Counted from the first letter of the stretch, positions 1 to 64,000 are shown. The stretch: 64,000 nt of DNA from Spirochaetia bacterium (GCA_965243525.1 OZ251568.1:370389-434388); one strand, 5' to 3'. The notes: generated by a model from the sequence alone, not told the origin. A program made the numbers and translations.

Positions 1-356
1 AGAACGCCGAGTAATTCAACATTGCTCGTCTCTGGACTTCCCAGAAGAAACCCCTCCTGCGGGAAAATAAGCAGTCTATATCGTTGATTCGTCAATTCAT
101 CGAGAAAACTGCGTATCCTCGTTTCATAGCCAAGTCCTACGGTGTATGCTGCAATATTAGTCAACCCCCGTCGCAACTGCTCATAGGTAGCATTGTCTAC
201 CAGATATGCATAGAGTGAATCGATGGGGATATGTTGTGCCAGTGCCCCTTCGGTCGCTATGGCAGGAAATCGATTCTTCAAGACCGTTCTGACGTCCTGC
301 GAGAGGATTCCAAAACATTCGCGTATCCAGGCTTCTATGTTCTCATATGTTTTCAT
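1..356 (-). CDS. Tail/baseplate protein in the P2 gpI / Mu gp48 / XkdU position; 3' end outside the window
   Basis: Not in the ORF track (no stop reached). ATG at 356-354 overlaps the TGA of the gpJ-like ORF (ATGA). Hand translation MKTYENIEAWIRECFGILSQDVRTVLKNRFPAIATEGALAQH... stays open to position 1. The family call is by synteny only. Confidence 0.45.
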   Translation of the reverse strand, partial: MKTYENIEAWIRECFGILSQDVRTVLKNRFPAIATEGALAQHIPIDSLYAYLVDNATYEQLRRGLTNIAAYTVGLGYETRIRSFLDELTNQRYRLLIFPQEGFLLGSPETSNVELLGV

Positions 357-1498
357 TGGCTCTCAGTCCCATCTGAAAATCTAATCTGTGGTAAAAACCG
401 CTCGTAATCACCAGGCTGAACTACAGGGTGGTCAAAGACGATATGAATGGCATTAGATGCAATGCCTGCAGCATCGAAGCGGTTGTAGAGTTCAGACTCG
501 TAATAGGCTTCACCGATGCGCAGATTGTGCAGATACCCCTGTGTGATCCCTTCGATAAGCTCATAATCAAGCGATGCATCGTAGGCAATCTCAATAGTAT
601 CACGCGTCTCTCCCGTGAAATAATGTTCAGCGTCTTGGATACTGATGCGAGTCGTGATGAGCCTTGCTTCATCGAGCGCTACTCTAATCTGTTCTCGCTC
701 TTCATTCTGAGCATCAGCGCCATTCTTCGTTGAAATCCAGAGGATGAAGTTTGAATATGTCGTTGAACTGATGCGTTCAATGCGCGCATCGAAAATAAAC
801 TGCTTTGCAATCGCCTCGTAATGTGCACTGATGTCCCCTTGGATCAAGAGCTTCCAATGATTTTGAATCTCATTCCGATAATAAGCATCATCCCAACGAT
901 CAGTCCCAAGTTCTATGGCCGTGTTGATTCCATCATACTCGATCTCTTGTTCAACAAGTTCATCTCCTGGACGATCATAGGTCAGTATGCTGTTCTCAGG
1001 GGGGCGTGAACGCAACCCGGTGATGTTTGAAACAAGCTGTAATTCACCTGAAGTAATATCCCTTGTGTTATCAAGTTCAAAATCCTCTGCTGCGTTGAAC
1101 TCGATACCGGTTTCTTCTGTTCTGCGTTCTTGTGTTTCCGGATCAACTTCAATAATCTGCCCCGTAAAAACCTTTGCGCCTTGCGGAATAGAAAGCGACT
1201 GGACGTCGGGAAGATTGAGAGAAACCCGAAGCGTTATACGCGTGGGAGTCTCCTCTTGACGGGGAAGGTCGAGCATGCGCCCGAAATTATCCAGATAGAA
1301 CCCCCGTGCAGTATCGATATTGAGCTGTTCTTCTACAAAATGCAGGTCTCGATAGACATCCTTCATCAGGCTATCCATGAGTTCTGCAAGGCCGCGCATC
1401 ACTCCCACAGAAGACTGCAGTGACAATTCTGTCTTTTCGCGCGCAAGGGAGAAGATTGCCTCTCTCCTCCCTTCATCGCTTAACCGTAAATAACTCAT
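353..1498 (-). CDS. Baseplate J-like protein (P2 gpJ / Mu gp47 / T4 gp6 class)
   Basis: 381 aa. The start overlaps the stop of the gp25-like ORF. Its size and its position between a gp25-like gene and a gpI-position gene fit this class, and the sequence character fits Baseplate_J by recognition, not by search. Confidence 0.7.
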   Translation of the reverse strand: MSYLRLSDEGRREAIFSLAREKTELSLQSSVGVMRGLAELMDSLMKDVYRDLHFVEEQLNIDTARGFYLDNFGRMLDLPRQEETPTRITLRVSLNLPDVQSLSIPQGAKVFTGQIIEVDPETQERRTEETGIEFNAAEDFELDNTRDITSGELQLVSNITGLRSRPPENSILTYDRPGDELVEQEIEYDGINTAIELGTDRWDDAYYRNEIQNHWKLLIQGDISAHYEAIAKQFIFDARIERISSTTYSNFILWISTKNGADAQNEEREQIRVALDEARLITTRISIQDAEHYFTGETRDTIEIAYDASLDYELIEGITQGYLHNLRIGEAYYESELYNRFDAAGIASNAIHIVFDHPVVQPGDYERFLPQIRFSDGTESQ

Positions 1499-1833
1499 AT
1501 CGCTACCTCCAAGGTTTCAGACCCATCACCGCTGACAAAGGCAATGTGGAAGAAATCCCCCCCATCGCTCACCGAAAAGGAGGTGATCTCCGGCATCGCC
1601 TTGCAAATTCGGATCAACTCGTTTTTCATCTGGGCACGAGAAACCGTGTCGTTTAAAAAATGTGGCACATTGCTGCCAGCATCGGGGTCCCAAGGCAGAT
1701 GCCCCTTTAGGATTTGCATCGATCGGGTGAGATTCTGCGCAATAAGCGCGTTGTCGCTGACTAAACGCAGATCATTCGTCTCTGGATCAACTTGCACATC
1801 GAGGCTGTCGGGGTTCCAAGCGATATCAGTCAT
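1495..1833 (-). CDS. gp25/GpW-like baseplate wedge protein
   Basis: The ORF track gives 1495-1890. I prefer the ATG at 1833, which has GAGGAG 7 nt upstream and an ATGACTGA overlap with the upstream stop. ~112 aa. ...DLRLVSDNALIAQNLTRSMQILKGHLPWDPDAGS... is the pattern typical of the GPW_gp25 family. Confidence 0.65.
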   Translation of the reverse strand: MTDIAWNPDSLDVQVDPETNDLRLVSDNALIAQNLTRSMQILKGHLPWDPDAGSNVPHFLNDTVSRAQMKNELIRICKAMPEITSFSVSDGGDFFHIAFVSGDGSETLEVAI

Positions 1834-2122
1834 TGCCATCCTCCTCATAGGTGATTTCCGCACTGTGCTCAGCAAGAGTCGTGCTGCCACTCAGATCATA
1901 ATCCTCGCCCCCGACGTTCGTTATAAAATCGCCTGCCCCAATCGTCTGTGCAGGAACTCTGATCCGTAACCCTTGCAGAAAGCGGTCAAAGAGCTCTGCG
2001 AGAATTTCTGCATAGGGTTCTAGCTCTGCTTCAGTGAGGCGATCGCGCACAGTCTGTGGAATTAATTCCCGCAAACGCTCAACATAGGTGTTTTTTATGC
2101 TGTTTTTAAGTTGCTCATTCAT
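1826..2122 (-). CDS. Small acidic baseplate-module protein, function unknown (XkdR-like position)
   Basis: 98 aa, translationally coupled on both sides (ATGAATGA overlap at 2115-2122). It sits between the hub/spike gene and the gp25-like gene. Confidence 0.4.
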   Translation of the reverse strand: MNEQLKNSIKNTYVERLRELIPQTVRDRLTEAELEPYAEILAELFDRFLQGLRIRVPAQTIGAGDFITNVGGEDYDLSGSTTLAEHSAEITYEEDGND

Positions 2123-3320
2123 AGAATAATCCTCCTATTTTTCCTTGTAATTCTGTGATACTTGGCGTAACTGTTGACGGATCAATGAACTGCTTGGTCG
2201 GTGATCCAACCGTTCCAATCTGCAAAAAGACATCAAGGATCTGTGATAAGATATCCTTTAGGCTTGCAGCTGCTGTCTTAAATCCAAAAAGATTCTGGTT
2301 TGCATCGAGGCTCAGGCTTGCAGTGCCGTCGGTAAGCTCATAGGCATCCTTTGATCCAAAACATTGGAGCACCACGGGAAAGCCAGGGTTGTCATCGATA
2401 TACCCAATCAGAACAAAAGAACCAACTCCCGGAAGGGAATAGGCACTCTTGGACTCTGCCCATTGTTGGGAGACGACTAAGGCATCACAGAAGAATCCTG
2501 TTTTTTCAAGTGATCCCGGTGTGAGAAGCTCTGCCTTCAGGCTACCTTGCTGAGCATCAACCGCACGCACAACGGCCAATTGGAGCCTTGGAGCCATCGC
2601 TTCCCTGTTCAACTGCGCTGCCCCATCTGGATAGAGAAAGAGCTTGTGCGTATCAACCGTATAGATCAGATGTGATCGAGCCACATGGCTGCTCTTCCCA
2701 TCGATGCTGATCGGCTGCGACTGGCGGGCGATGACCTTCTGCGGCAAAACAAGGATGCGATCGTCGTAGCGTTTGAGGATGTTCTCCCCGGTCTGCAAAC
2801 GTATCGATGATCCTTGCAACGGTGTCTTTTCGATGTGCAAAATGTCATCCGCATCACAGAAGATGCGATACTCCTGCATATCCTGGCCATAGGCCTGCAA
2901 GGCATCAAAGAGCAATTGCAAGGCTCGATGTCCTGGTGTCTCGTATACATGAAAGTTTCGCAAAACCTGTGCAGGAATTGCAACGGATATCGTGGATATT
3001 CCACAGAGGGTGCAAATCTCTTCTGCAAGCTGCTTTGCTGATCGTCGTGCATACGATATGGAAATCGGCGTATAGAGTTTTTCAGCCTGATCAAGCACAT
3101 AAGCTTGGATGTACTGATGCGTTCGGGTGATATGTCCCAAGACCCCCGTGGCAATGCGTGTCTTGTCTAGACTTATCTCCACCGGAGCATCTGCTTGCAT
3201 CGCCGATTCTTCACTTATGGGTACACGTATTATAGTAGTGCTAAAGGGGCTCGAACGATCAGTGATAGATTCGATGCGCTGTACGAGTCGCAGCGATCCC
3301 TGTATACGCAGTTCAATCAC
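2115..3320 (-). CDS. Baseplate hub / central spike fusion (gpD/Mu gp44-like N-terminal part + gpV/gp5 OB-fold-like C-terminal part)
   Basis: 401 aa. The C-terminal segment AVVRAVDAQQGSLKAELLTPG...GVGSFVLIGYIDDNPGFPVVLQCF resembles the Phage_base_V OB-fold motif. The N-terminal ~260 aa occupy the gpD/XkdQ position after the tape measure and GpU-like genes. Confidence 0.55.
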   Translation of the reverse strand: MIELRIQGSLRLVQRIESITDRSSPFSTTIIRVPISEESAMQADAPVEISLDKTRIATGVLGHITRTHQYIQAYVLDQAEKLYTPISISYARRSAKQLAEEICTLCGISTISVAIPAQVLRNFHVYETPGHRALQLLFDALQAYGQDMQEYRIFCDADDILHIEKTPLQGSSIRLQTGENILKRYDDRILVLPQKVIARQSQPISIDGKSSHVARSHLIYTVDTHKLFLYPDGAAQLNREAMAPRLQLAVVRAVDAQQGSLKAELLTPGSLEKTGFFCDALVVSQQWAESKSAYSLPGVGSFVLIGYIDDNPGFPVVLQCFGSKDAYELTDGTASLSLDANQNLFGFKTAAASLKDILSQILDVFLQIGTVGSPTKQFIDPSTVTPSITELQGKIGGLFYE

Positions 3321-3834
3321 GAGGAGTCCCCCGCGAATAATTGTTCAGGGCTTCACGATGCTCGGGACTTTCTTCAATTGAATAAGCAGGTGCCGCTGGT
3401 TCCGGAGTATCTGTGCTGATTCCTGTGATGCGTCGCTGAGTTGCTACCTCAACGAATGCAAGGTCAGCACCCACCAAGGAATCCTTTGCATACGAGAAAG
3501 ACAAGGATGTCCAATAAACCTCGTATACACCAATTGCGTTGATGTAATCCTGTTCGATACTATGAACTACGGGAATGCCCTGTTGTGAGCGTTCAAACTC
3601 TGTTTGCAGGGTCTCAATTTGCGTATCGATGCTCATGTTTTCATCGGGCACGAGCAACAAAGACACGCTGATTGTGATGTCATCATAGCCAGAGAGAACT
3701 TTCTCGGTTTTGGACGCCCCCTCTGCTTTAGAGCTATCCATGATGATCTTGCCATCAATGCTGATGTTCTCAACCACGCCAACAAGGCGTTTCTGATCGA
3801 GAAGTATTTCTGAACCATCATAGTTAAATATCAT
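3313..3834 (-). CDS. GpU / DNA_circ_N-like tail protein (tube-baseplate adaptor class)
   Basis: 173 aa immediately downstream of the tape measure gene. GYDDITISVSLLLVP resembles the P2 GpU motif G.D.D.ITL.G.LLP, and later blocks (IGVYEVY..., ADLAFVEV) are colinear with GpU. Confidence 0.5.
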   Translation of the reverse strand: MIFNYDGSEILLDQKRLVGVVENISIDGKIIMDSSKAEGASKTEKVLSGYDDITISVSLLLVPDENMSIDTQIETLQTEFERSQQGIPVVHSIEQDYINAIGVYEVYWTSLSFSYAKDSLVGADLAFVEVATQRRITGISTDTPEPAAPAYSIEESPEHREALNNYSRGTPRD

Positions 3835-5705
3835 GCATAACTCCGTTTATATCCGCTTGCGCTCTCAAGGATGCGCATAAAACTCATAAGATCTTCAATT
3901 TCAGATGCCTGAACGATGAGTTTCTCGATGTTGATCCGCGAAGGTCGTGGAGAAGCCATCATGCGATCCTGTGATCCTGGTTTCTGATCTGCTTGCTTAA
4001 AGGCAAATGCCTTGCTCACTGTTTGCGAGAGCGTATGCTTGTTGTCATCCACCCCCTTGGCAATCGTCTGCGGGATGCTCCTTCCTGCAGCGCTCAAATG
4101 CGCAAAAGGTCCCCGCTTGGCATCACTCTGTGGGAGAAACTCCCCTGTTTTGCTAAACTGCATCTTGAGAGCCTCTTGCAGGGCAGGGTTGTCTGCTGCT
4201 CCCTCAGCCATGGTATCGATGAGCTCAGACCCTGCATTTTTGGAGCGATTAAACAGTTTTCCGAAGAACTCACCTATCACCTCGAAAGGTCGTGCAATGA
4301 AAGAGACAAGATCAGTTACCGCAGTGATGATCCCTTCAAAAAATTCGCCGATCCATTCCCAAACACTGGTGAAAATGCCAACAAAGAAATCCTTAACAGA
4401 GCTAAAAACTCCCTTGATTCCCTCCCAAAGCCCGGTGAAGGCGCCAATGAGGAACTCCCCACCTGTTTCAATAAATCCTATGATCCACTCCCAAACACCG
4501 GTGAAGATGCCAACAAAGAAATCCTTGACAGTGCTAAAAACCATCTTGATTCCCTCCCAAAGCCCGGTGAAGGCGCCAATGAGGAATTCTCCGGCTACTT
4601 CAATAGATCCTGTGATCCAGTCCCAAACACTGGTGAAAACTCCTACGAAGAAATCCTTGACGGTGTTGAAAACCATTTTGATTCCTTCCCAGAGGTTCAC
4701 AAAAAATTCGCTGATCGGTTCCCAATACTTGATTATCAACATGGGAATCGGCGCAACGATCCACAAGAGTACCTGGACGCCAACTTCAAAGGCCTGTTTG
4801 ATTCCATCCCAAATATTGGTGAAGATCTCAACGAGAAAATCTTTTGCCCCGTTAAAAAATCCTACGATCCAATCCCAGACTCCGGTGAAAATTCCAACGA
4901 AAAAATCCTTAACCGTACTGAAAACATCTTTGATCCAATCCCAAACGCTGGTGAAAATCTGTTTAATGCCCTCCCAGAGGTTGACGAAGAATTCACTGAT
5001 CGGTTCCCAGTATTTGATCACCAAAAACACGATAGCAGCCAATACCAAAATAGCTGCAATGATCAACAAGATTGGCCAGAGTGCTGACCAGTTGGCAACC
5101 GCCCAAGTAATCATCGTTGGGATGACTTTGGCAATTCCTCCCTTCATAGCCTTCAAGGAGTCCTTAAATTTTCCAAACCCATCTGTTATTATGGGAAGAT
5201 CTTTAAAATCCTTTACCGCCGAGGCAATCGATGCGATTGATCCAGCCGTACCTAAGGCATCTTTTCCAAAATTTAATAGTTTTGAACCAAGAGGAGAGAC
5301 ATTTTCTGATAACTGAGACGCTGCAGGACCTGCTTGCGCACCCAAGCTATCAGCAAGGGCAGAACCAGATGCGCCAGCACTCCCTGCACTGTGCATCGCA
5401 TTGGTTGATTCGGTGAGGGCATCGATTCCACTGACAGCAATACCGCTTGACGCCAAAACACTTGTCGCCATATCCCTGGCAGCTCCAGCGATTGCACGCA
5501 TGGAAGTTACCGCTTTTTCACCGGTAATGCTCGTTGCACCTAAGACCGTTGACACCCGATCCATGCCCGATTCAAAAGAATCTGCCAATTCATTCGGCAC
5601 ATCCAGTATAGATCGGAGCGAATCAAGCTTGTCATACAGTGTCTGCAAAGGCACCGAAAATTTGTCTTGCACGGTTATAGTTACTGCAGTGACCAGATCT
5701 GCCAT
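3831..5705 (-). CDS. Tail tape measure protein
   Basis: 624 aa and the largest tail ORF. It is preceded by AGGAG and follows the chaperone pair. It has an Ala/Ser/Gly-rich N-terminus, hydrophobic segments and multiple W/F-rich repeats (VKDFFVGIFTGVWDWI, GAFTGLWEGIK). Confidence 0.8.
   Translation of the reverse strand: MADLVTAVTITVQDKFSVPLQTLYDKLDSLRSILDVPNELADSFESGMDRVSTVLGATSITGEKAVTSMRAIAGAARDMATSVLASSGIAVSGIDALTESTNAMHSAGSAGASGSALADSLGAQAGPAASQLSENVSPLGSKLLNFGKDALGTAGSIASIASAVKDFKDLPIITDGFGKFKDSLKAMKGGIAKVIPTMITWAVANWSALWPILLIIAAILVLAAIVFLVIKYWEPISEFFVNLWEGIKQIFTSVWDWIKDVFSTVKDFFVGIFTGVWDWIVGFFNGAKDFLVEIFTNIWDGIKQAFEVGVQVLLWIVAPIPMLIIKYWEPISEFFVNLWEGIKMVFNTVKDFFVGVFTSVWDWITGSIEVAGEFLIGAFTGLWEGIKMVFSTVKDFFVGIFTGVWEWIIGFIETGGEFLIGAFTGLWEGIKGVFSSVKDFFVGIFTSVWEWIGEFFEGIITAVTDLVSFIARPFEVIGEFFGKLFNRSKNAGSELIDTMAEGAADNPALQEALKMQFSKTGEFLPQSDAKRGPFAHLSAAGRSIPQTIAKGVDDNKHTLSQTVSKAFAFKQADQKPGSQDRMMASPRPSRINIEKLIVQASEIEDLMSFMRILESASGYKRSYA
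4326..5021 (-). repeat. Internal tandem repeats in the tape measure gene (W/F-rich units; YWEPISEFFVNLWEGIK x2, VKDFFVG(I/V)FT(G/S)VW(D/E)WI x4, GEFLIGAFTGLWEGIK x2)
   Basis: The repeats are seen directly in the translated sequence (aa ~229-460). They also generate the long spurious plus-strand ORFs 3993-5087 and 4012-5316. Confidence 0.85.
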
Positions 5706-5822
5706 CTATTCAAACTCCTATTTTATTCCATGCCAGAGGGAATGCCCCTGGCAGTTCATACTTTCCAACCAGCATACTTTGTTCTAGATGCCAATGCACA
5801 TATGCTCGCGTATCCACCACGG

Positions 5823-6331
5823 TCATCGATCTCCATCGATTGCCTTGACGATCGCCTCACGAAGCACTCCTACCTGCAATTCACGCACGAAATGTGCCTC
5901 GCTGAGCAAGATCGTTGCGCTATCAATCGGGTAATCTTCTACATCAATTCCCAAAAAATAGCGGATGTAGATACGCATCTTGGCTATATCGCCTAGAGCT
6001 CCTTGGAGCTTACCGCTGGGCTGCTCCCGAAAAAAGGGGTGATCACCGTGTCGATGAAACTCCCCACTGGCAAGGGATAATCCTCCAACTGGGTGACTAT
6101 ATCCTTGCTATCAGGCTTGACAATAATCGAGGCAAGCAAGCCCAATTGGGCACTCAAGGGTGCCTTTTGGATGCTCGCCTGGAAACGCTCGATATCACTG
6201 ACTCGCGGTCGTCGATAGACGAACTGCAATTCATGAACAGTCGCGGACTCATCAGAAAAACTGATGCTGCCTTGATATATCTTTCCATACTGTTTTTTCA
6301 GTTGCTCAATATCTGCTTCTTCTATGTGCAT
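5823..6331 (-). CDS. Predicted -1 frameshift product of the tail assembly chaperone (GT / E+E' type)
   Basis: A slippery heptamer T_TTT_TTC lies in the zero frame at 6035-6029, 12 codons before the stop. The -1 frame stays open for 67 more codons (REQPSGKLQGALGDIAKMRIYIRYFLGIDVEDYPIDSATILLSEAHFVRELQVGVLREAIVKAIDGDR) to TGA at 5825-5823. Confidence 0.5.
5993..6331 (-). CDS. Tail assembly chaperone (lambda G / P2 E position)
   Basis: 112 aa ORF between the tube and tape measure genes. It contains the frameshift site near its 3' end. Confidence 0.6.
   Translation of the reverse strand: MHIEEADIEQLKKQYGKIYQGSISFSDESATVHELQFVYRRPRVSDIERFQASIQKAPLSAQLGLLASIIVKPDSKDIVTQLEDYPLPVGSFIDTVITPFFGSSPAVSSKEL
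6029..6035 (-). promoter_or_regulatory. -1 programmed ribosomal frameshift slippery site (U UUU UUC)
   Basis: The mRNA reads acc cct ttt ttc ggg. It fits X_XXY_YYZ in the zero frame and is followed by small GGAGC/GCTCC stem options. Confidence 0.5.
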
Positions 6332-6340
6332 GTTCTTCCC

Positions 6341-6781
6341 TTACACCGCCGTATAGGCTGGAATGCCGTCACGGACAATCGGTTGGACTAATTCACCTGA
6401 GATCTTCACCTTCAAATAGGTGTCACCCTTTGTTGCAGAAAAATCTCGTGACTTGAATTTCACCACAAGGTTCACCACAATCGGCGCACTGCTTGGATCG
6501 ACGGCATAGACCACGACCACCGGCACCGCATGATTGTTATAAAACCCACCGGAATTGTTCATATACTGTTCAAATGTCTGATAGTCCTCTTGCCCAAGCT
6601 CGATATCACATTTACCGCTATAGGCGCCTCGGCCAATCCCAACGGGCAGGTTGTGCCGTCCCGTGATGACCTCGTCAGCTTTTTCATCGCTATAGTTGAT
6701 GCTCTCTGCAAGCACGGGAACCTGTCCATCCGGGAAAGTTATCTTGATACTTTCATAATCATATACAACACCGTTAATCAT
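6341..6781 (-). CDS. Tail tube protein
   Basis: 146 aa, coupled (ATGA) to the upstream sheath-like gene and followed by the chaperone and tape measure genes. The size and position are typical for a contractile-tail tube. Confidence 0.65.
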   Translation of the reverse strand: MINGVVYDYESIKITFPDGQVPVLAESINYSDEKADEVITGRHNLPVGIGRGAYSGKCDIELGQEDYQTFEQYMNNSGGFYNNHAVPVVVVYAVDPSSAPIVVNLVVKFKSRDFSATKGDTYLKVKISGELVQPIVRDGIPAYTAV

Positions 6782-7857
6782 AATGCCTCCTGTGTACTAA
6801 AGGATATTTCGTTTTCGATATAACTCAATTTGCCCAAGGGAACGATGCGGATTCTCACGCGTATGGTGTTTGTTTGGAGAATCTGATCGATGTCGTTGAG
6901 TTCAATCACAAAGTCGGTGATCTCACCGTTTGCCTGCATCTGATTCAAGGGCAATTCACATATGGCCTTGAACATTTCCAACTCTTCAACACTCACCGCT
7001 ATGGTGTCGTTTACAAATTGCAATTGTGCAGCTCTGACCAATCGACAGGCGCGATTCATGACGCGTGTTTTTTCAACGGTGTCAAAATCACTGTCTGCGT
7101 CGCTGTCGATGCGTGCCAAGGTGATGAATATTCCGTCAGTACCATAGTATTCTCGAGCTACTGTATAACTATTACGTGACATATCAACAAGTTGACCATC
7201 GTTTAAAACTGGAGTGCGTCCACTTGCTAAAGGGATTGGTCCGTATTTGACTGCATCAACTGCTTCATGAGCTTGTCGGGCAAGTACCAAAGGCAGATAG
7301 GAAAACAAGAGCGGTTCGGTGCTCCCATCGGACAACGTAATATCCCCTGCAACATTTGCAAGACGCAAGGAACTCTGAGTTGAACGTTCTTCTCCCGTCA
7401 ATTTTGATATCCAGGTACCTATTCCCTCATTGTCCTGTGGCAAGCGGGGCCGCACGACTCCAAGGGTGTATTGATGACGCCCTGCTGCCTGCTTAAGCTG
7501 CAGCGCAAGATTACTCCAGGTGTTCGCATCAGTTACGTCAACAATGCTCAATACCTCGATTGGCTTGCTGTCCTCAAGGGCAAGTTTGATTGCATCTTGA
7601 TAGGGCTCTGCATTCTCGGTGCCAATTACATCCACTCCTCGCAAGCCTGTGTTCAGGGCTCTCGCCGCTGCCCTCCTAAGTTCACTGCTCCCGAGTTTTT
7701 CGAGACCTGCATCATCGGTGATACGCGTTATTGTATTCCATTTAAAATCGTCAGTTTCCTCCGCGATGCCGATGAGTACCAGTCGATCACTCGTATTTTT
7801 AAGACGACCCAATCCTCGCATAGCGATTGTGGTCTTGATACCAGGTAATTTATCCAT
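6778..7857 (-). CDS. Tail sheath protein (short form)
   Basis: 359 aa directly upstream of the tube gene. The N-terminal LPGIKTTI...LVLIGIAEE and the C-terminal RVMNRACRLVRAAQLQFV...GEITDFVIE blocks resemble sheath N- and C-terminal motifs. A sheath is required by the gp25/gpJ/gpV-type baseplate present here. Confidence 0.65.
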   Translation of the reverse strand: MDKLPGIKTTIAMRGLGRLKNTSDRLVLIGIAEETDDFKWNTITRITDDAGLEKLGSSELRRAAARALNTGLRGVDVIGTENAEPYQDAIKLALEDSKPIEVLSIVDVTDANTWSNLALQLKQAAGRHQYTLGVVRPRLPQDNEGIGTWISKLTGEERSTQSSLRLANVAGDITLSDGSTEPLLFSYLPLVLARQAHEAVDAVKYGPIPLASGRTPVLNDGQLVDMSRNSYTVAREYYGTDGIFITLARIDSDADSDFDTVEKTRVMNRACRLVRAAQLQFVNDTIAVSVEELEMFKAICELPLNQMQANGEITDFVIELNDIDQILQTNTIRVRIRIVPLGKLSYIENEISFSTQEAL

Positions 7858-8368
7858 TCATTTCCTCCTCTGATTCTGATACCTGCAGTGGATCCTCTGT
7901 CACTGCGCCAGCTAATGTTATTTCTAGATCTTGATATCTATCTCGTTCAAATATTATTGGCAGTGTTGCCGTATAATAGTCAGCATCTCGCAAAAACGTC
8001 GTATCGCGCTCTGAATCAACCTGCACGGTGCTCTGCGTTCTGCGCCATGGTGATGCATCAACAATGCTCGCCGTCAAATCAACACTTGATTGCTGCGTCG
8101 CCACATACAAGCTCAAACGACCATGAATCAGCTGCGTCCCGCGAATTCTGCGTCTGTTTTGGCCACCGTCTGCATCTTGCACCACGACAAGACGAGCCTT
8201 TTCAGCGTTTATCGTGCTTCCTTCCACAACAAAGAGTGCCGATGGATAGGTTCCACCTGCGTGGAAAGTCTGTGCATCTTGTTCGTTCCAGGCTATGTTG
8301 GTGATTTCCAACTCACTCAGGATTTCACGCACCCAGGCTTGCATATCTGTATAGATTTGCCTGCTCAT
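7850..8368 (-). CDS. Tail completion/terminator-like protein (Mu gp37/XkdJ position)
   Basis: The ORF track starts at a TTG at 8389. I prefer the ATG at 8368, which has GGAGAG upstream. ~172 aa, with an 8-nt overlap with the sheath gene. The function is inferred from position only. Confidence 0.4.
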   Translation of the reverse strand: MSRQIYTDMQAWVREILSELEITNIAWNEQDAQTFHAGGTYPSALFVVEGSTINAEKARLVVVQDADGGQNRRRIRGTQLIHGRLSLYVATQQSSVDLTASIVDASPWRRTQSTVQVDSERDTTFLRDADYYTATLPIIFERDRYQDLEITLAGAVTEDPLQVSESEEEMNG

Positions 8369-8885
8369 TGCACTCTCCAATCGAGACAATGAACATCCAG
8401 TGCATGAGATTGCACCATATAGTTGAATGCTTCATGCTGTGACCACTGTCTGCCCCTCTGCCCTGTTCTTGTCGATCTTCCAAAAAGATGTGTTGTGTGC
8501 ATAAATCCTTTCTGCTGAATTTTTAAGAAATACCAGACATCCTCGCGGATGTTTTCTGTTGCTGCCTTCTCCAGGGACAACCTGGATTCGCTGCTTGGCT
8601 TTGTGTTTTGTGGATAACACCGCCAAGATTTGGTGATGCACTCCGGGAAGAACAATAACTCATGACCTTCCAACAACTGTGTTATTCTCGCATGACTGAG
8701 CGTTCCAAATACAATACCATTGGTACTATAAATGGTCCATTGGAACGGGGTGCAATCCCACCAAGGTATGCATTACGACGCCCTCCCAAGGCATCCCAGC
8801 CATTCCACAGAATTATTGCACCAACAACGCGATTGTCGTGCCAACAAGCACAGCGCCCACGACGCCCAGGCTGATGCCCAGAATC

Positions 8886-9293
8886 TTATTGAGTCGCTGT
8901 GCCTTCTGCTGTGCCTGCTTCGACGAGCGCAAGTTCGTTTCTAAGCTCTCGATTGATCGAGAGAGCTCGTTCAAGCTCTCTCTCTGCTTCGATGAGTAAT
9001 CCTGCACTTGATTTAGCGACGTTTCTAATATCTCTAACTGCTCGCGAAGAGAGTTCGAGTCGCTTTCGCTCTCGTGTAATAATGTCTCCAAGTGTTGTAG
9101 TTGCCTGTCTTGCTCCTCTGAGTTCTGCTTCAGTTGCTGTATATACTGCTGTAAAACGATCAAGCTCTGCTCTTGCATCTGCAGCATCTCCAGAGTCCAC
9201 ATTCGATCTGTTTCGGAACCCAAAAAAGATTCCTGCGACGACAGCACAGAGTAAGACAGCACCAAAAATAATGCTATACTTGCGCTTCGCCAT
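8886..9293 (-). CDS. N-terminally anchored coiled-coil membrane protein (i-spanin-like lysis accessory)
   Basis: 135 aa. MAKRKYSIIFGAVLLCAVVAGIFFGF is a signal-anchor/TM segment, followed by a helical, charged region. The ATG is 1 nt after the stop of the upstream 37-aa ORF. Codon choice (gaa/gca-rich) matches neighbouring phage genes better than the overlapping frame 8813-9376 does. Confidence 0.5.
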   Translation of the reverse strand: MAKRKYSIIFGAVLLCAVVAGIFFGFRNRSNVDSGDAADARAELDRFTAVYTATEAELRGARQATTTLGDIITRERKRLELSSRAVRDIRNVAKSSAGLLIEAERELERALSINRELRNELALVEAGTAEGTATQ

Positions 9294-9294
9294 A

Positions 9295-9408
9295 TCACAG
9301 AAGAATCAATGCAAGAACGATTGCAACACCAAGGGCAATAATGCCGATTTTGGTGATGAGTTTGAGATTTTTCCAATGGGTGTATAGTTTTTGTAAGAAT
9401 TGTTTCAT
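9295..9408 (-). CDS. 37-aa single-TM peptide (lysis-cassette small membrane protein)
   Basis: Below the ORF-track size cut-off and found by hand. GGAGG lies 5 nt upstream of the ATG at 9408. The translation is MKQFLQKLYTHWKNLKLITKIGIIALGVAIVLALILL. Confidence 0.4.
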   Translation of the reverse strand: MKQFLQKLYTHWKNLKLITKIGIIALGVAIVLALILL

Positions 9409-9420
9409 GCTTACCTCCGT

Positions 9421-9738
9421 TTATTTTCGCTCAAGTACGCCGATTCCCAACAAGCCACCTGCTGTTGGAAATAAATACATAAGATAGTTTGCGACATCGC
9501 GCTCAAAAGCCACGCCGATTCCAATCAGAGCGAGCGATGCTCCAAGAAGAATATAGGCAGCAACACGTTTGCTGCTTGTGTTGCCTTGTTTGTCACAAAA
9601 TAATCCATGTCCTGGGTTTTGTTTTCTGTCACCAGATTTGGACGGGCAATCGTCATACCGATTTGATCCACCGCCGGTGCTTTTTATGTTTTTTGCATTT
9701 TTTGTTGGTTTTCTGGTTTCCTGTGATTGTTTATCCAT
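9421..9738 (-). CDS. Holin-like protein with two C-terminal TM segments
   Basis: 105 aa, with an 8-nt overlap with the M23 gene. A basic N-terminus is followed by AAYILLGASLALIGIGVAF and LMYLFPTAGGLLGIGVL. Confidence 0.5.
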   Translation of the reverse strand: MDKQSQETRKPTKNAKNIKSTGGGSNRYDDCPSKSGDRKQNPGHGLFCDKQGNTSSKRVAAYILLGASLALIGIGVAFERDVANYLMYLFPTAGGLLGIGVLERK

Positions 9739-10375
9739 CTGCTAACTCCTTGTATGTTGCAAGAACCTTTCTCCAGTTTCTGCCGCCATATTCAGGTCGC
9801 AGGGAGAGGTCTCCTTGATGTTCCTCCCATTCAAGTGGATAGAGTTCTGCCGGGTCTGGACGATCTTCCCAACGTTGCCAAGGACTCTCGTGCAGTTCAT
9901 AGTGGATATGGGCACCGGTCGAATAGCCTCCGTTGCCTGATTCACCTATCATCGAACCGCGGGTCACCTTCTTGCGTTCGCCAATGACCGCAAAGGTTTT
10001 GCCAAATCCATAGATCAACCCTTTTAGTTTTTTGTTGTGTTCAAGTTGTGCGGTGATCTCGCCATGGGCAAAGACATGGGTCAATCCGCTCTTGCCTTCC
10101 AAGATGTAACAACGCCCGAATACCGCCATACGGTAATGCCGAAAGGGTGCCAATGATCGTGGTATATCCCGATGCATCAACGAGTCAGTGATGATCCACC
10201 ACCACCCGATGCCGTCTTCCGGAGCCCGGATAGGGGTTCCAACCGGGACAGCAATGTCCCAAGCACCGTGCACATGGTTGCGATGTTCTTCTGGTTTGCT
10301 CAAGGGGCGTGGTTCATAAAACTCAGTAGTTAATTGCCAATCGTTTCCAACTGGAAAAAGTAGCGAATCAGTCAT
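9731..10375 (-). CDS. M23-family zinc metallopeptidase (candidate endolysin)
   Basis: 214 aa with no signal peptide. The HxxxD motif (HGAWD) and the HxH motif (GAHIHYELH) are in the order expected for M23/LytM. Confidence 0.8.
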   Translation of the reverse strand: MTDSLLFPVGNDWQLTTEFYEPRPLSKPEEHRNHVHGAWDIAVPVGTPIRAPEDGIGWWWIITDSLMHRDIPRSLAPFRHYRMAVFGRCYILEGKSGLTHVFAHGEITAQLEHNKKLKGLIYGFGKTFAVIGERKKVTRGSMIGESGNGGYSTGAHIHYELHESPWQRWEDRPDPAELYPLEWEEHQGDLSLRPEYGGRNWRKVLATYKELADG

Positions 10376-10605
10376 TAAAGTAATCCTTCGAAAACCATGC
10401 GGACAAGATACATCACGCCGTCGATTCCACCGATGAATGCTGCCGCCAAGGTTGCAATCATGATCAGTTCTATGCGTTGCTGCCGTCGCTCCTGCTTTTC
10501 ATATTTCGTTTCAATATTTTCAACACGATGCTTCAAGCCCTTGTATCCATTGCCATGCACAGCGTGTTCCAGTTTTGCGATTCGTTCTGTTTGTGTTTGT
10601 GCCAT
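10375..10605 (-). CDS. Small membrane protein with one C-terminal TM (holin/antiholin candidate)
   Basis: The ORF track starts at 10644, inside a terminator hairpin. I prefer the ATG at 10605 (AAGGAA upstream), giving MAQTQTERIAKLEH...IELIMIATLAAAFIGGIDGVMYLV. The stop overlaps the M23 start. Confidence 0.45.
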   Translation of the reverse strand: MAQTQTERIAKLEHAVHGNGYKGLKHRVENIETKYEKQERRQQRIELIMIATLAAAFIGGIDGVMYLVRMVFEGLL

Positions 10606-10620
10606 ATATTCCTTCGTTCC

Positions 10621-10659
10621 AAAAAAAAAGAGAACTCCCCGCATATAGCGGGTGTTCTC
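10621..10659 (-). terminator. Strong intrinsic terminator between the early and lysis/late blocks
   Basis: The minus-strand RNA reads GAGAACACCCGC-TATAT-GCGGGGAGTTCTC followed by nine U. It lies 100 nt after the SSB-like stop and only ~12 nt before the RBS of the next gene. Confidence 0.75.
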
Positions 10660-10765
10660 TCCTTATAGATACTGTTCCGAACTCAATGTTCTTGCGATCA
10701 GCAATTACAGTGTATCATGCAAATCGCGAAGAACGCGTATAGTTTACATATTTTTGATAAAAAAA

Positions 10766-11164
10766 TTAAGAGGAATTGTTCTTGTAAAAAGAACCATCCT
10801 CCCCAAAATCATCGAGTGTTCCTTCAAACGGAGCGTCCTGACTCAATTCAAGCCCTTGGATGCGCACAACAATATTGCTGTGGATGATTTCATGATCCGT
10901 TTCTTCCAGATTCTGATGTAGCTCTCCCAGCACGCGTACAAGAGAACCTTCGCGAACACTACACAGCGTATTTGCCATATCCCCCCAGGCTTCAATATCA
11001 ACATAGGAAATAACTTCTCCTATTTCGCCCAATTCGTCGATGCCCTGCCGAACGGTTTTGAGCATTGCCTCCACCTTGTAGATAGGGTCTGTTTGTTTTT
11101 GGAGTATCTCCCCGATGAGAATCCCCTCTAATAAGACAATGTTAAGAAAGTCTAATTGTTGCAT
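10766..11164 (-). CDS. SSB-like OB-fold protein
   Basis: 132 aa. LNIVLLEGILIGEI..., ...IEAWGDMANTL...EGSLVRVLGEL... and the acidic near-C-terminal DDFGEDGSF resemble the bacterial/phage SSB layout. Confidence 0.5.
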   Translation of the reverse strand: MQQLDFLNIVLLEGILIGEILQKQTDPIYKVEAMLKTVRQGIDELGEIGEVISYVDIEAWGDMANTLCSVREGSLVRVLGELHQNLEETDHEIIHSNIVVRIQGLELSQDAPFEGTLDDFGEDGSFYKNNSS

Positions 11165-11226
11165 GCTAGCTCCTGCTTCATAATTTCAGTGGTACTATCA
11201 TATAGTATCATACCCCTGTGTGGTCT

Positions 11227-11778
11227 TCATTGGCCCAGTTCTTGCTGAATTGCATCGTGCAATCCTTCTAGGCTAATGCCGTCTAATTTTTTTTGCAATA
11301 TATCGATTTCTGCCTGTATCTGCGCTCGATCCTCACTCGAACTCTTGTTTGGATCCCATTTTTTGCGAAGAATCCAATGCCATTCTATCGCCGAAGAACA
11401 GAGGAATCGAAGCTGCACATCATAGGGCATTTTGTTAAACAAGGGCTCTTTTTTTGCCTTGGCCGACAGGCTCTTCTGCGGATCGGGAGGAATTTGCGAT
11501 AACAAATCCCAAAAATCACCGGGAAGCGGCAGAAGATCGCCCCCCCGAACTGAATTCATCAGCATTTCAAGCAGAGCACGCATGCGTTGGCCATCATGAG
11601 CTATTTTTCGCAACACTCGTGCAACCGCAGCGTATTGGGTTGGGTTGTATTTCCGTCTGTAGAGCTGCTCGATGCTGGTGATGCATTCTTGAATGGTATT
11701 CTGTATGGTGGTTTGCCATGTATCAACGTGAGAGTCGTGCATCCCATGCCTCCTTTTCTCGCTCTGTGAATCGCTCAA
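11227..11778 (-). CDS. Hypothetical early/regulatory protein
   Basis: 183 aa ORF with no recognisable motif. The real start may be the Met at 11742 (MHDSHVDTW), because 11743-11778 overlaps the upstream gene. Confidence 0.4.
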   Translation of the reverse strand: MSDSQSEKRRHGMHDSHVDTWQTTIQNTIQECITSIEQLYRRKYNPTQYAAVARVLRKIAHDGQRMRALLEMLMNSVRGGDLLPLPGDFWDLLSQIPPDPQKSLSAKAKKEPLFNKMPYDVQLRFLCSSAIEWHWILRKKWDPNKSSSEDRAQIQAEIDILQKKLDGISLEGLHDAIQQELGQ

Positions 11779-13234
11779 CCCATCGATCCATGTCTTCGTC
11801 TTCCGATGGCATCATCTGCGCTGTTTGTTGATCCAGAATACTACGTTGCTCAATTGCCGCTTGCAGCGATTGCTGCACCATATGCAAGAGTCGCTCATAA
11901 TGCGGGAGAATTCCACTGGGACAAAACGGAATGCTCTGCCAAAAGGATTGTTCTCGCTCGGATAGGCTTCCGTCTTGCTTGAGCATGCGAAGTTTTGCAA
12001 GTATCGCTTGGAGGATTTTTCGCGCATCTCCACAAGAATGCCGCTCAGCACGCAAACGCAACTGCCTGAGTGCACCACGCTGCTTTGCTATTGCAGCATA
12101 ATAGACATCTGCATCCTGACTGAGAAATATCTGTTCAATATCTGCCTCCACCGCATGTTTAAGCGTTCCAATTCCTTTTTTTGATCGTGGCGAGGAAGGT
12201 GAACCTGGCGCAAGAACAGCATCTGTTTTGCGAGCAAGAACGTCTTCAGATTTTTCTGCTCCATCTTGGCAGTATTTCCCTGCGCTATTCTCGGCATGCT
12301 CCTCTGCCCCATCCTGGAGATCTCTCCCCACCCCACGTTGAACATGCCCCCCTGCTTCATTTTGAACACTCCAGGCAGGCTGAACACCTTCTTCTGCGTC
12401 ATCCACTTCCTCCAAGGCCATGATTTCTTCTGGCAGAAAGGAATCAGAATCGGCGATATGACGAAAATCATTCACCTGCAACAACGTAGGCTCTGGTGTA
12501 AGTTCTGGTGTAGGTTTTGTACTATATACATCAACTGATTTCTCATTTCTGCATTCGTGCAATACTTGCGGATGCACAAAAAACTTTTCCATTCCTGCAT
12601 TTGCTACGTGCTGATTCTGCAAAGCACGTGAAGAAATCGCCCTATCTTCTTCATTTTTTTGTGATTCTTGTCCGACAATTCCTGGGACAGGCGTATTCTT
12701 CTTGCCTTGCGCTGCTTCTTCTGATTGAGGCGTTGATAGGGACATCAAGTGAGGTTCTAGCTGCGCATCTGCTTCTTGCTTGGCATCGGCACGATCCTTC
12801 TGCACTGGTTCAGCAGTGATAGCAAGGCCTTCATTGATCGTCGGACCGGCCGTCGGGGCATCAGATATCAAAACATCAGACGTCGGAGTCTCAGATATCG
12901 CTGCATCACCCACCGGGGCATCATCTAATTGACCCAACTGCGCCTTTCTTTCTGGCGATATCCTGAAATACAAAACACGATTGCACGATGCCTTTTGCAT
13001 CTCTTCGATAATCCCTGCTTTGCGTAACACAGCGCGTGCTGCCTTCTGCTGATAATATGATAGGCCCGTTTCAGCGCTGAACTCCTCAGCACTCTTGTAG
13101 ATCCATCCCTCAGGATCTCGCGTACGACTGCTCCAATATTCAAGTTGTGCAAGCAGGGCCGCTGCACTCATCCCCCACTGCCTGATATAGGACACGTCGA
13201 TGCATAAAACACGCCGTCGCTGCTTCATTGACAT
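11723..13234 (-). CDS. Putative replication/DNA-binding protein with an N-terminal winged-helix-like domain and a long disordered linker
   Basis: 503 aa. The N-terminal ~100 aa (LAQLEYWSSRT...WIYKSAEEFSAETGLSYYQQKAARAVLRKAGIIEE) look like phage replication-organiser wHTH domains. The middle is low-complexity. There is no Walker A, so it is not a terminase. Confidence 0.4.
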   Translation of the reverse strand: MSMKQRRRVLCIDVSYIRQWGMSAAALLAQLEYWSSRTRDPEGWIYKSAEEFSAETGLSYYQQKAARAVLRKAGIIEEMQKASCNRVLYFRISPERKAQLGQLDDAPVGDAAISETPTSDVLISDAPTAGPTINEGLAITAEPVQKDRADAKQEADAQLEPHLMSLSTPQSEEAAQGKKNTPVPGIVGQESQKNEEDRAISSRALQNQHVANAGMEKFFVHPQVLHECRNEKSVDVYSTKPTPELTPEPTLLQVNDFRHIADSDSFLPEEIMALEEVDDAEEGVQPAWSVQNEAGGHVQRGVGRDLQDGAEEHAENSAGKYCQDGAEKSEDVLARKTDAVLAPGSPSSPRSKKGIGTLKHAVEADIEQIFLSQDADVYYAAIAKQRGALRQLRLRAERHSCGDARKILQAILAKLRMLKQDGSLSEREQSFWQSIPFCPSGILPHYERLLHMVQQSLQAAIEQRSILDQQTAQMMPSEDEDMDRWVERFTEREKEAWDARLSR

Positions 13235-13434
13235 GCTTCACACTCCCCCGTTTCTCCTGAATAGGCAGCACATCCAGCTAGAAAATCATCAGTATCTTGC
13301 AATGCTGTTGCATCTTCAGCAAAATCTTCCGTGTCTTGTCTTGCAAGCTCCTCAGTGTTATGCGCGCATTTAAACAGTGCAGCATCTGTGCTCAGTTCAG
13401 TGTTCATAGGTGTAGAAAAAGATTGTGTAGTCAT
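13225..13434 (-). CDS. Small, highly acidic protein (69 aa)
   Basis: The ORF track starts at 13500. I prefer the ATG at 13434, with GGAGG 6 nt upstream, giving MTTQSFSTPMNTELSTDAALFKCAHNTEELARQDTEDFAEDATALQDTDDFLAGCAAYSGETGECEACQ. The stop overlaps the next gene. Confidence 0.4.
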   Translation of the reverse strand: MTTQSFSTPMNTELSTDAALFKCAHNTEELARQDTEDFAEDATALQDTDDFLAGCAAYSGETGECEACQ

Positions 13435-13446
13435 GGCATTCCTCCA

Positions 13447-13481
13447 ATAAAAAATCCCCTTGTCACGTGACTGACAAAGGG
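13447..13481 (-). terminator. Intrinsic terminator immediately upstream of the replication-gene block
   Basis: The minus-strand RNA reads CCCUUUGUCA-GUCACG-UGACAAGGGG (10 bp including one G-U) followed by AUUUUUUAUU. The RBS of the next ORF starts right after the U tract. Confidence 0.6.
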
Positions 13482-13630
13482 AAAACAACACGATACACAC
13501 CTGTTTTGCGTATTATTACAGGAGGAACTATTTTTTGTTGCAAAGAGCTAATAGCGTGCTTCGATCTATTTGACACAATCGTGCAATACATCGCATCGCA
13601 TTGCCATATCATCGCCCAGAAATACCGAGC

Positions 13631-13657
13631 AAAAAAGGAAAATGGCCGTTTTCCTTT
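13631..13657 (-). terminator. Weaker AU-rich terminator-like hairpin downstream of the annealing-protein gene
   Basis: The minus-strand RNA reads AAAGGAAAA-CGGCCA-UUUUCCUUU followed by UUU, ~75 nt after the stop at 13732. Confidence 0.35.
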
Positions 13658-13731
13658 CATACAGAATCTAATACAAAATACACGTAGCGACAAACATAAA
13701 TTGTTTAAAAAGCGCATTTTTTCTGCAATGT

Positions 13732-14403
13732 TCATAGAATTTGTTTCTCCCTCGCTGATTTTGACAGATATCTCAGACGGCCCAAGCCCTGCTTCGCGTA
13801 TTCTTCTTTCTTTATAGTATCATATGTATAGTATGCATCAACCGATTGTTGTTGTTGCTCTGCGGTAATCAATGCCTGTTCGCGTGCTTCTGCAAGTTTT
13901 TCAAGAAATTGCCGTCCTATGACCGGCTCATCTGTCGACAGAGTTGCAGGGTCTTGCTGATGATATTCACCTTCGTCAAAAACACCGCACCCACAGAGGC
14001 TGAGAGTTAATCGACGTTTCGCCTTGGTCTCGCATTTCATAATCGCATTTGCTCGCGATTCTCCTTTGAGCATCCCGATATCGATTGCCCCCATCGCTAC
14101 GTCAGTTCGACCCGTCTTGTCCTTGCCGGTCACGCTCACAATGAGGCAACCATTTAATTCCTCATGCTGCATATCGAGGATGGACACCCCATGCACCTTG
14201 CGCAATTGATCGGTTCCCTGCCTGGTGACATAGAGCGTCAATTTTCCATTGAGTCGAATGTATTCAAAAGGCCTGGTTAGGGGATGCACCCCGGCAAATT
14301 CACACATTTTTTTGTAATGCTGCACCTTTTGCGCATCGTTAAGTTGATCCAGATCATGCGAAAGAATGACCTGCTCAATCGAATCTGGTATATGTTCAGA
14401 CAT
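13732..14403 (-). CDS. Single-strand annealing protein (Red-beta/RecT superfamily, Bet-like)
   Basis: 223 aa directly downstream of, and overlapping, the YqaJ-type exonuclease gene. ...NAIMKCETKAKRRLTLSLCG... resembles the conserved C-terminal core block of Red-beta-type proteins. Confidence 0.6.
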   Translation of the reverse strand: MSEHIPDSIEQVILSHDLDQLNDAQKVQHYKKMCEFAGVHPLTRPFEYIRLNGKLTLYVTRQGTDQLRKVHGVSILDMQHEELNGCLIVSVTGKDKTGRTDVAMGAIDIGMLKGESRANAIMKCETKAKRRLTLSLCGCGVFDEGEYHQQDPATLSTDEPVIGRQFLEKLAEAREQALITAEQQQQSVDAYYTYDTIKKEEYAKQGLGRLRYLSKSAREKQIL

Positions 14404-15385
14404 AACCTTCCTCCTTTATAGTACGAATCTGATAATTCGTAGAATTATAGGTATATTTTTTTACAAGTTCTTCTTGTTCTTTTTTCAGTCGCGCCGTATC
14501 AATGCGCTTGGCGTTCACCCGAATCAATGATGCCTGCAGGTTCTGCGATATCAGCGTACACCGCGCGACAGCTTCCATCTTTTTGAGATGTATCAGGTCC
14601 AGTTGCGACAGCACCCTTTGCACCGCCGCACGCTCATCGGCAATAACCCGCTTTTTCTTTCCACGTAAACTCAAGAGATCCGAAAGCGCCGCGTGCATCT
14701 CCTGTGAATTGTTTTCGATAGTTCCAATATTCTTGTCTGATGACAACAAGGCGGCCAGCACCTCGTTCAGATATTCAGGATTTGGTGGATCAGAGAATTC
14801 AATGAACTCCCAAAATGTTGCAATTGCTACCTTGATGCAGGCGATGATCTCTTCATCACGCTGAATCTCAAACACATGATAAGCAAGTGAATCCACCGCA
14901 TAGGGATCTGCTGGATCGTATACTCCCAGCAAAATGAATCCGTGGGTGGACTCGGTGATCGCAAGATAATGCTGCACTTGCAGGGTATATTGATCAGGCA
15001 CCCCCTTCTCCCAATACTGCAGGTTTTGCGGTGAGGTGGTTTTGATTTCAAGCACACAGTTGCCATGACGTTCGTCTTCAACCCATCCGTCGATGTTCGC
15101 ATGGGCACGCGGAATATCGGGGTTGGTCAGAAAACTCTTTGGTGCATTCAGCAGGCTTATCTTTCTTCCCAGCACTTCGGTCAAAACTTTGGCAGATCGT
15201 CTGCGAATTTTTGATTCAAGCTTTCTTCCAATACGCATCGCTTCATAATCCATCGATGGACGATATCGGTTTCGTTTCAGACTATACAATCGCGCCGCCG
15301 ACAAAAATGGGCTCTTGCCCAACAAGGCAGCTATTTCACTGCCCCCAATCGATGTGTGCCGGCGCTCATGCCAGGTTTTTTGCAT
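14396..15385 (-). CDS. YqaJ-type (lambda Exo-like) exonuclease
   Basis: 329 aa. WHERRHTSIGGSEIAALLGKSPF is the typical YqaJ N-terminal motif. It is paired with an annealing protein. Confidence 0.75.
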   Translation of the reverse strand: MQKTWHERRHTSIGGSEIAALLGKSPFLSAARLYSLKRNRYRPSMDYEAMRIGRKLESKIRRRSAKVLTEVLGRKISLLNAPKSFLTNPDIPRAHANIDGWVEDERHGNCVLEIKTTSPQNLQYWEKGVPDQYTLQVQHYLAITESTHGFILLGVYDPADPYAVDSLAYHVFEIQRDEEIIACIKVAIATFWEFIEFSDPPNPEYLNEVLAALLSSDKNIGTIENNSQEMHAALSDLLSLRGKKKRVIADERAAVQRVLSQLDLIHLKKMEAVARCTLISQNLQASLIRVNAKRIDTARLKKEQEELVKKYTYNSTNYQIRTIKEEGYV

Positions 15386-16034
15386 AATTTTCTGCCCCCT
15401 CTAGATTTTTTGCAGAATTGCCGTGTTCTTTTTTTGAAGAATGAGTAAATCGCACGAAAAGAAATGCAGTTCGCAGCGATATGGGCAAGCGCAGCACAGA
15501 CAGAACAAACTGTCGCAGCTTCGGTGCATCTTTGTATTTACAGAAAAGTGCATGGATGCCCGCCAAAAAAAAGATCACCAAGGTTGACGCATGTAGGAGG
15601 TACTGGCCAACCCAGGAGACGAGAATCATCCATGTGAATAGAAAATCGCATAACGACGGATTCTGTGTGTTTGGAGAATACGTGGTATGGATGATTGGGG
15701 AGGTGATCAACGGGGTATCCTGGGAGGGGATACCAAGGATCGATGCAACAAGGGGATCGTGATCAATCCATTGAGGCCATAGGGTTAAAAAAGGGGCGAA
15801 GAGACCGTCAGTCAGGAGAGAAGACCAGGACTCCCGCCCGCGTATACATGTTTTAGCGCTCATATCAGGAATGCCGATAGAGTCGCGATGATGGAAATTG
15901 CTCGCAGAGTCAGGCGCATCAGGACTTGGATCATCCAGCGGTCGCTGCATTCTGCATTGCGATGCATGCTGAGATTCGGAGAATCCGTGGTGTATCGCCG
16001 TGATTTGTCCTCGTGCTAGCTCAGTCATACCCAT
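15366..16034 (-). CDS. Hypothetical first early gene (cro position), with hydrophobic C-terminal half
   Basis: The ORF track starts at 16070, inside the promoter/operator. I prefer the ATG at 16034 or 16028. No HTH is recognisable. The composition is H/S/P/W-rich, so coding status is uncertain. Confidence 0.3.
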   Translation of the reverse strand: MGMTELARGQITAIHHGFSESQHASQCRMQRPLDDPSPDAPDSASNFHHRDSIGIPDMSAKTCIRGRESWSSLLTDGLFAPFLTLWPQWIDHDPLVASILGIPSQDTPLITSPIIHTTYSPNTQNPSLCDFLFTWMILVSWVGQYLLHASTLVIFFLAGIHALFCKYKDAPKLRQFVLSVLRLPISLRTAFLFVRFTHSSKKEHGNSAKNLEGAENYAKNLA

Positions 16035-16039
16035 CAATT

Positions 16040-16066
16040 CCAATATATAGAACTTCCTATATTTGG
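16040..16066. promoter_or_regulatory. Candidate repressor operator (near-perfect palindrome)
   Basis: CCAATATATAG-AACTTC-CTATATTTGG overlaps the -10 and spacer of the early promoter. Confidence 0.4.
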
Positions 16067-16070
16067 TCAA
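16042..16070 (-). promoter_or_regulatory. Early (PR-like) sigma70-type promoter
   Basis: On the minus strand, -35 TTGACC (16070-16065), a 17-nt spacer and -10 TATATT (16047-16042). The predicted start near 16035 makes the first ORF almost leaderless. Confidence 0.5.
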
Positions 16071-16110
16071 TACTATTTTTACTACTTCTTTATTTTTATT
16101 TGGATTCGAA

Positions 16111-16116
16111 TATAAT
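16111..16116 (+). promoter_or_regulatory. -10 element (TATAAT) of the repressor gene promoter
   Basis: A perfect TATAAT lies 18 nt upstream of the ATG at 16134. The upstream region is AT-rich and the -35 is weak. AGGAGAG RBS at 16124-16130. Confidence 0.35.
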
Positions 16117-16133
16117 TAGTCTTAGGAGAGACT

Positions 16134-16952
16134 ATGCATATTTTTTGGAAAAATGTATTAGCAACGGGACTTTCGCAGAATGAGATTGCGCGCAAGGCGC
16201 AGTTGACGAAATCGAAGGTATCGAATCAGATCATCAACGAGAAGGGCCCTACGCTAGACGACGCAATGAAGATCGCCCGCGCCCTTGATATTCCGTTGAG
16301 CATCCTCACCGAAGAGAAAACAGAGGTGCCCAAACGTGAGATGACCCTCGCTGACTTTCAAAACAAGGAGCAGTCGCAGGATATTACCACTGAGCGGCTC
16401 GCTGTGGCACTTTCAAAACTCGAGGGTATTCTCAACCGAGGTATGGCCATCAACAAGACAGTCGAGCGCCATATCGCCTTTATGCGTGATCTGCAGAAAC
16501 CGGCCACGCTCAACACCTATTCCGTTTCGATTCCGGTGTTCGAAGGCGCAAACGACGATAACGAGGGTTGGTATTCCATCAAGGAGCTTGGCACGGTGGC
16601 AGCAGGATCGATGCGTGAGGCTTGGGAGGCTTCTGACAAAACTCACCAGGTGCCTGCACGACACATTCCTTCGGGGCATCAACACGAGTATTTCATCTTG
16701 CGTGTCAGTGGCAGGAGCATGATCAACTATGGCATTGAGGATGGGTCCTATTGTTTGATAAAGAAGACCAATAGCGCAGAGCGCGGACAGGTGGTCGTGG
16801 TTCGAGACGGCGATTCGGTCACGCTCAAGCAGCTGATTCAGGACGAACAGAACAACACCTTGCTTGCCTATCAAGATGGGAGTGGTCGCAAAATCCTGTG
16901 TACCCCGCAGATGGAGATCATCGGGGTCTTCGTACAGATTCTGCGCGCCTAG
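16134..16952 (+). CDS. CI/LexA-type phage repressor (XRE HTH + S24 autopeptidase)
   Basis: 272 aa. The N-terminal HTH is LSQNEIARKAQLTKSKVSNQI. A candidate Ala-Gly cleavage site lies in VAAGSM. The S24 Ser is in VSGRSM and the Lys in VTLKQL. Confidence 0.85.
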   Translation: MHIFWKNVLATGLSQNEIARKAQLTKSKVSNQIINEKGPTLDDAMKIARALDIPLSILTEEKTEVPKREMTLADFQNKEQSQDITTERLAVALSKLEGILNRGMAINKTVERHIAFMRDLQKPATLNTYSVSIPVFEGANDDNEGWYSIKELGTVAAGSMREAWEASDKTHQVPARHIPSGHQHEYFILRVSGRSMINYGIEDGSYCLIKKTNSAERGQVVVVRDGDSVTLKQLIQDEQNNTLLAYQDGSGRKILCTPQMEIIGVFVQILRA

Positions 16953-16961
16953 GCTGCTGTT

Positions 16962-17125
16962 TTTGGATTATCCTGTTCTGGTCTATTGACCCGGATGCCT
17001 TCTTGTCACAAGATTTGCTCCATTGGAACTGGATTTTATTGACTTGAATTGAGCAGAATTTGGATTATCTGTTCGAGGGTTATTAGGCTTTGATCCACCG
17101 GCCTGGATGCCTGCATGCCACAAGC
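16962..17125 (+). repeat. Two imperfect direct repeats that echo the 3' part of tRNA-Val (candidate decayed att sites)
   Basis: Unit 1 is 16962-17012 and unit 2 is 17059-17125. They share TTTGGATTATC(C)TGTTC, GGATGCCT and TG(T/C)CACAAG. Unit 2 (gggttattaggctttgatccaccggcc...cctgcatgccacaagc) aligns by eye with tRNA-Val plus-sense gcggtattgggttcgaaccaacgacc...cttgcatgtcaagc. Confidence 0.4.
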
Positions 17126-17351
17126 TGCTGCTTGTTGAGACGGTTTTGCGTGGTGCAGGCTGTGTATATCAAAAAAAACCTGCACAGCACCGGAGTACAT
17201 GCACATATCGATGTGGCGCCTCACTCGTATTAATTATACCTTGATCGAGAAGACCGGCCAGAATCCCCAGATCTTGTTTCTGGCGCGACACAGAGCAGTG
17301 GAATCGAAGCACAAACAGCGAGGATATCCAGTATACCCGTCACGGTGGAGA

Positions 17352-17786
17352 TCAAACCTTCACCATTTCGCTTTTCTGCCGTACGACAAGGATCACCACG
17401 TACAACAAAATGCCGAGTTGCAGGATGTACAAAACATTAAGCGAGAGCAAAAACGCATTGATAACCCAGGCACCGTTGTCTATGACTGGAATGAGCATGG
17501 GAATATTGATAAAACAAGCGATGGTGAGCAAGATGCCAGAAAGGTGCTTGCAGCAAAGGGGAATTTCAGATCGTCCGAGCAGTTTCATGAGGCTGAGAAC
17601 CAGAATCGTGATGCTTAGAATGAGAAGAAGTGCAAGGTCTGTCCAAAACAGCACCCAGAATAGGAGTCGTTCTGAAATGGGAAAAAGTCGAATGCCGGCA
17701 AGATGCATCAAGATGCCGGAAAAAAAGGCAATCAAGATCGAATACATCAGCCAATGTTTTGCGAAACTTATCATGGGTTTAACCAT
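17352..17786 (-). CDS. Multi-pass membrane protein, unknown function
   Basis: 144 aa with about four hydrophobic helices. It lies between the tRNA-like echoes and the intact tRNA-Val. Confidence 0.5.
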   Translation of the reverse strand: MVKPMISFAKHWLMYSILIAFFSGILMHLAGIRLFPISERLLFWVLFWTDLALLLILSITILVLSLMKLLGRSEIPLCCKHLSGILLTIACFINIPMLIPVIDNGAWVINAFLLSLNVLYILQLGILLYVVILVVRQKSEMVKV

Positions 17787-18106
17787 ATACTATTCCTCGT
17801 TGTTAAGTATACACCAAAAATGAATCAATACCATCAACGTGCAAATTTTTTGCCCTTCTTTGCGAGGATTTCGTTCCCATGGAATGCGCATCGAGGAGGC
17901 AAACATTAGGTCTATGCAGAAATATCTGGAATACGGCGGTGAATTGTCGTATAATAGTTTCATTGGTTGCCAGTGCGAGCTGCACGCAGCAAGATATGCG
18001 TAACATGCGCACCTTGCTTCATCAGAGATTGACTTGCTGAAGGGGGTTTGTCTTGTTTCTTGTGTTAATCGTAAAAAAGCAATTTTTACGTAACAAATGC
18101 GTGTAC

Positions 18107-18180
18107 TGGGCGGTATTGGGTTCGAACCAACGACCTCTTGCATGTCAAGCAAGCACTCTAACCAACTGAGCTAACCGCCC
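18107..18180 (-). tRNA. tRNA-Val (anticodon GAC)
   Basis: Hand-folded cloverleaf: acceptor GGGCGGT/ACCGCCC, D arm GCTC/GAGT, anticodon stem CTTGC/GCAAG with loop TTGACAT, T arm GTTGG-TTCGAAC-CCAAT, discriminator A. No CCA is encoded. Confidence 0.9.
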
Positions 18181-18378
18181 GGTGTATCTTACCAATGGTA
18201 ATTAAGTATGCCCGCAGCAACCAAACATAGACCAGACGGTGCAGCGGTTGAGCATAGCGGCGCATTGGTAATGCCTCATTATGTAGCCTGCCTGCCGTCA
18301 GGTCAAGCCTGCAGCAAGCTCTTCATAGCTTTTCATGGCGCGCGATACACCTCATGTGCTAGATTAATGCCATATTCT

Positions 18379-18702
18379 TTATTGACTGTTGAGTCCAGGC
18401 ACTTGCATATTGGCTTGATTAAGCATCTCTATGATTTGATCTCTTCTCTCTGGATGATTATTAACCTCTGCGACCAATCCATTATAAAATGATTCCAAAT
18501 CACCGCTGTTAATAGCTTGCCGATACAGTCGTTCTAATTCAGCAGTTGCATCACCAGCATTGGTAATTACATTACCGGTACCCATAATAAGACCATCTAC
18601 CCATGCAACAGCGTCATTGTACGCATCAAAAAGTGCGTTACAGCCTAAAACAGTGAATACAAGGAGTATTCCGATAATACTAAATAATACATGATTTCTC
18701 AT
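18379..18702 (-). CDS. Small lipoprotein, unknown function
   Basis: 107 aa. MRNHVLFSIIGILLVFTVLGC carries a lipobox (VLGC). Confidence 0.55.
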   Translation of the reverse strand: MRNHVLFSIIGILLVFTVLGCNALFDAYNDAVAWVDGLIMGTGNVITNAGDATAELERLYRQAINSGDLESFYNGLVAEVNNHPERRDQIIEMLNQANMQVPGLNSQ

Positions 18703-18889
18703 GCTAGAGAGTATAATAACAAAACAACCGCAGACAAGGTAAACTTATGTTTTTTAGGTAGACTAAATATTACTCTTATGTTCTATGCATGCGGTTTTTT
18801 GTGATCAGTTACAAGATTGCTTGCCAAAGGCAGGGCATAAGGCCAGACAATTTGACACAGGACAAAAATCCCGCTATTTTATAGCTACT

Positions 18890-20503
18890 ATGAACAATAA
18901 AGCATCGAAGCAGCAACAATCTTCCCAAAAAAAACAGGCTGGAAAAACAAAACAGCATTTTAAACATTCCAGCCTTCTCTATATTGGTTCGGTCGTGATC
19001 CTGGTTATCATTATCGTCACCTTTATTGGTGGCCCTCTTGCGTCTTCTCAAGGAGATGCTGGGCTGTCGTTTGGCAGTTACAACGGGAAGGATATCCGCT
19101 ATGTGCAGGATTCTCATTTTGCAAGCCTCGTTGAACTCTACAACGACAATTTTGGCCATCGAAGCCTAGGCAGCGATTCAGAATTCAATCTCATCACACA
19201 GCTTGTTTGGAGCAGAGCTTTCGATGACACAGTGACCTTTCTTGCAAGTCTTGACAAGGCTGAGCGATCAGGCATTCTTGTTGCAAGCACCCAAATCGAT
19301 GAAGAAATCATCAACAGTCCTCGTTTTCAGGAGGAAGATGGAACATTCTTGCTTGAACGATACAAAAACACCCCCAACCAGGATCTTTTCGAGATGAAAC
19401 GACGCCTCAACGAATCACTCATGGTCGATCAACTGATCACCGACATTGGCCAGGAAGCTTGGATCAGCTCGAATGAGGTGGAGTATCTCCAAGAGATGAA
19501 CGATGTTCAAAAGGATATCCATTTGATTGAATTTTCTCCTGATTCCTTTCCAGATGAGCAGGTCACGGCCTGGGCAACGGAGAACGCCAATCTTACGCGT
19601 CGACGAAGCCTTTCCAGCATCACGGTTAACGATGAACTCGAAGCGGTGCAGAAAATCTATGACACGGTTGCTCTTTCGCCAGAATCATTCGAAGAGAACG
19701 CACGACTTTATTCAACTGATGAATTTTCGCCGCAAGGAGGAGCTCGCGGAGAAATCTATGCCTTTGAGCTGATTGACCTTTTGGCAGAAGAGGATGTTGC
19801 AAGCCTATTCGATGATGCACTGGCGACCGGCGAGATTTCAGGTATTCTGCCCATCAAAGATATTGAAAACAGCTATGTTTTTTTCAGAGCAAGCGACGAC
19901 ACCACTGCATTCGACCCTGCTGATACGGATCAGCTTTCTTCTTTTCGCGATTATATCACCGATTATCATCCCGAACGCGTGAGCAATTATGTCACCGAAA
20001 GCGCTGCTTCTTTCGTAGCGGCGGCACAAGACAGCTCGTTCATAGCGGCAGCACTCAACCAAGGGCTTGAATACGTCAGCCTTGATTCGGTACCCATGGC
20101 CTATGGAACTGATTCTATTTTCAACACAGTTGACGCTTCGGAACACCCCATCCTGTTCACGGCGTTTCAGCGGGACAACTTTCTCAAAGCGCTCTTCCAA
20201 CTCGATGCATCTGAAATTTCTGAACCGATTTCAGTACGTGACAGCGTCTTGGTATTTTCCGTGCGTGATGTATCCCCCACTCCCCTCACCGATGTTTTGG
20301 CCCTCGAAGAGGACTACACCTCTGAAGTCGTCAATTACAGACAGGGTCAACTCGAATCCTTTGTCGTTGATGACGATCTGCTTGTGAACAATTTTCAAAA
20401 TGTTTTCGATCAGCATATCCGATACGAACCACCCGTCGAAGAGGCAGCAACTGAGCAAGAGAGCATCCTGGAAGACGCTCCGACAGAACCAATTCCTGAA
20501 TAG
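18890..20503 (+). CDS. PpiD/SurA-like periplasmic chaperone with a parvulin-type PPIase-like domain
   Basis: The ORF track starts at 18785. I prefer the ATG at 18890 (MNNKASKQQ..., a basic N-terminus followed by the TM LLYIGSVVILVIIIVTFIG). The middle block ...ENARLYSTDEFSPQGGARGEIYAFELI...GEISGILP... resembles a rotamase domain. Confidence 0.6.
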   Translation: MNNKASKQQQSSQKKQAGKTKQHFKHSSLLYIGSVVILVIIIVTFIGGPLASSQGDAGLSFGSYNGKDIRYVQDSHFASLVELYNDNFGHRSLGSDSEFNLITQLVWSRAFDDTVTFLASLDKAERSGILVASTQIDEEIINSPRFQEEDGTFLLERYKNTPNQDLFEMKRRLNESLMVDQLITDIGQEAWISSNEVEYLQEMNDVQKDIHLIEFSPDSFPDEQVTAWATENANLTRRRSLSSITVNDELEAVQKIYDTVALSPESFEENARLYSTDEFSPQGGARGEIYAFELIDLLAEEDVASLFDDALATGEISGILPIKDIENSYVFFRASDDTTAFDPADTDQLSSFRDYITDYHPERVSNYVTESAASFVAAAQDSSFIAAALNQGLEYVSLDSVPMAYGTDSIFNTVDASEHPILFTAFQRDNFLKALFQLDASEISEPISVRDSVLVFSVRDVSPTPLTDVLALEEDYTSEVVNYRQGQLESFVVDDDLLVNNFQNVFDQHIRYEPPVEEAATEQESILEDAPTEPIPE

Positions 20504-20536
20504 CACCGACGGAATCTAGAAAATCTAGATCGCAAC

Positions 20537-20589
20537 TATATACTCTGTTTTTCGAGGCGTGCATATCGCTAGATCAAGCAGAGTATATA
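20537..20589. repeat. 11-bp inverted repeat (TATATACTCTG ... CAGAGTATATA) with a 31-nt loop
   Basis: Seen directly in the convergent intergenic region between the PpiD-like gene and lepA. No U tract follows it. Confidence 0.6.
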
Positions 20590-20603
20590 CACTCTGAACC
20601 GAG

Positions 20604-20749
20604 CTAATTGTCGATTTTTCGCTGAAATTTTGCACAACGGTCAGTTTTCACGAGATATACGCCCACCAACACCGGCCTAATTGTCGATTTTTCGCTGAAA
20701 TTTTGCACAACGGTCGATTTTCGCAGGATATACGCAACCCGAACCGGCC
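20604..20749. repeat. Tandem direct repeat, 2 x 73 bp (plus a partial third end)
   Basis: Copies at 20604-20676 and 20677-20749. The first 39 nt (ctaattgtcgatttttcgctgaaattttgcacaacggtc) are identical and the rest has diverged. The units abut with no spacer. Confidence 0.85.
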
Positions 20750-20784
20750 AGTTCCACAGCGGCACAGGCATACTGAGGCATAGG

Positions 20785-22596
20785 TTATTCTTCGTGATAG
20801 GTACGCAAGACCGCCAAAAATGCCTTTTGGGGAATTTCCACATTGCCAATGCGTTTCAAACGCTTTTTCCCACGCTTTTGTTTTTCAAGGAGTTTTTTCT
20901 TGCGGGTGACATCGCCGCCATAGAGTTTTTCAGTTACATCCTTGCGGAAGGCCTTTATGGTTTCACGAGCGATAATTGTGCCTCCAATCGCACCCTGGAT
21001 GGGAATCGCAAACTGGTGGCGTGGAATCAGCACCTGCAATGATTTACACAGTTCCCGCGCGCGTCGCTCAGCGGATCCTCGCCACACCAACATCGACAAG
21101 GCTTCGACCGGTTCATGGTTGATGAGAATGTCCAGCCGCACCAGTTCAACCTGCCGATAGTCGATGATTTCATAATCCATCGATGCATAGCCGCGACTCC
21201 GCGATTTCAGCTGGTCATAGAAATCATACAAAATCTCCACAAGGGGAATCTCATAGATCAGCTCAACCCGATGCGCATCGAGAAAATTCAAAGATCGCTG
21301 CGTGCCCCGTCGCTCTGCGCAGAGTTGGAGTATATTTCCCAGATAGTCCTGCGGAACGATGATCGTGGTTCTAATATAGGGCTCAAAACTCTTCTCAATC
21401 CGCACCGGATCTGGATATTCCTGAGGCGTATCGATGAACACCGTTTGTTTGTCCTTCAATTCCAGTTTGTAGCGAACAGAGGGTGCCGTAAACACCACAT
21501 TGAGGTCGAATTCGCGTTCAAGGCGTTCTTGCACAACCTCAAGATGCAGCAATCCCAAAAATCCACATCGAAAACCAGGACCAAAAGCCGCCGCAAAATC
21601 CTTGCGAAACTGCAATGATCCATCATTGAGCTGGAGTTTTTCAATAGCAGTTGTCAGCTCACCGTATTCATCTGAATCACTGGGATAGATCGACGAAAAC
21701 ACCGTTGATTTTATGATACCGATGCCGCGAATCGGTTCGACGTTGTCCTTGTTCGTCACAGAAAACAGCGTATCACCAACCGATACATCCGCAATCTTCT
21801 TGATTCCTGCACAGATATACCCAAATTCCCCCGCATGCAAGGCCTCACAAGGCATAAGCTGAATCTTAAACTTTCCCACTTCTTCAATCTTATAGATCGC
21901 CCGGTTGGAATGCATCATGACCTGCATTCCGGCCTGCAGAATTCCGCCATAAATGCGCACATGCAGAATCACCCCGCGATACAGGTCATAATGACTATCA
22001 ACGACAAAAACCCGCAAGGGGTCCTGCGGATTGCCCTCCGGTGCCGCGATGCGCTGAATGATCTGTTCTATGACATTCTCCACCCCGATGCCGTTCTTTG
22101 CAGAGACCTGCAGAATTTCATCCTCAGAAAATCCAAAATAATGCGTGAGCTGCCCAGTGACGGTTTCAATATCAGCAGCAGGCAAATCAATCTTGTTCAA
22201 AACAGGAATCACATGCAGATCGCGCTCGAGGGCAAGGTAATAATTTGAAATCGTCTGCGCCTGCATCCCCTGTGCGGCATCCACCAGCAAGACTGCCCCC
22301 TCGCTCGCAGCAATCGCTCGCCTGACCTCATAACTAAAATCAACATGTCCCGGCGTATCGATCAGGTTCAATTCATAGGTCTTGCCATCCCGTGCGTGAT
22401 ATTCCAGCGACACCGTCTGCGATTTGATCGTGATGCCGCGTTCTTGCTCGATATCCATCGAATCAAGCATCTGATTGCGAAAGTTTCGTTGTGGCACCAA
22501 TTTTACTCGTTCGATAAAGCGGTCTGCGAGGGTTGATTTTCCGTGGTCTACGTGTGCGATGATGCAGAAATTTCTGATAGAATGCGTTTTTTTCAT
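20785..22596 (-). CDS. lepA: Elongation factor 4 (LepA)
   Basis: 603 aa. IRNFCIIAHVDHGKSTLADR (G1), DTPGHVDF (G3), NKIDL (G4) and the LepA-type C-terminus. Confidence 0.95.
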   Translation of the reverse strand: MKKTHSIRNFCIIAHVDHGKSTLADRFIERVKLVPQRNFRNQMLDSMDIEQERGITIKSQTVSLEYHARDGKTYELNLIDTPGHVDFSYEVRRAIAASEGAVLLVDAAQGMQAQTISNYYLALERDLHVIPVLNKIDLPAADIETVTGQLTHYFGFSEDEILQVSAKNGIGVENVIEQIIQRIAAPEGNPQDPLRVFVVDSHYDLYRGVILHVRIYGGILQAGMQVMMHSNRAIYKIEEVGKFKIQLMPCEALHAGEFGYICAGIKKIADVSVGDTLFSVTNKDNVEPIRGIGIIKSTVFSSIYPSDSDEYGELTTAIEKLQLNDGSLQFRKDFAAAFGPGFRCGFLGLLHLEVVQERLEREFDLNVVFTAPSVRYKLELKDKQTVFIDTPQEYPDPVRIEKSFEPYIRTTIIVPQDYLGNILQLCAERRGTQRSLNFLDAHRVELIYEIPLVEILYDFYDQLKSRSRGYASMDYEIIDYRQVELVRLDILINHEPVEALSMLVWRGSAERRARELCKSLQVLIPRHQFAIPIQGAIGGTIIARETIKAFRKDVTEKLYGGDVTRKKKLLEKQKRGKKRLKRIGNVEIPQKAFLAVLRTYHEE

Positions 22597-22603
22597 GAAT
22601 AAA

Positions 22604-24646
22604 TTAAAGCATGGAAACTCGATGAAAGGGTAGCTCTAGCTGAAAAAGTTTTTCAAAATACCCCTCCGATTTTTTCCGATGTATGATCTGTAGCTGTAGA
22701 CTTGTGTCCGTCGCCTGCCAATTGAACAGCTCGAGTTCATCTCCTTTGCGAAAATTAAAAAAATCTGAATCAAACTGGTCATATACCGTTCGCACCAAAA
22801 AACGGCTGCGGCGAAGTCGTTGCTTTAATTCAATGATCTCAAGGTCAAGTCCCAGGAGCGCACCCAGATAGGAAATGACCACATCTTGCATAAACAAAGC
22901 GCCATCAATCCGTGGACGTTTTTCTGCAGCGATGAGCAGCCTTCGCTGTATCTCCTGGGTATATCCCTTGGAATCTGAGCTGGAGGTCCCATCGGGGGTC
23001 TCGTCAGACACTTCGTCAAAGTCTTTATTAGATGCCCCGTCAGCAGTCTCACCAGAGGCCTCATCAATTTCCTTGCCAGGCGCTGTGCTCTGGGACCCAC
23101 CTCCTGCCAGGTTCGGCAGCTCAGAAGAAAGCACCACGCGGTGCAGCCCTTCAACAAATTCTTGATCATAGAGCGCGCGCTGTGCCTCGGTGATGCTTGT
23201 TATGGGGATAGTATTGATGCTTTCCAGCACCATTTGTGGTTTGATCCCTGCGCGTGCTGCAGGGCTATTTGGAAAGACATAGCTCACCACCAGGCGTTTG
23301 TCCTTGTATGCAAGCAGTAGCCCAAACCAGGGTTTTTCCAAGGCGCCACCGGTCTGAAACAGCCGCGGAAGCATTGCGCTGATCATCTCTGCCGGAATCG
23401 CAAGCCCCAACCCCTCGTATGTTTCAACTCCTCCGAACACCATTCCCACAAAATCGCCCGACTCGCTGAGCAATGCGCTTCCTGAACTGCCGTAACTGCC
23501 GAATGCATCGTATTGAATAACATCCGTAAAGGGCAAAATCTCCGCACGACGCGCTGAAACAATTCCCGATGTCACCGTTTGTGCAAGCCCCACGGGCGCT
23601 CCATAAGCAAGGATCCGCTGCCCACGCTCAACCTTGATTTCAGCATAGGGCATGAGCGAAACCGGCGGTTCTATTTCGGTTTTCAGCAATGCAATATCGA
23701 TATCAACATCGTATGCGATCACCTTTGCCGGAACACGGCTATTCAAATTGGAATCAATCGAGATATAGGCCCGAGAATATCCCTCGTATTTCGGATCCAC
23801 CTCGGTTCGAATGACATGGTAATTTGTCAGAATATACCCTTCAGGGCTGATGAAAAATCCACTCCCTGTGGATATGTTCGGATAGGAAACCCCTCGCTCG
23901 GCGATGCTGCCGTTGTCCACGATCACCGTCAGTGTTGCCTGGGTTGTTTCTTCCACGCTGCACGGAGGCACTCCGTTATAGGTGATCTCGCGGCGCCCTG
24001 CTTCTTCTGCGATACGCTGCAAAAACACCTCGCCATAGCATCTTCCTTCCTGGGGCAAAATCAGTCGAAAATCATCGTCTGGCATCGCTGCAATCCCCTC
24101 AAGATAGGCATAATCAGCAAGAATACGCAATTGTTCAACCAGAACAGGAAGCTCATCAGGGTCTGCTCTTGTTTCTGTTGAGTTTTCCGAATCCAGCAGA
24201 GAATTTTCTGAATTTTCTGAATCGGTTGAATTTTCCACCAAACCAGTCGAGTCGTCTGAATCCACTGAATTTTCTGACGAATCCCCCGTTGAATTCATCG
24301 CCGCAACGAGATCGGTATCTGCAAGGGATTCATTCTCAAGGATATAGCGGATGCTGCGTTCAACCTCACCGGCCATCTGCGGAGCGGATTTTTGAACATC
24401 CACATAGTGCTGGATGTATCGCTCAAGAATCACCGAACGCATAGACAAGAACCGCTCTTGTGCGACATGCCCCCGCTCGTGGAGCCTCCTCAATGCAAGA
24501 TAGCCCGCGCTGAGCTTCCCATCTGCAACCAATTCCTGCACCGCATCCAAGCTCTGCGTCGGCTCATAAGCAGGTATGTTATACGTCGCACATGAGATGC
24601 TCAACCCCAAAAGCAATAGGGATATACCCAAGAAATCTGCGCGCAT
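22604..24646 (-). CDS. HtrA/DegP-like trypsin-fold serine protease with a PDZ domain; lipoprotein signal
   Basis: 680 aa. Lipobox LSISC. The catalytic triad context is TNYHVI (His), DIDIALLK (Asp) and GSSGSALL (Ser). A PDZ-like block is ...VSYVFPNSPAARAGIKPQ.... There is also an acidic Ser/Asn-rich low-complexity insert. Confidence 0.8.
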   Translation of the reverse strand: MRADFLGISLLLLGLSISCATYNIPAYEPTQSLDAVQELVADGKLSAGYLALRRLHERGHVAQERFLSMRSVILERYIQHYVDVQKSAPQMAGEVERSIRYILENESLADTDLVAAMNSTGDSSENSVDSDDSTGLVENSTDSENSENSLLDSENSTETRADPDELPVLVEQLRILADYAYLEGIAAMPDDDFRLILPQEGRCYGEVFLQRIAEEAGRREITYNGVPPCSVEETTQATLTVIVDNGSIAERGVSYPNISTGSGFFISPEGYILTNYHVIRTEVDPKYEGYSRAYISIDSNLNSRVPAKVIAYDVDIDIALLKTEIEPPVSLMPYAEIKVERGQRILAYGAPVGLAQTVTSGIVSARRAEILPFTDVIQYDAFGSYGSSGSALLSESGDFVGMVFGGVETYEGLGLAIPAEMISAMLPRLFQTGGALEKPWFGLLLAYKDKRLVVSYVFPNSPAARAGIKPQMVLESINTIPITSITEAQRALYDQEFVEGLHRVVLSSELPNLAGGGSQSTAPGKEIDEASGETADGASNKDFDEVSDETPDGTSSSDSKGYTQEIQRRLLIAAEKRPRIDGALFMQDVVISYLGALLGLDLEIIELKQRLRRSRFLVRTVYDQFDSDFFNFRKGDELELFNWQATDTSLQLQIIHRKKSEGYFEKLFQLELPFHRVSML

Positions 24647-26325
24647 CAGCGTAGTCTAGCCCACCTGTCCTTGAGATAGTCAATAAGAGCAGTGAATATC
24701 GTCATCTGTCTGGTGTCCCGAAGCTGTCCATCGCGCCAATCAACGCTGAGCAGGTTTCCCGCCCCGTCGTATGTCTTCGTATAAAGAATTCTGCTCCCAT
24801 CGATATAGGCAGTCTCATCGGTGAAGCCGTTCTGCGCATATTGCTGCACCACATCAACATAGCTGTCACCATCACCATCGCGTATTCCCTGTTGCACCAG
24901 GTGCTGGTCAAACAACAAGAGTTCCGTGATTTGATCGGTTTGTTCATCGTATCGTGCGGAAAACACCTTCTCGCCATGCATATACCCATCCAGGGCCATC
25001 CCCTCTTGGACATAGCGAATGCTGCTGTGCATGATGATATCTTGAAGACTAGGCAGGGCAAGTGGTTCCAATAATTGAATATCTGAAAAAATAGAGAGGC
25101 TATGATCGAAGGAATCGGAAAGCCCTCCCCCTGTGTGCAATCGATGATAGGGCAGATAATCAAGAACCGGTAATACATAGGCATCTGGGCGCAGACCATA
25201 AATCGCCATTCCGCCAGCATGCATGCGCTGTATCGACTGCACAACCGGATACTGCCGATAGTTGACAACCCCCTGCTGCGCATCGTCTGCATAGAAAAAT
25301 CGAGATGGCAGGCCTGCAGAAAATTCAACGACGTATTCAGAACGTCCATCTTGGTTTTTATCGATGATCCACGTATCAATCTTTGTCCTATCGAGGATGA
25401 ATTCCTGCTCGAAAAATCCATCCTTGTCGACATCCGAAAGAATCCTCGCATAGTTGCTGAGCATCTGCACCATGTTTCCATAGGCTATGGGATGGTCTTG
25501 GTGATAGCTCTGCAAGAGGGCGATATCTTCATAGCGGAGGGTATGTGCCGCAAGGGTCGCTAGCAGAAGTTTGCTATCCGATGGTTCACCGCGCAACAAG
25601 AGCGCAAGGTCATCTCCACCTGCGGTTCTGTATTTTGGATAGAGCAGCACAAACAGTTCTTCACGCTCCACGTTTTGCAAAAAATGCTCAAGCAGACGAA
25701 GATCATCTGCTGATTCTATCTGCCTCGTCTGCCAATAGGCGGTTTGATGCACATCATCGGCTGCTGTCTGCTCGGTGTGGAGCATCTGCAAGGTTGGCAT
25801 ATGAGAAAAAAATCCCAGGCCTCGAGTGAGTGCTGCATCGGCTGCATCGGGGTTGCCGATTCGATACTGCGACCGCACATAGAGTTCAAACAATCGATCA
25901 CTGGCATAATAGCCTTCACGATGCAAGGGAACAGTATGTTCAACCGCCTCTATCGCCTTTTGGTATGAGCGCGTGCGAAAATAGACCTCGGCAAGCAATA
26001 CATAGGCATCGTGCGCCGAAAAAACAGCCCAGTTGTCCGCATCCACCGCTGTTTCAAGTCGACGGAGCGTTTCTTTGGTTTCTGCTTGGTTCTGATAGGT
26101 CAGGGACGCAGATGCATACAGTGCATCGGATTGTGCAGGGTCATAGGACAGGATTTCGTCGCTGAGTGTTTGGAGTAAAACAGTGTTCTCTGCAAGCGCT
26201 GCTTCGTACAAATCAGGCAAGAGTTCGCGCACAATGGCCGCATCCAGCCCCTCCGCCTGCGCAAGGGTGCCACACAGCACAAGAAGCATACATATACCAA
26301 ATCTGCTTCGCATCTGTCCTCTCAT
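24646..26325 (-). CDS. Secreted/lipoprotein of unknown function (helical repeat-like N-terminal half)
   Basis: 559 aa. The signal peptide has LVLC. The stop and start share one base with the downstream protease gene (TGATG). Confidence 0.5.
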   Translation of the reverse strand: MRGQMRSRFGICMLLVLCGTLAQAEGLDAAIVRELLPDLYEAALAENTVLLQTLSDEILSYDPAQSDALYASASLTYQNQAETKETLRRLETAVDADNWAVFSAHDAYVLLAEVYFRTRSYQKAIEAVEHTVPLHREGYYASDRLFELYVRSQYRIGNPDAADAALTRGLGFFSHMPTLQMLHTEQTAADDVHQTAYWQTRQIESADDLRLLEHFLQNVEREELFVLLYPKYRTAGGDDLALLLRGEPSDSKLLLATLAAHTLRYEDIALLQSYHQDHPIAYGNMVQMLSNYARILSDVDKDGFFEQEFILDRTKIDTWIIDKNQDGRSEYVVEFSAGLPSRFFYADDAQQGVVNYRQYPVVQSIQRMHAGGMAIYGLRPDAYVLPVLDYLPYHRLHTGGGLSDSFDHSLSIFSDIQLLEPLALPSLQDIIMHSSIRYVQEGMALDGYMHGEKVFSARYDEQTDQITELLLFDQHLVQQGIRDGDGDSYVDVVQQYAQNGFTDETAYIDGSRILYTKTYDGAGNLLSVDWRDGQLRDTRQMTIFTALIDYLKDRWARLR

Positions 26326-26330
26326 ACGTA

Positions 26331-28190
26331 TTATGTATCGGATAATCGCAGCGGTACTATTCCTAATTCTTCTTGAATTTCCTTATCGGTCAGGGTTTCC
26401 TTCTGCAGCAATAGATCAACGAGTTGATCGAGAACCGCCTTCTTTTCTGAAAGCACCCGGGTCACTTCCTTCAGACATCGCTGGAGGATGCCGCGGATTT
26501 CATGATCAATCTCACGAGCGGTCTCTTCTGAATAGTCCTTATGGGTTGCAATTTCTTTTCCAAGAAAGATTGGCTCATCCTCTTGGGCAAAGGCCACCGG
26601 TCCAAGCTCACTCATTCCCCATTCAATCACCATTTTTCGCGCAATTTCAGTTGCTTGTTTCAGATCTGCTTTCACTCCGGTGCTGGTCGTCTCATAATAC
26701 AGCTTTTCAGCGACATAGCCGCCGTAACAGATTTTTATCCGATCCAAAAGATAGGATTCCGCATGTGAATACTGATCCCGTTCAGGCAAGGAAAACGCCG
26801 CTCCCAGAGCCTGCCCACGAGGAATGATGGTCACCTTGTGCAAGGGATCTGCATGCTCAAGGTAATAGTGCAAGAGGGTATGTCCCGCTTCGTGGCGTGC
26901 AGTTTTCAGCTTCTCATCTCGATTCATAAGGCGCGAAGAACGCATCATCCCCATAAGCAGCTTGTCGCGTGCCTCTTCAAAATCCTTGTGTTCAACCGTT
27001 GTCGATTTTCGTCGAGTTGCGAAAAGAGCAGCTTCATTGGCGAGGTTTGCAAGATCAGCTCCCGTAGCTCCCGGCATTGCCCGCGCAAGTCTTTCAATTT
27101 CGACATCATCAGAAATAGGAATCTTGCTGACATGGAGTTTCAAAATCGCCTCGCGTTCTTTCATATCAGGAAGATCAACCTGCACATGGCGGTCAAACCG
27201 GCCAGGTCGCAACAAGGCAGGATCAAGCACATCGGGACGGTTGGTCGCCGCAAGGATTATGATCCCCTCTTTTGGTTCAAATCCATCCATTTCAACAAGC
27301 ATCTGATTGAGCGTCTGTTCACGTTCGTCGTGACCGCCGCCATATCCCGCTCCTCGGGTGCGACCAACAGCATCAAGCTCATCGATGAAGATAACACAGG
27401 GGGAAGAACGCCGTGCCGTCGAAAACAAATCGCGCACTCGGCTCGCACCAACCCCGACAAACATCTCGACAAAATCAGAACCAGAAATGTGAAAATAGGC
27501 CACACCGGCCTCACCGGCGGTTGCTCGTGCAAGAAGGGTTTTTCCCGTTCCCGGCATCCCAACCAGCAAAATCCCCTTCGGAACGCGCGCACCAAGTTTT
27601 ACAAAGGACTCCGGTTCTTTGAGAAAAGAAACGATATCCTCAAGCTCTTTTTTCTCCTCGACACTACCGGCCACATCGTTAAAAGTGATCTTCTTTTCGT
27701 TATCAGTATATTTTTTAGCGCTTGATTTTCCAAACGTAAACGCACGACTGCCGCTGTTTTGGATCTGTCGAAACATGAACCACGAAAACAGCAAGATGAA
27801 AATCCAAGGCAGAAAATTCATCAAAATTTGAAAAAACGACAGGGGCTTTACCGCACCGGTAAAACTCACCCCTTTTTCTTCAAGCCGAGCAATAAGCGCA
27901 CTATCAAGATAGGGAATAATGGTCGTAAAACGCCCCTGCGTCCCCTTCAAAGTGCCCACAATCTCGCGCTGATCGGTAATCTGCACCGAAGCAATCTGCC
28001 CATCCTCAAGATAGGCCAGAAACTGCGAATAAGCCACCGTTTGTCCGGAATTCGTAGAATTATTCAGCGTAACAAAAAGCAACATCCCAACCAAAATTAC
28101 AACAAATAAAATTGCAAATCGGTTCTTCCCAAAATCAAATCTTGGCTTTTCATTTTTTTCGTTTTTTTGATCATTACCTGTAGTACTCAA
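26331..28190 (-). CDS. ftsH: ATP-dependent zinc metalloprotease FtsH
   Basis: 619 aa. Two TM segments, AAA Walker A GMPGTGKT, Walker B IFIDELD, the SRH, and the zinc site HEAGH. Confidence 0.95.
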
Positions 28191-28191
28191 T

Positions 28192-29898
28192 TTAATACCT
28201 CAACCGCACCCTATAGAGCAATATTTTATTATCCTTATTGTATGTTGTATACGTATAGATTGGAAGAGCACCTTTAAAAAACAGAGCCTTGTTCCCCGCC
28301 TGATCTTCAACGCAATATCCCGATAAACACTGAGCAGCAGCATCAATCTGCTTGCGATGCGCACCTTTTTTGGGGATGTCCGCCCTGCGTATCCGCCGTA
28401 TACAGAGAATCGGGCTTGCAACATCAAACAAAAGCTCCTTTTCAGCCGGCGTATACCCTGCATCCCATTGGCGAATCATCTGTGCCAGATCGAATACGCT
28501 TTCTCCACTTATATCTATGTAGAGAAACAAAGAATCATGCGCTTTGTTACAGCTCATCCAGAGTCGCCCTGCATCAACCCAAAGCATGCGCTGGTGTGAA
28601 AGCTGAAAGGATGCCCGAACAGGATTCTTGGTCTGCGATCGCCCATCTTTCATCTCTTCTTCGTTTTTCTTCCACTGACCTAGATAGGCAAAAAAATCAT
28701 TGAACTGTGCATTACCAACCCGCTCTGGCAGTATCTCAGTCACTTTTCGTTCTTCGTTATCTCCACGCTGAACCAGCAATCGTATGCCAGCCTGCAATAG
28801 ATCTAATTGAGCTATCCGTGGCAGAACGGCAAAATCCTTCCATGGATAACAAACCGCTCCGTCAGCATACTGCCATTGGGGCGCAGCCTCGATGAGATAG
28901 GAACGAAGCTCTTGCATATCCTGTGCAATCTGAAACAATGCTGGAACAGCCTGCGAAAAGCGTTCACAGAGCTGTGGAAGGACCCGGTGTCGGAGATAAT
29001 TCCGCGGGATACGTTCATCAGCATTTGTCGCATCTTCAAAATAATCAATCCCCTCGGCCTCGGCATAGGCAAAAACCGCTGCCTTTCTGCACTCCAGCAA
29101 CGGCCTCCGACAGATAATCGCTCGATCTGGGTGTTGTTTCTCTGCGTCGTGACCAGTGCCATGTTCAGTGCCATTATTGCGGTTAGTGGTGTCGCTTTCT
29201 GCGTCGTGACCACCTGCCGCGCTGTCACCGATATTACTGCGAACATTGGCGTTATTTTTGCTGTCACCGTCATCGTTTCGATTACCAGAATCACTGCGAG
29301 CATCACCGACATTCATATAATGTATCGTATCCACTGGGGAGTCATACCCTTGCACATAGCTGAGCACCCGGGTTGGGCGGATTCCTGTTATACCAAAGGC
29401 ATTCCCCTGCAACATCTGCATCATCAGTGATTCCAGGTTGTCCTCGGCATGATGACCCAAAACTATCGAGTCGGCCCCAACCTGCACCGCAACAGCGTGC
29501 AAAAGCTCATAGCGACAAAACCGATAGGCAGCTTCCTCGCCACGTTTCCGCGCAATTGACGCACAAAAAACAGGATCAATCGCCGCCCTCACCAAGGGAA
29601 CCGCAAGCCCCTCACAAAAAGATGCAAGCAGCGCTCGGCGTTTTCGCGTATGTATATCTTGATTTTGTGAGCTAGCACCCTCCCCCCCTGTCTGCACCTC
29701 TTTTTGCCCACCCCTCATCGATGGGTGGTCGACGTAACAGGCATAGACCTGCACATGATGGTCGCGCGCACCGGCCACCATCGCATGCAGCAAGACAGCA
29801 CTATCAACCCCTCCCGAATAAGCGACCAGAACGCAATTATCCTGCCTGGTGCTCAAATAAGAATCGATTGCCTGGGTGATGTCCACAGGATGGTTCAT
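28192..29898 (-). CDS. tilS: tRNA(Ile)-lysidine synthetase TilS, with a low-complexity insertion
   Basis: 568 aa. PP-loop motif VAYSGGVDS. It has the conserved position upstream of ftsH. There is a ~60-aa D/N/G/S-rich insertion (aa ~196-258). Confidence 0.8.
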   Translation of the reverse strand: MNHPVDITQAIDSYLSTRQDNCVLVAYSGGVDSAVLLHAMVAGARDHHVQVYACYVDHPSMRGGQKEVQTGGEGASSQNQDIHTRKRRALLASFCEGLAVPLVRAAIDPVFCASIARKRGEEAAYRFCRYELLHAVAVQVGADSIVLGHHAEDNLESLMMQMLQGNAFGITGIRPTRVLSYVQGYDSPVDTIHYMNVGDARSDSGNRNDDGDSKNNANVRSNIGDSAAGGHDAESDTTNRNNGTEHGTGHDAEKQHPDRAIICRRPLLECRKAAVFAYAEAEGIDYFEDATNADERIPRNYLRHRVLPQLCERFSQAVPALFQIAQDMQELRSYLIEAAPQWQYADGAVCYPWKDFAVLPRIAQLDLLQAGIRLLVQRGDNEERKVTEILPERVGNAQFNDFFAYLGQWKKNEEEMKDGRSQTKNPVRASFQLSHQRMLWVDAGRLWMSCNKAHDSLFLYIDISGESVFDLAQMIRQWDAGYTPAEKELLFDVASPILCIRRIRRADIPKKGAHRKQIDAAAQCLSGYCVEDQAGNKALFFKGALPIYTYTTYNKDNKILLYRVRLRY

Positions 29899-29922
29899 AA
29901 AGATCGAGTGAAGTCGTGGCAG

Positions 29923-30486
29923 CTAGTTATAGGTGTTTTGCACATGCTCAATCGGGTATTGGGTGAGATCAGCGATGGCATCTGCAGCATGGGCAAAAGC
30001 ATGCGTATAGGTCTCGTTCTCCTCTGGTGGCCAGCGCCCCAGAACATAGCTGCTCAACGTAAACGGCGGGTGTCCGATGCCGATGTATAAGCGCATAAAA
30101 TCACTTCCGCCAATCGCCATGGCAATCGAATGCAATCCATTGTGTGATGGATGGTTGTGGCTGCCGTTCACCTTCAATCGGAGTTTGCCCTCCGGAAAGT
30201 TTGCATTATCCAAGATAACAATGAGGTTGTTTTTCTTCGTGCGAGAAAGTGAAAATGCCTCCGGAAACACCCGCCCACTGTTATTCATATAGGTGCTTGG
30301 CTTGCACAAGAAGACTTCCTTGTCGCCAATACTCGCCCAAGCATAGCTGAAATTTCGTCGTTCGCGAAACACCGCATCGTATCGAGCTGCAAGCACGTCT
30401 ATAACGTTGAACCCCATATTGTGACGAGTTCGTGCGTATTGTTTGCCAGGATTACCGAGACCAAGAACTAATAAGGACGTATCCAC
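29923..30486 (-). CDS. pth: Peptidyl-tRNA hydrolase
   Basis: 187 aa. LVLGLGNPGKQYARTRHNMGF is the canonical Pth N-terminus. Confidence 0.9.
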   Translation of the reverse strand: MDTSLLVLGLGNPGKQYARTRHNMGFNVIDVLAARYDAVFRERRNFSYAWASIGDKEVFLCKPSTYMNNSGRVFPEAFSLSRTKKNNLIVILDNANFPEGKLRLKVNGSHNHPSHNGLHSIAMAIGGSDFMRLYIGIGHPPFTLSSYVLGRWPPEENETYTHAFAHAADAIADLTQYPIEHVQNTYN

Positions 30487-31098
30487 CTAGTCTTCTTCTG
30501 ATTCTTCCTCAAGAATTTCTTCTTCTTCTTCTTCCAGTGTTGTTTCTTGTTCTGCCTTCGGTGTTGTGATAACCACCAAAACCTGATCGCCATCGGTGAG
30601 AATTTTCACCTTTTCAGAAATCTGAACATCAGAAACGTGGAGCGAACTCCCCACCTCAAGATCCGTCACATCAACCGCTATGTATTCAGGCAGGTCAACG
30701 GGCAAACAAGACACCTCCAGCTCGTGCAAGTGACGTTCAAGAATACCACCTTCACGCACGCCAACGGCACTTCCTTCAAAGTGCAACGGAACACTCGCAT
30801 GGAGCTCTTCACCCTTGTGTACTTCCAAAAAATCAATGTGCAAAATCACATCGGTGACCGCATGTGGCTGCACTTCCTTGATCAGCGCCTGTCGTTTTTT
30901 CTTGCCGATGTTCAACGTCAGCATGGTTGTCTCTGGGTTATTGCGACGAAAGATTGTGTACTCATGGAGATCAATCGCCAAAGATTCTGCCTTCCCATGA
31001 GAATAGATCGTCGCAGGAATTTTTCCATTCCTTCTCAATTCGTTTCTCGCCCGTTTATTAGCTACTCTTTTTTCTGCCAGTAATTCAATCGACATCAT
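30487..31098 (-). CDS. rplY: Ribosomal protein L25 (Ctc form)
   Basis: The ORF track extends to 31149, but that extension translates tRNA-Gln. GGAGG precedes ATGATG at 31098/31095. MMSIELLAEKR... has an acidic C-terminal tail. Confidence 0.85.
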   Translation of the reverse strand: MMSIELLAEKRVANKRARNELRRNGKIPATIYSHGKAESLAIDLHEYTIFRRNNPETTMLTLNIGKKKRQALIKEVQPHAVTDVILHIDFLEVHKGEELHASVPLHFEGSAVGVREGGILERHLHELEVSCLPVDLPEYIAVDVTDLEVGSSLHVSDVQISEKVKILTDGDQVLVVITTPKAEQETTLEEEEEEILEEESEED

Positions 31099-31109
31099 TC
31101 CTCCAAAAT

Positions 31110-31183
31110 CTGGGGCGGCAGGATTCGAACCTACGAATACCGGATTCAAAGTCCGGCGACTTAAGCCACTTGTCTACGCCCCA
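31110..31183 (-). tRNA. tRNA-Gln (anticodon UUG)
   Basis: Hand-folded: acceptor TGGGGCG/CGCCCCA (a U1-A72 pair, as in bacterial tRNA-Gln), anticodon stem CCGGA/TCCGG with loop CTTTGAA, T arm GTAGG-TTCGAAT-CCTGC, discriminator G. Confidence 0.9.
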
Positions 31184-31243
31184 TACAGTATATTATTTAA
31201 GGCTATTTCAATGAGGTCGCTTTGTCAATAAAGTTGCTGGAGT

Positions 31244-31642
31244 CTAGGCCGAGGAAATCGGTTCTTGCAGAGCGATGCGTGGCGCATCAAACCAGAGTCG
31301 TTCAAGCTCATAAAACCCGCGCGCCTGTTCAGACATGATGTGCACAACAAAGGTAGCATAATCGAGAACAAGCCAAGCATCGGCATTCTTCATCCGCTTT
31401 TTTGGCTCCCCCACATGGACCACATCCTGATCAAGCAGAAACTTGTTGATCGCATCACTCAAACCAAGCTGATGGAGCTTGCTTCGCGCCGTACAAATGA
31501 TAAAAAAATCACAGATATGATCATAGCTGCGCAGATCGATAATAACCGGATCAGCAGCACGCAATTCTTGCACGAGTTGCGCAATATTTATCGTGAGTTG
31601 TTGTATTTGGTGTGTGTCTTTATTGTATCGTTGATTCATCAA
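31244..31642 (-). CDS. rsfS: Ribosomal silencing factor RsfS (Iojap family)
   Basis: 132 aa. ...DFFIICTARS...WLVLDYATFVVHIMSEQARGFYELERLW is the typical RsfS core. Confidence 0.85.
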   Translation of the reverse strand: MMNQRYNKDTHQIQQLTINIAQLVQELRAADPVIIDLRSYDHICDFFIICTARSKLHQLGLSDAINKFLLDQDVVHVGEPKKRMKNADAWLVLDYATFVVHIMSEQARGFYELERLWFDAPRIALQEPISSA

Positions 31643-32720
31643 AATCTTGACCTAGCACGATTGTAACATCGGAAGCCTCCACAAGGGAAGTAATATATTC
31701 ATTTTTTTTAATATTTAAAATAAATTGAATGTATTCTATTTTTGGTGCGTTCATAGCGCTACCTATCACATAACTCGTATCAACATCGTTGCGTTCGGCA
31801 TTTGAAAAGACCGCATTTTGAAATCCCAAGGAACGCAGATAGCGTGCAGTACGTTCTGCAAGTCCCTCGCGCGTTGTGCCGTTGAGGATCTCCACCGAAA
31901 TAACAAAGGGATGCACTGGTGGTGATTCGGCTAGCACCTCGTCAAGAGAATCAATCATATTGCGTATCCACCGGCCATCTTCATACGGGAACAAGAGCAA
32001 TTCATCGATGCCGTTAACGGCCCGAAGATTCCCCTCAAGCACAAAATGCATATTCGTATCGGTCTGATTCCGTTGAATAAACCGCAAAAAACTCCGAACA
32101 GAATCCTTCGACATATCGATGGTCATCAATGACCGCAACAGCGACAAGCCCGGACCCTGGGTGTATTCATCGCGATCCGCACCAAGTTTGAGGAGTATCG
32201 CGGTGAGTATCGCCTGATAATCAACCACACCGGCCTCTTTCAAGCGAGTATAGAGGCTGCCATCGATACGTTGCAGCTGCCCTTCAGAAGGTTCAAGAGT
32301 GATTGTCTTCACCAGGTCGATGAGCTGGGGCAATTGCGTATCAACATCGATAACCGCCGAATAATGAATCGGCGTCTGCAACCATTCAGCGGTCCTTTTC
32401 ACAAGCGCATTGGCCGATTGCGAAGAATAATCACTATCGAGTGCCACCATCCGCGCTGGATTTTGCCGAAGAATTGCTGTATGTCGAGGAATGCGAAGGC
32501 TCCCCATCACAAGTGGCTCTGCTCCGAAAAATCCCAAAACCATATCCTTCAACTGTCGCTCTGATTCAAACAAAAACAGCACATGGATGACCCCCTCGTC
32601 GCGCGCAATCTTCTCAACACGGTTGCTCTTTAATTCAACATACAGATAGATCCCCGTTGAAATGACAACAAGGGCAATCACCACGCCTATGAATGCAGCT
32701 GAAATTCGGTCAATACTCAT
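31620..32720 (-). CDS. LytR-CpsA-Psr (LCP) family protein
   Basis: 366 aa. An N-terminal TM anchor is followed by an extracellular domain with an LCP-like layout. The family call is by recognition only. Confidence 0.6.
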   Translation of the reverse strand: MSIDRISAAFIGVVIALVVISTGIYLYVELKSNRVEKIARDEGVIHVLFLFESERQLKDMVLGFFGAEPLVMGSLRIPRHTAILRQNPARMVALDSDYSSQSANALVKRTAEWLQTPIHYSAVIDVDTQLPQLIDLVKTITLEPSEGQLQRIDGSLYTRLKEAGVVDYQAILTAILLKLGADRDEYTQGPGLSLLRSLMTIDMSKDSVRSFLRFIQRNQTDTNMHFVLEGNLRAVNGIDELLLFPYEDGRWIRNMIDSLDEVLAESPPVHPFVISVEILNGTTREGLAERTARYLRSLGFQNAVFSNAERNDVDTSYVIGSAMNAPKIEYIQFILNIKKNEYITSLVEASDVTIVLGQDFDESTIQ

Positions 32721-33319
32721 GTTCTATATAGATTATTGTATATGATGTACTTGTGTACAGCAGGAACAAGCAAATGGCCAACGTTCTCATGCTGCGCTAT
32801 ACATCGACGTACGATGCTTGAAGAAATCGGCAATGCATCAATTTCAATGCCTTCATATGCAAAAGGCAGTGGAGGCAGGGTTTGCAAATCACGACAGACC
32901 GCTACGATGCGTACCCGATCAAGAATATCCTCATATTCCTCCCAGGTCGTGAATCCCACAGCAACATCATCCCCGATGAAATAATATGGTTTTTGACCTC
33001 CTTGTCCCAAACCATACCATTCATAGAGCAATTGCAAGCTGCGATAGGTATAGGAAGGGCCATCACATAAAAGATCGACCAATGATACAAAAAAAGATGC
33101 CTCATCACGTAACATAAGTGCAAGCATGGACAATCGATGCTGCCACGAGGCATGGTGCATGTGCTTGTGTGGATTTGTTTTTGCGCAGATATACAGCATG
33201 GTATCAAGACCATAGGCATCACGACAGGCCCACCCAAAATGCAAATGTCCAAGATGTGGTGGATCAAAACTCCCTCCGATGATACCAATACGCTTACCAA
33301 TTAGCATGAGTTTGGTCAC
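32717..33319 (-). CDS. nadD: Nicotinate-nucleotide adenylyltransferase
   Basis: 200 aa. IGIIGGSFDPPHLGHL is the (H/T)xGH nucleotidyltransferase motif. It has the conserved position after obg. Confidence 0.85.
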   Translation of the reverse strand: MTKLMLIGKRIGIIGGSFDPPHLGHLHFGWACRDAYGLDTMLYICAKTNPHKHMHHASWQHRLSMLALMLRDEASFFVSLVDLLCDGPSYTYRSLQLLYEWYGLGQGGQKPYYFIGDDVAVGFTTWEEYEDILDRVRIVAVCRDLQTLPPLPFAYEGIEIDALPISSSIVRRCIAQHENVGHLLVPAVHKYIIYNNLYRT

Positions 33320-34499
33320 AGTGCAACTGGATACACTGATTCAAGCACCTCCAAAAAACGTTCTCGCCCACATCTGTCATATCCTTGCAGAAGATGGAAA
33401 TATGCTCATCAGGAATAGACAAATGTGCCACAACCACGGCCCTATACTGCGCGAGATCGTGTTTCATATTAGGCTCCGATTGCTTGCTTCCATCCTCCGT
33501 TGCGGTTTTCCCTTTTTTTTGTCTAGCATCCTCATGTTGATCACCCTGCGCTACGGCGCCATTCTGATTGACAGCCCCCTGTTGATCGTGCTGATCATGC
33601 AAACCTGCAAGCTGCTGCTCGGAATGCACCACTTCAACAGAATCGATTTTCTCTGTGCTATTCTGCAACAAGTCATCCGGATCGCCGTTAACCACCAGTT
33701 GCACAAAACAATGCCTTTCACCAAGCACCGAACCAAGCCCCTCCAACAAGAGACGCCATTCTGTGACATCCTCTTTTCTTCCAATCTCGTAGGTAAACAC
33801 GACAATCGGAGAAGCAGTCACGTATTCAAGCAGGTGCGTATGCTGGGTATTCGACCCAGCGCTGATCGGCAAGAGCAGCATTTTTATCTGATTCCAATTT
33901 CCAGAAGCCACCGCAAAAGATGGCTTGCCATAGACAAGATCACCCGTATAGGAATCCTCTGTAATGCTTGCAAAAGCCTGCGCAACAGCATTGATCGTAT
34001 TTCCTGCGATCATGACATCAGCAAACCGCGTCATCCGCGCGAGAATCGAGATTGATTCTTCCGGTTCTCCTTGTTGTGCGCGATATGGTGCTTGGTTGCG
34101 TGAAGATTTAAAATGTATATTGCCAAATCCGCCCTTGCCACCGGCCAAGAGCACATAGCGTGGATTTTTTTTCGTTATTTCGGTGATGTGGTGTCCAGTC
34201 AAATCGCTGATCGCCGTGTGTTCGGGAAGCAAAACGACGAGGTCCTCCCCGTTTTTTCCGTGCTTCTGAGCGCTGCCCCCTGGTTGTCCATGCCCCGCCC
34301 GTTGAATGGAGCGTCGTGCAAGATGGGCAAGATCTGATTTGCTTGAATCTAAGACAAGAATGACCGAACCACCCATTCCTCCGTCACCACCACTCGGGCC
34401 GCCCTTTGGTTTAAACCGTTTCCTTTCAAAAGAAACCAGGCCATCCCCACCCTTTCCCGACCACAGTTCGAGTCTTATCTTATGAAAAAAACGTCTCAA
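33294..34499 (-). CDS. obg: Obg-family protein with an intact N-terminal Obg fold but degenerate GTPase motifs
   Basis: 401 aa. The N-terminal glycine-rich Obg fold ([10 protein letters not shown]...[15 protein letters not shown]...GGKGGFGN) is intact. At the G1 position it reads [16 protein letters not shown], at G3 LLLPISAG and at G4 VVNGDPDD. The C-terminal tail is Q/H/D-rich. Confidence 0.7.
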
Positions 34500-34753
34500 C
34501 TTGTTAAAGGAATAATTGACACCTTCTTTTTGTTCCGTACCGTATGAAATCGAATAGTTCCGGCAACCTTTGCAAACAAGGTATCGTCCTTACCCCTTCC
34601 TACAAATTCACCAGGGTGAAACTTCGTTCCGCGCTGACGCACGATGATAGCGCCCCCCTTCACCAATTCACTGCCAAATCGTTTCACTCCCAAACGTTTC
34701 GAATGAGAATCACGACCATTTTTTGAACTTCCTCCACCTTTTTTATGTGCCAT
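34496..34753 (-). CDS. rpmA: Ribosomal protein L27 (no N-terminal propeptide)
   Basis: 85 aa, [24 protein letters not shown]. The ATG directly follows the TGA of prp (TGAATG). Confidence 0.95.
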
Positions 34754-35068
34754 TCATAGCTCCTTTCGCTGCATGCATATATATTCTGGATAGGCCTCAC
34801 AAAGTGCTGTCAGTTGAGCGCTCACCAAGGCACTCATCCCCAACAGCTCCTTCCGGTACGAATCCATAACCGTCATCTGAAAATGTCCGACCCCTTCAAC
34901 ATGTCCACTATAGGGAATCCCAAGCTCATGAACACCCAGGGCAAAACCCTTCACAATCGATGAAACAATTCCACAACATAGTGAAATCGCTCCCTCTCTT
35001 GGAGCATGTCCATGCACTTCGATTTTCTGAATACAGCCCTCGCGGACAGCAAGTTGAACTTCAATCAC
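34754..35068 (-). CDS. prp: Ribosomal-processing cysteine protease Prp homologue (DUF464)
   Basis: 104 aa between rplU and rpmA. The candidate catalytic His is in VHGHA and the Cys in LCCGIVSS. Confidence 0.8.
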   Translation of the reverse strand: MIEVQLAVREGCIQKIEVHGHAPREGAISLCCGIVSSIVKGFALGVHELGIPYSGHVEGVGHFQMTVMDSYRKELLGMSALVSAQLTALCEAYPEYICMQRKEL

Positions 35069-35382
35069 TCAACAGAAATTGTCTGCACCTGCAGAAGAGA
35101 AAACTCAGTCCTGCTGCCGAAAATTTTTGTATACCCCTTGCGTCGCTTGAACTTTGCACCGAGCATTTTCTTACTCCGCCCATGCGAAACAACCTTCAAG
35201 GTTACTTTTGCATTTTTAATATATGGAGAACCGATTTTCTGTGAATCATCGTCCGAGCGAAGTAACAAAACCTCTGACACATCAATTGTCTTGCCTTCTT
35301 CCAATTCTAGCCGGGGTGTTTGGATTTCCTTCCCTTCTTCAACCTTAAACTGCTTACCTTTTACTTCAATATACGCGTGCAT
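35065..35382 (-). CDS. rplU: Ribosomal protein L21
   Basis: 105 aa. MHAYIEVKGKQFKVEEG... is the canonical L21 N-terminus. Confidence 0.9.
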   Translation of the reverse strand: MHAYIEVKGKQFKVEEGKEIQTPRLELEEGKTIDVSEVLLLRSDDDSQKIGSPYIKNAKVTLKVVSHGRSKKMLGAKFKRRKGYTKIFGSRTEFSLLQVQTISVE

Positions 35383-35423
35383 TATCGTGTATTGTATGGA
35401 AAAAATATGAAACTGTCAATCAA

Positions 35424-35541
35424 CCTAAGCACGAATACCTCAGGTTTACGGTTCAGATCGCTTAGTGAAAAACGGCTAATTACCCTAAGCAGCAATACCT
35501 CAGGTTGGAAGTTCAGATCCGCCGGTGAGAAAGCTATCAAT
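35424..35541. repeat. Tandem ~58-nt duplication spanning the 3' end of gltD and the gltD-rplU spacer
   Basis: Copy 1 is 35424-35480 and copy 2 is 35484-35541 (period 60, roughly 70 percent identical by eye). The shared blocks are cctaagca..aatacctcaggtt and ttcagatc. The gltD stop codon (35500-35502) lies inside copy 2. Confidence 0.75.
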
Positions 35542-36966
35542 CGCCCGAGCTGCACCACGTCCTTCATTGATCGCCCAAACAACCAATGATTGTCCTCGAC
35601 GCGCATCGCCCGCACTGAATACCTTTTCAACATTCGTCTGATACTGCCCATATGCAGCAGCAACCGAACCCCGATCATTCAGCGAAACCCCCAACTGTTC
35701 GCACACAGGTGACTCAGTTCCCACAAATCCCAGCGCAAGCAGGGCCAAATCGCATTCCCAATTCTCTTCGGTGCCCTCAATTTTCTGAAATCCAGGCCGC
35801 TTGCCCGGGGTGGGTTTTTCCCAGCGAACTCGAACCGTCTGAATTCCCTTGAGCTTGCCAGCTTCACCGATGAATCGTTCACTCAAAATGCCGTATTCTC
35901 GTGGATCATCTCCAAACAGCGTCGCCGCTTCAGTGTGTCCATAATCCAATTTGTACGTACGCGCAAACAAAGGCCACGGAAACTGATCGCCGCGCTCTGC
36001 TGGTGGTTTTGCAAGCAGCTCAAAATTTGTCAACGAAGCACAGCCATGGCGCAACGAAGTGCCAATGCAGTCATTTCCCGTATCCCCACCACCAATCACC
36101 ACAACATGCTTGTTTTCTGCAGAGATAAAGGCTTTGTCTTGAAAATTGCTGTCAAGCAGACTCTTCGTATTTGCACGCAAAAAATCCATCGCAAAATGAA
36201 CTCCATCAAGGTCATGCCCATCGATAGGAAGCCCACGCGGAATCGTAGATCCCGTCGCAATCAGCACCGCATCAAATGATGCAAGCAATGCATCACCCAA
36301 CACATCAGAACCAACTCCCACCCCAGGTTTGAAAATGATTCCCTCTGCCTGCATCAAATCTACGCGTTTTTGCACAAGCCCCTTGTCGAGTTTCATATTC
36401 GGAATACCATACATCAATAGGCCGCCAATTCTGTCATCGCGCTCAAACACCGTGACTTCATGGCCAACTTGATTCAATTGATCTGCCGCCGCCAAGCCTG
36501 CAGGACCGCTGCCGATGATTGCAACACGTTTGTTCGTCTTGAATTTTGGCAATCGCGGCTTCATCAACCCCATGCGATAGGCACGATCGATGATGGCACA
36601 TTCGTTGTCCTTTATCGTCACCGGTGGTTCGTTAATTCCCAATACACAGGCGTGTTCACAGGGTGCAGGACAAACCCGTCCCGTAAACTCCGGAAAGTTA
36701 TTGGTCTTCATCAAGCGATAGAAAGCCTGCTCCCATTCGCCTCGATAGATCAGATCGTTCCATTCAGGAATGAGGTTATCAACCGGACAACCCGTATCGG
36801 ACTGACAAAAAGGCACCCCGCAATCCATGCATCGAGCTCCTTGAATCTGACGCTCTGCATCATCCAGCGGAAGAAGAAACTCGTCGAAATCCTTCACCCG
36901 TTCTTGCGAATCTCGATGCGCCACCGATTTTCTATCGTATTCCATAAATCCAGTATCTTTACCCAT
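35500..36966 (-). CDS. gltD: Glutamate synthase (NADPH) small subunit
   Basis: 488 aa. An N-terminal Cys cluster (CMDCGVPFC) and the dinucleotide fold [12 protein letters not shown]. It overlaps the gltB stop by 8 nt. Confidence 0.9.
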
Positions 36967-39900
36967 GTGCGAGGATCTCCTTTTCTTCTGCTTGTTTGTC
37001 TAAGTATTTCTGATACGACGGTGAAATGACCTTCACAAAATGCTTGCTTTCACGATCAAAATTTTCAAGAATCGTCTTTCCCCGTGCAGATCCAGTATAT
37101 TCCACATGCGCTTCAAGCAGGCCACGCAATCGCTTCTTATCCTGAGCGGCAAGTTTATACATATCCGAAAGCTCGCGGTTGATATTCCGTTCCAGAGAAT
37201 TGGATACATTCCACACATAGGCAACCCCACCACTCATTCCTGCAGCAAAATTTCTTCCAACCGCACCAAGAACCACAACGCATCCACCGGTCATGTATTC
37301 ACACCCATGATCACCAATTCCCTCGATCACCACCGCTGCACCACTGTTTCGCACCGCAAAACGCTCTGCTGCAATCCCTTGAATATAGGCTTCCCCGCTC
37401 GTTGCTCCATAAAAACAGACATTTCCAACGATGATATTGTTCTCCGCAACGAAGTTTCGATTTTCTTGCGGCACGATGATCAAGCGTCCCCCCGAAAGCC
37501 CCTTTCCAACATAGTCGTTAGCATCCCCTGCAAGATACATCGTAACTCCCTTGATCAACCAGGCCCCAAAACTCTGCCCCGCACTTCCGTGGAATTGCAA
37601 ATGCAAGGTCTTGTCTGGCAATCCCTTTGCACCGTGCAGCGCATAGATTCGATTGCTCAAGATGGCTCCAACCGCACGATCAGTATTCCATATCTGAAAG
37701 GCAAAGGAAGCAGGAAATACGTCCTCAACCGCCTGTCGTACCCGTTTCAAAATCTTGCGATCAAGCACATGTTCGATGCCATGCTTTTGTGGAATCGTAC
37801 AGAACACCCCGGTATGCCCATCAGAGACACCCATTTTTGTCAAAATAGGGCGCAAATCAAGGCGATGCTCGATGGCTCGCTCAGAATCAACATCGATATA
37901 GTCGACCTTTCCAACCAAATCGGTGAATTTTCGCACTCCCAAGGAGGCCATAATCTCCCTGACTTCTTCTGCAATAAAGCGAAACATCCGAACGACATGT
38001 TCTGGTTTTCCGGCAAATTTCTTGCGTAAGCGATTGTCTTGGGTCGCAATACCAACCGGACAGGTGTTCTTTTCGCATTTGCGCATCATGATACAGCCTA
38101 TGGCAATCAAGGGTCCGGTCGCAAAACCGCATTCTTCTGCACCGAGAAGAGCTGCAATCACGACATCTCGCCCCGTCTTTATCTGTCCATCGGTCTGCAG
38201 CACTATGCGAGATCGCAGATCATTCAAAACCAGGGTTTGGTGCGTCTCAGCAAGACCCAATTCCCATGGAGAACCTGCATTTTTGATTCCTGTCAAGGCT
38301 GAAGCACCCGTGCCACCATCGTGTCCTGAAATCAAAATGTGATCGGCGTGCGCTTTTGCAACACCCGCTGCAATCGTTCCCACACCAACCTCTGCAACAA
38401 GTTTCACGCTGATGCGTGCCTCCGGGTTTGCATTCTTTAAATCAAAAATCAGCTGCTTGAGGTCTTCAATCGAATAGATATCGTGATGCGGTGGCGGGCT
38501 GATCAACCCAATCCCCGGCGTTGAATGCCGTACCTGGGCGATGATCGGAAAGACCTTGTTTCCCGGCAGCTCGCCACCCTCTCCAGGTTTTGCTCCCTGC
38601 GCCATCTTTATTTGAATTTCATCGGCATTACTCAGGTATTCAATCGTCACACCAAAACGTCCTGATGCCACCTGCTTGATTGCAGACCGTTTTGACCGGC
38701 CATCAGGCAAAGGAGTATATCGCTCAGCGAGTTCACCGCCCTCACCAGTGTTTGATTTTCCACCCAATTCGTTCATCGCAAGTGCCAGAGTTTCATGCGC
38801 CTCTTGGCTGATCGACCCAAAACTCATAGCACCAGTGACAAAGCGTTGTGCAATTGCATCGACTGGTTCAACCTCTTCGATGGGAACAGGAACACGCTTT
38901 CGAAAATTGAAAAAACCACGCAATGTCGCTGATTTTGCGACCTTCTCATTTTCATAGGCTGAGAATTCCTTGAACACCTGGTAATCATTCGTGCGCACCG
39001 CCTGTTGCAGAAGCATAACACTCTGCGGATCCCACATATGCACCTCACCATGCGCTCGCCATTGATAATCACCGGGGCTGAGTATATCAGAACCAATCGG
39101 TGTATTCCCCCGAGGATAGGCCTTGTTGTGTCGCGCAAACACATGTGTCGCTGCGGTTTCAAAATCTGCACCACCTATTCGGCTATAAGCCCCTGTGAAA
39201 CAGCGTTGCACAATCGTCTTGCCCAACCCCAAAATTTCAAAAATCTGCGCACCTTTGTAGCTGTTCAGGGTCGAAATGCCCATCTTCGCAAAAACCTTGC
39301 GCATCCCATAGGCAAGTCCCTGCAGATAATTTTCCTTTGCTTGATCTTCAGAAAAAGACCCTGCAAGTTGATTTGAATCAACCAATTCCTTTATCGCATC
39401 AAATGCAAGATAGGGATTCACCGCATCAGCACCGAAGCCAAAGAGACAACAGAAATGATGCACCTCACGAGGCTCGCCTGATTCAACGATCAGTCCGACC
39501 CGCGTTCGTTTGGCCATCGCGATCAGATGCTGGTGTGCAGCACCCACCGCATAGAGCGGGCTCACCGGAACTCGATCAGCCCCTGCCCTGCGATCCGAAA
39601 GAATAATCAATGGCGCTCCATCATCAACCGCCTGCTCAACCTCTTCACAGATACGTTCGATGCAGTCAAAAAAACCATTCTTTCCCTCATCAAAGGAAAA
39701 CGTGATATCACAGATATGGGCCTTTCCCCATTCAGTATCCATATGCTTCACTCGTGCGAGATCATGGTTGCGAAGCACCGGCGTTTCAAGAAAGAGTCGA
39801 TGGCATTGTTGTTCGTTCCGATCAAGCAGATTTGTTTGCGGCCCGATATAACTTGCAATACTCATAATCGCACGCTCACGAATCGAATCAACCGGCGGAT

Positions 39901-41482
39901 TGGTGACTTGCGCAAAGCGCTGTTTGAAATATTCATATGCCAATCGAGGTCGTTCAGACAGCACCGCAAGCGGGGTGTCATTTCCCATCGAACCAAGCGG
40001 ATCCTTCCCCTTTTCAGCCAGGGGTTTGAGAATCAACCGCAGGTGTTCATCGCTATAGCCAAACAAACGAAGTTGCGCAGACAATGCGTCGCCCTTCAAG
40101 GGTTCATGCGCATCATCGGCCTTTTTAAAATCGTTCAGGTGGAGTTTCTGCCCAGCAATCCAATCCTTATAGGGATGCTCTGAGGCATATTCTTTCTTGA
40201 TCTGCTCATCATCGATGATGATCCCTTTCTTGCAATCAATAAGGAACATCCGCCCTGGGCGAAGGCGCCCTTTTTCTTTGATATTGCTCGCCTCGACCGG
40301 AGAAACACCCACCTCACTCGCCATAATCACCCGATTGTCGTGGGTAACATAATAGCGACTCGGGCGCAGTCCATTGCGATCAAGCACAGCGCCGATCATC
40401 TCGCCGTCGCTGAAGACAACCGATGCCGGACCATCCCAGGGCTCCATAACACAGCTAAACGCCTCATACATAGCACGTCGATCTGCATCCATCGCATCGT
40501 GGTTTTCCCAGGCTTCTGGAATCATATACAGCGCAGCCAAGGGCAGCGGAAATCCATTCATAATAAGAAATTCAATCGCATTATCAAAATGTCCCGTATC
40601 TGACATATGGCTTTCCATGATAGGAAAGGTCTTTTTCAATCGCTTGCCGAAGACCTCGCTCTGCAAGGTTCCCTGGCGTGCATGCATATAGTTGTGGTTT
40701 CCCTGAATCGTGTTGATCTCGCCATTATGCGCAACCACGCGATACGGATGTGATCGATCCCAACTGGGAAAAGTGTTCGTGGAAAAACGTGAATGGACAA
40801 TGGCAAGATAGGCAGTAAAGTCCTTGTCCTGCAAATCCTTATAGAAGGAAAACAACTGTGCAGACGTAAGCATTCCCTTATAGACGACGCGCTTGCTTGA
40901 GATCAACGGAACATAAAAATCCTGTGGATCATCACCAAAAATCTCTTGAACCTTGTTCATCGATTGCTTGCGAATGGTGTACAACCGGCGTTCAAATTCA
41001 TCCTGTGCATATTCTGGAGGACAGCCGATAAACGCCTGTAGGATATAGGGCTTCGATAAACGCGCGATATTTCCAATCTGCGTATCATCAACCGGCACCT
41101 CGCGCCATCCACAATGCACGCATTTTTCTGCAGCAATACATTGGCGAACGATATCCTTCATATCATCGCGTTTTGCCTGATCTTCCGTAAAGAAGAAAGT
41201 GCCAATTGCAAAATGCTTGTATTCATCAACAGAAATCTGCTCTTCCTTTGCAACCTTTCTGAAAAATTGCTCCGGAAAAGAACACAGCAACCCTGCGCCG
41301 TCTCCGGTGCTTTCATCTGAACCAAGAGCTCCCCGATGGCGAAGATTCAACAAAATTTCCTTCGCTGTTTCTATTGTTGCATGCGTGTGCTTTCCACTGA
41401 GATCAGCAATAAACCCAACACCACATCCCTCATGCTCTAACCGGGGATCATATAATCCCTGTGCAACCGGCCGTTTTAACAT
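36959..41482 (-). CDS. gltB: Glutamate synthase large subunit
   Basis: 1507 aa. The N-terminal Ntn-amidotransferase block is EHEGCGVGFIAD, followed by the FMN/3Fe-4S central domains and the C-terminal GXGXG-repeat domain. Confidence 0.95.
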   Translation of the reverse strand: MLKRPVAQGLYDPRLEHEGCGVGFIADLSGKHTHATIETAKEILLNLRHRGALGSDESTGDGAGLLCSFPEQFFRKVAKEEQISVDEYKHFAIGTFFFTEDQAKRDDMKDIVRQCIAAEKCVHCGWREVPVDDTQIGNIARLSKPYILQAFIGCPPEYAQDEFERRLYTIRKQSMNKVQEIFGDDPQDFYVPLISSKRVVYKGMLTSAQLFSFYKDLQDKDFTAYLAIVHSRFSTNTFPSWDRSHPYRVVAHNGEINTIQGNHNYMHARQGTLQSEVFGKRLKKTFPIMESHMSDTGHFDNAIEFLIMNGFPLPLAALYMIPEAWENHDAMDADRRAMYEAFSCVMEPWDGPASVVFSDGEMIGAVLDRNGLRPSRYYVTHDNRVIMASEVGVSPVEASNIKEKGRLRPGRMFLIDCKKGIIIDDEQIKKEYASEHPYKDWIAGQKLHLNDFKKADDAHEPLKGDALSAQLRLFGYSDEHLRLILKPLAEKGKDPLGSMGNDTPLAVLSERPRLAYEYFKQRFAQVTNPPVDSIRERAIMSIASYIGPQTNLLDRNEQQCHRLFLETPVLRNHDLARVKHMDTEWGKAHICDITFSFDEGKNGFFDCIERICEEVEQAVDDGAPLIILSDRRAGADRVPVSPLYAVGAAHQHLIAMAKRTRVGLIVESGEPREVHHFCCLFGFGADAVNPYLAFDAIKELVDSNQLAGSFSEDQAKENYLQGLAYGMRKVFAKMGISTLNSYKGAQIFEILGLGKTIVQRCFTGAYSRIGGADFETAATHVFARHNKAYPRGNTPIGSDILSPGDYQWRAHGEVHMWDPQSVMLLQQAVRTNDYQVFKEFSAYENEKVAKSATLRGFFNFRKRVPVPIEEVEPVDAIAQRFVTGAMSFGSISQEAHETLALAMNELGGKSNTGEGGELAERYTPLPDGRSKRSAIKQVASGRFGVTIEYLSNADEIQIKMAQGAKPGEGGELPGNKVFPIIAQVRHSTPGIGLISPPPHHDIYSIEDLKQLIFDLKNANPEARISVKLVAEVGVGTIAAGVAKAHADHILISGHDGGTGASALTGIKNAGSPWELGLAETHQTLVLNDLRSRIVLQTDGQIKTGRDVVIAALLGAEECGFATGPLIAIGCIMMRKCEKNTCPVGIATQDNRLRKKFAGKPEHVVRMFRFIAEEVREIMASLGVRKFTDLVGKVDYIDVDSERAIEHRLDLRPILTKMGVSDGHTGVFCTIPQKHGIEHVLDRKILKRVRQAVEDVFPASFAFQIWNTDRAVGAILSNRIYALHGAKGLPDKTLHLQFHGSAGQSFGAWLIKGVTMYLAGDANDYVGKGLSGGRLIIVPQENRNFVAENNIIVGNVCFYGATSGEAYIQGIAAERFAVRNSGAAVVIEGIGDHGCEYMTGGCVVVLGAVGRNFAAGMSGGVAYVWNVSNSLERNINRELSDMYKLAAQDKKRLRGLLEAHVEYTGSARGKTILENFDRESKHFVKVISPSYQKYLDKQAEEKEILAHG

Positions 41483-43207
41483 CTACATCTCCTCTACTGA
41501 TGGAATCACCAATAATCGCAGGCAATTCCCTAATACCCGCCCTATACAACGAGCAAAAAATAATCGCGTCGGTGCATACATATCCTCACCGAGTATAGGA
41601 GTTTCATGGTAATACATTGTAAATAATTTTGCTAAGTCATATGCATAATGCGCAATCAGTGATGGGTTTTCTTGCACCGCAGCCTGTCCAACAACAGGTG
41701 CAAAGCGCGCCAAAACCTTGACGAGTTGCCATTCACCATCTTGTTGCAACAAAGCAGGGTCAAATACCGCATCGATCTGCATTTTTTTTGCCCTTCGTTC
41801 AATCGAGTGAATTCGGGTGCAGGTATATTGAATATAAGGGCCGGTGTTTCCAGAAAAAGAAAGTGATTTTTTCGTATCAAAGGCGATCTCCGTCGATGGA
41901 TTTGGCCACAACAGATAATAGTGTAGCGCACCGAGTGCCACCGATTCTGCAATATTCGCTGGTTTGTCTTGCCCGGTGTGTTTTTCCTCCATCGATGCAC
42001 GCACGAGCTCTCGCAAGTTATCGATCAGATCCTCAGCATCAACCACCGTGCCTTCACGCGATTTCATCCTTCCTTCGGGAATATGCACCATGCCATACGA
42101 AAGATGCCGACAAGATCCTGCCCAGGCATGACCAAGCAATTCCAAAATCTTGAACAAAACCGAAAAATGATATTCCTGCTCGTTAGCCACCACATAGACC
42201 ATGTGATCACAGTCATAGGTTTCAACGCGCCGTATTGCTGCTCCGAGATCCTGGGTGATGTATAGCGCAGTGCCATCAGAACGAAGCAGGATTTTGGTGT
42301 CTAATCCCCACGATTCGAGGTTCACGCAAATCGAACCGTCCGCCTCGCGATAAAAAATCCCACGCTCCAACCCCTCCAAAACAATAGCACGCCCCCGCAT
42401 ATAGATTTCACTTTCGTATTCAAAGGCATCAAAATGGATGCCACACCGCTTATACGTCGAAAGAATCCCCTCGACCACCCAGGTACGCATCGTCTTCCAG
42501 AGCGATCGCACTTCTGGATCCTCCGATTCCCATCGTCGCAAGAGTTCCTGCGCTCGTTCTTCAAGCGATGGGTCTTCCTTCGCCCGCTGTGCAAACTGCA
42601 CATAGAGATCACCAACAAACTGATCCCCACGCGTATTTTGTGATGCAGGACTGCTTCCTGCCTCCAAAAATCCATAGGCAACCATGCTCTTGCAGATATG
42701 CACCCCGCGATCGTTGAACAGGCAGAGTTGTGTGACCGCTGCTCCACTGGCACGCAGTATTCGCGAAACCGATTCACCAATTGCATTGTTGCGCAGATGC
42801 CCAAGATGTAATGGCTTGTTTGTGTTCGGGCTCGAAAACTCCACAACGATGTTTTGCCCGGCACACTGGGTATTATTCCCATAAGCATCCTGTTGCTGAT
42901 CAATCATGCGAAGAACCTGCTCGACAACCGGCTGCTGTTCAAGAAATACGTTGATATAACCACCAACGACCACCATCTTTGTGATTCCCAAGGCTGCCGC
43001 ATCCAATGCATCGACAACCCCTTGCGCAATTTCCCTCGGTGATTGTTTCAATATGCGCGCAAACGAAAAAACAGGGAAGGCAAGGTCTCCATGGCTAGCA
43101 TCGTCCGGAAACTCTGGCGCAATGCTAGGAAGCGACGCCTGCTCGCCGCAACGCTTGGCGAGGGTGGTTTCGATATGCATCTGTATCTTCTCTATGATGT
43201 AGTCCAT
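41483..43207 (-). CDS. argS: Arginyl-tRNA synthetase
   Basis: 574 aa. The class I HIGH-type motif is NKPLHLGHLRN, with the anticodon-binding C-terminal domain ending in ...SVEEM. Confidence 0.95.
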   Translation of the reverse strand: MDYIIEKIQMHIETTLAKRCGEQASLPSIAPEFPDDASHGDLAFPVFSFARILKQSPREIAQGVVDALDAAALGITKMVVVGGYINVFLEQQPVVEQVLRMIDQQQDAYGNNTQCAGQNIVVEFSSPNTNKPLHLGHLRNNAIGESVSRILRASGAAVTQLCLFNDRGVHICKSMVAYGFLEAGSSPASQNTRGDQFVGDLYVQFAQRAKEDPSLEERAQELLRRWESEDPEVRSLWKTMRTWVVEGILSTYKRCGIHFDAFEYESEIYMRGRAIVLEGLERGIFYREADGSICVNLESWGLDTKILLRSDGTALYITQDLGAAIRRVETYDCDHMVYVVANEQEYHFSVLFKILELLGHAWAGSCRHLSYGMVHIPEGRMKSREGTVVDAEDLIDNLRELVRASMEEKHTGQDKPANIAESVALGALHYYLLWPNPSTEIAFDTKKSLSFSGNTGPYIQYTCTRIHSIERRAKKMQIDAVFDPALLQQDGEWQLVKVLARFAPVVGQAAVQENPSLIAHYAYDLAKLFTMYYHETPILGEDMYAPTRLFFARCIGRVLGNCLRLLVIPSVEEM

Positions 43208-43428
43208 ACGACCTCAATAACTTCTGGGGATACTCCATAGTGCTATAATTGCATGTGTATGTAAATCACATTTTTGATGATTCTTGTGTGAGCGATGCAC
43301 CATACATGAAACTGCTAGGAAGCATCGATGCACGCCCATAGCAAGAACAACTGTTTTCCTTGATAGCCGCCGCCTTGCCTGCCCTGCACCTGTGCACATT
43401 ACACAAACATACACCAAACATACACACG

Positions 43429-43474
43429 AAAAAAAGCGGTGCATTGACTATCCGCACCATTGTCTGTGCACCGC
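43429..43474 (-). terminator. Terminator-like hairpin downstream of the VOC gene
   Basis: The minus-strand RNA reads GCGGUGCA, a 23-nt loop, UGCACCGC, then seven U. It lies 15 nt after the stop at 43489. Confidence 0.45.
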
Positions 43475-43488
43475 GATGATGGTCCTGA

Positions 43489-43899
43489 TTAATCGTCCTT
43501 TGGACCGATCCATCCAAATGGATTGTAGGCAAGCTCCCAGTAATTTTGTTCAGGATCAGCGATATAACTGGAATAGCCACCCCAGAACACCTTTTGTGGC
43601 GATTTGACTGGTTTTGCTCCCTTGGCAGTCACTGCAGCAAAGAGTTCATCCACCGCCTGTTCACTGGAAAGGTTGTGCGCAAAAGTGACACCGGAGAATC
43701 CACTGTGGTCGTTCTTGATGCCAATATCCTCCGCCAGAGCATCCATTCCATAGAGCCCCAACCAGGTCCCATTCAGCGAATAGAACGAAATCGAATCATT
43801 CGCACTCTCCAAGGTAAACCCAAAGACATCGCGATAGAACGCCGTCATTGCAGGCAGATCATATACCCCCAATGTAACCATGCTTATTCTGTTTTTCAT
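43489..43899 (-). CDS. VOC (glyoxalase/bleomycin-resistance/dioxygenase) superfamily protein
   Basis: 136 aa. MVTLGVYDLPAMTAFYRDVFGF... is the typical VOC beta-alpha-beta-beta-beta start. Confidence 0.7.
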   Translation of the reverse strand: MKNRISMVTLGVYDLPAMTAFYRDVFGFTLESANDSISFYSLNGTWLGLYGMDALAEDIGIKNDHSGFSGVTFAHNLSSEQAVDELFAAVTAKGAKPVKSPQKVFWGGYSSYIADPEQNYWELAYNPFGWIGPKDD

Positions 43900-44165
43900 A
43901 CGTGTATAGTATGACCGAAAACATCGATTCCTGCCACAGCTCTGAGGGTTGCTTCATCGCCGCATGGGTTTTCTCTGCCTGTGTTCAGATGGGTTTTCTT
44001 TGCATGCGTTTAGGTGGAATTTGTGGCATGTCCCGTGACACATTCCGACGCGTATACAGCAAAATGCGATTTGAAATGTCGCTGCATCTATGCCTACATC
44101 TGCGCTCACGAGCTTCGCTTCTGCGATGATATTGACCTGTCTGCATTGCCAGGCTAGAGTCAATC

Positions 44166-46862
44166 ATGTCACTCTTGACGAAATTATTTGGCTCAAAACA
44201 ACAACAAGATTTAAAACAGTTAACCCCTATTGTAAACAGCATAAACACCCACGAACGGACGGTCCTGCAGATGGATCAACCGGCAATTCAGGCAAAAACA
44301 GCAGAACTCAGACAACAACTCAACGAGGGAGTGAAATCTGATTCCTTGGTGCCGCTTGCTTTTGCGCTCGCCCGAGAGGCTGCACGCCGCATCCTTGGTG
44401 AGCGACTCTATGATGTGCAGCTGTTCGGATCCATTGCGCTTTATCAGGGTAGGATCATGGAGATGAAAACAGGTGAGGGAAAAACGCTTGCGGCGGTTCC
44501 AGCTGCCTATCTTCGCGCCTTGGAGGGCAAGGGCATCCACATTGTCACGGTGAACGATTATCTTGCCCTGCGCGATTCAGAATGGATGGGGCCAGTCTTC
44601 GCCTATCTTGGGTTGAGTGTGGGAGTTATTCAATCAAATATGACTCCGGATGCGCGGAAAGAAGCCTATCGAAAGGACATCACCTATGCGACGAACAACG
44701 AACTTGGGTTTGATTATCTGCGTGACAATATGCGCCTTTCTGTTGAGGAACGGGTCCAACGCGGCCATTATTTCTGCATCATCGACGAAATTGATTCTAT
44801 TCTCATTGATGAGTCGCGAACGCCCTTGATTATTTCTGGTTCACGAAAAACCGATACGCAAAAATACTATGCCGCAAACAATATCGTGCCCCTTCTCAAG
44901 GAATGTGCAAAGGATCCACAAACCGACACCTATCCCGAGGAACCGATTGGCGATTACAAACTCGACGAAAAGGGGAAAAATGTGCAGTTCACTGAGGCTG
45001 GGTTTGATTCTATTGAAAAACATCTGCAGCAACAAAAGCAGATTCAAGGATCACTGCTCAACGAAGAGAATTTTGAATTTGTGCACCATGTCACCCAGGC
45101 GATACGCGCACAACGACTCTATCATCGCGACAAGGAATACGTCGTGCAACAGGGGAAGGTTGAGATAGTCGATGAATTCACCGGCCGTGTTCTCCATGGT
45201 CGTCGATATTCCGATGGGCTGCATCAGGCGATTGAGGTCAAAGAACGCATCAAGGCGGCAAACCAGAGCACCACGATAGCAACGATAACATTGCAAAATT
45301 ATTTTCGTATGTATACCCGGTTGAGTGGTATGACCGGAACGGCGGCAACTGAAAGCACCGAGTTCACCAAGATATATGGTTTGGATGTGGTCGAAATTCC
45401 AACCAACCGCCCGGTCTGTCGGGAGGATCAACAGGATTTGATTTTTGCCAATGCTAAGTCGAAATACACCGCAATTTGCAACGAAATAGAGCGTGTACAC
45501 CGGAAAGGGCAACCTGTTTTGGTGGGAACGGTTTCTGTCGAACGTTCAGAGCTCATCGCAACCTTGCTCAAACGTCGTGGAATCCGCCATGAAGTGCTCA
45601 ACGCAAAGAACCATGAACGCGAGGCGCACATCATCGCTGAGGCAGGTGCAGAGGGCGCAATAACCATCGCAACAAATATGGCGGGTCGTGGAACCGATAT
45701 CAAACTTGGTGGAAACCCTGAGTTCAGAACCGCTGCAAAGGTGAATCGCGAAAAAGATCCTGATGGATACGCGCGCGTCTATAAAAAGGAATATGAAGGC
45801 TGGAAGGCACAATACGAAGCCGTAAAAGGGCTCGGTGGCTTGTTTGTCTTGGGAACAGAGCGTCATGAATCACGACGCATCGACAACCAATTGCGCGGTC
45901 GTTCGGGGCGGCAGGGAGATCCTGGCCGTTCACAATTTTTCGTTTCTCTCGACGATGACCTCATGCGCTTATTTGGTGGCGGCCTGCAAACGCTCCGGAA
46001 TTACCTGAGCAAAGGGCTTGAAGAGGGCGAATCCATTCACCATCCGATGATCACCAAGAGCCTTGAGCGAGCACAAAAACGCGTGGAAGAACGTAACTTC
46101 GATATCAGAAAACACCTGCTTGAATTTGACGATGTCTTGAACGCACAGCGTGATCGCATATACAGCAGAAGAAACGAATTGCTGAGTTCATCTGCTCTCC
46201 AAGAAAGAATAGAAGAAATTCTCACCGAAGAAGTTTCCGATTTGTTTGCACTGTATCTCGCAAGATCTGACAATGCTGATTTTGCACAGGGAGCAGCGCT
46301 GTTGCACGAAAAGCTGTTTTTCACGACGACTATCACCACGAGCAATCAACCTGCGCAAGACACCGTTCAATCGGTTTGTGCAGAGATCATCGCATCATTA
46401 CGCGAAAAACAATCAAGCGTTGATGCTGAGCGCTGGAACATGTATATCCGCTATACCTATGTTTCACTAATCGATAGAAACTGGCAGGAACACTTGAGCC
46501 TCTTGGACAGCCTGCGCGAGGCGGTCTATCTGCGTAGTTATGCACAAAAGAATCCGCTCCTTGAGTATAAACTTGAAGGATTCAATGCATTTGATACGAT
46601 GATTGCCAGAATTCGAGTTGGGTTAATCAGCAGACTCATCGCAACACGGGTCAACACTGAGGGCCGCAAAGAATCGTCATTATTAGATGATGCAGCGCGC
46701 ACACAGCATCGTTCGCTGAATGTCTTCGGCGGCCAGCAACCTCCAGCAACACAAAGCGGACCGCAACAAACCGTGAGACGAAACAACCCAAAGGTGGGGC
46801 GCAACGATCCATGTCCTTGCGGCAGTGGCAAAAAATACAAACAATGCCACGGAAAATCCTAG
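44166..46862 (+). CDS. secA: Preprotein translocase ATPase SecA
   Basis: 898 aa. [11 protein letters not shown] (Walker A), the DEAD-like [10 protein letters not shown], and the C-terminal zinc finger [14 protein letters not shown]. Confidence 0.97.
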
Positions 46863-46988
46863 CTGATCGTGCTGCTTTCTAATACGGCGCATCCATACAC
46901 CCTTCCCAATGGGAAAGCCAGTGACAAGGATGCAGGTCTGGAGGGCGAAACTCCTCCACAGACGTTTTCGAGCTTCTGCAAAAAACCC

Positions 46989-47017
46989 TTGCAATTTGAA
47001 CGAAAATCCACTATCAT
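46989..47017 (+). promoter_or_regulatory. Near-consensus sigma70-type promoter (TTGCAA-17-TATCAT)
   Basis: -35 at 46989-46994, an exact 17-nt spacer and -10 at 47012-47017, in the long secA-downstream intergenic region. Confidence 0.45.
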
Positions 47018-47032
47018 TTGACGTCTTTTCAG

Positions 47033-47064
47033 GAGCAAGCTCTTTGCAGGGCTTGCTCTTTTTT
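47033..47064 (+). terminator. Strong intrinsic terminator
   Basis: GAGCAAGCUC-UUUGCA-GGGCUUGCUC (10 bp including one G-U) followed by UUUUUU. It starts ~10 nt after the predicted transcription start of the promoter at 46989-47017. Confidence 0.7.
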
Positions 47065-47412
47065 ATACACCTCACAGGGCTTCAGAAATCGCGTACTGCA
47101 ACATTCTTAATCTAACAATCCACAAGCAATAAGGTCACACTCAAAAATTGCAGGATTTGCATGGCTATTCACCGAAAATTATCGCCAAAAAAAGGAACAA
47201 TGCAGAAATACAACGGAAATTAAAAGATTCTCAGCAAAAATTAGGGTTGCCGAACATAAAAAATAGATATATTAGAGATATAAGGCCTATTTTTTAAATT
47301 ATTTTTTACATAGCTTGCCAAAAATACCATTGCAGTATATCCTCATCAAAAGGGCTTTATCTGGCTAGGATGTCTGATATTCTGCTGTAGAATACGGCAT
47401 CGGGTAGATGAT

Positions 47413-48648
47413 ATGAACAGGCTTAAACAATTACTATTCTTGACTGCACTGGTGTTGCTATTTCTTACCTGCGATGGTGCAGCAATATCCCTGAAGGGCT
47501 ACACCTTACTTCGCGCCAACAATGCACCACAGGATTCAGAAATACAACGAATCGCAATAGCTGTCATTGAAATTACTGGCTTCGGAGGTGAGCATTCACT
47601 CAACTCGACTGGAGAATTTAATATTTTTGAGGTTCCTATTCCAGACTCATTGCGAGGAGTAACAATTAACATTCTCCAGAAAGACATTGAAGCACTCAGC
47701 GGATGGTCTGTTGAAATCAAAATCACCCCCGCAGATCCTCTGTTTAAAAACGTCACTCCGCACTATATGACTTATATTCCTCAGAATCCATCTGATGTAT
47801 ACGATGGCGGAACCGTTTTTGTTGAGTTATCAGGCACATTGCAGGGAGAAATCTATTACGATTTTGCTATAATACGCGTTTCTACCAAGGCGGGCACCTA
47901 TGTCGATCCGCCAGAATACACCCCTGTTACGTATTCCGTGGGAAGCCCCACACTCTCCATCGTGGCAGATGCGTTGAGCTTTACCGGTTCTTCCCATCCT
48001 ACTGTTAACCCTCTACTTCCGTTTACTTCTCCTTCTGAAGCAACGCATATTCCTTTTCTTGAAAATGAATTCAAGTCAAAGGCAACTACGTCACCGATCC
48101 TACCTCAACTACAAAATTTTCGCGATTCTTGGGAAGGCCGTATATTGCCTTTCGCGTTCTCCGCGACAGGAAATGCTCAAGACATCACGGTGACCCCGAC
48201 AGATATCGCCTTGGAAGAGAGCGATCTCACCGATGGGTTCACGGCAACATTGACCATGGAGGCAACGGGATATCTTCCGACACCAGTCAAGCTCCACATC
48301 CCCGATCCCACTATTGAGCGAGCAGTGACAGAAATCACTTTTGAAGGAACTAGCGTTCGAAAACAAGGGATCAATCAGTTCAACATCACCGTTGATTCCA
48401 TCCAGAGGATCATTGATCTCATCGATGATGGCACGTTTGACACCAAGATTGAAATCACCAAGATGACCGGCGATAATCCAGAGGAATTTGCACAACGGGT
48501 CTTAATCAACTCCGATGAATCAGAGTACGACACGGAAAGAACTATTTATGATTCCTATAAAGTTACCGTTCCCATCCAGGCAAGGCATTTCTATATCATT
48601 CCTGCCAAGGACAATCCAAGTCTCAACCTTTATTTTAGCGAAAACTAG
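47413..48648 (+). CDS. Lipoprotein, unknown function
   Basis: 411 aa. MNRLKQLLFLTALVLLFLTC carries a lipobox-like LFLTC. No recognisable domain. Confidence 0.55.
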   Translation: MNRLKQLLFLTALVLLFLTCDGAAISLKGYTLLRANNAPQDSEIQRIAIAVIEITGFGGEHSLNSTGEFNIFEVPIPDSLRGVTINILQKDIEALSGWSVEIKITPADPLFKNVTPHYMTYIPQNPSDVYDGGTVFVELSGTLQGEIYYDFAIIRVSTKAGTYVDPPEYTPVTYSVGSPTLSIVADALSFTGSSHPTVNPLLPFTSPSEATHIPFLENEFKSKATTSPILPQLQNFRDSWEGRILPFAFSATGNAQDITVTPTDIALEESDLTDGFTATLTMEATGYLPTPVKLHIPDPTIERAVTEITFEGTSVRKQGINQFNITVDSIQRIIDLIDDGTFDTKIEITKMTGDNPEEFAQRVLINSDESEYDTERTIYDSYKVTVPIQARHFYIIPAKDNPSLNLYFSEN

Positions 48649-48763
48649 GAAATCTATTCTCCTGCTAGCACGATTCAATATAAACCTTGTTTTTGAACGA
48701 AAAATTTCTATTGATTAGATCTGCCAGAACTGAATTGCACTCCGCGCAAGTGCAGCGCTCTAG

Positions 48764-50014
48764 CTAAAACAGATAATCTTTTGGATTGACAAACGAACCG
48801 CGACGCACGATGGAAAAATGGAGATGGGGCCCGGTGCTGCGCCCGGTGTTTCCCATATATCCAAGAATCTCACCTGCTCCGACATAATCACCCTTTGCAA
48901 CCAGAATGTGCCCAAGATGTCCATAGAGCGTTTGAAATTCGCTATCATGCTTGACGATGACGTATTTTCCATACGAAACAGGGTTATCACCGACATAGAT
49001 GACATGCCCCGCATTTGCAGCAGTGATGGGCGTGTCAGATGCGTTTGCAATATCGATGCCATAATGAAAACGTCGCTGCCCCGTGAAGGGATCCTCTCGA
49101 TAGCCAAAATGCGATGTCAGCACGCCATAGGTGGGCATATTAAAGAGTTCACCAAGTGCCAGGCGTAATTCCTTGTCACCCATCTCTGCTTCAGGAATAA
49201 ACAGTACCTGCTCAGCATACAGAGAACTGGTGCGCAAATTATTCGCATCGAGAATGTTGATTTTATCCACCTTGTATTGTTCCGCGATTCCATCCAAACC
49301 CTCCCCCGGTGAAACAACGTGCAAAATGCCGTCTCGGTCAGGGATAAGCAGGCTTTCACCCAATTGCAATCGGCGTGCATTTTGGATGTTGTTATAACTC
49401 ACCAAGGTATCGACCCGCAACCCCGTTTCTGATGCAATCTCAGAGAGGGTGTCTCCTGCTTCAACCGTGTAGACGCTGGTGTCAAGCGGCAACAAAAAGC
49501 GCAACGAAGGGTCGTCGCTGCCGCCGATGCCGGTATACAACACATCTTGCACCTGCTCGAGCGATTCATAGGAAGTGGTATAGCTTTGCTCAACCAATGA
49601 AACCACCGCTGGTGTATCTTCATGACGGTGTTTAAACGCGTATACCGCATTGGCGTCGAGGCCTAATTGCGGTGAAGGCTGTGTTCGTTGGACAGCAAGA
49701 AAATAAGAATAGTATGCATTATCTGGGAGAATCGTACATAAAAAAAGCAAGCCCACCACAGCCACAAGGAGTGGGAGGTCTCCTGTAATTGGGCGCAGCG
49801 AACTTGCCAAGCATAAAGCTTTATGTTTCCAACCATCGGTTACCGGTGAATCAAGAACAGCTCTTTTTTGTCCCTCCACTTTGAGCGAATGGAGTATCTT
49901 ATCTACCGCTCGCTCCCCCTTCCTCTGTCCCTTTTTCAAAATAGGATAGAGTTTCCTGATTTCTCCCGGTTTTTGTTTGTGCAGAATGCTCTGCATATAT
50001 CTATGTATCGACAT
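48764..50014 (-). CDS. LysM-domain M23 peptidoglycan endopeptidase (membrane-anchored)
   Basis: 416 aa. TM LPLLVAVVGLLFLCTIL, LysM block YTVEAGDTLSEIASETGLRVDTLVSYNNI, and M23 motifs HYGID and GPHLHF. The start is uncertain. Confidence 0.85.
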   Translation of the reverse strand: MSIHRYMQSILHKQKPGEIRKLYPILKKGQRKGERAVDKILHSLKVEGQKRAVLDSPVTDGWKHKALCLASSLRPITGDLPLLVAVVGLLFLCTILPDNAYYSYFLAVQRTQPSPQLGLDANAVYAFKHRHEDTPAVVSLVEQSYTTSYESLEQVQDVLYTGIGGSDDPSLRFLLPLDTSVYTVEAGDTLSEIASETGLRVDTLVSYNNIQNARRLQLGESLLIPDRDGILHVVSPGEGLDGIAEQYKVDKINILDANNLRTSSLYAEQVLFIPEAEMGDKELRLALGELFNMPTYGVLTSHFGYREDPFTGQRRFHYGIDIANASDTPITAANAGHVIYVGDNPVSYGKYVIVKHDSEFQTLYGHLGHILVAKGDYVGAGEILGYMGNTGRSTGPHLHFSIVRRGSFVNPKDYLF

Positions 50015-50051
50015 TATCTATTCCCAGCATTATACTTGTTATACTGTAGCG

Positions 50052-51878
50052 ATGTCTCTTAGCAAAACAAGGGTATACGTATTCCTTATCTTCTTAAGTG
50101 CTTTTATTATCATCATTTTATATTCGTTTGTATATATCATATTTTCTCAAAGAAACCAGGCCACGTATGCCTTTGCCGACAGCGATCCGAAGAAAACTCG
50201 CGGGAGCATCCTGGACAGAAACAGCGAAGTTCTTGCAATTCAAGAACCCAGTTACAACCTCAGCGCCTGGAAACCAGAGATGGAAAATACCGAAGAAACC
50301 ACCGCCGTCATTGCATCGATTCTCGGTGAAGATGTAAATAGTCTGAGAGAAAAACTTGCATCACAACGCAATTACGTATTGCTGGCGCGCTCGATTTCAA
50401 ATCATGCTGCTGAACGCATCCAATCGCTTAAAGAAGCGGGCGGTCTATCAGGAGTACACCTCGAAGAAAACCTGCAACGCAAATACCCGTTCAGAGAATT
50501 TTCTGAGCCGTTTGTCGGGTATGTGAACATCGATAACAAGGGTCTCGACGGCATTGAATATATCTATAACGATGCGCTCGCCCAGGGACAGCAGGTGCGC
50601 CTCACCCTGGACATACGCCTGCAACAACTATTGCAAACCTATCTCGACACAGAACTCGCTGAACACAAGGCACGATATCTCAATGCGGTGCTGCTCAAAT
50701 CTGATACCGGAGAAGTTCTCTCTGCAATCAGCATTCCCAGCTTTGATCCCAACAAATTCTATACCTATCCCGACGAACAACGAAGGAATCGACTTATTCG
50801 TAATGTTTATGAACCAGGCAGTGTATTCAAAGTTTTCAGCATCACCAGTCTATTGGAATTGGGCACAATATCCACCTATTCGCGATTTGACGCTTCACGA
50901 CCCTTTCTTCCGCTTGATGCATCGTTCCAAATAAACGATATCAACGTTTATGGAAACATCTCAACGCAGCAGATCATTCAATTTTCGAGTAATGTTGGGG
51001 CAGCACATGCAGCATCCACGAGCGATGATGCCCGATTTCATGCTCTGTTGCGCCAATTTGGGTTTGGATCAAGCACCGGCATCAACATCAACGGTGAAAG
51101 CACCGGAATATTCACGGAACCAGAGACATGGTCAAACCGCAGCAAGGTTACGATTGCAATTGGCCAAGAAGTCGCCGTAACCGCTATGCAGATCGCCAAG
51201 GCTGCTACGGCAATTGCCAACCAGGGAATTCTGGTCACCCCCTTTATCGTAGATTCAATTCTCTCGCCGCAGGATGCGGCCTCTCCTCCGGTTAATCCAT
51301 CCCCGAACGCCCGCCAAATCATCTCTCCAAACAACGCCCAACTGATGCTTGAATTTATGAACACCGCGACGAAACCCGAGGGAACCGCGCGACGGATCGC
51401 TCTTGATTCTGTTGAGATCGCTGCAAAAACAGGAACTGCAGAAATTTATGACCCGGTCAAAAGAGAATACTCCGATTCGCGGTTTATTGCTTCGATTCTC
51501 TGTATCTTTCCCTTCGAAGAACCAGAGTATATCCTCTATCTGGCGGTGCATGAACCTCGCGCTGGGCAATTCTATGGCGGCCAGGTTGCAGCCCCAATCG
51601 CACGAGAGCTCATCAGCATCATCCTTGGGTATGCTGATCTGCATTACAATACAGAACAGACCATCGTGCAGGATTTTCCAGACCCTCTGCCGATACCCAC
51701 GTTTACCAATGTGATGCCCCTGCTTATCGGACAACCAAAACGCAACATCGTGTATTTAAAGACCGTGACGGCCCATCCCATTCAATTCAAAGGAAACGGT
51801 TGGGTGGTATCACAATTTCCCGAGGCTGGCACCCCTCTCGAAAAGAATCAATCTATATTTGTCGAGCTTGGATACTAG
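50052..51878 (+). CDS. Class B penicillin-binding protein (PBP2/FtsI-type transpeptidase)
   Basis: The ORF track starts at 49977. I prefer the ATG at 50052 (MSLSKTRVYVFLIFLSAFIIIILY, a TM anchor). SxxK (SVFK), SxN (SSN) and KTG (KTGTA) occur in the correct order. Confidence 0.85.
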   Translation: MSLSKTRVYVFLIFLSAFIIIILYSFVYIIFSQRNQATYAFADSDPKKTRGSILDRNSEVLAIQEPSYNLSAWKPEMENTEETTAVIASILGEDVNSLREKLASQRNYVLLARSISNHAAERIQSLKEAGGLSGVHLEENLQRKYPFREFSEPFVGYVNIDNKGLDGIEYIYNDALAQGQQVRLTLDIRLQQLLQTYLDTELAEHKARYLNAVLLKSDTGEVLSAISIPSFDPNKFYTYPDEQRRNRLIRNVYEPGSVFKVFSITSLLELGTISTYSRFDASRPFLPLDASFQINDINVYGNISTQQIIQFSSNVGAAHAASTSDDARFHALLRQFGFGSSTGININGESTGIFTEPETWSNRSKVTIAIGQEVAVTAMQIAKAATAIANQGILVTPFIVDSILSPQDAASPPVNPSPNARQIISPNNAQLMLEFMNTATKPEGTARRIALDSVEIAAKTGTAEIYDPVKREYSDSRFIASILCIFPFEEPEYILYLAVHEPRAGQFYGGQVAAPIARELISIILGYADLHYNTEQTIVQDFPDPLPIPTFTNVMPLLIGQPKRNIVYLKTVTAHPIQFKGNGWVVSQFPEAGTPLEKNQSIFVELGY

Positions 51879-51889
51879 GACCGCATCTG

Positions 51890-53695
51890 GTGGATATCTT
51901 CACAAAAAACCTCGATGCAATCCAACAGCGATACGGAGATGCAATTGCAGAGCAGTTGCGCAATGCTCCAGATGAAGCATCGCTGACCCTATTCAAAAGC
52001 AAAAAACAGGATTGCTATACGGCACGATATGAGAAGATCTATCTCCACAGCGCATACAATCCGTTGCGAGAAGCTAGCCAATTAGCAAAATCCATTTTGC
52101 AGGAACAGAATAAAAACGCGCATGACGGCATTGTTTTTCTTGGGTTTGGTCTTGGCTATCATATCGCTGAAATCACTCAAAAAACACCAGAATTATCGCT
52201 GATTATCGTTGAACCAAGCATCGAGCGCATGGCACAGGTATTACGCAACATCGATTATGCATCTCTATTCAGCAATACTTCCCTTGTATTTTGTTTTGAG
52301 GAAGATCCAGCAGATATACTCGCAACCATAAAAAAAAGCGGTGCGCGCATCCCCTTGGTCTGGGAACAAGAACACCTCACCTTCCACCGGGCCACATTTT
52401 TTTCAGAGATTTCTGCAATGCTCTATCGATATAGCACCCAAGGGCGCCTGAATCGCAACACCCTGATCAAATTTTCAAAAAAATGGATTCAAAACTGCAT
52501 ACGGAATTTGATTGATCACCCACAGGCTTATTCCATCGATCTTTTGCAAAACAGTTTTTCTGGCATGCCCGCCCTGCTCTGTGCCGCTGGACCTAGTTTC
52601 GATTCGATCATTCCCTACCTTTCAGAATGGAAGAAAAAATCAGTGATCATCGCCGTTGATACCATTGTTCATCGTCTTGAATCACTTGGCTGTCCTCCTG
52701 ACATCGTTGTGAGTATGGATCCGCAGTATTGGAATTCGCGACATCTCGACTATTGTGACCTCACTGGCATGATCCTCATCGTTGATTCTTCAACCTGTCC
52801 GCGCATCTTGCATAAAATCCGAAAAAATGGAGGCATTCCATTCTTTGCGGCTTCGCATTTCCCCCTCGCTGCCTATCTCGATCCCTATCACAACACCAAA
52901 CTTGGAGCCGGCGGGTCAGTAAGCACCAGCGCATGGGATCTCTGCACCTTTCTGGGATGCAGCTCACTTTTTTGCATTGGGCTTGATCTTGGATATCCCC
53001 TCCATCGCACTCATGCACGCCATTCGCTGTATGAACAAGTTTGGAGCTGGACTGCGCATCGCTTGGCTGCCATCGAAACACCACTCGTGCATTCGCTGTT
53101 CAACGCTGCTCCATACTATGTTGAAAACTACGCTGGACATAAGATCTTGAGCGATACGCGGTTGGAACTCTATTCATTTTGGTTCACTGAGGCAGCCCGC
53201 TCGGTAGAGGCCCACACCCTCTCGCTCCTTTCAAAAAAAATCGAAGGGATAGCTTTTGCCGATCCTGCATCAATAGCGCGCCGTGCATCAATTTCAGAAG
53301 AAAAAGAAAGACTACTCCACAAACTAGTGGAGCTCCCCCCTTCAAACGACGAGAAAATACATCAAGACCGCCTGCAACGTATCCACCATCTATTGAAATC
53401 CCTGAAAGAGCTGCAAAGCATCGTCGAGCAACAGCTCCAGACAATAGCCATCTGTATGGCAAGCGAACGCCTTGCACCCAAGGATATGCACGAGCTCGCT
53501 CAGAGAGATCAGCACATCACCAAGAATCCCGCAACTCCCTTTGTGAATTTTCTGCTTCAATCCGCAGCAAGAAGTGTGTTTTCATTTTTGGGCAAGGACA
53601 AGGCCCTTGAAAACAGCAGAGGCATCTATAAAGCATACAAAGAAGCAATCAACTTTTATATAACAATATTGGATCACTACAGTATAAAATCATAA
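51890..53695 (+). CDS. Maf/DUF115 (MptE-like) family protein
   Basis: The ORF track starts at 51800, inside the PBP gene. A GTG at 51890, 8 nt after AGGA, is a plausible start. The central block ALLCAAGPSFDS...VIIAVDT resembles the motility-accessory-factor family. Confidence 0.55.
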   Translation: MDIFTKNLDAIQQRYGDAIAEQLRNAPDEASLTLFKSKKQDCYTARYEKIYLHSAYNPLREASQLAKSILQEQNKNAHDGIVFLGFGLGYHIAEITQKTPELSLIIVEPSIERMAQVLRNIDYASLFSNTSLVFCFEEDPADILATIKKSGARIPLVWEQEHLTFHRATFFSEISAMLYRYSTQGRLNRNTLIKFSKKWIQNCIRNLIDHPQAYSIDLLQNSFSGMPALLCAAGPSFDSIIPYLSEWKKKSVIIAVDTIVHRLESLGCPPDIVVSMDPQYWNSRHLDYCDLTGMILIVDSSTCPRILHKIRKNGGIPFFAASHFPLAAYLDPYHNTKLGAGGSVSTSAWDLCTFLGCSSLFCIGLDLGYPLHRTHARHSLYEQVWSWTAHRLAAIETPLVHSLFNAAPYYVENYAGHKILSDTRLELYSFWFTEAARSVEAHTLSLLSKKIEGIAFADPASIARRASISEEKERLLHKLVELPPSNDEKIHQDRLQRIHHLLKSLKELQSIVEQQLQTIAICMASERLAPKDMHELAQRDQHITKNPATPFVNFLLQSAARSVFSFLGKDKALENSRGIYKAYKEAINFYITILDHYSIKS

Positions 53696-53731
53696 ATATT
53701 TTTTGATTTCCACCGATTTTCTAGTATATCC

Positions 53732-53772
53732 AGCGGTATGCATTTTATCGTCCAGTCATACCGCTCTTTTAT
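53732..53772 (+). terminator. Terminator-like hairpin after the Maf-like gene
   Basis: AGCGGUAUG, a 16-nt loop, CAUACCGCU, followed by CUUUUAU. Confidence 0.45.
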
Positions 53773-53966
53773 CTCCGCCTCCAGCATGATTCAATCATCA
53801 CGATTTGATGCCCGTTATTCCTTATTAGTTCGCAGAAAAATTTTCACAACAACTCTCACAAAAAATTTGCTTATTGCTTGAAATAATTCTGAAAAAATAC
53901 GCATATTTTATCATTTTTTCATTAGTCAGACTTACATAATCAGCCCATCTGCTCTACAATTATTTT

Positions 53967-54785
53967 ATGAATTTTAGAGTTTTTAGAGATTATAACCCAG
54001 ATGCATATTTCTCAGGTTCACACAATATCGATGCCTCAAATCAACCATTGTATGAAACACTACACACCATTCTGCTTAAGAATTCTGTTCTTGCGCAAAC
54101 GGCGCTCATTCATTCCCACGCGGAGAGAGAGCCCATTCATTCATTGCACTATACGTTCAAGAAAAAAGGCAAATCAGACTATCAGATACGAATTCAGAAT
54201 GAAAACACATTCAAGATTGCGTTTTCTTTGGAAGCAAGCAAATCTGAATTTTCCAATCTTTGCCTCGAAGCGGCCGAAAAATTTGATCAGTCATTTTTTA
54301 GCCATAGGGAGGGACTTGGGATGTATTTAGCAAATTACGGGCTTGAAAGCAAAGTCAACATTGATTGTACGAACGAGGTTGACGCATATGTATACGCAAT
54401 AAACTGGTCGCAAAATGGACTCTATGTTATTTTTCCAGAGAATGCTGTGTTTCCCATTTTTTCGATCACCCAACCTGTACCGAACATATATTGCATTCAA
54501 TGCGCCTACGAAATACGTTTTTCGTTCACCCAGACAGAAGCCGCCCCTTCTGAAAGCTCTGCCCTGGCAATTGGTTTGGATACCGCTATTTTTTTTAGGC
54601 GAAACAATGCCATTGAAACTACCCTTCAAATTTTGTATCGATTACATCGCATGCAGGACAATACCCATACTATTGTCTATATTCCAAGAAAGATCTTTGA
54701 CCATCTGGTGCAACACAGCTTGATACGAGAACAGAAAGGCAATTTCATGCTCTCGTTTGTGCAAGCGATTGCTTATACAAAATAA
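53967..54785 (+). CDS. Hypothetical protein (AT-rich gene)
   Basis: 272 aa ORF after a 270-nt AT-rich spacer. No motif is recognised. Confidence 0.45.
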   Translation: MNFRVFRDYNPDAYFSGSHNIDASNQPLYETLHTILLKNSVLAQTALIHSHAEREPIHSLHYTFKKKGKSDYQIRIQNENTFKIAFSLEASKSEFSNLCLEAAEKFDQSFFSHREGLGMYLANYGLESKVNIDCTNEVDAYVYAINWSQNGLYVIFPENAVFPIFSITQPVPNIYCIQCAYEIRFSFTQTEAAPSESSALAIGLDTAIFFRRNNAIETTLQILYRLHRMQDNTHTIVYIPRKIFDHLVQHSLIREQKGNFMLSFVQAIAYTK

Positions 54786-54871
54786 CGCATGTGATAGGCT
54801 GGATGCCGAAATTGATTTGGAATCGGGCTTCTGTGGACAACCTCACCGGGAAGCCCTATTATTAGGCATAG

Positions 54872-55642
54872 ATGTTCTTCTTTGTATTGAAAAAATGGTT
54901 CTATGAGATATGGGATTCCATGCTGCGGGTTTTAATCCTCAATCTTGTCTTTCTCGTCATCGTTGCAGCATTCACCTATCTGCAGACAACGCTTGTCTTC
55001 GTTGGAAGTGCTGCTTTGCAAGGAATAACCATTTCGTTGGTGATCGTTGTGTTTTTTATCGTTATCACCTATTTCCTGTGGACATCAAACGCCTATCTCA
55101 CCGAACATAACTGGAAGAACTCGGTTTCAAAAAAGAAGTTTAAAACTATCCTGCAGTTAGGAATTAGACCAGGGTTGCTCTTTGGTGGCCTCACTATTTC
55201 CATCGTTCTGCTATCTTTTATATCCCTTCAATTCTATAGCTCGCTTGGAGGATTCCTTGGATCGCTCGTGAGTGGGCTTTTGTTGTTTGTGTTTTTTATC
55301 TATGCGTTGAGCGCACAGTATTTTCTTCCTATCCATATTGTACAGAACAATACCATCAGAAAATCGCTCAAAAAAGGTTTCTTGATTGCAATCGATAACC
55401 CGCTTTTTTCTATTTCCATCTTACTTGCGGCATTGCTTTTCTTGGGAATTTCTGTCTTCACTGCGTTTCTCTTTCCAGGGATCGCTGGTGTTGCCTATTT
55501 GTTCTGCTGTGCCACGAAGTTGCGCATTCTTAAATACGATGCTGATAATCCCCAAAAACCAAATTGGGCAGCACTCTTGGCAGAAGAACGCAAACGGACC
55601 GGGTCACGCTCTTTTATTAGTTTTATTTTTCCTTGGAAATAA
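54872..55642 (+). CDS. Polytopic membrane protein (DUF624/YesL-like)
   Basis: 256 aa with five to six hydrophobic helices. MFFFVLKKWFYEIWDSMLRVLILNL is the typical YesL-like start. Confidence 0.5.
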   Translation: MFFFVLKKWFYEIWDSMLRVLILNLVFLVIVAAFTYLQTTLVFVGSAALQGITISLVIVVFFIVITYFLWTSNAYLTEHNWKNSVSKKKFKTILQLGIRPGLLFGGLTISIVLLSFISLQFYSSLGGFLGSLVSGLLLFVFFIYALSAQYFLPIHIVQNNTIRKSLKKGFLIAIDNPLFSISILLAALLFLGISVFTAFLFPGIAGVAYLFCCATKLRILKYDADNPQKPNWAALLAEERKRTGSRSFISFIFPWK

Positions 55643-56345
55643 CCGCATTGCGCAAGTTTGCCGCACCAGAATGATGCTTCATTCCGATATGTTTTGCAAG
55701 GTATACAATGGGTGTATCGAGGAGCGAAACGCCTATCTTCAACACCATAATCACAACGGCGGATCCCAAAATCACCTCAAAGGAACGCTCCCCAAAAAAC
55801 GCAACCCCGACAAACACGAATGAATCGATGATCTGACTGACGATGGTGCTCGCATTGTTGCGAAGCCATAGGTAGCGAAGTTGCGGAAGACGGGATTTCA
55901 AAAGTGAATAGAGCCAAACATCGTGCATTTGTGAAATGCCATAGGCGAGCATGCTTGCAATGGTTATACGCGGAAAAAGCCGAAATAACTCCACCATTGT
56001 TGATTGAATTTGATCATTGCTGCTTGGTTCAAACAAGAGGGTCATTGTCATCACAAGGTTGGCTAATACAAGCACAATAAACCCAAACATAACCGATTGA
56101 TTGGCTACTTTTCTTCCATGGTTTTCCGTGAGAATATCGGTGGCCAAAAACGTAGTTGCATAGATCACATTTCCGAGGGTTGTCTCAATGCCAAATACAA
56201 CGATAAGTTTTTGCACCTGAATATTGGCAATAATCGCAACAAAAGCGATCCATCCAAAAAGTCCTGCTACGCCAAAATAGCGATAGAGTACGATGACCGC
56301 CGCAAAGAGGATGACTATCTCAGCGATCCAAAGGAGCTCATTCAT
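55623..56345 (-). CDS. yhhQ: Queuosine-precursor transporter (YhhQ/DUF165, VUT family)
   Basis: The ORF track starts at 56378. The ATG at 56345 (MNELLWIAE...) overlaps the upstream permease stop (ATGAATGA). It contains ...ASTIVSQIIDSFVFVGVAF..., the characteristic family block. Confidence 0.7.
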   Translation of the reverse strand: MNELLWIAEIVILFAAVIVLYRYFGVAGLFGWIAFVAIIANIQVQKLIVVFGIETTLGNVIYATTFLATDILTENHGRKVANQSVMFGFIVLVLANLVMTMTLLFEPSSNDQIQSTMVELFRLFPRITIASMLAYGISQMHDVWLYSLLKSRLPQLRYLWLRNNASTIVSQIIDSFVFVGVAFFGERSFEVILGSAVVIMVLKIGVSLLDTPIVYLAKHIGMKHHSGAANLRNAVISKEK

Positions 56346-57261
56346 CGAGCGGCACTCCCAAGGCTGATGGTGCAGCACTTCTCTTCACAAAGAGGATCAA
56401 TACAACAAGCGTTAACACATAAGGAATCATCGATAGAAGTTCGTTGTAGGTCGCTGGTATGACAGAGCCAAGAAAGACAACGATTCCCTGAGATATACCA
56501 AACATGAAACAGGCAAACATCGTTGGAATCGGTCGCCATTTTCCAAATATCATTGCGGCCAAGGCGATGAATCCCTGTCCGGAGATCAAAGGATGCCAAA
56601 AATGCGATACAATGGCTATGCTCAGCGAGGCTCCGCCGAATCCTGCCAATACGCCAGAAAGGGCAACCGCGCTATAGCGATAGAGAACGACGTTTATTCC
56701 AACGGTTCTTGCTGCTTGGGGTTTTTCCCCGACCGAACGCAGCCGTAGGCCTACGCGTGTGTAATAAAACACAAAATGGATGACAAATACAAGTCCGATT
56801 GCGATGAATACGGTTGCATATTGGTTGACGATCAGATCAAAAAAGGAGTTCTGTTCAAATAATTCGTTGAACGGACGAGGGATTTTTTTGTCGAGGTCAA
56901 GAATCTTGGTGTGGGTTGTTCCGCCAAAAAACAAACGGGCCAAAAACAAGGCCAAGCCTGGCCCAAGAAAATTGATTGCAATCCCTGATACGACGTTATC
57001 AGCGCGAAATGTGATACAGGCGACGGCGTGTAAAATTCCAAGGATTCCTCCTGCTATGCCTCCTACCAAGAAGCCCAACCAGGGGTTCTGCAAGTAAAAC
57101 CCTGCGGTCGCTGCAGCAAAGGCCCCAAAGGTCATCATGCCTTCAAGTCCGATGTTGACAACTCCTGAGTTCTCCGAAATTGCACCACCTAATGCAGTAT
57201 ACAACAAGGGTGTTGCATACATGAACATCGTTCCAATAATAAACCCAATATTAATCAACAT
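56338..57261 (-). CDS. ABC transporter permease (BMP/nucleoside family, NupQ-like)
   Basis: The ORF track starts at 57345. I prefer the Met at 57261 (MLINIGFIIGTMFMYATPLLYTALGG). It is a polytopic protein. Confidence 0.8.
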   Translation of the reverse strand: MLINIGFIIGTMFMYATPLLYTALGGAISENSGVVNIGLEGMMTFGAFAAATAGFYLQNPWLGFLVGGIAGGILGILHAVACITFRADNVVSGIAINFLGPGLALFLARLFFGGTTHTKILDLDKKIPRPFNELFEQNSFFDLIVNQYATVFIAIGLVFVIHFVFYYTRVGLRLRSVGEKPQAARTVGINVVLYRYSAVALSGVLAGFGGASLSIAIVSHFWHPLISGQGFIALAAMIFGKWRPIPTMFACFMFGISQGIVVFLGSVIPATYNELLSMIPYVLTLVVLILFVKRSAAPSALGVPLDE

Positions 57262-58381
57262 GCTTTTTTTCTCTATTCCTTCGTATTGCTTCAAGGATCT
57301 TCTTGAACAGGTATGGAATGGCAACAAAAAATACGATTGTACCAATCATAATACTGATAATTTCAGAAGGTGCACCAAGATCTCGTTGGATGCTCACCGC
57401 ACCGTATTTCAAACCGGCAAAAAAGAAACTGGATCCAAGTATCCCAATGGGATGCGAATTGCCGATCAAGGCAACCGCTATGCCGTCAAATCCAAATCCT
57501 TCCATCGTCGCAAGACGCGCAACCTCATGCGTAACGCCGAGCACATGGAGACTTCCACCAAGCCCCGCCAGGGCTCCTGAAATACCCATTGCAGTCAATT
57601 TGACGCGTTTAACGCCGATTCCTTGATATTCCGATGCCGATGCATTAAACCCTACGGCCTTGATTTCATACCCTAATGCTGTTCGTTTCATGAGAAAATG
57701 AATGACGATTGCTGCAATGATGGCGATGATCACTCCTGTCGAAATCGAAGCCTTCAAAAGATCAGCTAGCGCGGGATTTTCAACTTGAAACGGAATCCAT
57801 TGTTCGCCTGCTTTGAATTTTGCGAATATATCAATGCGGGCGGTGTCTAATACTTTATAACTTCCCTCGCTGTCTGGCCGTTTGATCGCTGGGAATTTCA
57901 AGACAAAGTTGTTCAAATACAGAGCAACCCAGTTGAGCAAAATAGTCGAGATAACTTCGTGAATGCCAAAACGTACTTTCAAGTATCCAGCGATGCTGCT
58001 CCAAGCCGCTCCTCCGATCATGCTACACAGCAAGACAAAAGGAATATGCAAAATCATTGGCAATCGTACGTGATAGCCAACTAAGGCTGCGACTAATGCC
58101 CCCACGATGAATTGTCCCTCAGCACCGATGTTGAAGAGTCCAGCGTGGTATGCAATTGCAACCGAAAGCCCCGTCAAAATAAGAGGAACCGAACGAACCA
58201 AAACCCATAATATATAGCGAGGCCGTCCGAAAATGCCTGCAAAAAGACTGCCCATCGCGTGCAGCGGATTGTATCCAGAGATAAGTAAGACAATGAGTCC
58301 AGCAATAAATCCAAGAACAATGGAACTCACCAATGTTATGATTTTCAACGTGTTTCGTTTGAGCATCGTCTGCATCTTCAT
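57251..58381 (-). CDS. ABC transporter permease (BMP/nucleoside family, NupP-like)
   Basis: 376 aa, polytopic. The start overlaps the ATPase stop (ATGA). Confidence 0.8.
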   Translation of the reverse strand: MKMQTMLKRNTLKIITLVSSIVLGFIAGLIVLLISGYNPLHAMGSLFAGIFGRPRYILWVLVRSVPLILTGLSVAIAYHAGLFNIGAEGQFIVGALVAALVGYHVRLPMILHIPFVLLCSMIGGAAWSSIAGYLKVRFGIHEVISTILLNWVALYLNNFVLKFPAIKRPDSEGSYKVLDTARIDIFAKFKAGEQWIPFQVENPALADLLKASISTGVIIAIIAAIVIHFLMKRTALGYEIKAVGFNASASEYQGIGVKRVKLTAMGISGALAGLGGSLHVLGVTHEVARLATMEGFGFDGIAVALIGNSHPIGILGSSFFFAGLKYGAVSIQRDLGAPSEIISIMIGTIVFFVAIPYLFKKILEAIRRNREKKHVD

Positions 58382-59888
58382 GAGCTAATACCTGCAAATC
58401 CTTGTCCGAGTTGTTCTCGTGTTATCTTTTCAGTGGGTTGTATATCAACGATTTTACCGCCGTAAATGATGGCAATGCGATCTGCAATCTGGTAAATTTC
58501 ATCCAGGTCAAAGGAAATCAACAAGATTGCCGCGCCTTTGTCTCGCTCGTGTATCAGCGATTCATGAACATACTGTGCAGCGCCAACATCAAGTCCACGC
58601 GTTGGATGAGCCGCAACAATAAAGGTTGGATCCCCTGCTAGTTCACGCGCAATGATAACCTTTTGCTGGTTGCCACCAGACATTTCGCCAGCGAGATGAT
58701 CAGGATCTGAAGGGTAGATGCTGAAGTTTTGGATCAGCTGTGCTGCAGTATCTCGGATCTTATCAAATTGCAAAAAAAGTCGTCGTGCATACCCACGGTA
58801 TGTACGTAATGCAATGTTGTTTGCAATAGAAAAATTGGCAATCAGACCATCTTTGTTGCGATCTTCAGGGATATTCACACATCCGGCCTTGTATTTCCGA
58901 CGGGGGGACAAATCTTGAATCCGGCCAATGCCATGCAAGGTGATCTCCCCTTCTTCAACGTGGCGAACTCCTGCAAGCGCTTCTATCAATTCGCGCTGCC
59001 CATTTCCATCAACTCCGGCCAAGGCAAGAATCTCACTCTTGTGGATATCCAGGGATATCCCCTTGACTGTTTCATAATCTCGATCATCGCGGATATGCAC
59101 TTTGTCGATTGAAACCTGCAGATCTCCTCGGTCCCTGCTTTTAGACACAGATGAAAAATCAACCTCATGTCCCACCATCATGTTTGCAAGTTCGTTGGAA
59201 CTTATGTCGTGCACATCTACTGTATCAACAACTTTTCCCCGAGAAATAACGGTGCATCGCTGCGCAAATGCAATGATCTCTTTCAATTTATGGGTAATGA
59301 TAATAATGCTCTTTCCCGAGGCAGCAAGTCGCTTGAGGATGGCACCAAATTCATCAATCTCTTGTGGGGACAGCACCGCAGTTGGCTCATCAAGGATTAA
59401 AATCTCTGCTCCCTGATACAAAATACGCAACAACTCAACACGTTGCTGCATCGCAACTGAAATGTCCCGAATTTGCCTGTCGGGATCCACTTCAAATCCG
59501 TATTCTTTGCTCAGCGCCAGCACTTTTTTTCGTGCAGTGTTATGCTGTAATACTCCAAAAAAATTGATTTCATTCCCAAGCATAATGTTATCGGTCACTG
59601 TGAAAGGCTGGACAAGCATGAAATGCTGGTGCACCATGCCAATCTTCAAACGCAACGCATCGGTTGGATTGGTGATTTTCACCTCTTCCCATAGACCTCA
59701 ATCGTGCCGCTGTCTGCATGCAACAAGCCATAGAGAACATTCATCAGGGTCGTTTTTCCAGCGCCATTTTCACCCAATAATGCGTGGATCTCACCCTTGC
59801 GCAGGGTAAAGTCCACAGCGTCATTCGCCAAAACAGTTGGGAATCGTTTTGTTATATTCGTTAATTTGATTGCTAGTTGTTTGTTCAT
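58378..59888 (-). pseudogene. Double-NBD ABC ATPase (NupO-like) interrupted by a frameshift at 59680-59684
   Basis: The N-terminal 69 aa (Walker A GENGAGKTT) end ...TIEVYGKR-TGA. The next frame continues (V)KITNPTDALRLKIGMVHQHFMLV, which is colinear with intact homologues. One extra G (AGGGTG instead of AGGTG) would restore a single ~504-aa ORF. Confidence 0.7.
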
Positions 59889-59949
59889 TGTACATGTGGA
59901 GAGATTTCTCTCTCCACTCGTTTACTTAATACCTAATACCTAGATGGTT

Positions 59950-60969
59950 TTAGTGCTTCGCTTTAAAGGTTTCAAAGCTTGCAGCATCATAGGGAACTTC
60001 GATCTCACCAGCGATTATTCTTTCAGAAATATCCTCAACCTCTGCGAGGATGTCTGCTGGCACATGGTAGTCTGATGTTGGAGCAATTCCGACTGCTTGG
60101 TCTTTCAGTCCAAGAATCAAGGCACCACCCTGTGGAAACTCACCGGTTGATTGCAGATCTCGTGCAACGACATAGATAGCATCACCGACACGCTTCATTG
60201 CAGATGTCAAAATGTGATCTGGTGCAAGAGCACGCTGATCACGGTCAACACCAATAGCCCATTTGTCCTGCTCACGCGCTGCCTCTATAACACCGTTGCC
60301 GACTGCGCCGGCTGCGTGAAAGACAATGTCTGCACCCTGTACATACATCTGGTTTGCAATACTCTTTCCTTTTGCTGCATCAACAAAGGAATCTGCATAC
60401 TGCCGAAGTACCGATACGTCCTTGTCCGCATAGTATGCCCCTGCGTGATAGCCATAATCGAACCCGTCGATAATCATGCCTTCAATACCACCAACAAAAC
60501 CAATGGTTCCCGTCTCGGTCATCTTTGCAGCGATGTATCCAACCTGAAATGATGGTTGCTCTGCCTTGAACAAGACCCCAATGATATTTGAAGGAGCATC
60601 AGGACCATATGCGAAATCTATGATGCCAAAATGCTGATCTGGATAGAGTTTTGCCATTTGCAAGACTGCATCAGCCATTTTGAATCCAATTCCCCAAATG
60701 AGGTCATTGCCTGCATCGATAAGATTTTGCAAGTGTGGTATATAATCTGCATCCTGTGCTGATTCAAGATAGCTAATCTGAATTCCAAAATCTTCTTTTG
60801 CTCTGAGAAGCCCTTCCCAGGCTGATTGGTTGAAGCTTTGATCATTCACTCCACCAACATCGGTAACCATAGCAACTTTAATTGCATCTCCAGAGACCTC
60901 TTCGGCTCCTCCAGCAAACGCGCCCATTGCTATACATAACAACAAAATACAAGTAAGAAATTTCTTCAT
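59950..60969 (-). CDS. BMP-family (PnrA/TmpC/NupN-like) substrate-binding lipoprotein
   Basis: 339 aa. The signal peptide has LLLC. Blocks VAMVTDVGGVNDQSFNQSAWEG and GFVGG are typical of the Bmp family. Confidence 0.85.
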   Translation of the reverse strand: MKKFLTCILLLCIAMGAFAGGAEEVSGDAIKVAMVTDVGGVNDQSFNQSAWEGLLRAKEDFGIQISYLESAQDADYIPHLQNLIDAGNDLIWGIGFKMADAVLQMAKLYPDQHFGIIDFAYGPDAPSNIIGVLFKAEQPSFQVGYIAAKMTETGTIGFVGGIEGMIIDGFDYGYHAGAYYADKDVSVLRQYADSFVDAAKGKSIANQMYVQGADIVFHAAGAVGNGVIEAAREQDKWAIGVDRDQRALAPDHILTSAMKRVGDAIYVVARDLQSTGEFPQGGALILGLKDQAVGIAPTSDYHVPADILAEVEDISERIIAGEIEVPYDAASFETFKAKH

Positions 60970-61029
60970 CCTGCCTCCTAACGGCTGTTTCTTATAAAAT
61001 ATCCTTAGCCTGTGATTTCGTCAACCACA

Positions 61030-62187
61030 TCAAACATTCTGCAGAATTTCTGGTGCCTCTCGCAGGGTGTTTTCATGAAACCGAGTATACAAATACTGAG
61101 TGTCTAAATTAAACCGGTGGACAATGGTTGAAAACAGTTCCTCGGAAAGGAGTTGTAATTCTATATAGAGGTATAGCAAAATCCGTTCCACCATCAACGG
61201 AACTGCCAATGCATGTATGAAAATGTCGTTGCCAGTATGATTTGTCTCTTTCAAAATCGAAGCATAGAGGGCACTGCTTTGGATATCCTCGCTAATGGCT
61301 GCAAATTCCGCAAACAATGCATCACAATCGCCCTGCGATGCGTGAATCGCCATCGGTTTGAGGTGCAGATAACAATACTGCATGCCCGGGAGATAATGGT
61401 GCTGCTCGCAGCGTGTTTCGTAATTAGGCAAATATGCAGTATCACTGAGTTTGTCTCCTCCTATGAGAATAAGCGGATCAAAATACATCGCCGGACATTC
61501 TTGCCCATCTATCATATAGAAGCGGTACGTGCAATGCGACGAAACCAGGCAATTTGGATGTTCACAATAGGCAGTAAGCAGGTATACATCAGTAGCACGC
61601 GAGATAAGCAATTCAGTGGTGGTGTTGAACAACTGGTTGCGGAAATTCAACAAGAGGGTTGGCAGAACAAAGTTTGCCTTGCTTGTTGCAATCGCATGCT
61701 CAATGACAAAGGCTAGTCTATCGTCATAAAAACCGGCCTCATCGATAATCCACGTGCCGATATGGTTATGCTCTGCTATTTTGCTTTCAATATCAAATGA
61801 ATTGGTAGTGATGCACAGTTCATCGCCCATTCGTTCGTATCCCCCACGAGAAACCAGAGCATCCGGAGGCACATCGGCAAAACGCAGAAGGTCCAGACTA
61901 GATCGGCAATACATCACATTGCGTCTGTCATAACTTCCTGATGAGGTTTGATTTGCAATACGTTTTGATTTTTTGCGAGCGATCTGTGAATCTTTCCAAA
62001 TTCTTCTCGCATATTCTGTTTTGCCACACCCCATCGGGCCAACGACAAGAATTGATTTTGAATGATCAACAAAATTAAAATGGTCAAAAAAATGATGAAC
62101 TTCCACATTCTTCTGATATAATATTTTCATTAAGGAATCGTGCATGGTTGCATAGTATGTTGTGAGAAAAGATACATCAAGATACAT
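61030..62187 (-). CDS. Thymidine-kinase-like protein with ~130-aa C-terminal and ~40-aa N-terminal extensions
   Basis: 385 aa. VVGPMGCGKT (P-loop), WIIDEAGFYDD (the TK IDEaQFf block), and CEHPNC...ILIGGDK...YETRCEQHH (zinc-ribbon/lasso region) are colinear with type II TK. The start is uncertain (62187, 62145 or 62130). Confidence 0.55.
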   Translation of the reverse strand: MYLDVSFLTTYYATMHDSLMKILYQKNVEVHHFFDHFNFVDHSKSILVVGPMGCGKTEYARRIWKDSQIARKKSKRIANQTSSGSYDRRNVMYCRSSLDLLRFADVPPDALVSRGGYERMGDELCITTNSFDIESKIAEHNHIGTWIIDEAGFYDDRLAFVIEHAIATSKANFVLPTLLLNFRNQLFNTTTELLISRATDVYLLTAYCEHPNCLVSSHCTYRFYMIDGQECPAMYFDPLILIGGDKLSDTAYLPNYETRCEQHHYLPGMQYCYLHLKPMAIHASQGDCDALFAEFAAISEDIQSSALYASILKETNHTGNDIFIHALAVPLMVERILLYLYIELQLLSEELFSTIVHRFNLDTQYLYTRFHENTLREAPEILQNV

Positions 62188-62230
62188 TTCTCTGTGAATT
62201 TTGCCGAAACTAAAACTATCTGGTACCGGG

Positions 62231-64000
62231 ATGAATTCTATTTCTCAACCACTAAAAAACGAAATCTTAAAACTGTTGTTCGCCTCAATATGGCAATCGA
62301 AAGAGGTTTCCATCACCTATCAGGGCTTTCTAACACTCGTACGCAGTTTTGCGCAACGATTTCACACCGAGCGCGCTGCATTGACGGTACTCCTGGGCGA
62401 CACCGAAAAGGTGCTCCAACCAATTATTAAGGAACTCACCGATGAAGGTCAATTTGCGGTTCGTGAAAACGCGCGCGGAGAAACCATCATGATTGAATAT
62501 CGAGGGTTTTATCTCACCGCGACCAATCATTGGTATAAGCGATTAGACAAGGATTTTGAGACCCCATTCGCCAATACACAGGTGTTAAAATTTGTCATCC
62601 CCAATGATATCCACGTTAAAGTTCCCATTGACGAGCTCCACGAACGATATGGCGAATTGCTTGGATATGAGAACCTCATTGTTCTTGAATTTCCCAGCAG
62701 CCTCAGTGAGGTAATCATTACTGCTGAAATACTCCGCAACAAATTATCTGAAATATGTCTGAAAAAAATCGAGCGCTACCTCAACCAGCAACGCTTGCTT
62801 TCTGAAATCGATGAAAAGGCAAATCTCGAACAGGATGAAATGCTCAGTGTGAAGAATTTGCTTGCCTCTATTACGGAATCTCCATCAGACGAAGTGCACC
62901 GCATCGAGTCTGGAAACGAAAATTCATACAAGCTGTGGACTGTCATTAATGCCATCCTCCAAGAGGAATTTGAATCCCCCAGCGCATCTTCAACTGCTGA
63001 ATATTATTATCAATCTATGCGCATACTCTATGAAATCGTTCTGGTATATCGCTCCATTCGTGCTGACAGTGAATTGCAGACGAAGAAGGAAGAATGCGTG
63101 TTTGCTGCATTGTCCACAGAACCCTATCTTTTTACGTTTGCGGGAGTAAAAAGCGCCTATGTACAAGTGATGGATGATATCGCACCAAGAATCGCTCTCT
63201 CAGATGCGGAACTTGAGCAGCTGCTTCAAGCATTTATAGCGAAAACCACGGAAAGCAACTATCCAGGAATCACGATGTTCGATGGGTTAAACGGCAATAT
63301 CTATTATGCGCTCACCCCCTATCTTGCAGAGGTATACGAATCCCAGTTGGGCAGTATGCGAACCACGTTCAGACAATACTATCACACCTGTTATGCAAAT
63401 TGGTTAAAGAACCGAACGACCTATCCCTTCATCGATAATGAGCGGAAACTTGAATACGATTTGGAAAACCGACTCCGCGATACATATCCTCAGCTGTATG
63501 CACTCTTGCATTTCGAAGCCGTCAGCAACTGCATCAAAGAGGCCCAACAATACCTCCCTTCTTTTTCACGTTCACCCCTAGAACAGACATTGCTGTCATG
63601 CATCGATCTAGAGGCCCACACACTGCAACCCTATTCTGTGATATGTGCCGTTGATCAAAAAGTAATGCTTGATTCTGCACGAAGAACTGTTCCAATATGG
63701 GCCGTTATTCCAGTTATAAACACGATCATCCGATTCTTCATCAATTTACTCAAGCAAATTGAAAAAATTCCCAAGGCAAACATTATAAACAAACCAAAAA
63801 CGGCAAAAAAATTGCAAGATGAAGCACAACCATCTGTATCTCAGCACCAGGCACAGAAAACTCTGAAACAACCAGATGAATCACCGGTGCATGAATCAGA
63901 AAGAGAACCTTCCGATCAAAACCAAGAGACGAAACGTTCCATTATCAAGGAACTGAGAGATTTTGCCGGCAGTGATTCTGATGCGCAAGCACAATTGCAG
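62231..64000 (+). CDS. Large uncharacterised protein; 3' end outside the window
   Basis: Not in the ORF track (no stop reached). Hand translation of frame 2 gives TGA at 62195-62197, then ATG at 62231 (MNSISQPLKNEILKLLFASIW...), open for 590 codons to 64000. One hydrophobic segment (VPIWAVIPVINTIIRFFINLL) is followed by a K/Q/E/S-rich tail. Confidence 0.5.
   Translation, partial: MNSISQPLKNEILKLLFASIWQSKEVSITYQGFLTLVRSFAQRFHTERAALTVLLGDTEKVLQPIIKELTDEGQFAVRENARGETIMIEYRGFYLTATNHWYKRLDKDFETPFANTQVLKFVIPNDIHVKVPIDELHERYGELLGYENLIVLEFPSSLSEVIITAEILRNKLSEICLKKIERYLNQQRLLSEIDEKANLEQDEMLSVKNLLASITESPSDEVHRIESGNENSYKLWTVINAILQEEFESPSASSTAEYYYQSMRILYEIVLVYRSIRADSELQTKKEECVFAALSTEPYLFTFAGVKSAYVQVMDDIAPRIALSDAELEQLLQAFIAKTTESNYPGITMFDGLNGNIYYALTPYLAEVYESQLGSMRTTFRQYYHTCYANWLKNRTTYPFIDNERKLEYDLENRLRDTYPQLYALLHFEAVSNCIKEAQQYLPSFSRSPLEQTLLSCIDLEAHTLQPYSVICAVDQKVMLDSARRTVPIWAVIPVINTIIRFFINLLKQIEKIPKANIINKPKTAKKLQDEAQPSVSQHQAQKTLKQPDESPVHESEREPSDQNQETKRSIIKELRDFAGSDSDAQAQLQ

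Follow-up and report, generated by a model that had tools for sequence, protein, structure and literature searches.

Positions 1-18106 of the 64,000-nucleotide stretch of Spirochaetia DNA analysed here (the window) are best explained as the right part of an element of phage origin abutting the 3′ end of a tRNA-Val gene, in which an intact contractile-tail module directly follows a set of lysis genes and the head module is missing at the one place where two lines of synteny predict it. The element probably (we would put it at roughly 0.6) descends from a temperate phage by loss of the head module and would make free tails on SOS induction. Its parts are the following.

18107..18180, minus strand: tRNA-Val(GAC), 3′ end pointing toward the element
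16134..16952, plus strand: CI/LexA-type repressor (HTH_3 and Peptidase_S24, 1.1e-18), divergent from the early genes
10766..15385, minus strand: early genes (Pfam/PHROG matches and coding scores), comprising the next five entries
14396..15385, minus strand: YqaJ exonuclease (6.2e-21), scoring as coding
13732..14403, minus strand: p223, early region
11723..13234, minus strand: O/DnaD-like replication initiator (PHROG_9773, 1.5e-19), scoring as coding
11227..11778, minus strand: p183, early region
10766..11164, minus strand: SSB-like gene, scoring as coding
10620..10662, minus strand: intrinsic terminator immediately preceding the late operon (T9 tail, fold z = -3.7)
10375..10605, minus strand: small coiled-coil protein, first late-operon gene (C-terminal TM segment, XhlA-like architecture; coding score)
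9731..10375, minus strand: M23 metallopeptidase, candidate endolysin (Pfam Peptidase_M23, 3.8e-9; PHROG endolysin and endopeptidase families)
9421..9738, minus strand: holin-like protein (two C-terminal transmembrane segments)
8813..9376, minus strand: membrane-anchored coiled-coil lysis accessory gene or genes (PHROG_2990, PHROG_937)
8369..8812, no strand: non-coding gap of 444 bp at the expected head-module site
7850..8368, minus strand: first tail gene, p179 (position and weak sequence homology to the relatives' pre-sheath protein; positive coding score)
6778..7857, minus strand: contractile sheath, short form, 359 aa (Pfam DUF2586, 4.8e-32; PHROG tail sheath, 6e-29)
6341..6781, minus strand: tail tube (PHROG_4579, 2.4e-13; 45-53% identity to relatives)
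5823..6331, minus strand: tail assembly chaperone with -1 frameshift extension (Pfam DUF6848, 7.7e-11)
3831..5705, minus strand: tape measure, 624 aa (PHROG_58, 3.5e-46)
3313..3834, minus strand: conserved tail protein, 173 aa, next after the tape measure (tblastn ~1e-12; same position in the related loci L005 and L009)
2115..3320, minus strand: hub and spike protein, 401 aa (matches two ORFs of the related locus L002)
1826..2122, minus strand: small baseplate-region protein, 98 aa (positive coding score; small ORF at the same position in relatives)
1495..1890, minus strand: gp25/W-like baseplate wedge, or sheath initiator (PHROG_261, 1.6e-4; homologue of the L002 Sheath_initiator ORF)
353..1498, minus strand: baseplate J-like wedge, 381 aa (PHROG_6, 1.5e-13; collinear tblastn to the relatives' Baseplate_J genes)
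1..355, minus strand: gpI-like baseplate gene, 5′ part (open frame to the window edge)

The repressor, terminator, lysis and tail parts named in the initial annotation were all recovered on the strands given there, with coordinates within a few bases. The tRNA-Val(GAC) gene is probably both the right boundary of the element and its integration site; host genes start at 18785, beyond it. Within the window neither an integrase or transposase nor the att repeats of an intact prophage were found: domain searches (Pfam, PHROG) of all ORFs of 1-18106 were negative, as the initial annotation had claimed for integrase, the interval between repressor and tRNA-Val included, the tRNA 3′ end has no repeat copy within the 64 kb, and the element yielded no excisionase. 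The features expected of a cleavable repressor (an Ala-Gly site, the serine in G-R-S-M and a downstream lysine completing a Ser/Lys dyad) can all be read in the sequence. The early genes, previously placed from 16034 to 10766, hold for 10766-15385; the ORF at 15366-16070 carries no coding signal, and we therefore see no cro-like gene. Neither Q nor N was recognised in the element.

The intact replication and recombination genes are what one would see in a prophage that is whole or was damaged only a short time ago, and they count against our preferred reading. One possibility, which we regard as quite improbable, is an inert remnant, from which a recent deletion took the head module and integrase and whose remaining genes look intact for want of time to decay, no useful particle being made or selected. 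Such an origin would suit the replication genes that are still unpurged, the missing cro and the ORFs devoid of convincing coding signal in the ~750 bp separating the repressor from the YqaJ gene and in the ~500 bp at 13225-13735, as well as the poorly coding 1.15 kb between repressor and tRNA-Val. Against it, none of the 11 tail ORFs is broken, nor are the frameshift site or the lysis genes, the tail junctions overlap, and the sheath retains nearly all residues invariant in its family.

The strong terminator proposed upstream of the late genes is real and is followed by the lysis cassette. Its genes, expected from 10605 to 8886, are present, with the last ORF ambiguous: an XhlA-like frame (8813-9376) overlaps an i-spanin-like frame (8886-9293), and both score as coding. 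The linkage of lysis genes and an HTH/S24 repressor to tail genes is a feature of tailocins, and the combination of S24 repressor, terminator-gated late operon and lysis genes would fit an inducible tail-producing unit, induction being predicted from the gene set.

All tail components from p179 through gpI are present and intact; the genes for fibres and receptor binding fall beyond the window edge. As had been noted, the genes are coupled, their junctions overlapping by 4-8 nt. The first, p179, matches no Pfam or PHROG family and no PDB entry, but is a homologue of the protein of 167-172 aa (t172) found ahead of the sheath in every relative, and probably is a tail terminator or completion protein. 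Of 35 positions that are near-invariant in its family, the sheath has the consensus residue at 32, and it lacks an outer domain of ~110 aa that its relatives have; its AlphaFold model matches solved contractile sheaths (phage, R-pyocin, diffocin, AFP and PVC; Foldseek E to 5e-13), a similarity of fold that is generic to all contractile systems. The frameshifting chaperone also proved correct: in the ORF 5993-6331 (112 aa) the slip site T TTT TTC at 6035-6029 opens, by a -1 shift, the p51 frame at 5823-5978, and this extension frame is conserved in relatives. The tape measure contains 22-aa tandem repeats, encoded by a 66-nt repeat family at 4335-4982. The hub and spike protein is a fusion, residues 2-235 and 238-384 matching consecutive L002 ORFs that are separate in relatives. 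The gpI-like product in full (P0025) has 167 aa, 49 of them encoded past the window edge, and is matched in L005 and L009 by the gene that follows J. The reading as a tail-making element is supported by this tail set, complete from p179 to gpI, by its coupled genes and positive coding scores, and by the preservation of the -1 frameshift chaperone. An extracellular contractile injection system of the AFP/PVC type was considered and rejected, since the tail module holds no ATPase or cargo-like gene, and since the tape measure is of phage type and the element has lysis genes and a CI repressor.

The module is homologous to and collinear with that of myophages with a DUF2586 sheath (L002, L005, L007 and others) over the 172-aa protein, sheath, tube, frameshift chaperone, tape measure, hub, gp25-like, J and I genes, and the characters of this group (sheath, tube, DUF6848 chaperone with -1 frameshift, tape measure, baseplate J) are found in the window. 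These relatives come from gut metagenomes, part of which we take to be of termite guts, and from a Spirochaetales MAG. Their sheaths measure ~470 aa, compared with 359 aa here, and terS, TerL, Portal_Mu, Mu_F, protease, capsid, gp36 and tail_S lie directly upstream of their tails; the window has none of these. In relatives the order is invariably capsid, Mu_gp36, Phage_tail_S, t172 and sheath, with no exception among loci with enough upstream DNA (24 metagenome loci, 27 IMG/VR loci, some on the same contigs and as a set biased toward contigs carrying head genes, and L002-L006, L009 and L015). In lambda-type late operons, pR′ and tR′ are likewise followed by lysis, head and tail genes in that order. 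A head module is expected upstream of the tail on both grounds, the lambdoid late order and the order in every relative. In the window, the capsid, Mu_gp36 and Phage_tail_S block is missing, and only p179, the t172 homologue, precedes the sheath; upstream of it come the 444-bp gap and then the lysis genes.

The ORF-poor gap described earlier stands: the ORF at 8365-8676 also scores as non-coding, and the interval 8369-8812 is therefore taken as truly non-coding. It gave no Rfam match at or above the gathering score and no significant RNA fold, and tblastn with the relatives' head proteins revealed no head remnants in it; it is a deletion or recombination scar, the tail promoter region, or both. 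The claim that the window lacks terminase, portal and capsid genes was borne out in two ways: Pfam and PHROG searches of the element's ORFs and of the large ORFs in the rest of the window found no terminase, portal, capsid or integrase, and queries with the relatives' head proteins (tblastn, full 64 kb) turned up neither a head gene nor a trace of one. Beside the tail, gp36 and tail_S, which serve head joining, are missing as well, and neither terS nor a pac or cos signal was detected in the element. A PBSX- or GTA-like packaging particle was rejected, as the window holds no capsid, portal or terminase of the element's own. Because head genes are absent where all relatives have them, the element most likely makes free, headless tails.

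The window edge cuts through the baseplate genes, and headlessness holds for the 64 kb to the right of that edge. An unlikely alternative places head, packaging and integrase genes left of the window, after the fibres and transcribed last, so that the element would be a complete inducible prophage, an ordinary one with an unusual gene order. The intact repressor, recombination, replication, lysis and tail genes would suit this arrangement; moreover, an intact phage needs an integrase, which, being absent at the tRNA end, would have to sit at the far end, where head genes could accompany it. Relatives also join the homologous tail module to two unrelated head modules, indicating that modules are exchanged freely. 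However, in more than 50 related loci (some redundant) heads occur nowhere but directly upstream of the tail, textbook lambda has its heads between lysis and tail genes, the connectors gp36 and tail_S are missing beside the tail, and no temperate myophage whose late genes run lysis, tail, head is known to us.

A sister element, L001, bears on each of these readings. It pairs with the window in a tree of sheath and tube in 200/200 bootstraps, although both sit on long branches and the pairing could be inflated by long-branch attraction. Proteins of the two are 35-48% identical; L001 has a matching sheath domain deletion of ~110 aa and, adjoining its tail operon, an ORF 49% identical to the holin-like protein. 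The operon opens with a t172 homologue, and the 10 kb before it hold no head gene. L001 is seen only up to the fibre-position genes; an unorthodox gene order of the sister clade, such as a complete prophage would require, could be enough to explain this. It also looks rearranged and degenerate, with three amidase genes and a MuB-like gene but no MuA, which would suit an inert remnant; yet it too is intact and headless at the same boundary, and at this divergence two recent accidents are hard to invoke.

The unit of holin and short-sheath tail stands on two backbones, lambdoid in the window and Mu-like in L001. Window and L001 might thus belong to an old lineage defined by this unit, in which the head was lost once and which has persisted headless, on different backbones, as a tailocin family of long standing among bacteria that are poorly sampled, the replication module being kept perhaps for amplification before lysis, or the tails being passengers of other phages; we hold this to be rather improbable. 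The two backbones would also agree with a satellite replicating by itself, providing its own tails and packaged in capsids of a co-resident helper phage, for which the element's own repressor, replication module and tails, with no capsid or terminase in view, could be adduced. Given that terS, a pac or cos signal, integrase and excisionase all went undetected, that no helper is known and that we know of no precedent for a tail-only satellite, this appears highly improbable.

Returning to the head-module-less phage derivative, from the gene set we infer SOS induction, the way the late operon is controlled, the making of particles and their killing activity along the following lines. DNA damage would lead to RecA-stimulated self-cleavage of the S24 repressor, switching on the leftward early operon (exonuclease, replication initiator, SSB-like protein) and possibly amplifying the locus in situ. 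Late transcription would get past the terminator at 10662-10620 by antitermination or from a late promoter, cross the genes for the holin-like protein, M23 endolysin and membrane-anchored coiled-coil proteins and proceed directly into the tail genes; complete contractile tails would assemble without a capsid and be released by lysis. The ancestor would have been a temperate, lambdoid-regulated myophage whose head and packaging module was lost and of which no integrase is in view. In function the element would be an R-type tailocin, in evolution an intermediate, a head-deleted prophage short of a fully pared-down tailocin. The initial annotation had offered an R-type tailocin or a head-deleted prophage. 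Because replication and recombination genes remain, the element is not a fully domesticated tailocin, and it is better described as a head-deleted prophage with tailocin-like behaviour than as a domesticated R-type tailocin.

Tailocins arose many times from prophages, and most of those described are end-products, found in Proteobacteria and in a few Firmicutes. The element resembles lambda in its CI-type S24 repressor divergent from the early genes and in the strong terminator directly before the lysis genes that open the late operon; unlike lambda, it has no recognised Q, cro, N or integrase and no head block between lysis and tail, and its tail is contractile. With the R2 pyocin of Pseudomonas aeruginosa, which is P2-derived, and with diffocin it shares the succession of repressor, lysis genes and tail, with no head genes between them, as well as a sheath of minimal form (~350-385 aa), the model matching 3j9q and 6gkw/8v3t by fold. 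It differs from both in having all lysis genes upstream of the tail and in retaining replication genes, and its tail is of the DUF2586/Mu-type lineage, whereas that of R2 pyocin is of P2 type. The R-type syringacin of Pseudomonas syringae, a tailocin from a Mu/SfV-type tail, likewise combines a Mu-type contractile tail, a RecA-type autopeptidase (S24-like) repressor and linked lysis genes with the absence of head genes (PMC4542187), which for the element holds within the window; the likeness is drawn at the level of architecture, and the killing activity of the element is a prediction. Loss of replication genes is a defining feature of tailocins as reviewed (PMC12090994, PMC4542187), and the syringacin has none (PMC4542187), whereas the element still has its initiator, SSB-like gene and YqaJ exonuclease. 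The syringacin locus is conserved across species (PMC4542187); the element is known from one genome, every protein tested being a singleton at 90% identity and all coming from one 1.79-Mb contig.

If the preferred reading is true, the element is a snapshot of the transition from prophage to tailocin, with head, head-joining genes and integrase gone and with repressor, replication, lysis and tail genes intact, in an organism without a close sequenced relative. Were the element indeed headless, a comparison of canonical phages with the window and L001 would show which tail-proximal genes become dispensable without head docking, the candidates being gp36, tail_S and the outer sheath domain, and whether retained replication boosts tailocin yield would become testable.

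The phage-derived element occupies positions 1-18106, and we consider it probable, at roughly 60%, that it is headless and produces tails. All of its genes lie on the minus strand except the repressor gene, and they are given here with the adjoining host features in the direction of transcription of the element:

from 18785, start of the host genes beyond the tRNA: SurA/PpiD-like, lepA, htrA, ftsH, tilS, pth, L25 and obg; further host genes are gltBD, argS, secA, PBP genes, a Bmp/PnrA-type ABC transporter and a Maf-like gene
18107-18180, tRNA-Val(GAC), its 3' end abutted by the right end of the element
16134-16952, plus strand, repressor with HTH_3 and Peptidase_S24 (1.1e-18) domains
14396-15385, minus strand, YqaJ exonuclease (6.2e-21)
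between the YqaJ exonuclease and replication initiator genes, minus strand, early gene for p223
11723-13234, minus strand, O/DnaD-like replication initiator (PHROG, 1.5e-19)
between the initiator and SSB-like genes, minus strand, early gene for p183
10766-11164, minus strand, SSB-like gene
10662-10620, minus strand, strong intrinsic terminator (11-bp outer and 5-bp inner stem, T9 tail, fold z-score -3.7)
from 10605, minus strand, first late gene, small coiled-coil protein anchored in the membrane at its C-terminus
9731-10375, minus strand, M23 peptidase
9421-9738, minus strand, holin-like protein with two transmembrane segments
8813-9376 and 8886-9293, overlapping in different frames, minus strand, membrane-anchored coiled-coil region, last of the lysis genes
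8368 to the window edge, minus strand, tail module in the order p179, sheath, tube, chaperone, tape measure, p173 (173 aa), fused hub/spike, p98 (98 aa), gp25/W-like, J-like and gpI-like

The host genome, a contig of 1.79 Mb, is from a very poorly sampled lineage: its LepA (lepA, 20785-22596) shares at most 53% identity with any 50%-cluster representative, the nearest named matches, those of Dehalogenimonas and Patescibacteria at 49%, say little about its affiliation, and all host proteins tested are singletons at 90% identity. The Bmp/PnrA and Maf-like genes, taken with the phage relatives from a Spirochaetales MAG and presumed termite-gut metagenomes, give no more than a hint of a spirochaete. 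No DNA near-identical to the window was found among GenBank phages.

The repressor carries the Ala-Gly site and the Ser/Lys pair (the serine in G-R-S-M, the lysine downstream of it) on which the initial annotation had based its cleavability. Both of its flanks are poor in genes; the approximately 750 bp towards the YqaJ gene (15386-16133) hold no ORF that scores convincingly as coding and lack a cro gene, while the approximately 1.15 kb towards tRNA-Val (16953-18106) are poorly coding. These two stretches may represent decayed lysogeny genes such as cro, integrase or excisionase, of which no recognisable remnant was found in either. Relatives of the M23 and YqaJ genes were not found in IMG/VR.

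Beyond the terminator, the late genes begin at the ATG at 10605. Coding scores are positive in both frames of the last lysis region, where 8813-9376 would yield an XhlA-like product (weak PHROG matches), a coiled coil anchored in the membrane at its C-terminus, and 8886-9293 an i-spanin-like product with the membrane anchor at the N-terminus and the coiled coil after it. Both frames may be translated, or one of them may score as coding only through the coiled-coil nature of the sequence. Between it and the tail module lie 444 bp (8369-8812) without coding signal. We rejected a reading of this gap as RNA, whether structured or of a known family, as there is no Rfam match at or above the gathering score and no significant fold.

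The tail genes themselves look intact. Coding scores are positive for every tail ORF, neighbouring genes overlap by 4-8 nt, and the chaperone gene keeps a canonical -1 slippery site (T TTT TTC, 6035-6029) opening a conserved extension frame. That the element is an inert remnant, as the poorly coding flanks of the repressor could be taken to suggest, therefore appears to us distinctly unlikely. The sheath was modelled with AlphaFold (pLDDT 76), and its fold matches structures solved for phage, R-pyocin, diffocin, AFP and PVC contractile sheaths; sequence searches of the PDB with the sheath and p179 profiles returned no significant match; the single-sequence model of p179 (pLDDT 49) was too poor for use. 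The sheath belongs to Pfam DUF2586, with nearest relatives 35-41% identical; cultured phages such as Faecalibacterium Mushu and those of Meiothermus, Thermus and Myxococcus are more distant than these. The hub/spike protein (2115-3320, minus strand, 401 aa) corresponds to two adjacent separate ORFs in relatives (15404-16162 and 16159-16782 in the related phage locus L002), so that the gene was either fused in the window or split in the relatives. Within the tape measure gene, a tryptophan-rich repeat of 66 nt (22 aa) occurs about six times in tandem (4335-4982, minus strand). The gpI-like gene runs off the window; its full product (P0025) was recovered, and the 49 residues of it that lie outside the window had no match in the genome contigs. 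Exact look-up of the window proteins likewise gave no record, and J-like patterns had no match in the genome or viral contigs.

Head genes were sought in two ways. Terminase, portal, capsid, protease and integrase families had no match among the ORFs of the element or the other large ORFs of the window, and tblastn of all head-region ORFs of six related phages against the 64 kb gave a sole match at E < 0.03, the positional homologue of p179. Both searches agree with the initial annotation, which had seen no terminase, portal or capsid ORF in the window.

Where such genes would be expected can be read from the relatives, for which we fetched six loci around sheath homologues, nine and a further thirty from IMG/VR, and forty-two from metagenomes; some of the phage relatives come from a Spirochaetales MAG and from metagenomes presumed to be of termite gut. 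Their order is (terS, TerL, portal, Mu_F, protease), capsid, the head-joining genes Mu_gp36 and Phage_tail_S, a 167-172-aa protein, a small ORF and a sheath of about 470 aa, followed by tube, chaperone, tape measure and on to J. From capsid to J this order is invariant in all loci with enough upstream DNA (24 from metagenomes, 27 from IMG/VR and the first set, these being partly redundant). The 167-172-aa protein is homologous to p179; in place of everything upstream of it in the relatives, Mu_gp36 and Phage_tail_S included, the window has the 444-bp gap and the lysis genes. Late operons of lambda-like type, with a terminator and then lysis genes, place the head genes between lysis and tail, so that heads would be expected exactly where the gap lies. 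The window ends on its left within the baseplate genes, before the fibre genes, and head genes could sit further left; given the invariant order of the relatives, we regard this as unlikely, if a little less so than an inert remnant.

Two head modules occur on one tail module among these phages: L002, L005 and L007 on the one side and L009 and L015 on the other have sheaths 50-54% identical, but portal proteins with no BLAST-detectable similarity. With unrelated head modules on the same tail, the boundary between the modules is a true site of recombination, and the head-tail joint, judged from these comparisons, is a place of clear modular mosaicism. The L005 phage, from the Spirochaetales MAG, has at the fibre position an mtd_2nd-domain protein (19546-20745), major tropism determinant-like, followed by an N6_N4 methylase gene. 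Proteins of this kind occur as targets of diversity-generating retroelements.

The sole other exception to the capsid-to-tail order is L001, a locus from an ENA/NCBI assembly, where its contig measures 485 kb. In 200 of 200 neighbour-joining bootstraps (sheath and tube) this locus groups as sister to the window, both being long-branched, and its sheath (10001-11146, 381 aa) lacks the same domain of about 110 aa as that of the window (6778-7857), with the same alignment boundaries. This domain is present in all of the relatives of about 470 aa; the short sheaths are of about pyocin, AFP and diffocin length. The L001 tail operon opens with a 170-aa p179 homologue preceded by a 530-bp intergenic region, and the 10 kb upstream of it contain a holin-like gene (49% identity to that of the window) and, around 1016-4843, genes for a MuB-like ATPase, Gam, Mor and three amidases (Amidase_2), with host genes beyond; neither MuA nor head genes were found in these 10 kb. 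That two divergent and intact elements are headless at the same boundary argues for a single old loss with maintained function, or for an unorthodox gene order of the clade. A profile made from the window and P0003 detected no further short-sheath members in either the metagenome or the viral collections. At the fibre position L001 encodes Kelch beta-propeller proteins (16404-21146), where our reading of the locus ends on the right. Searching with its partial Kelch protein of 735 aa gave a single match, a paralogue that stands by itself between host genes on a second contig of that assembly (L016, 10001-11728) and is 63% identical to one of the L001 Kelch proteins.

The best-supported reading is a derivative of a temperate phage without its head module, working in the manner of an R-type tailocin. 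Cleavage of the repressor would lead to expression of the early genes, the terminator-gated late operon would then be read from the lysis genes straight into the tail genes, and free contractile tails would be released. On gene content we reject an eCIS or a GTA, and a helper-dependent element that encodes tails, conceivable for a cluster with tail but no head genes, is very improbable. Among described systems R-type syringacin comes closest, with a Mu-type tail and an S24-type regulator; its replication genes are lost along with those for the head (PMC4542187). By the definition reviewed in PMC12090994, tailocins have shed their replication genes. The present element retains replication and recombination genes, every protein tested is alone in its 90%-identity cluster, which offers no second strain in which to see the locus conserved, and the window stops short of the fibre genes and the left boundary; on these three counts membership of the tailocin class is not established. 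Our literature search turned up no paper on DUF2586 and none on spirochaete tailocins. Of the initial annotation, which proposed an SOS-inducible R-type tailocin or a head-deleted prophage, gene content and order are correct, apart from the ambiguous last lysis ORF and two listed ORFs that are not genes; the headless tail cluster holds at the canonical site, and it is the tailocin class that the retained genes call into question. The element is best understood as a headless tail cluster that descends from a prophage and is still early in its reduction.
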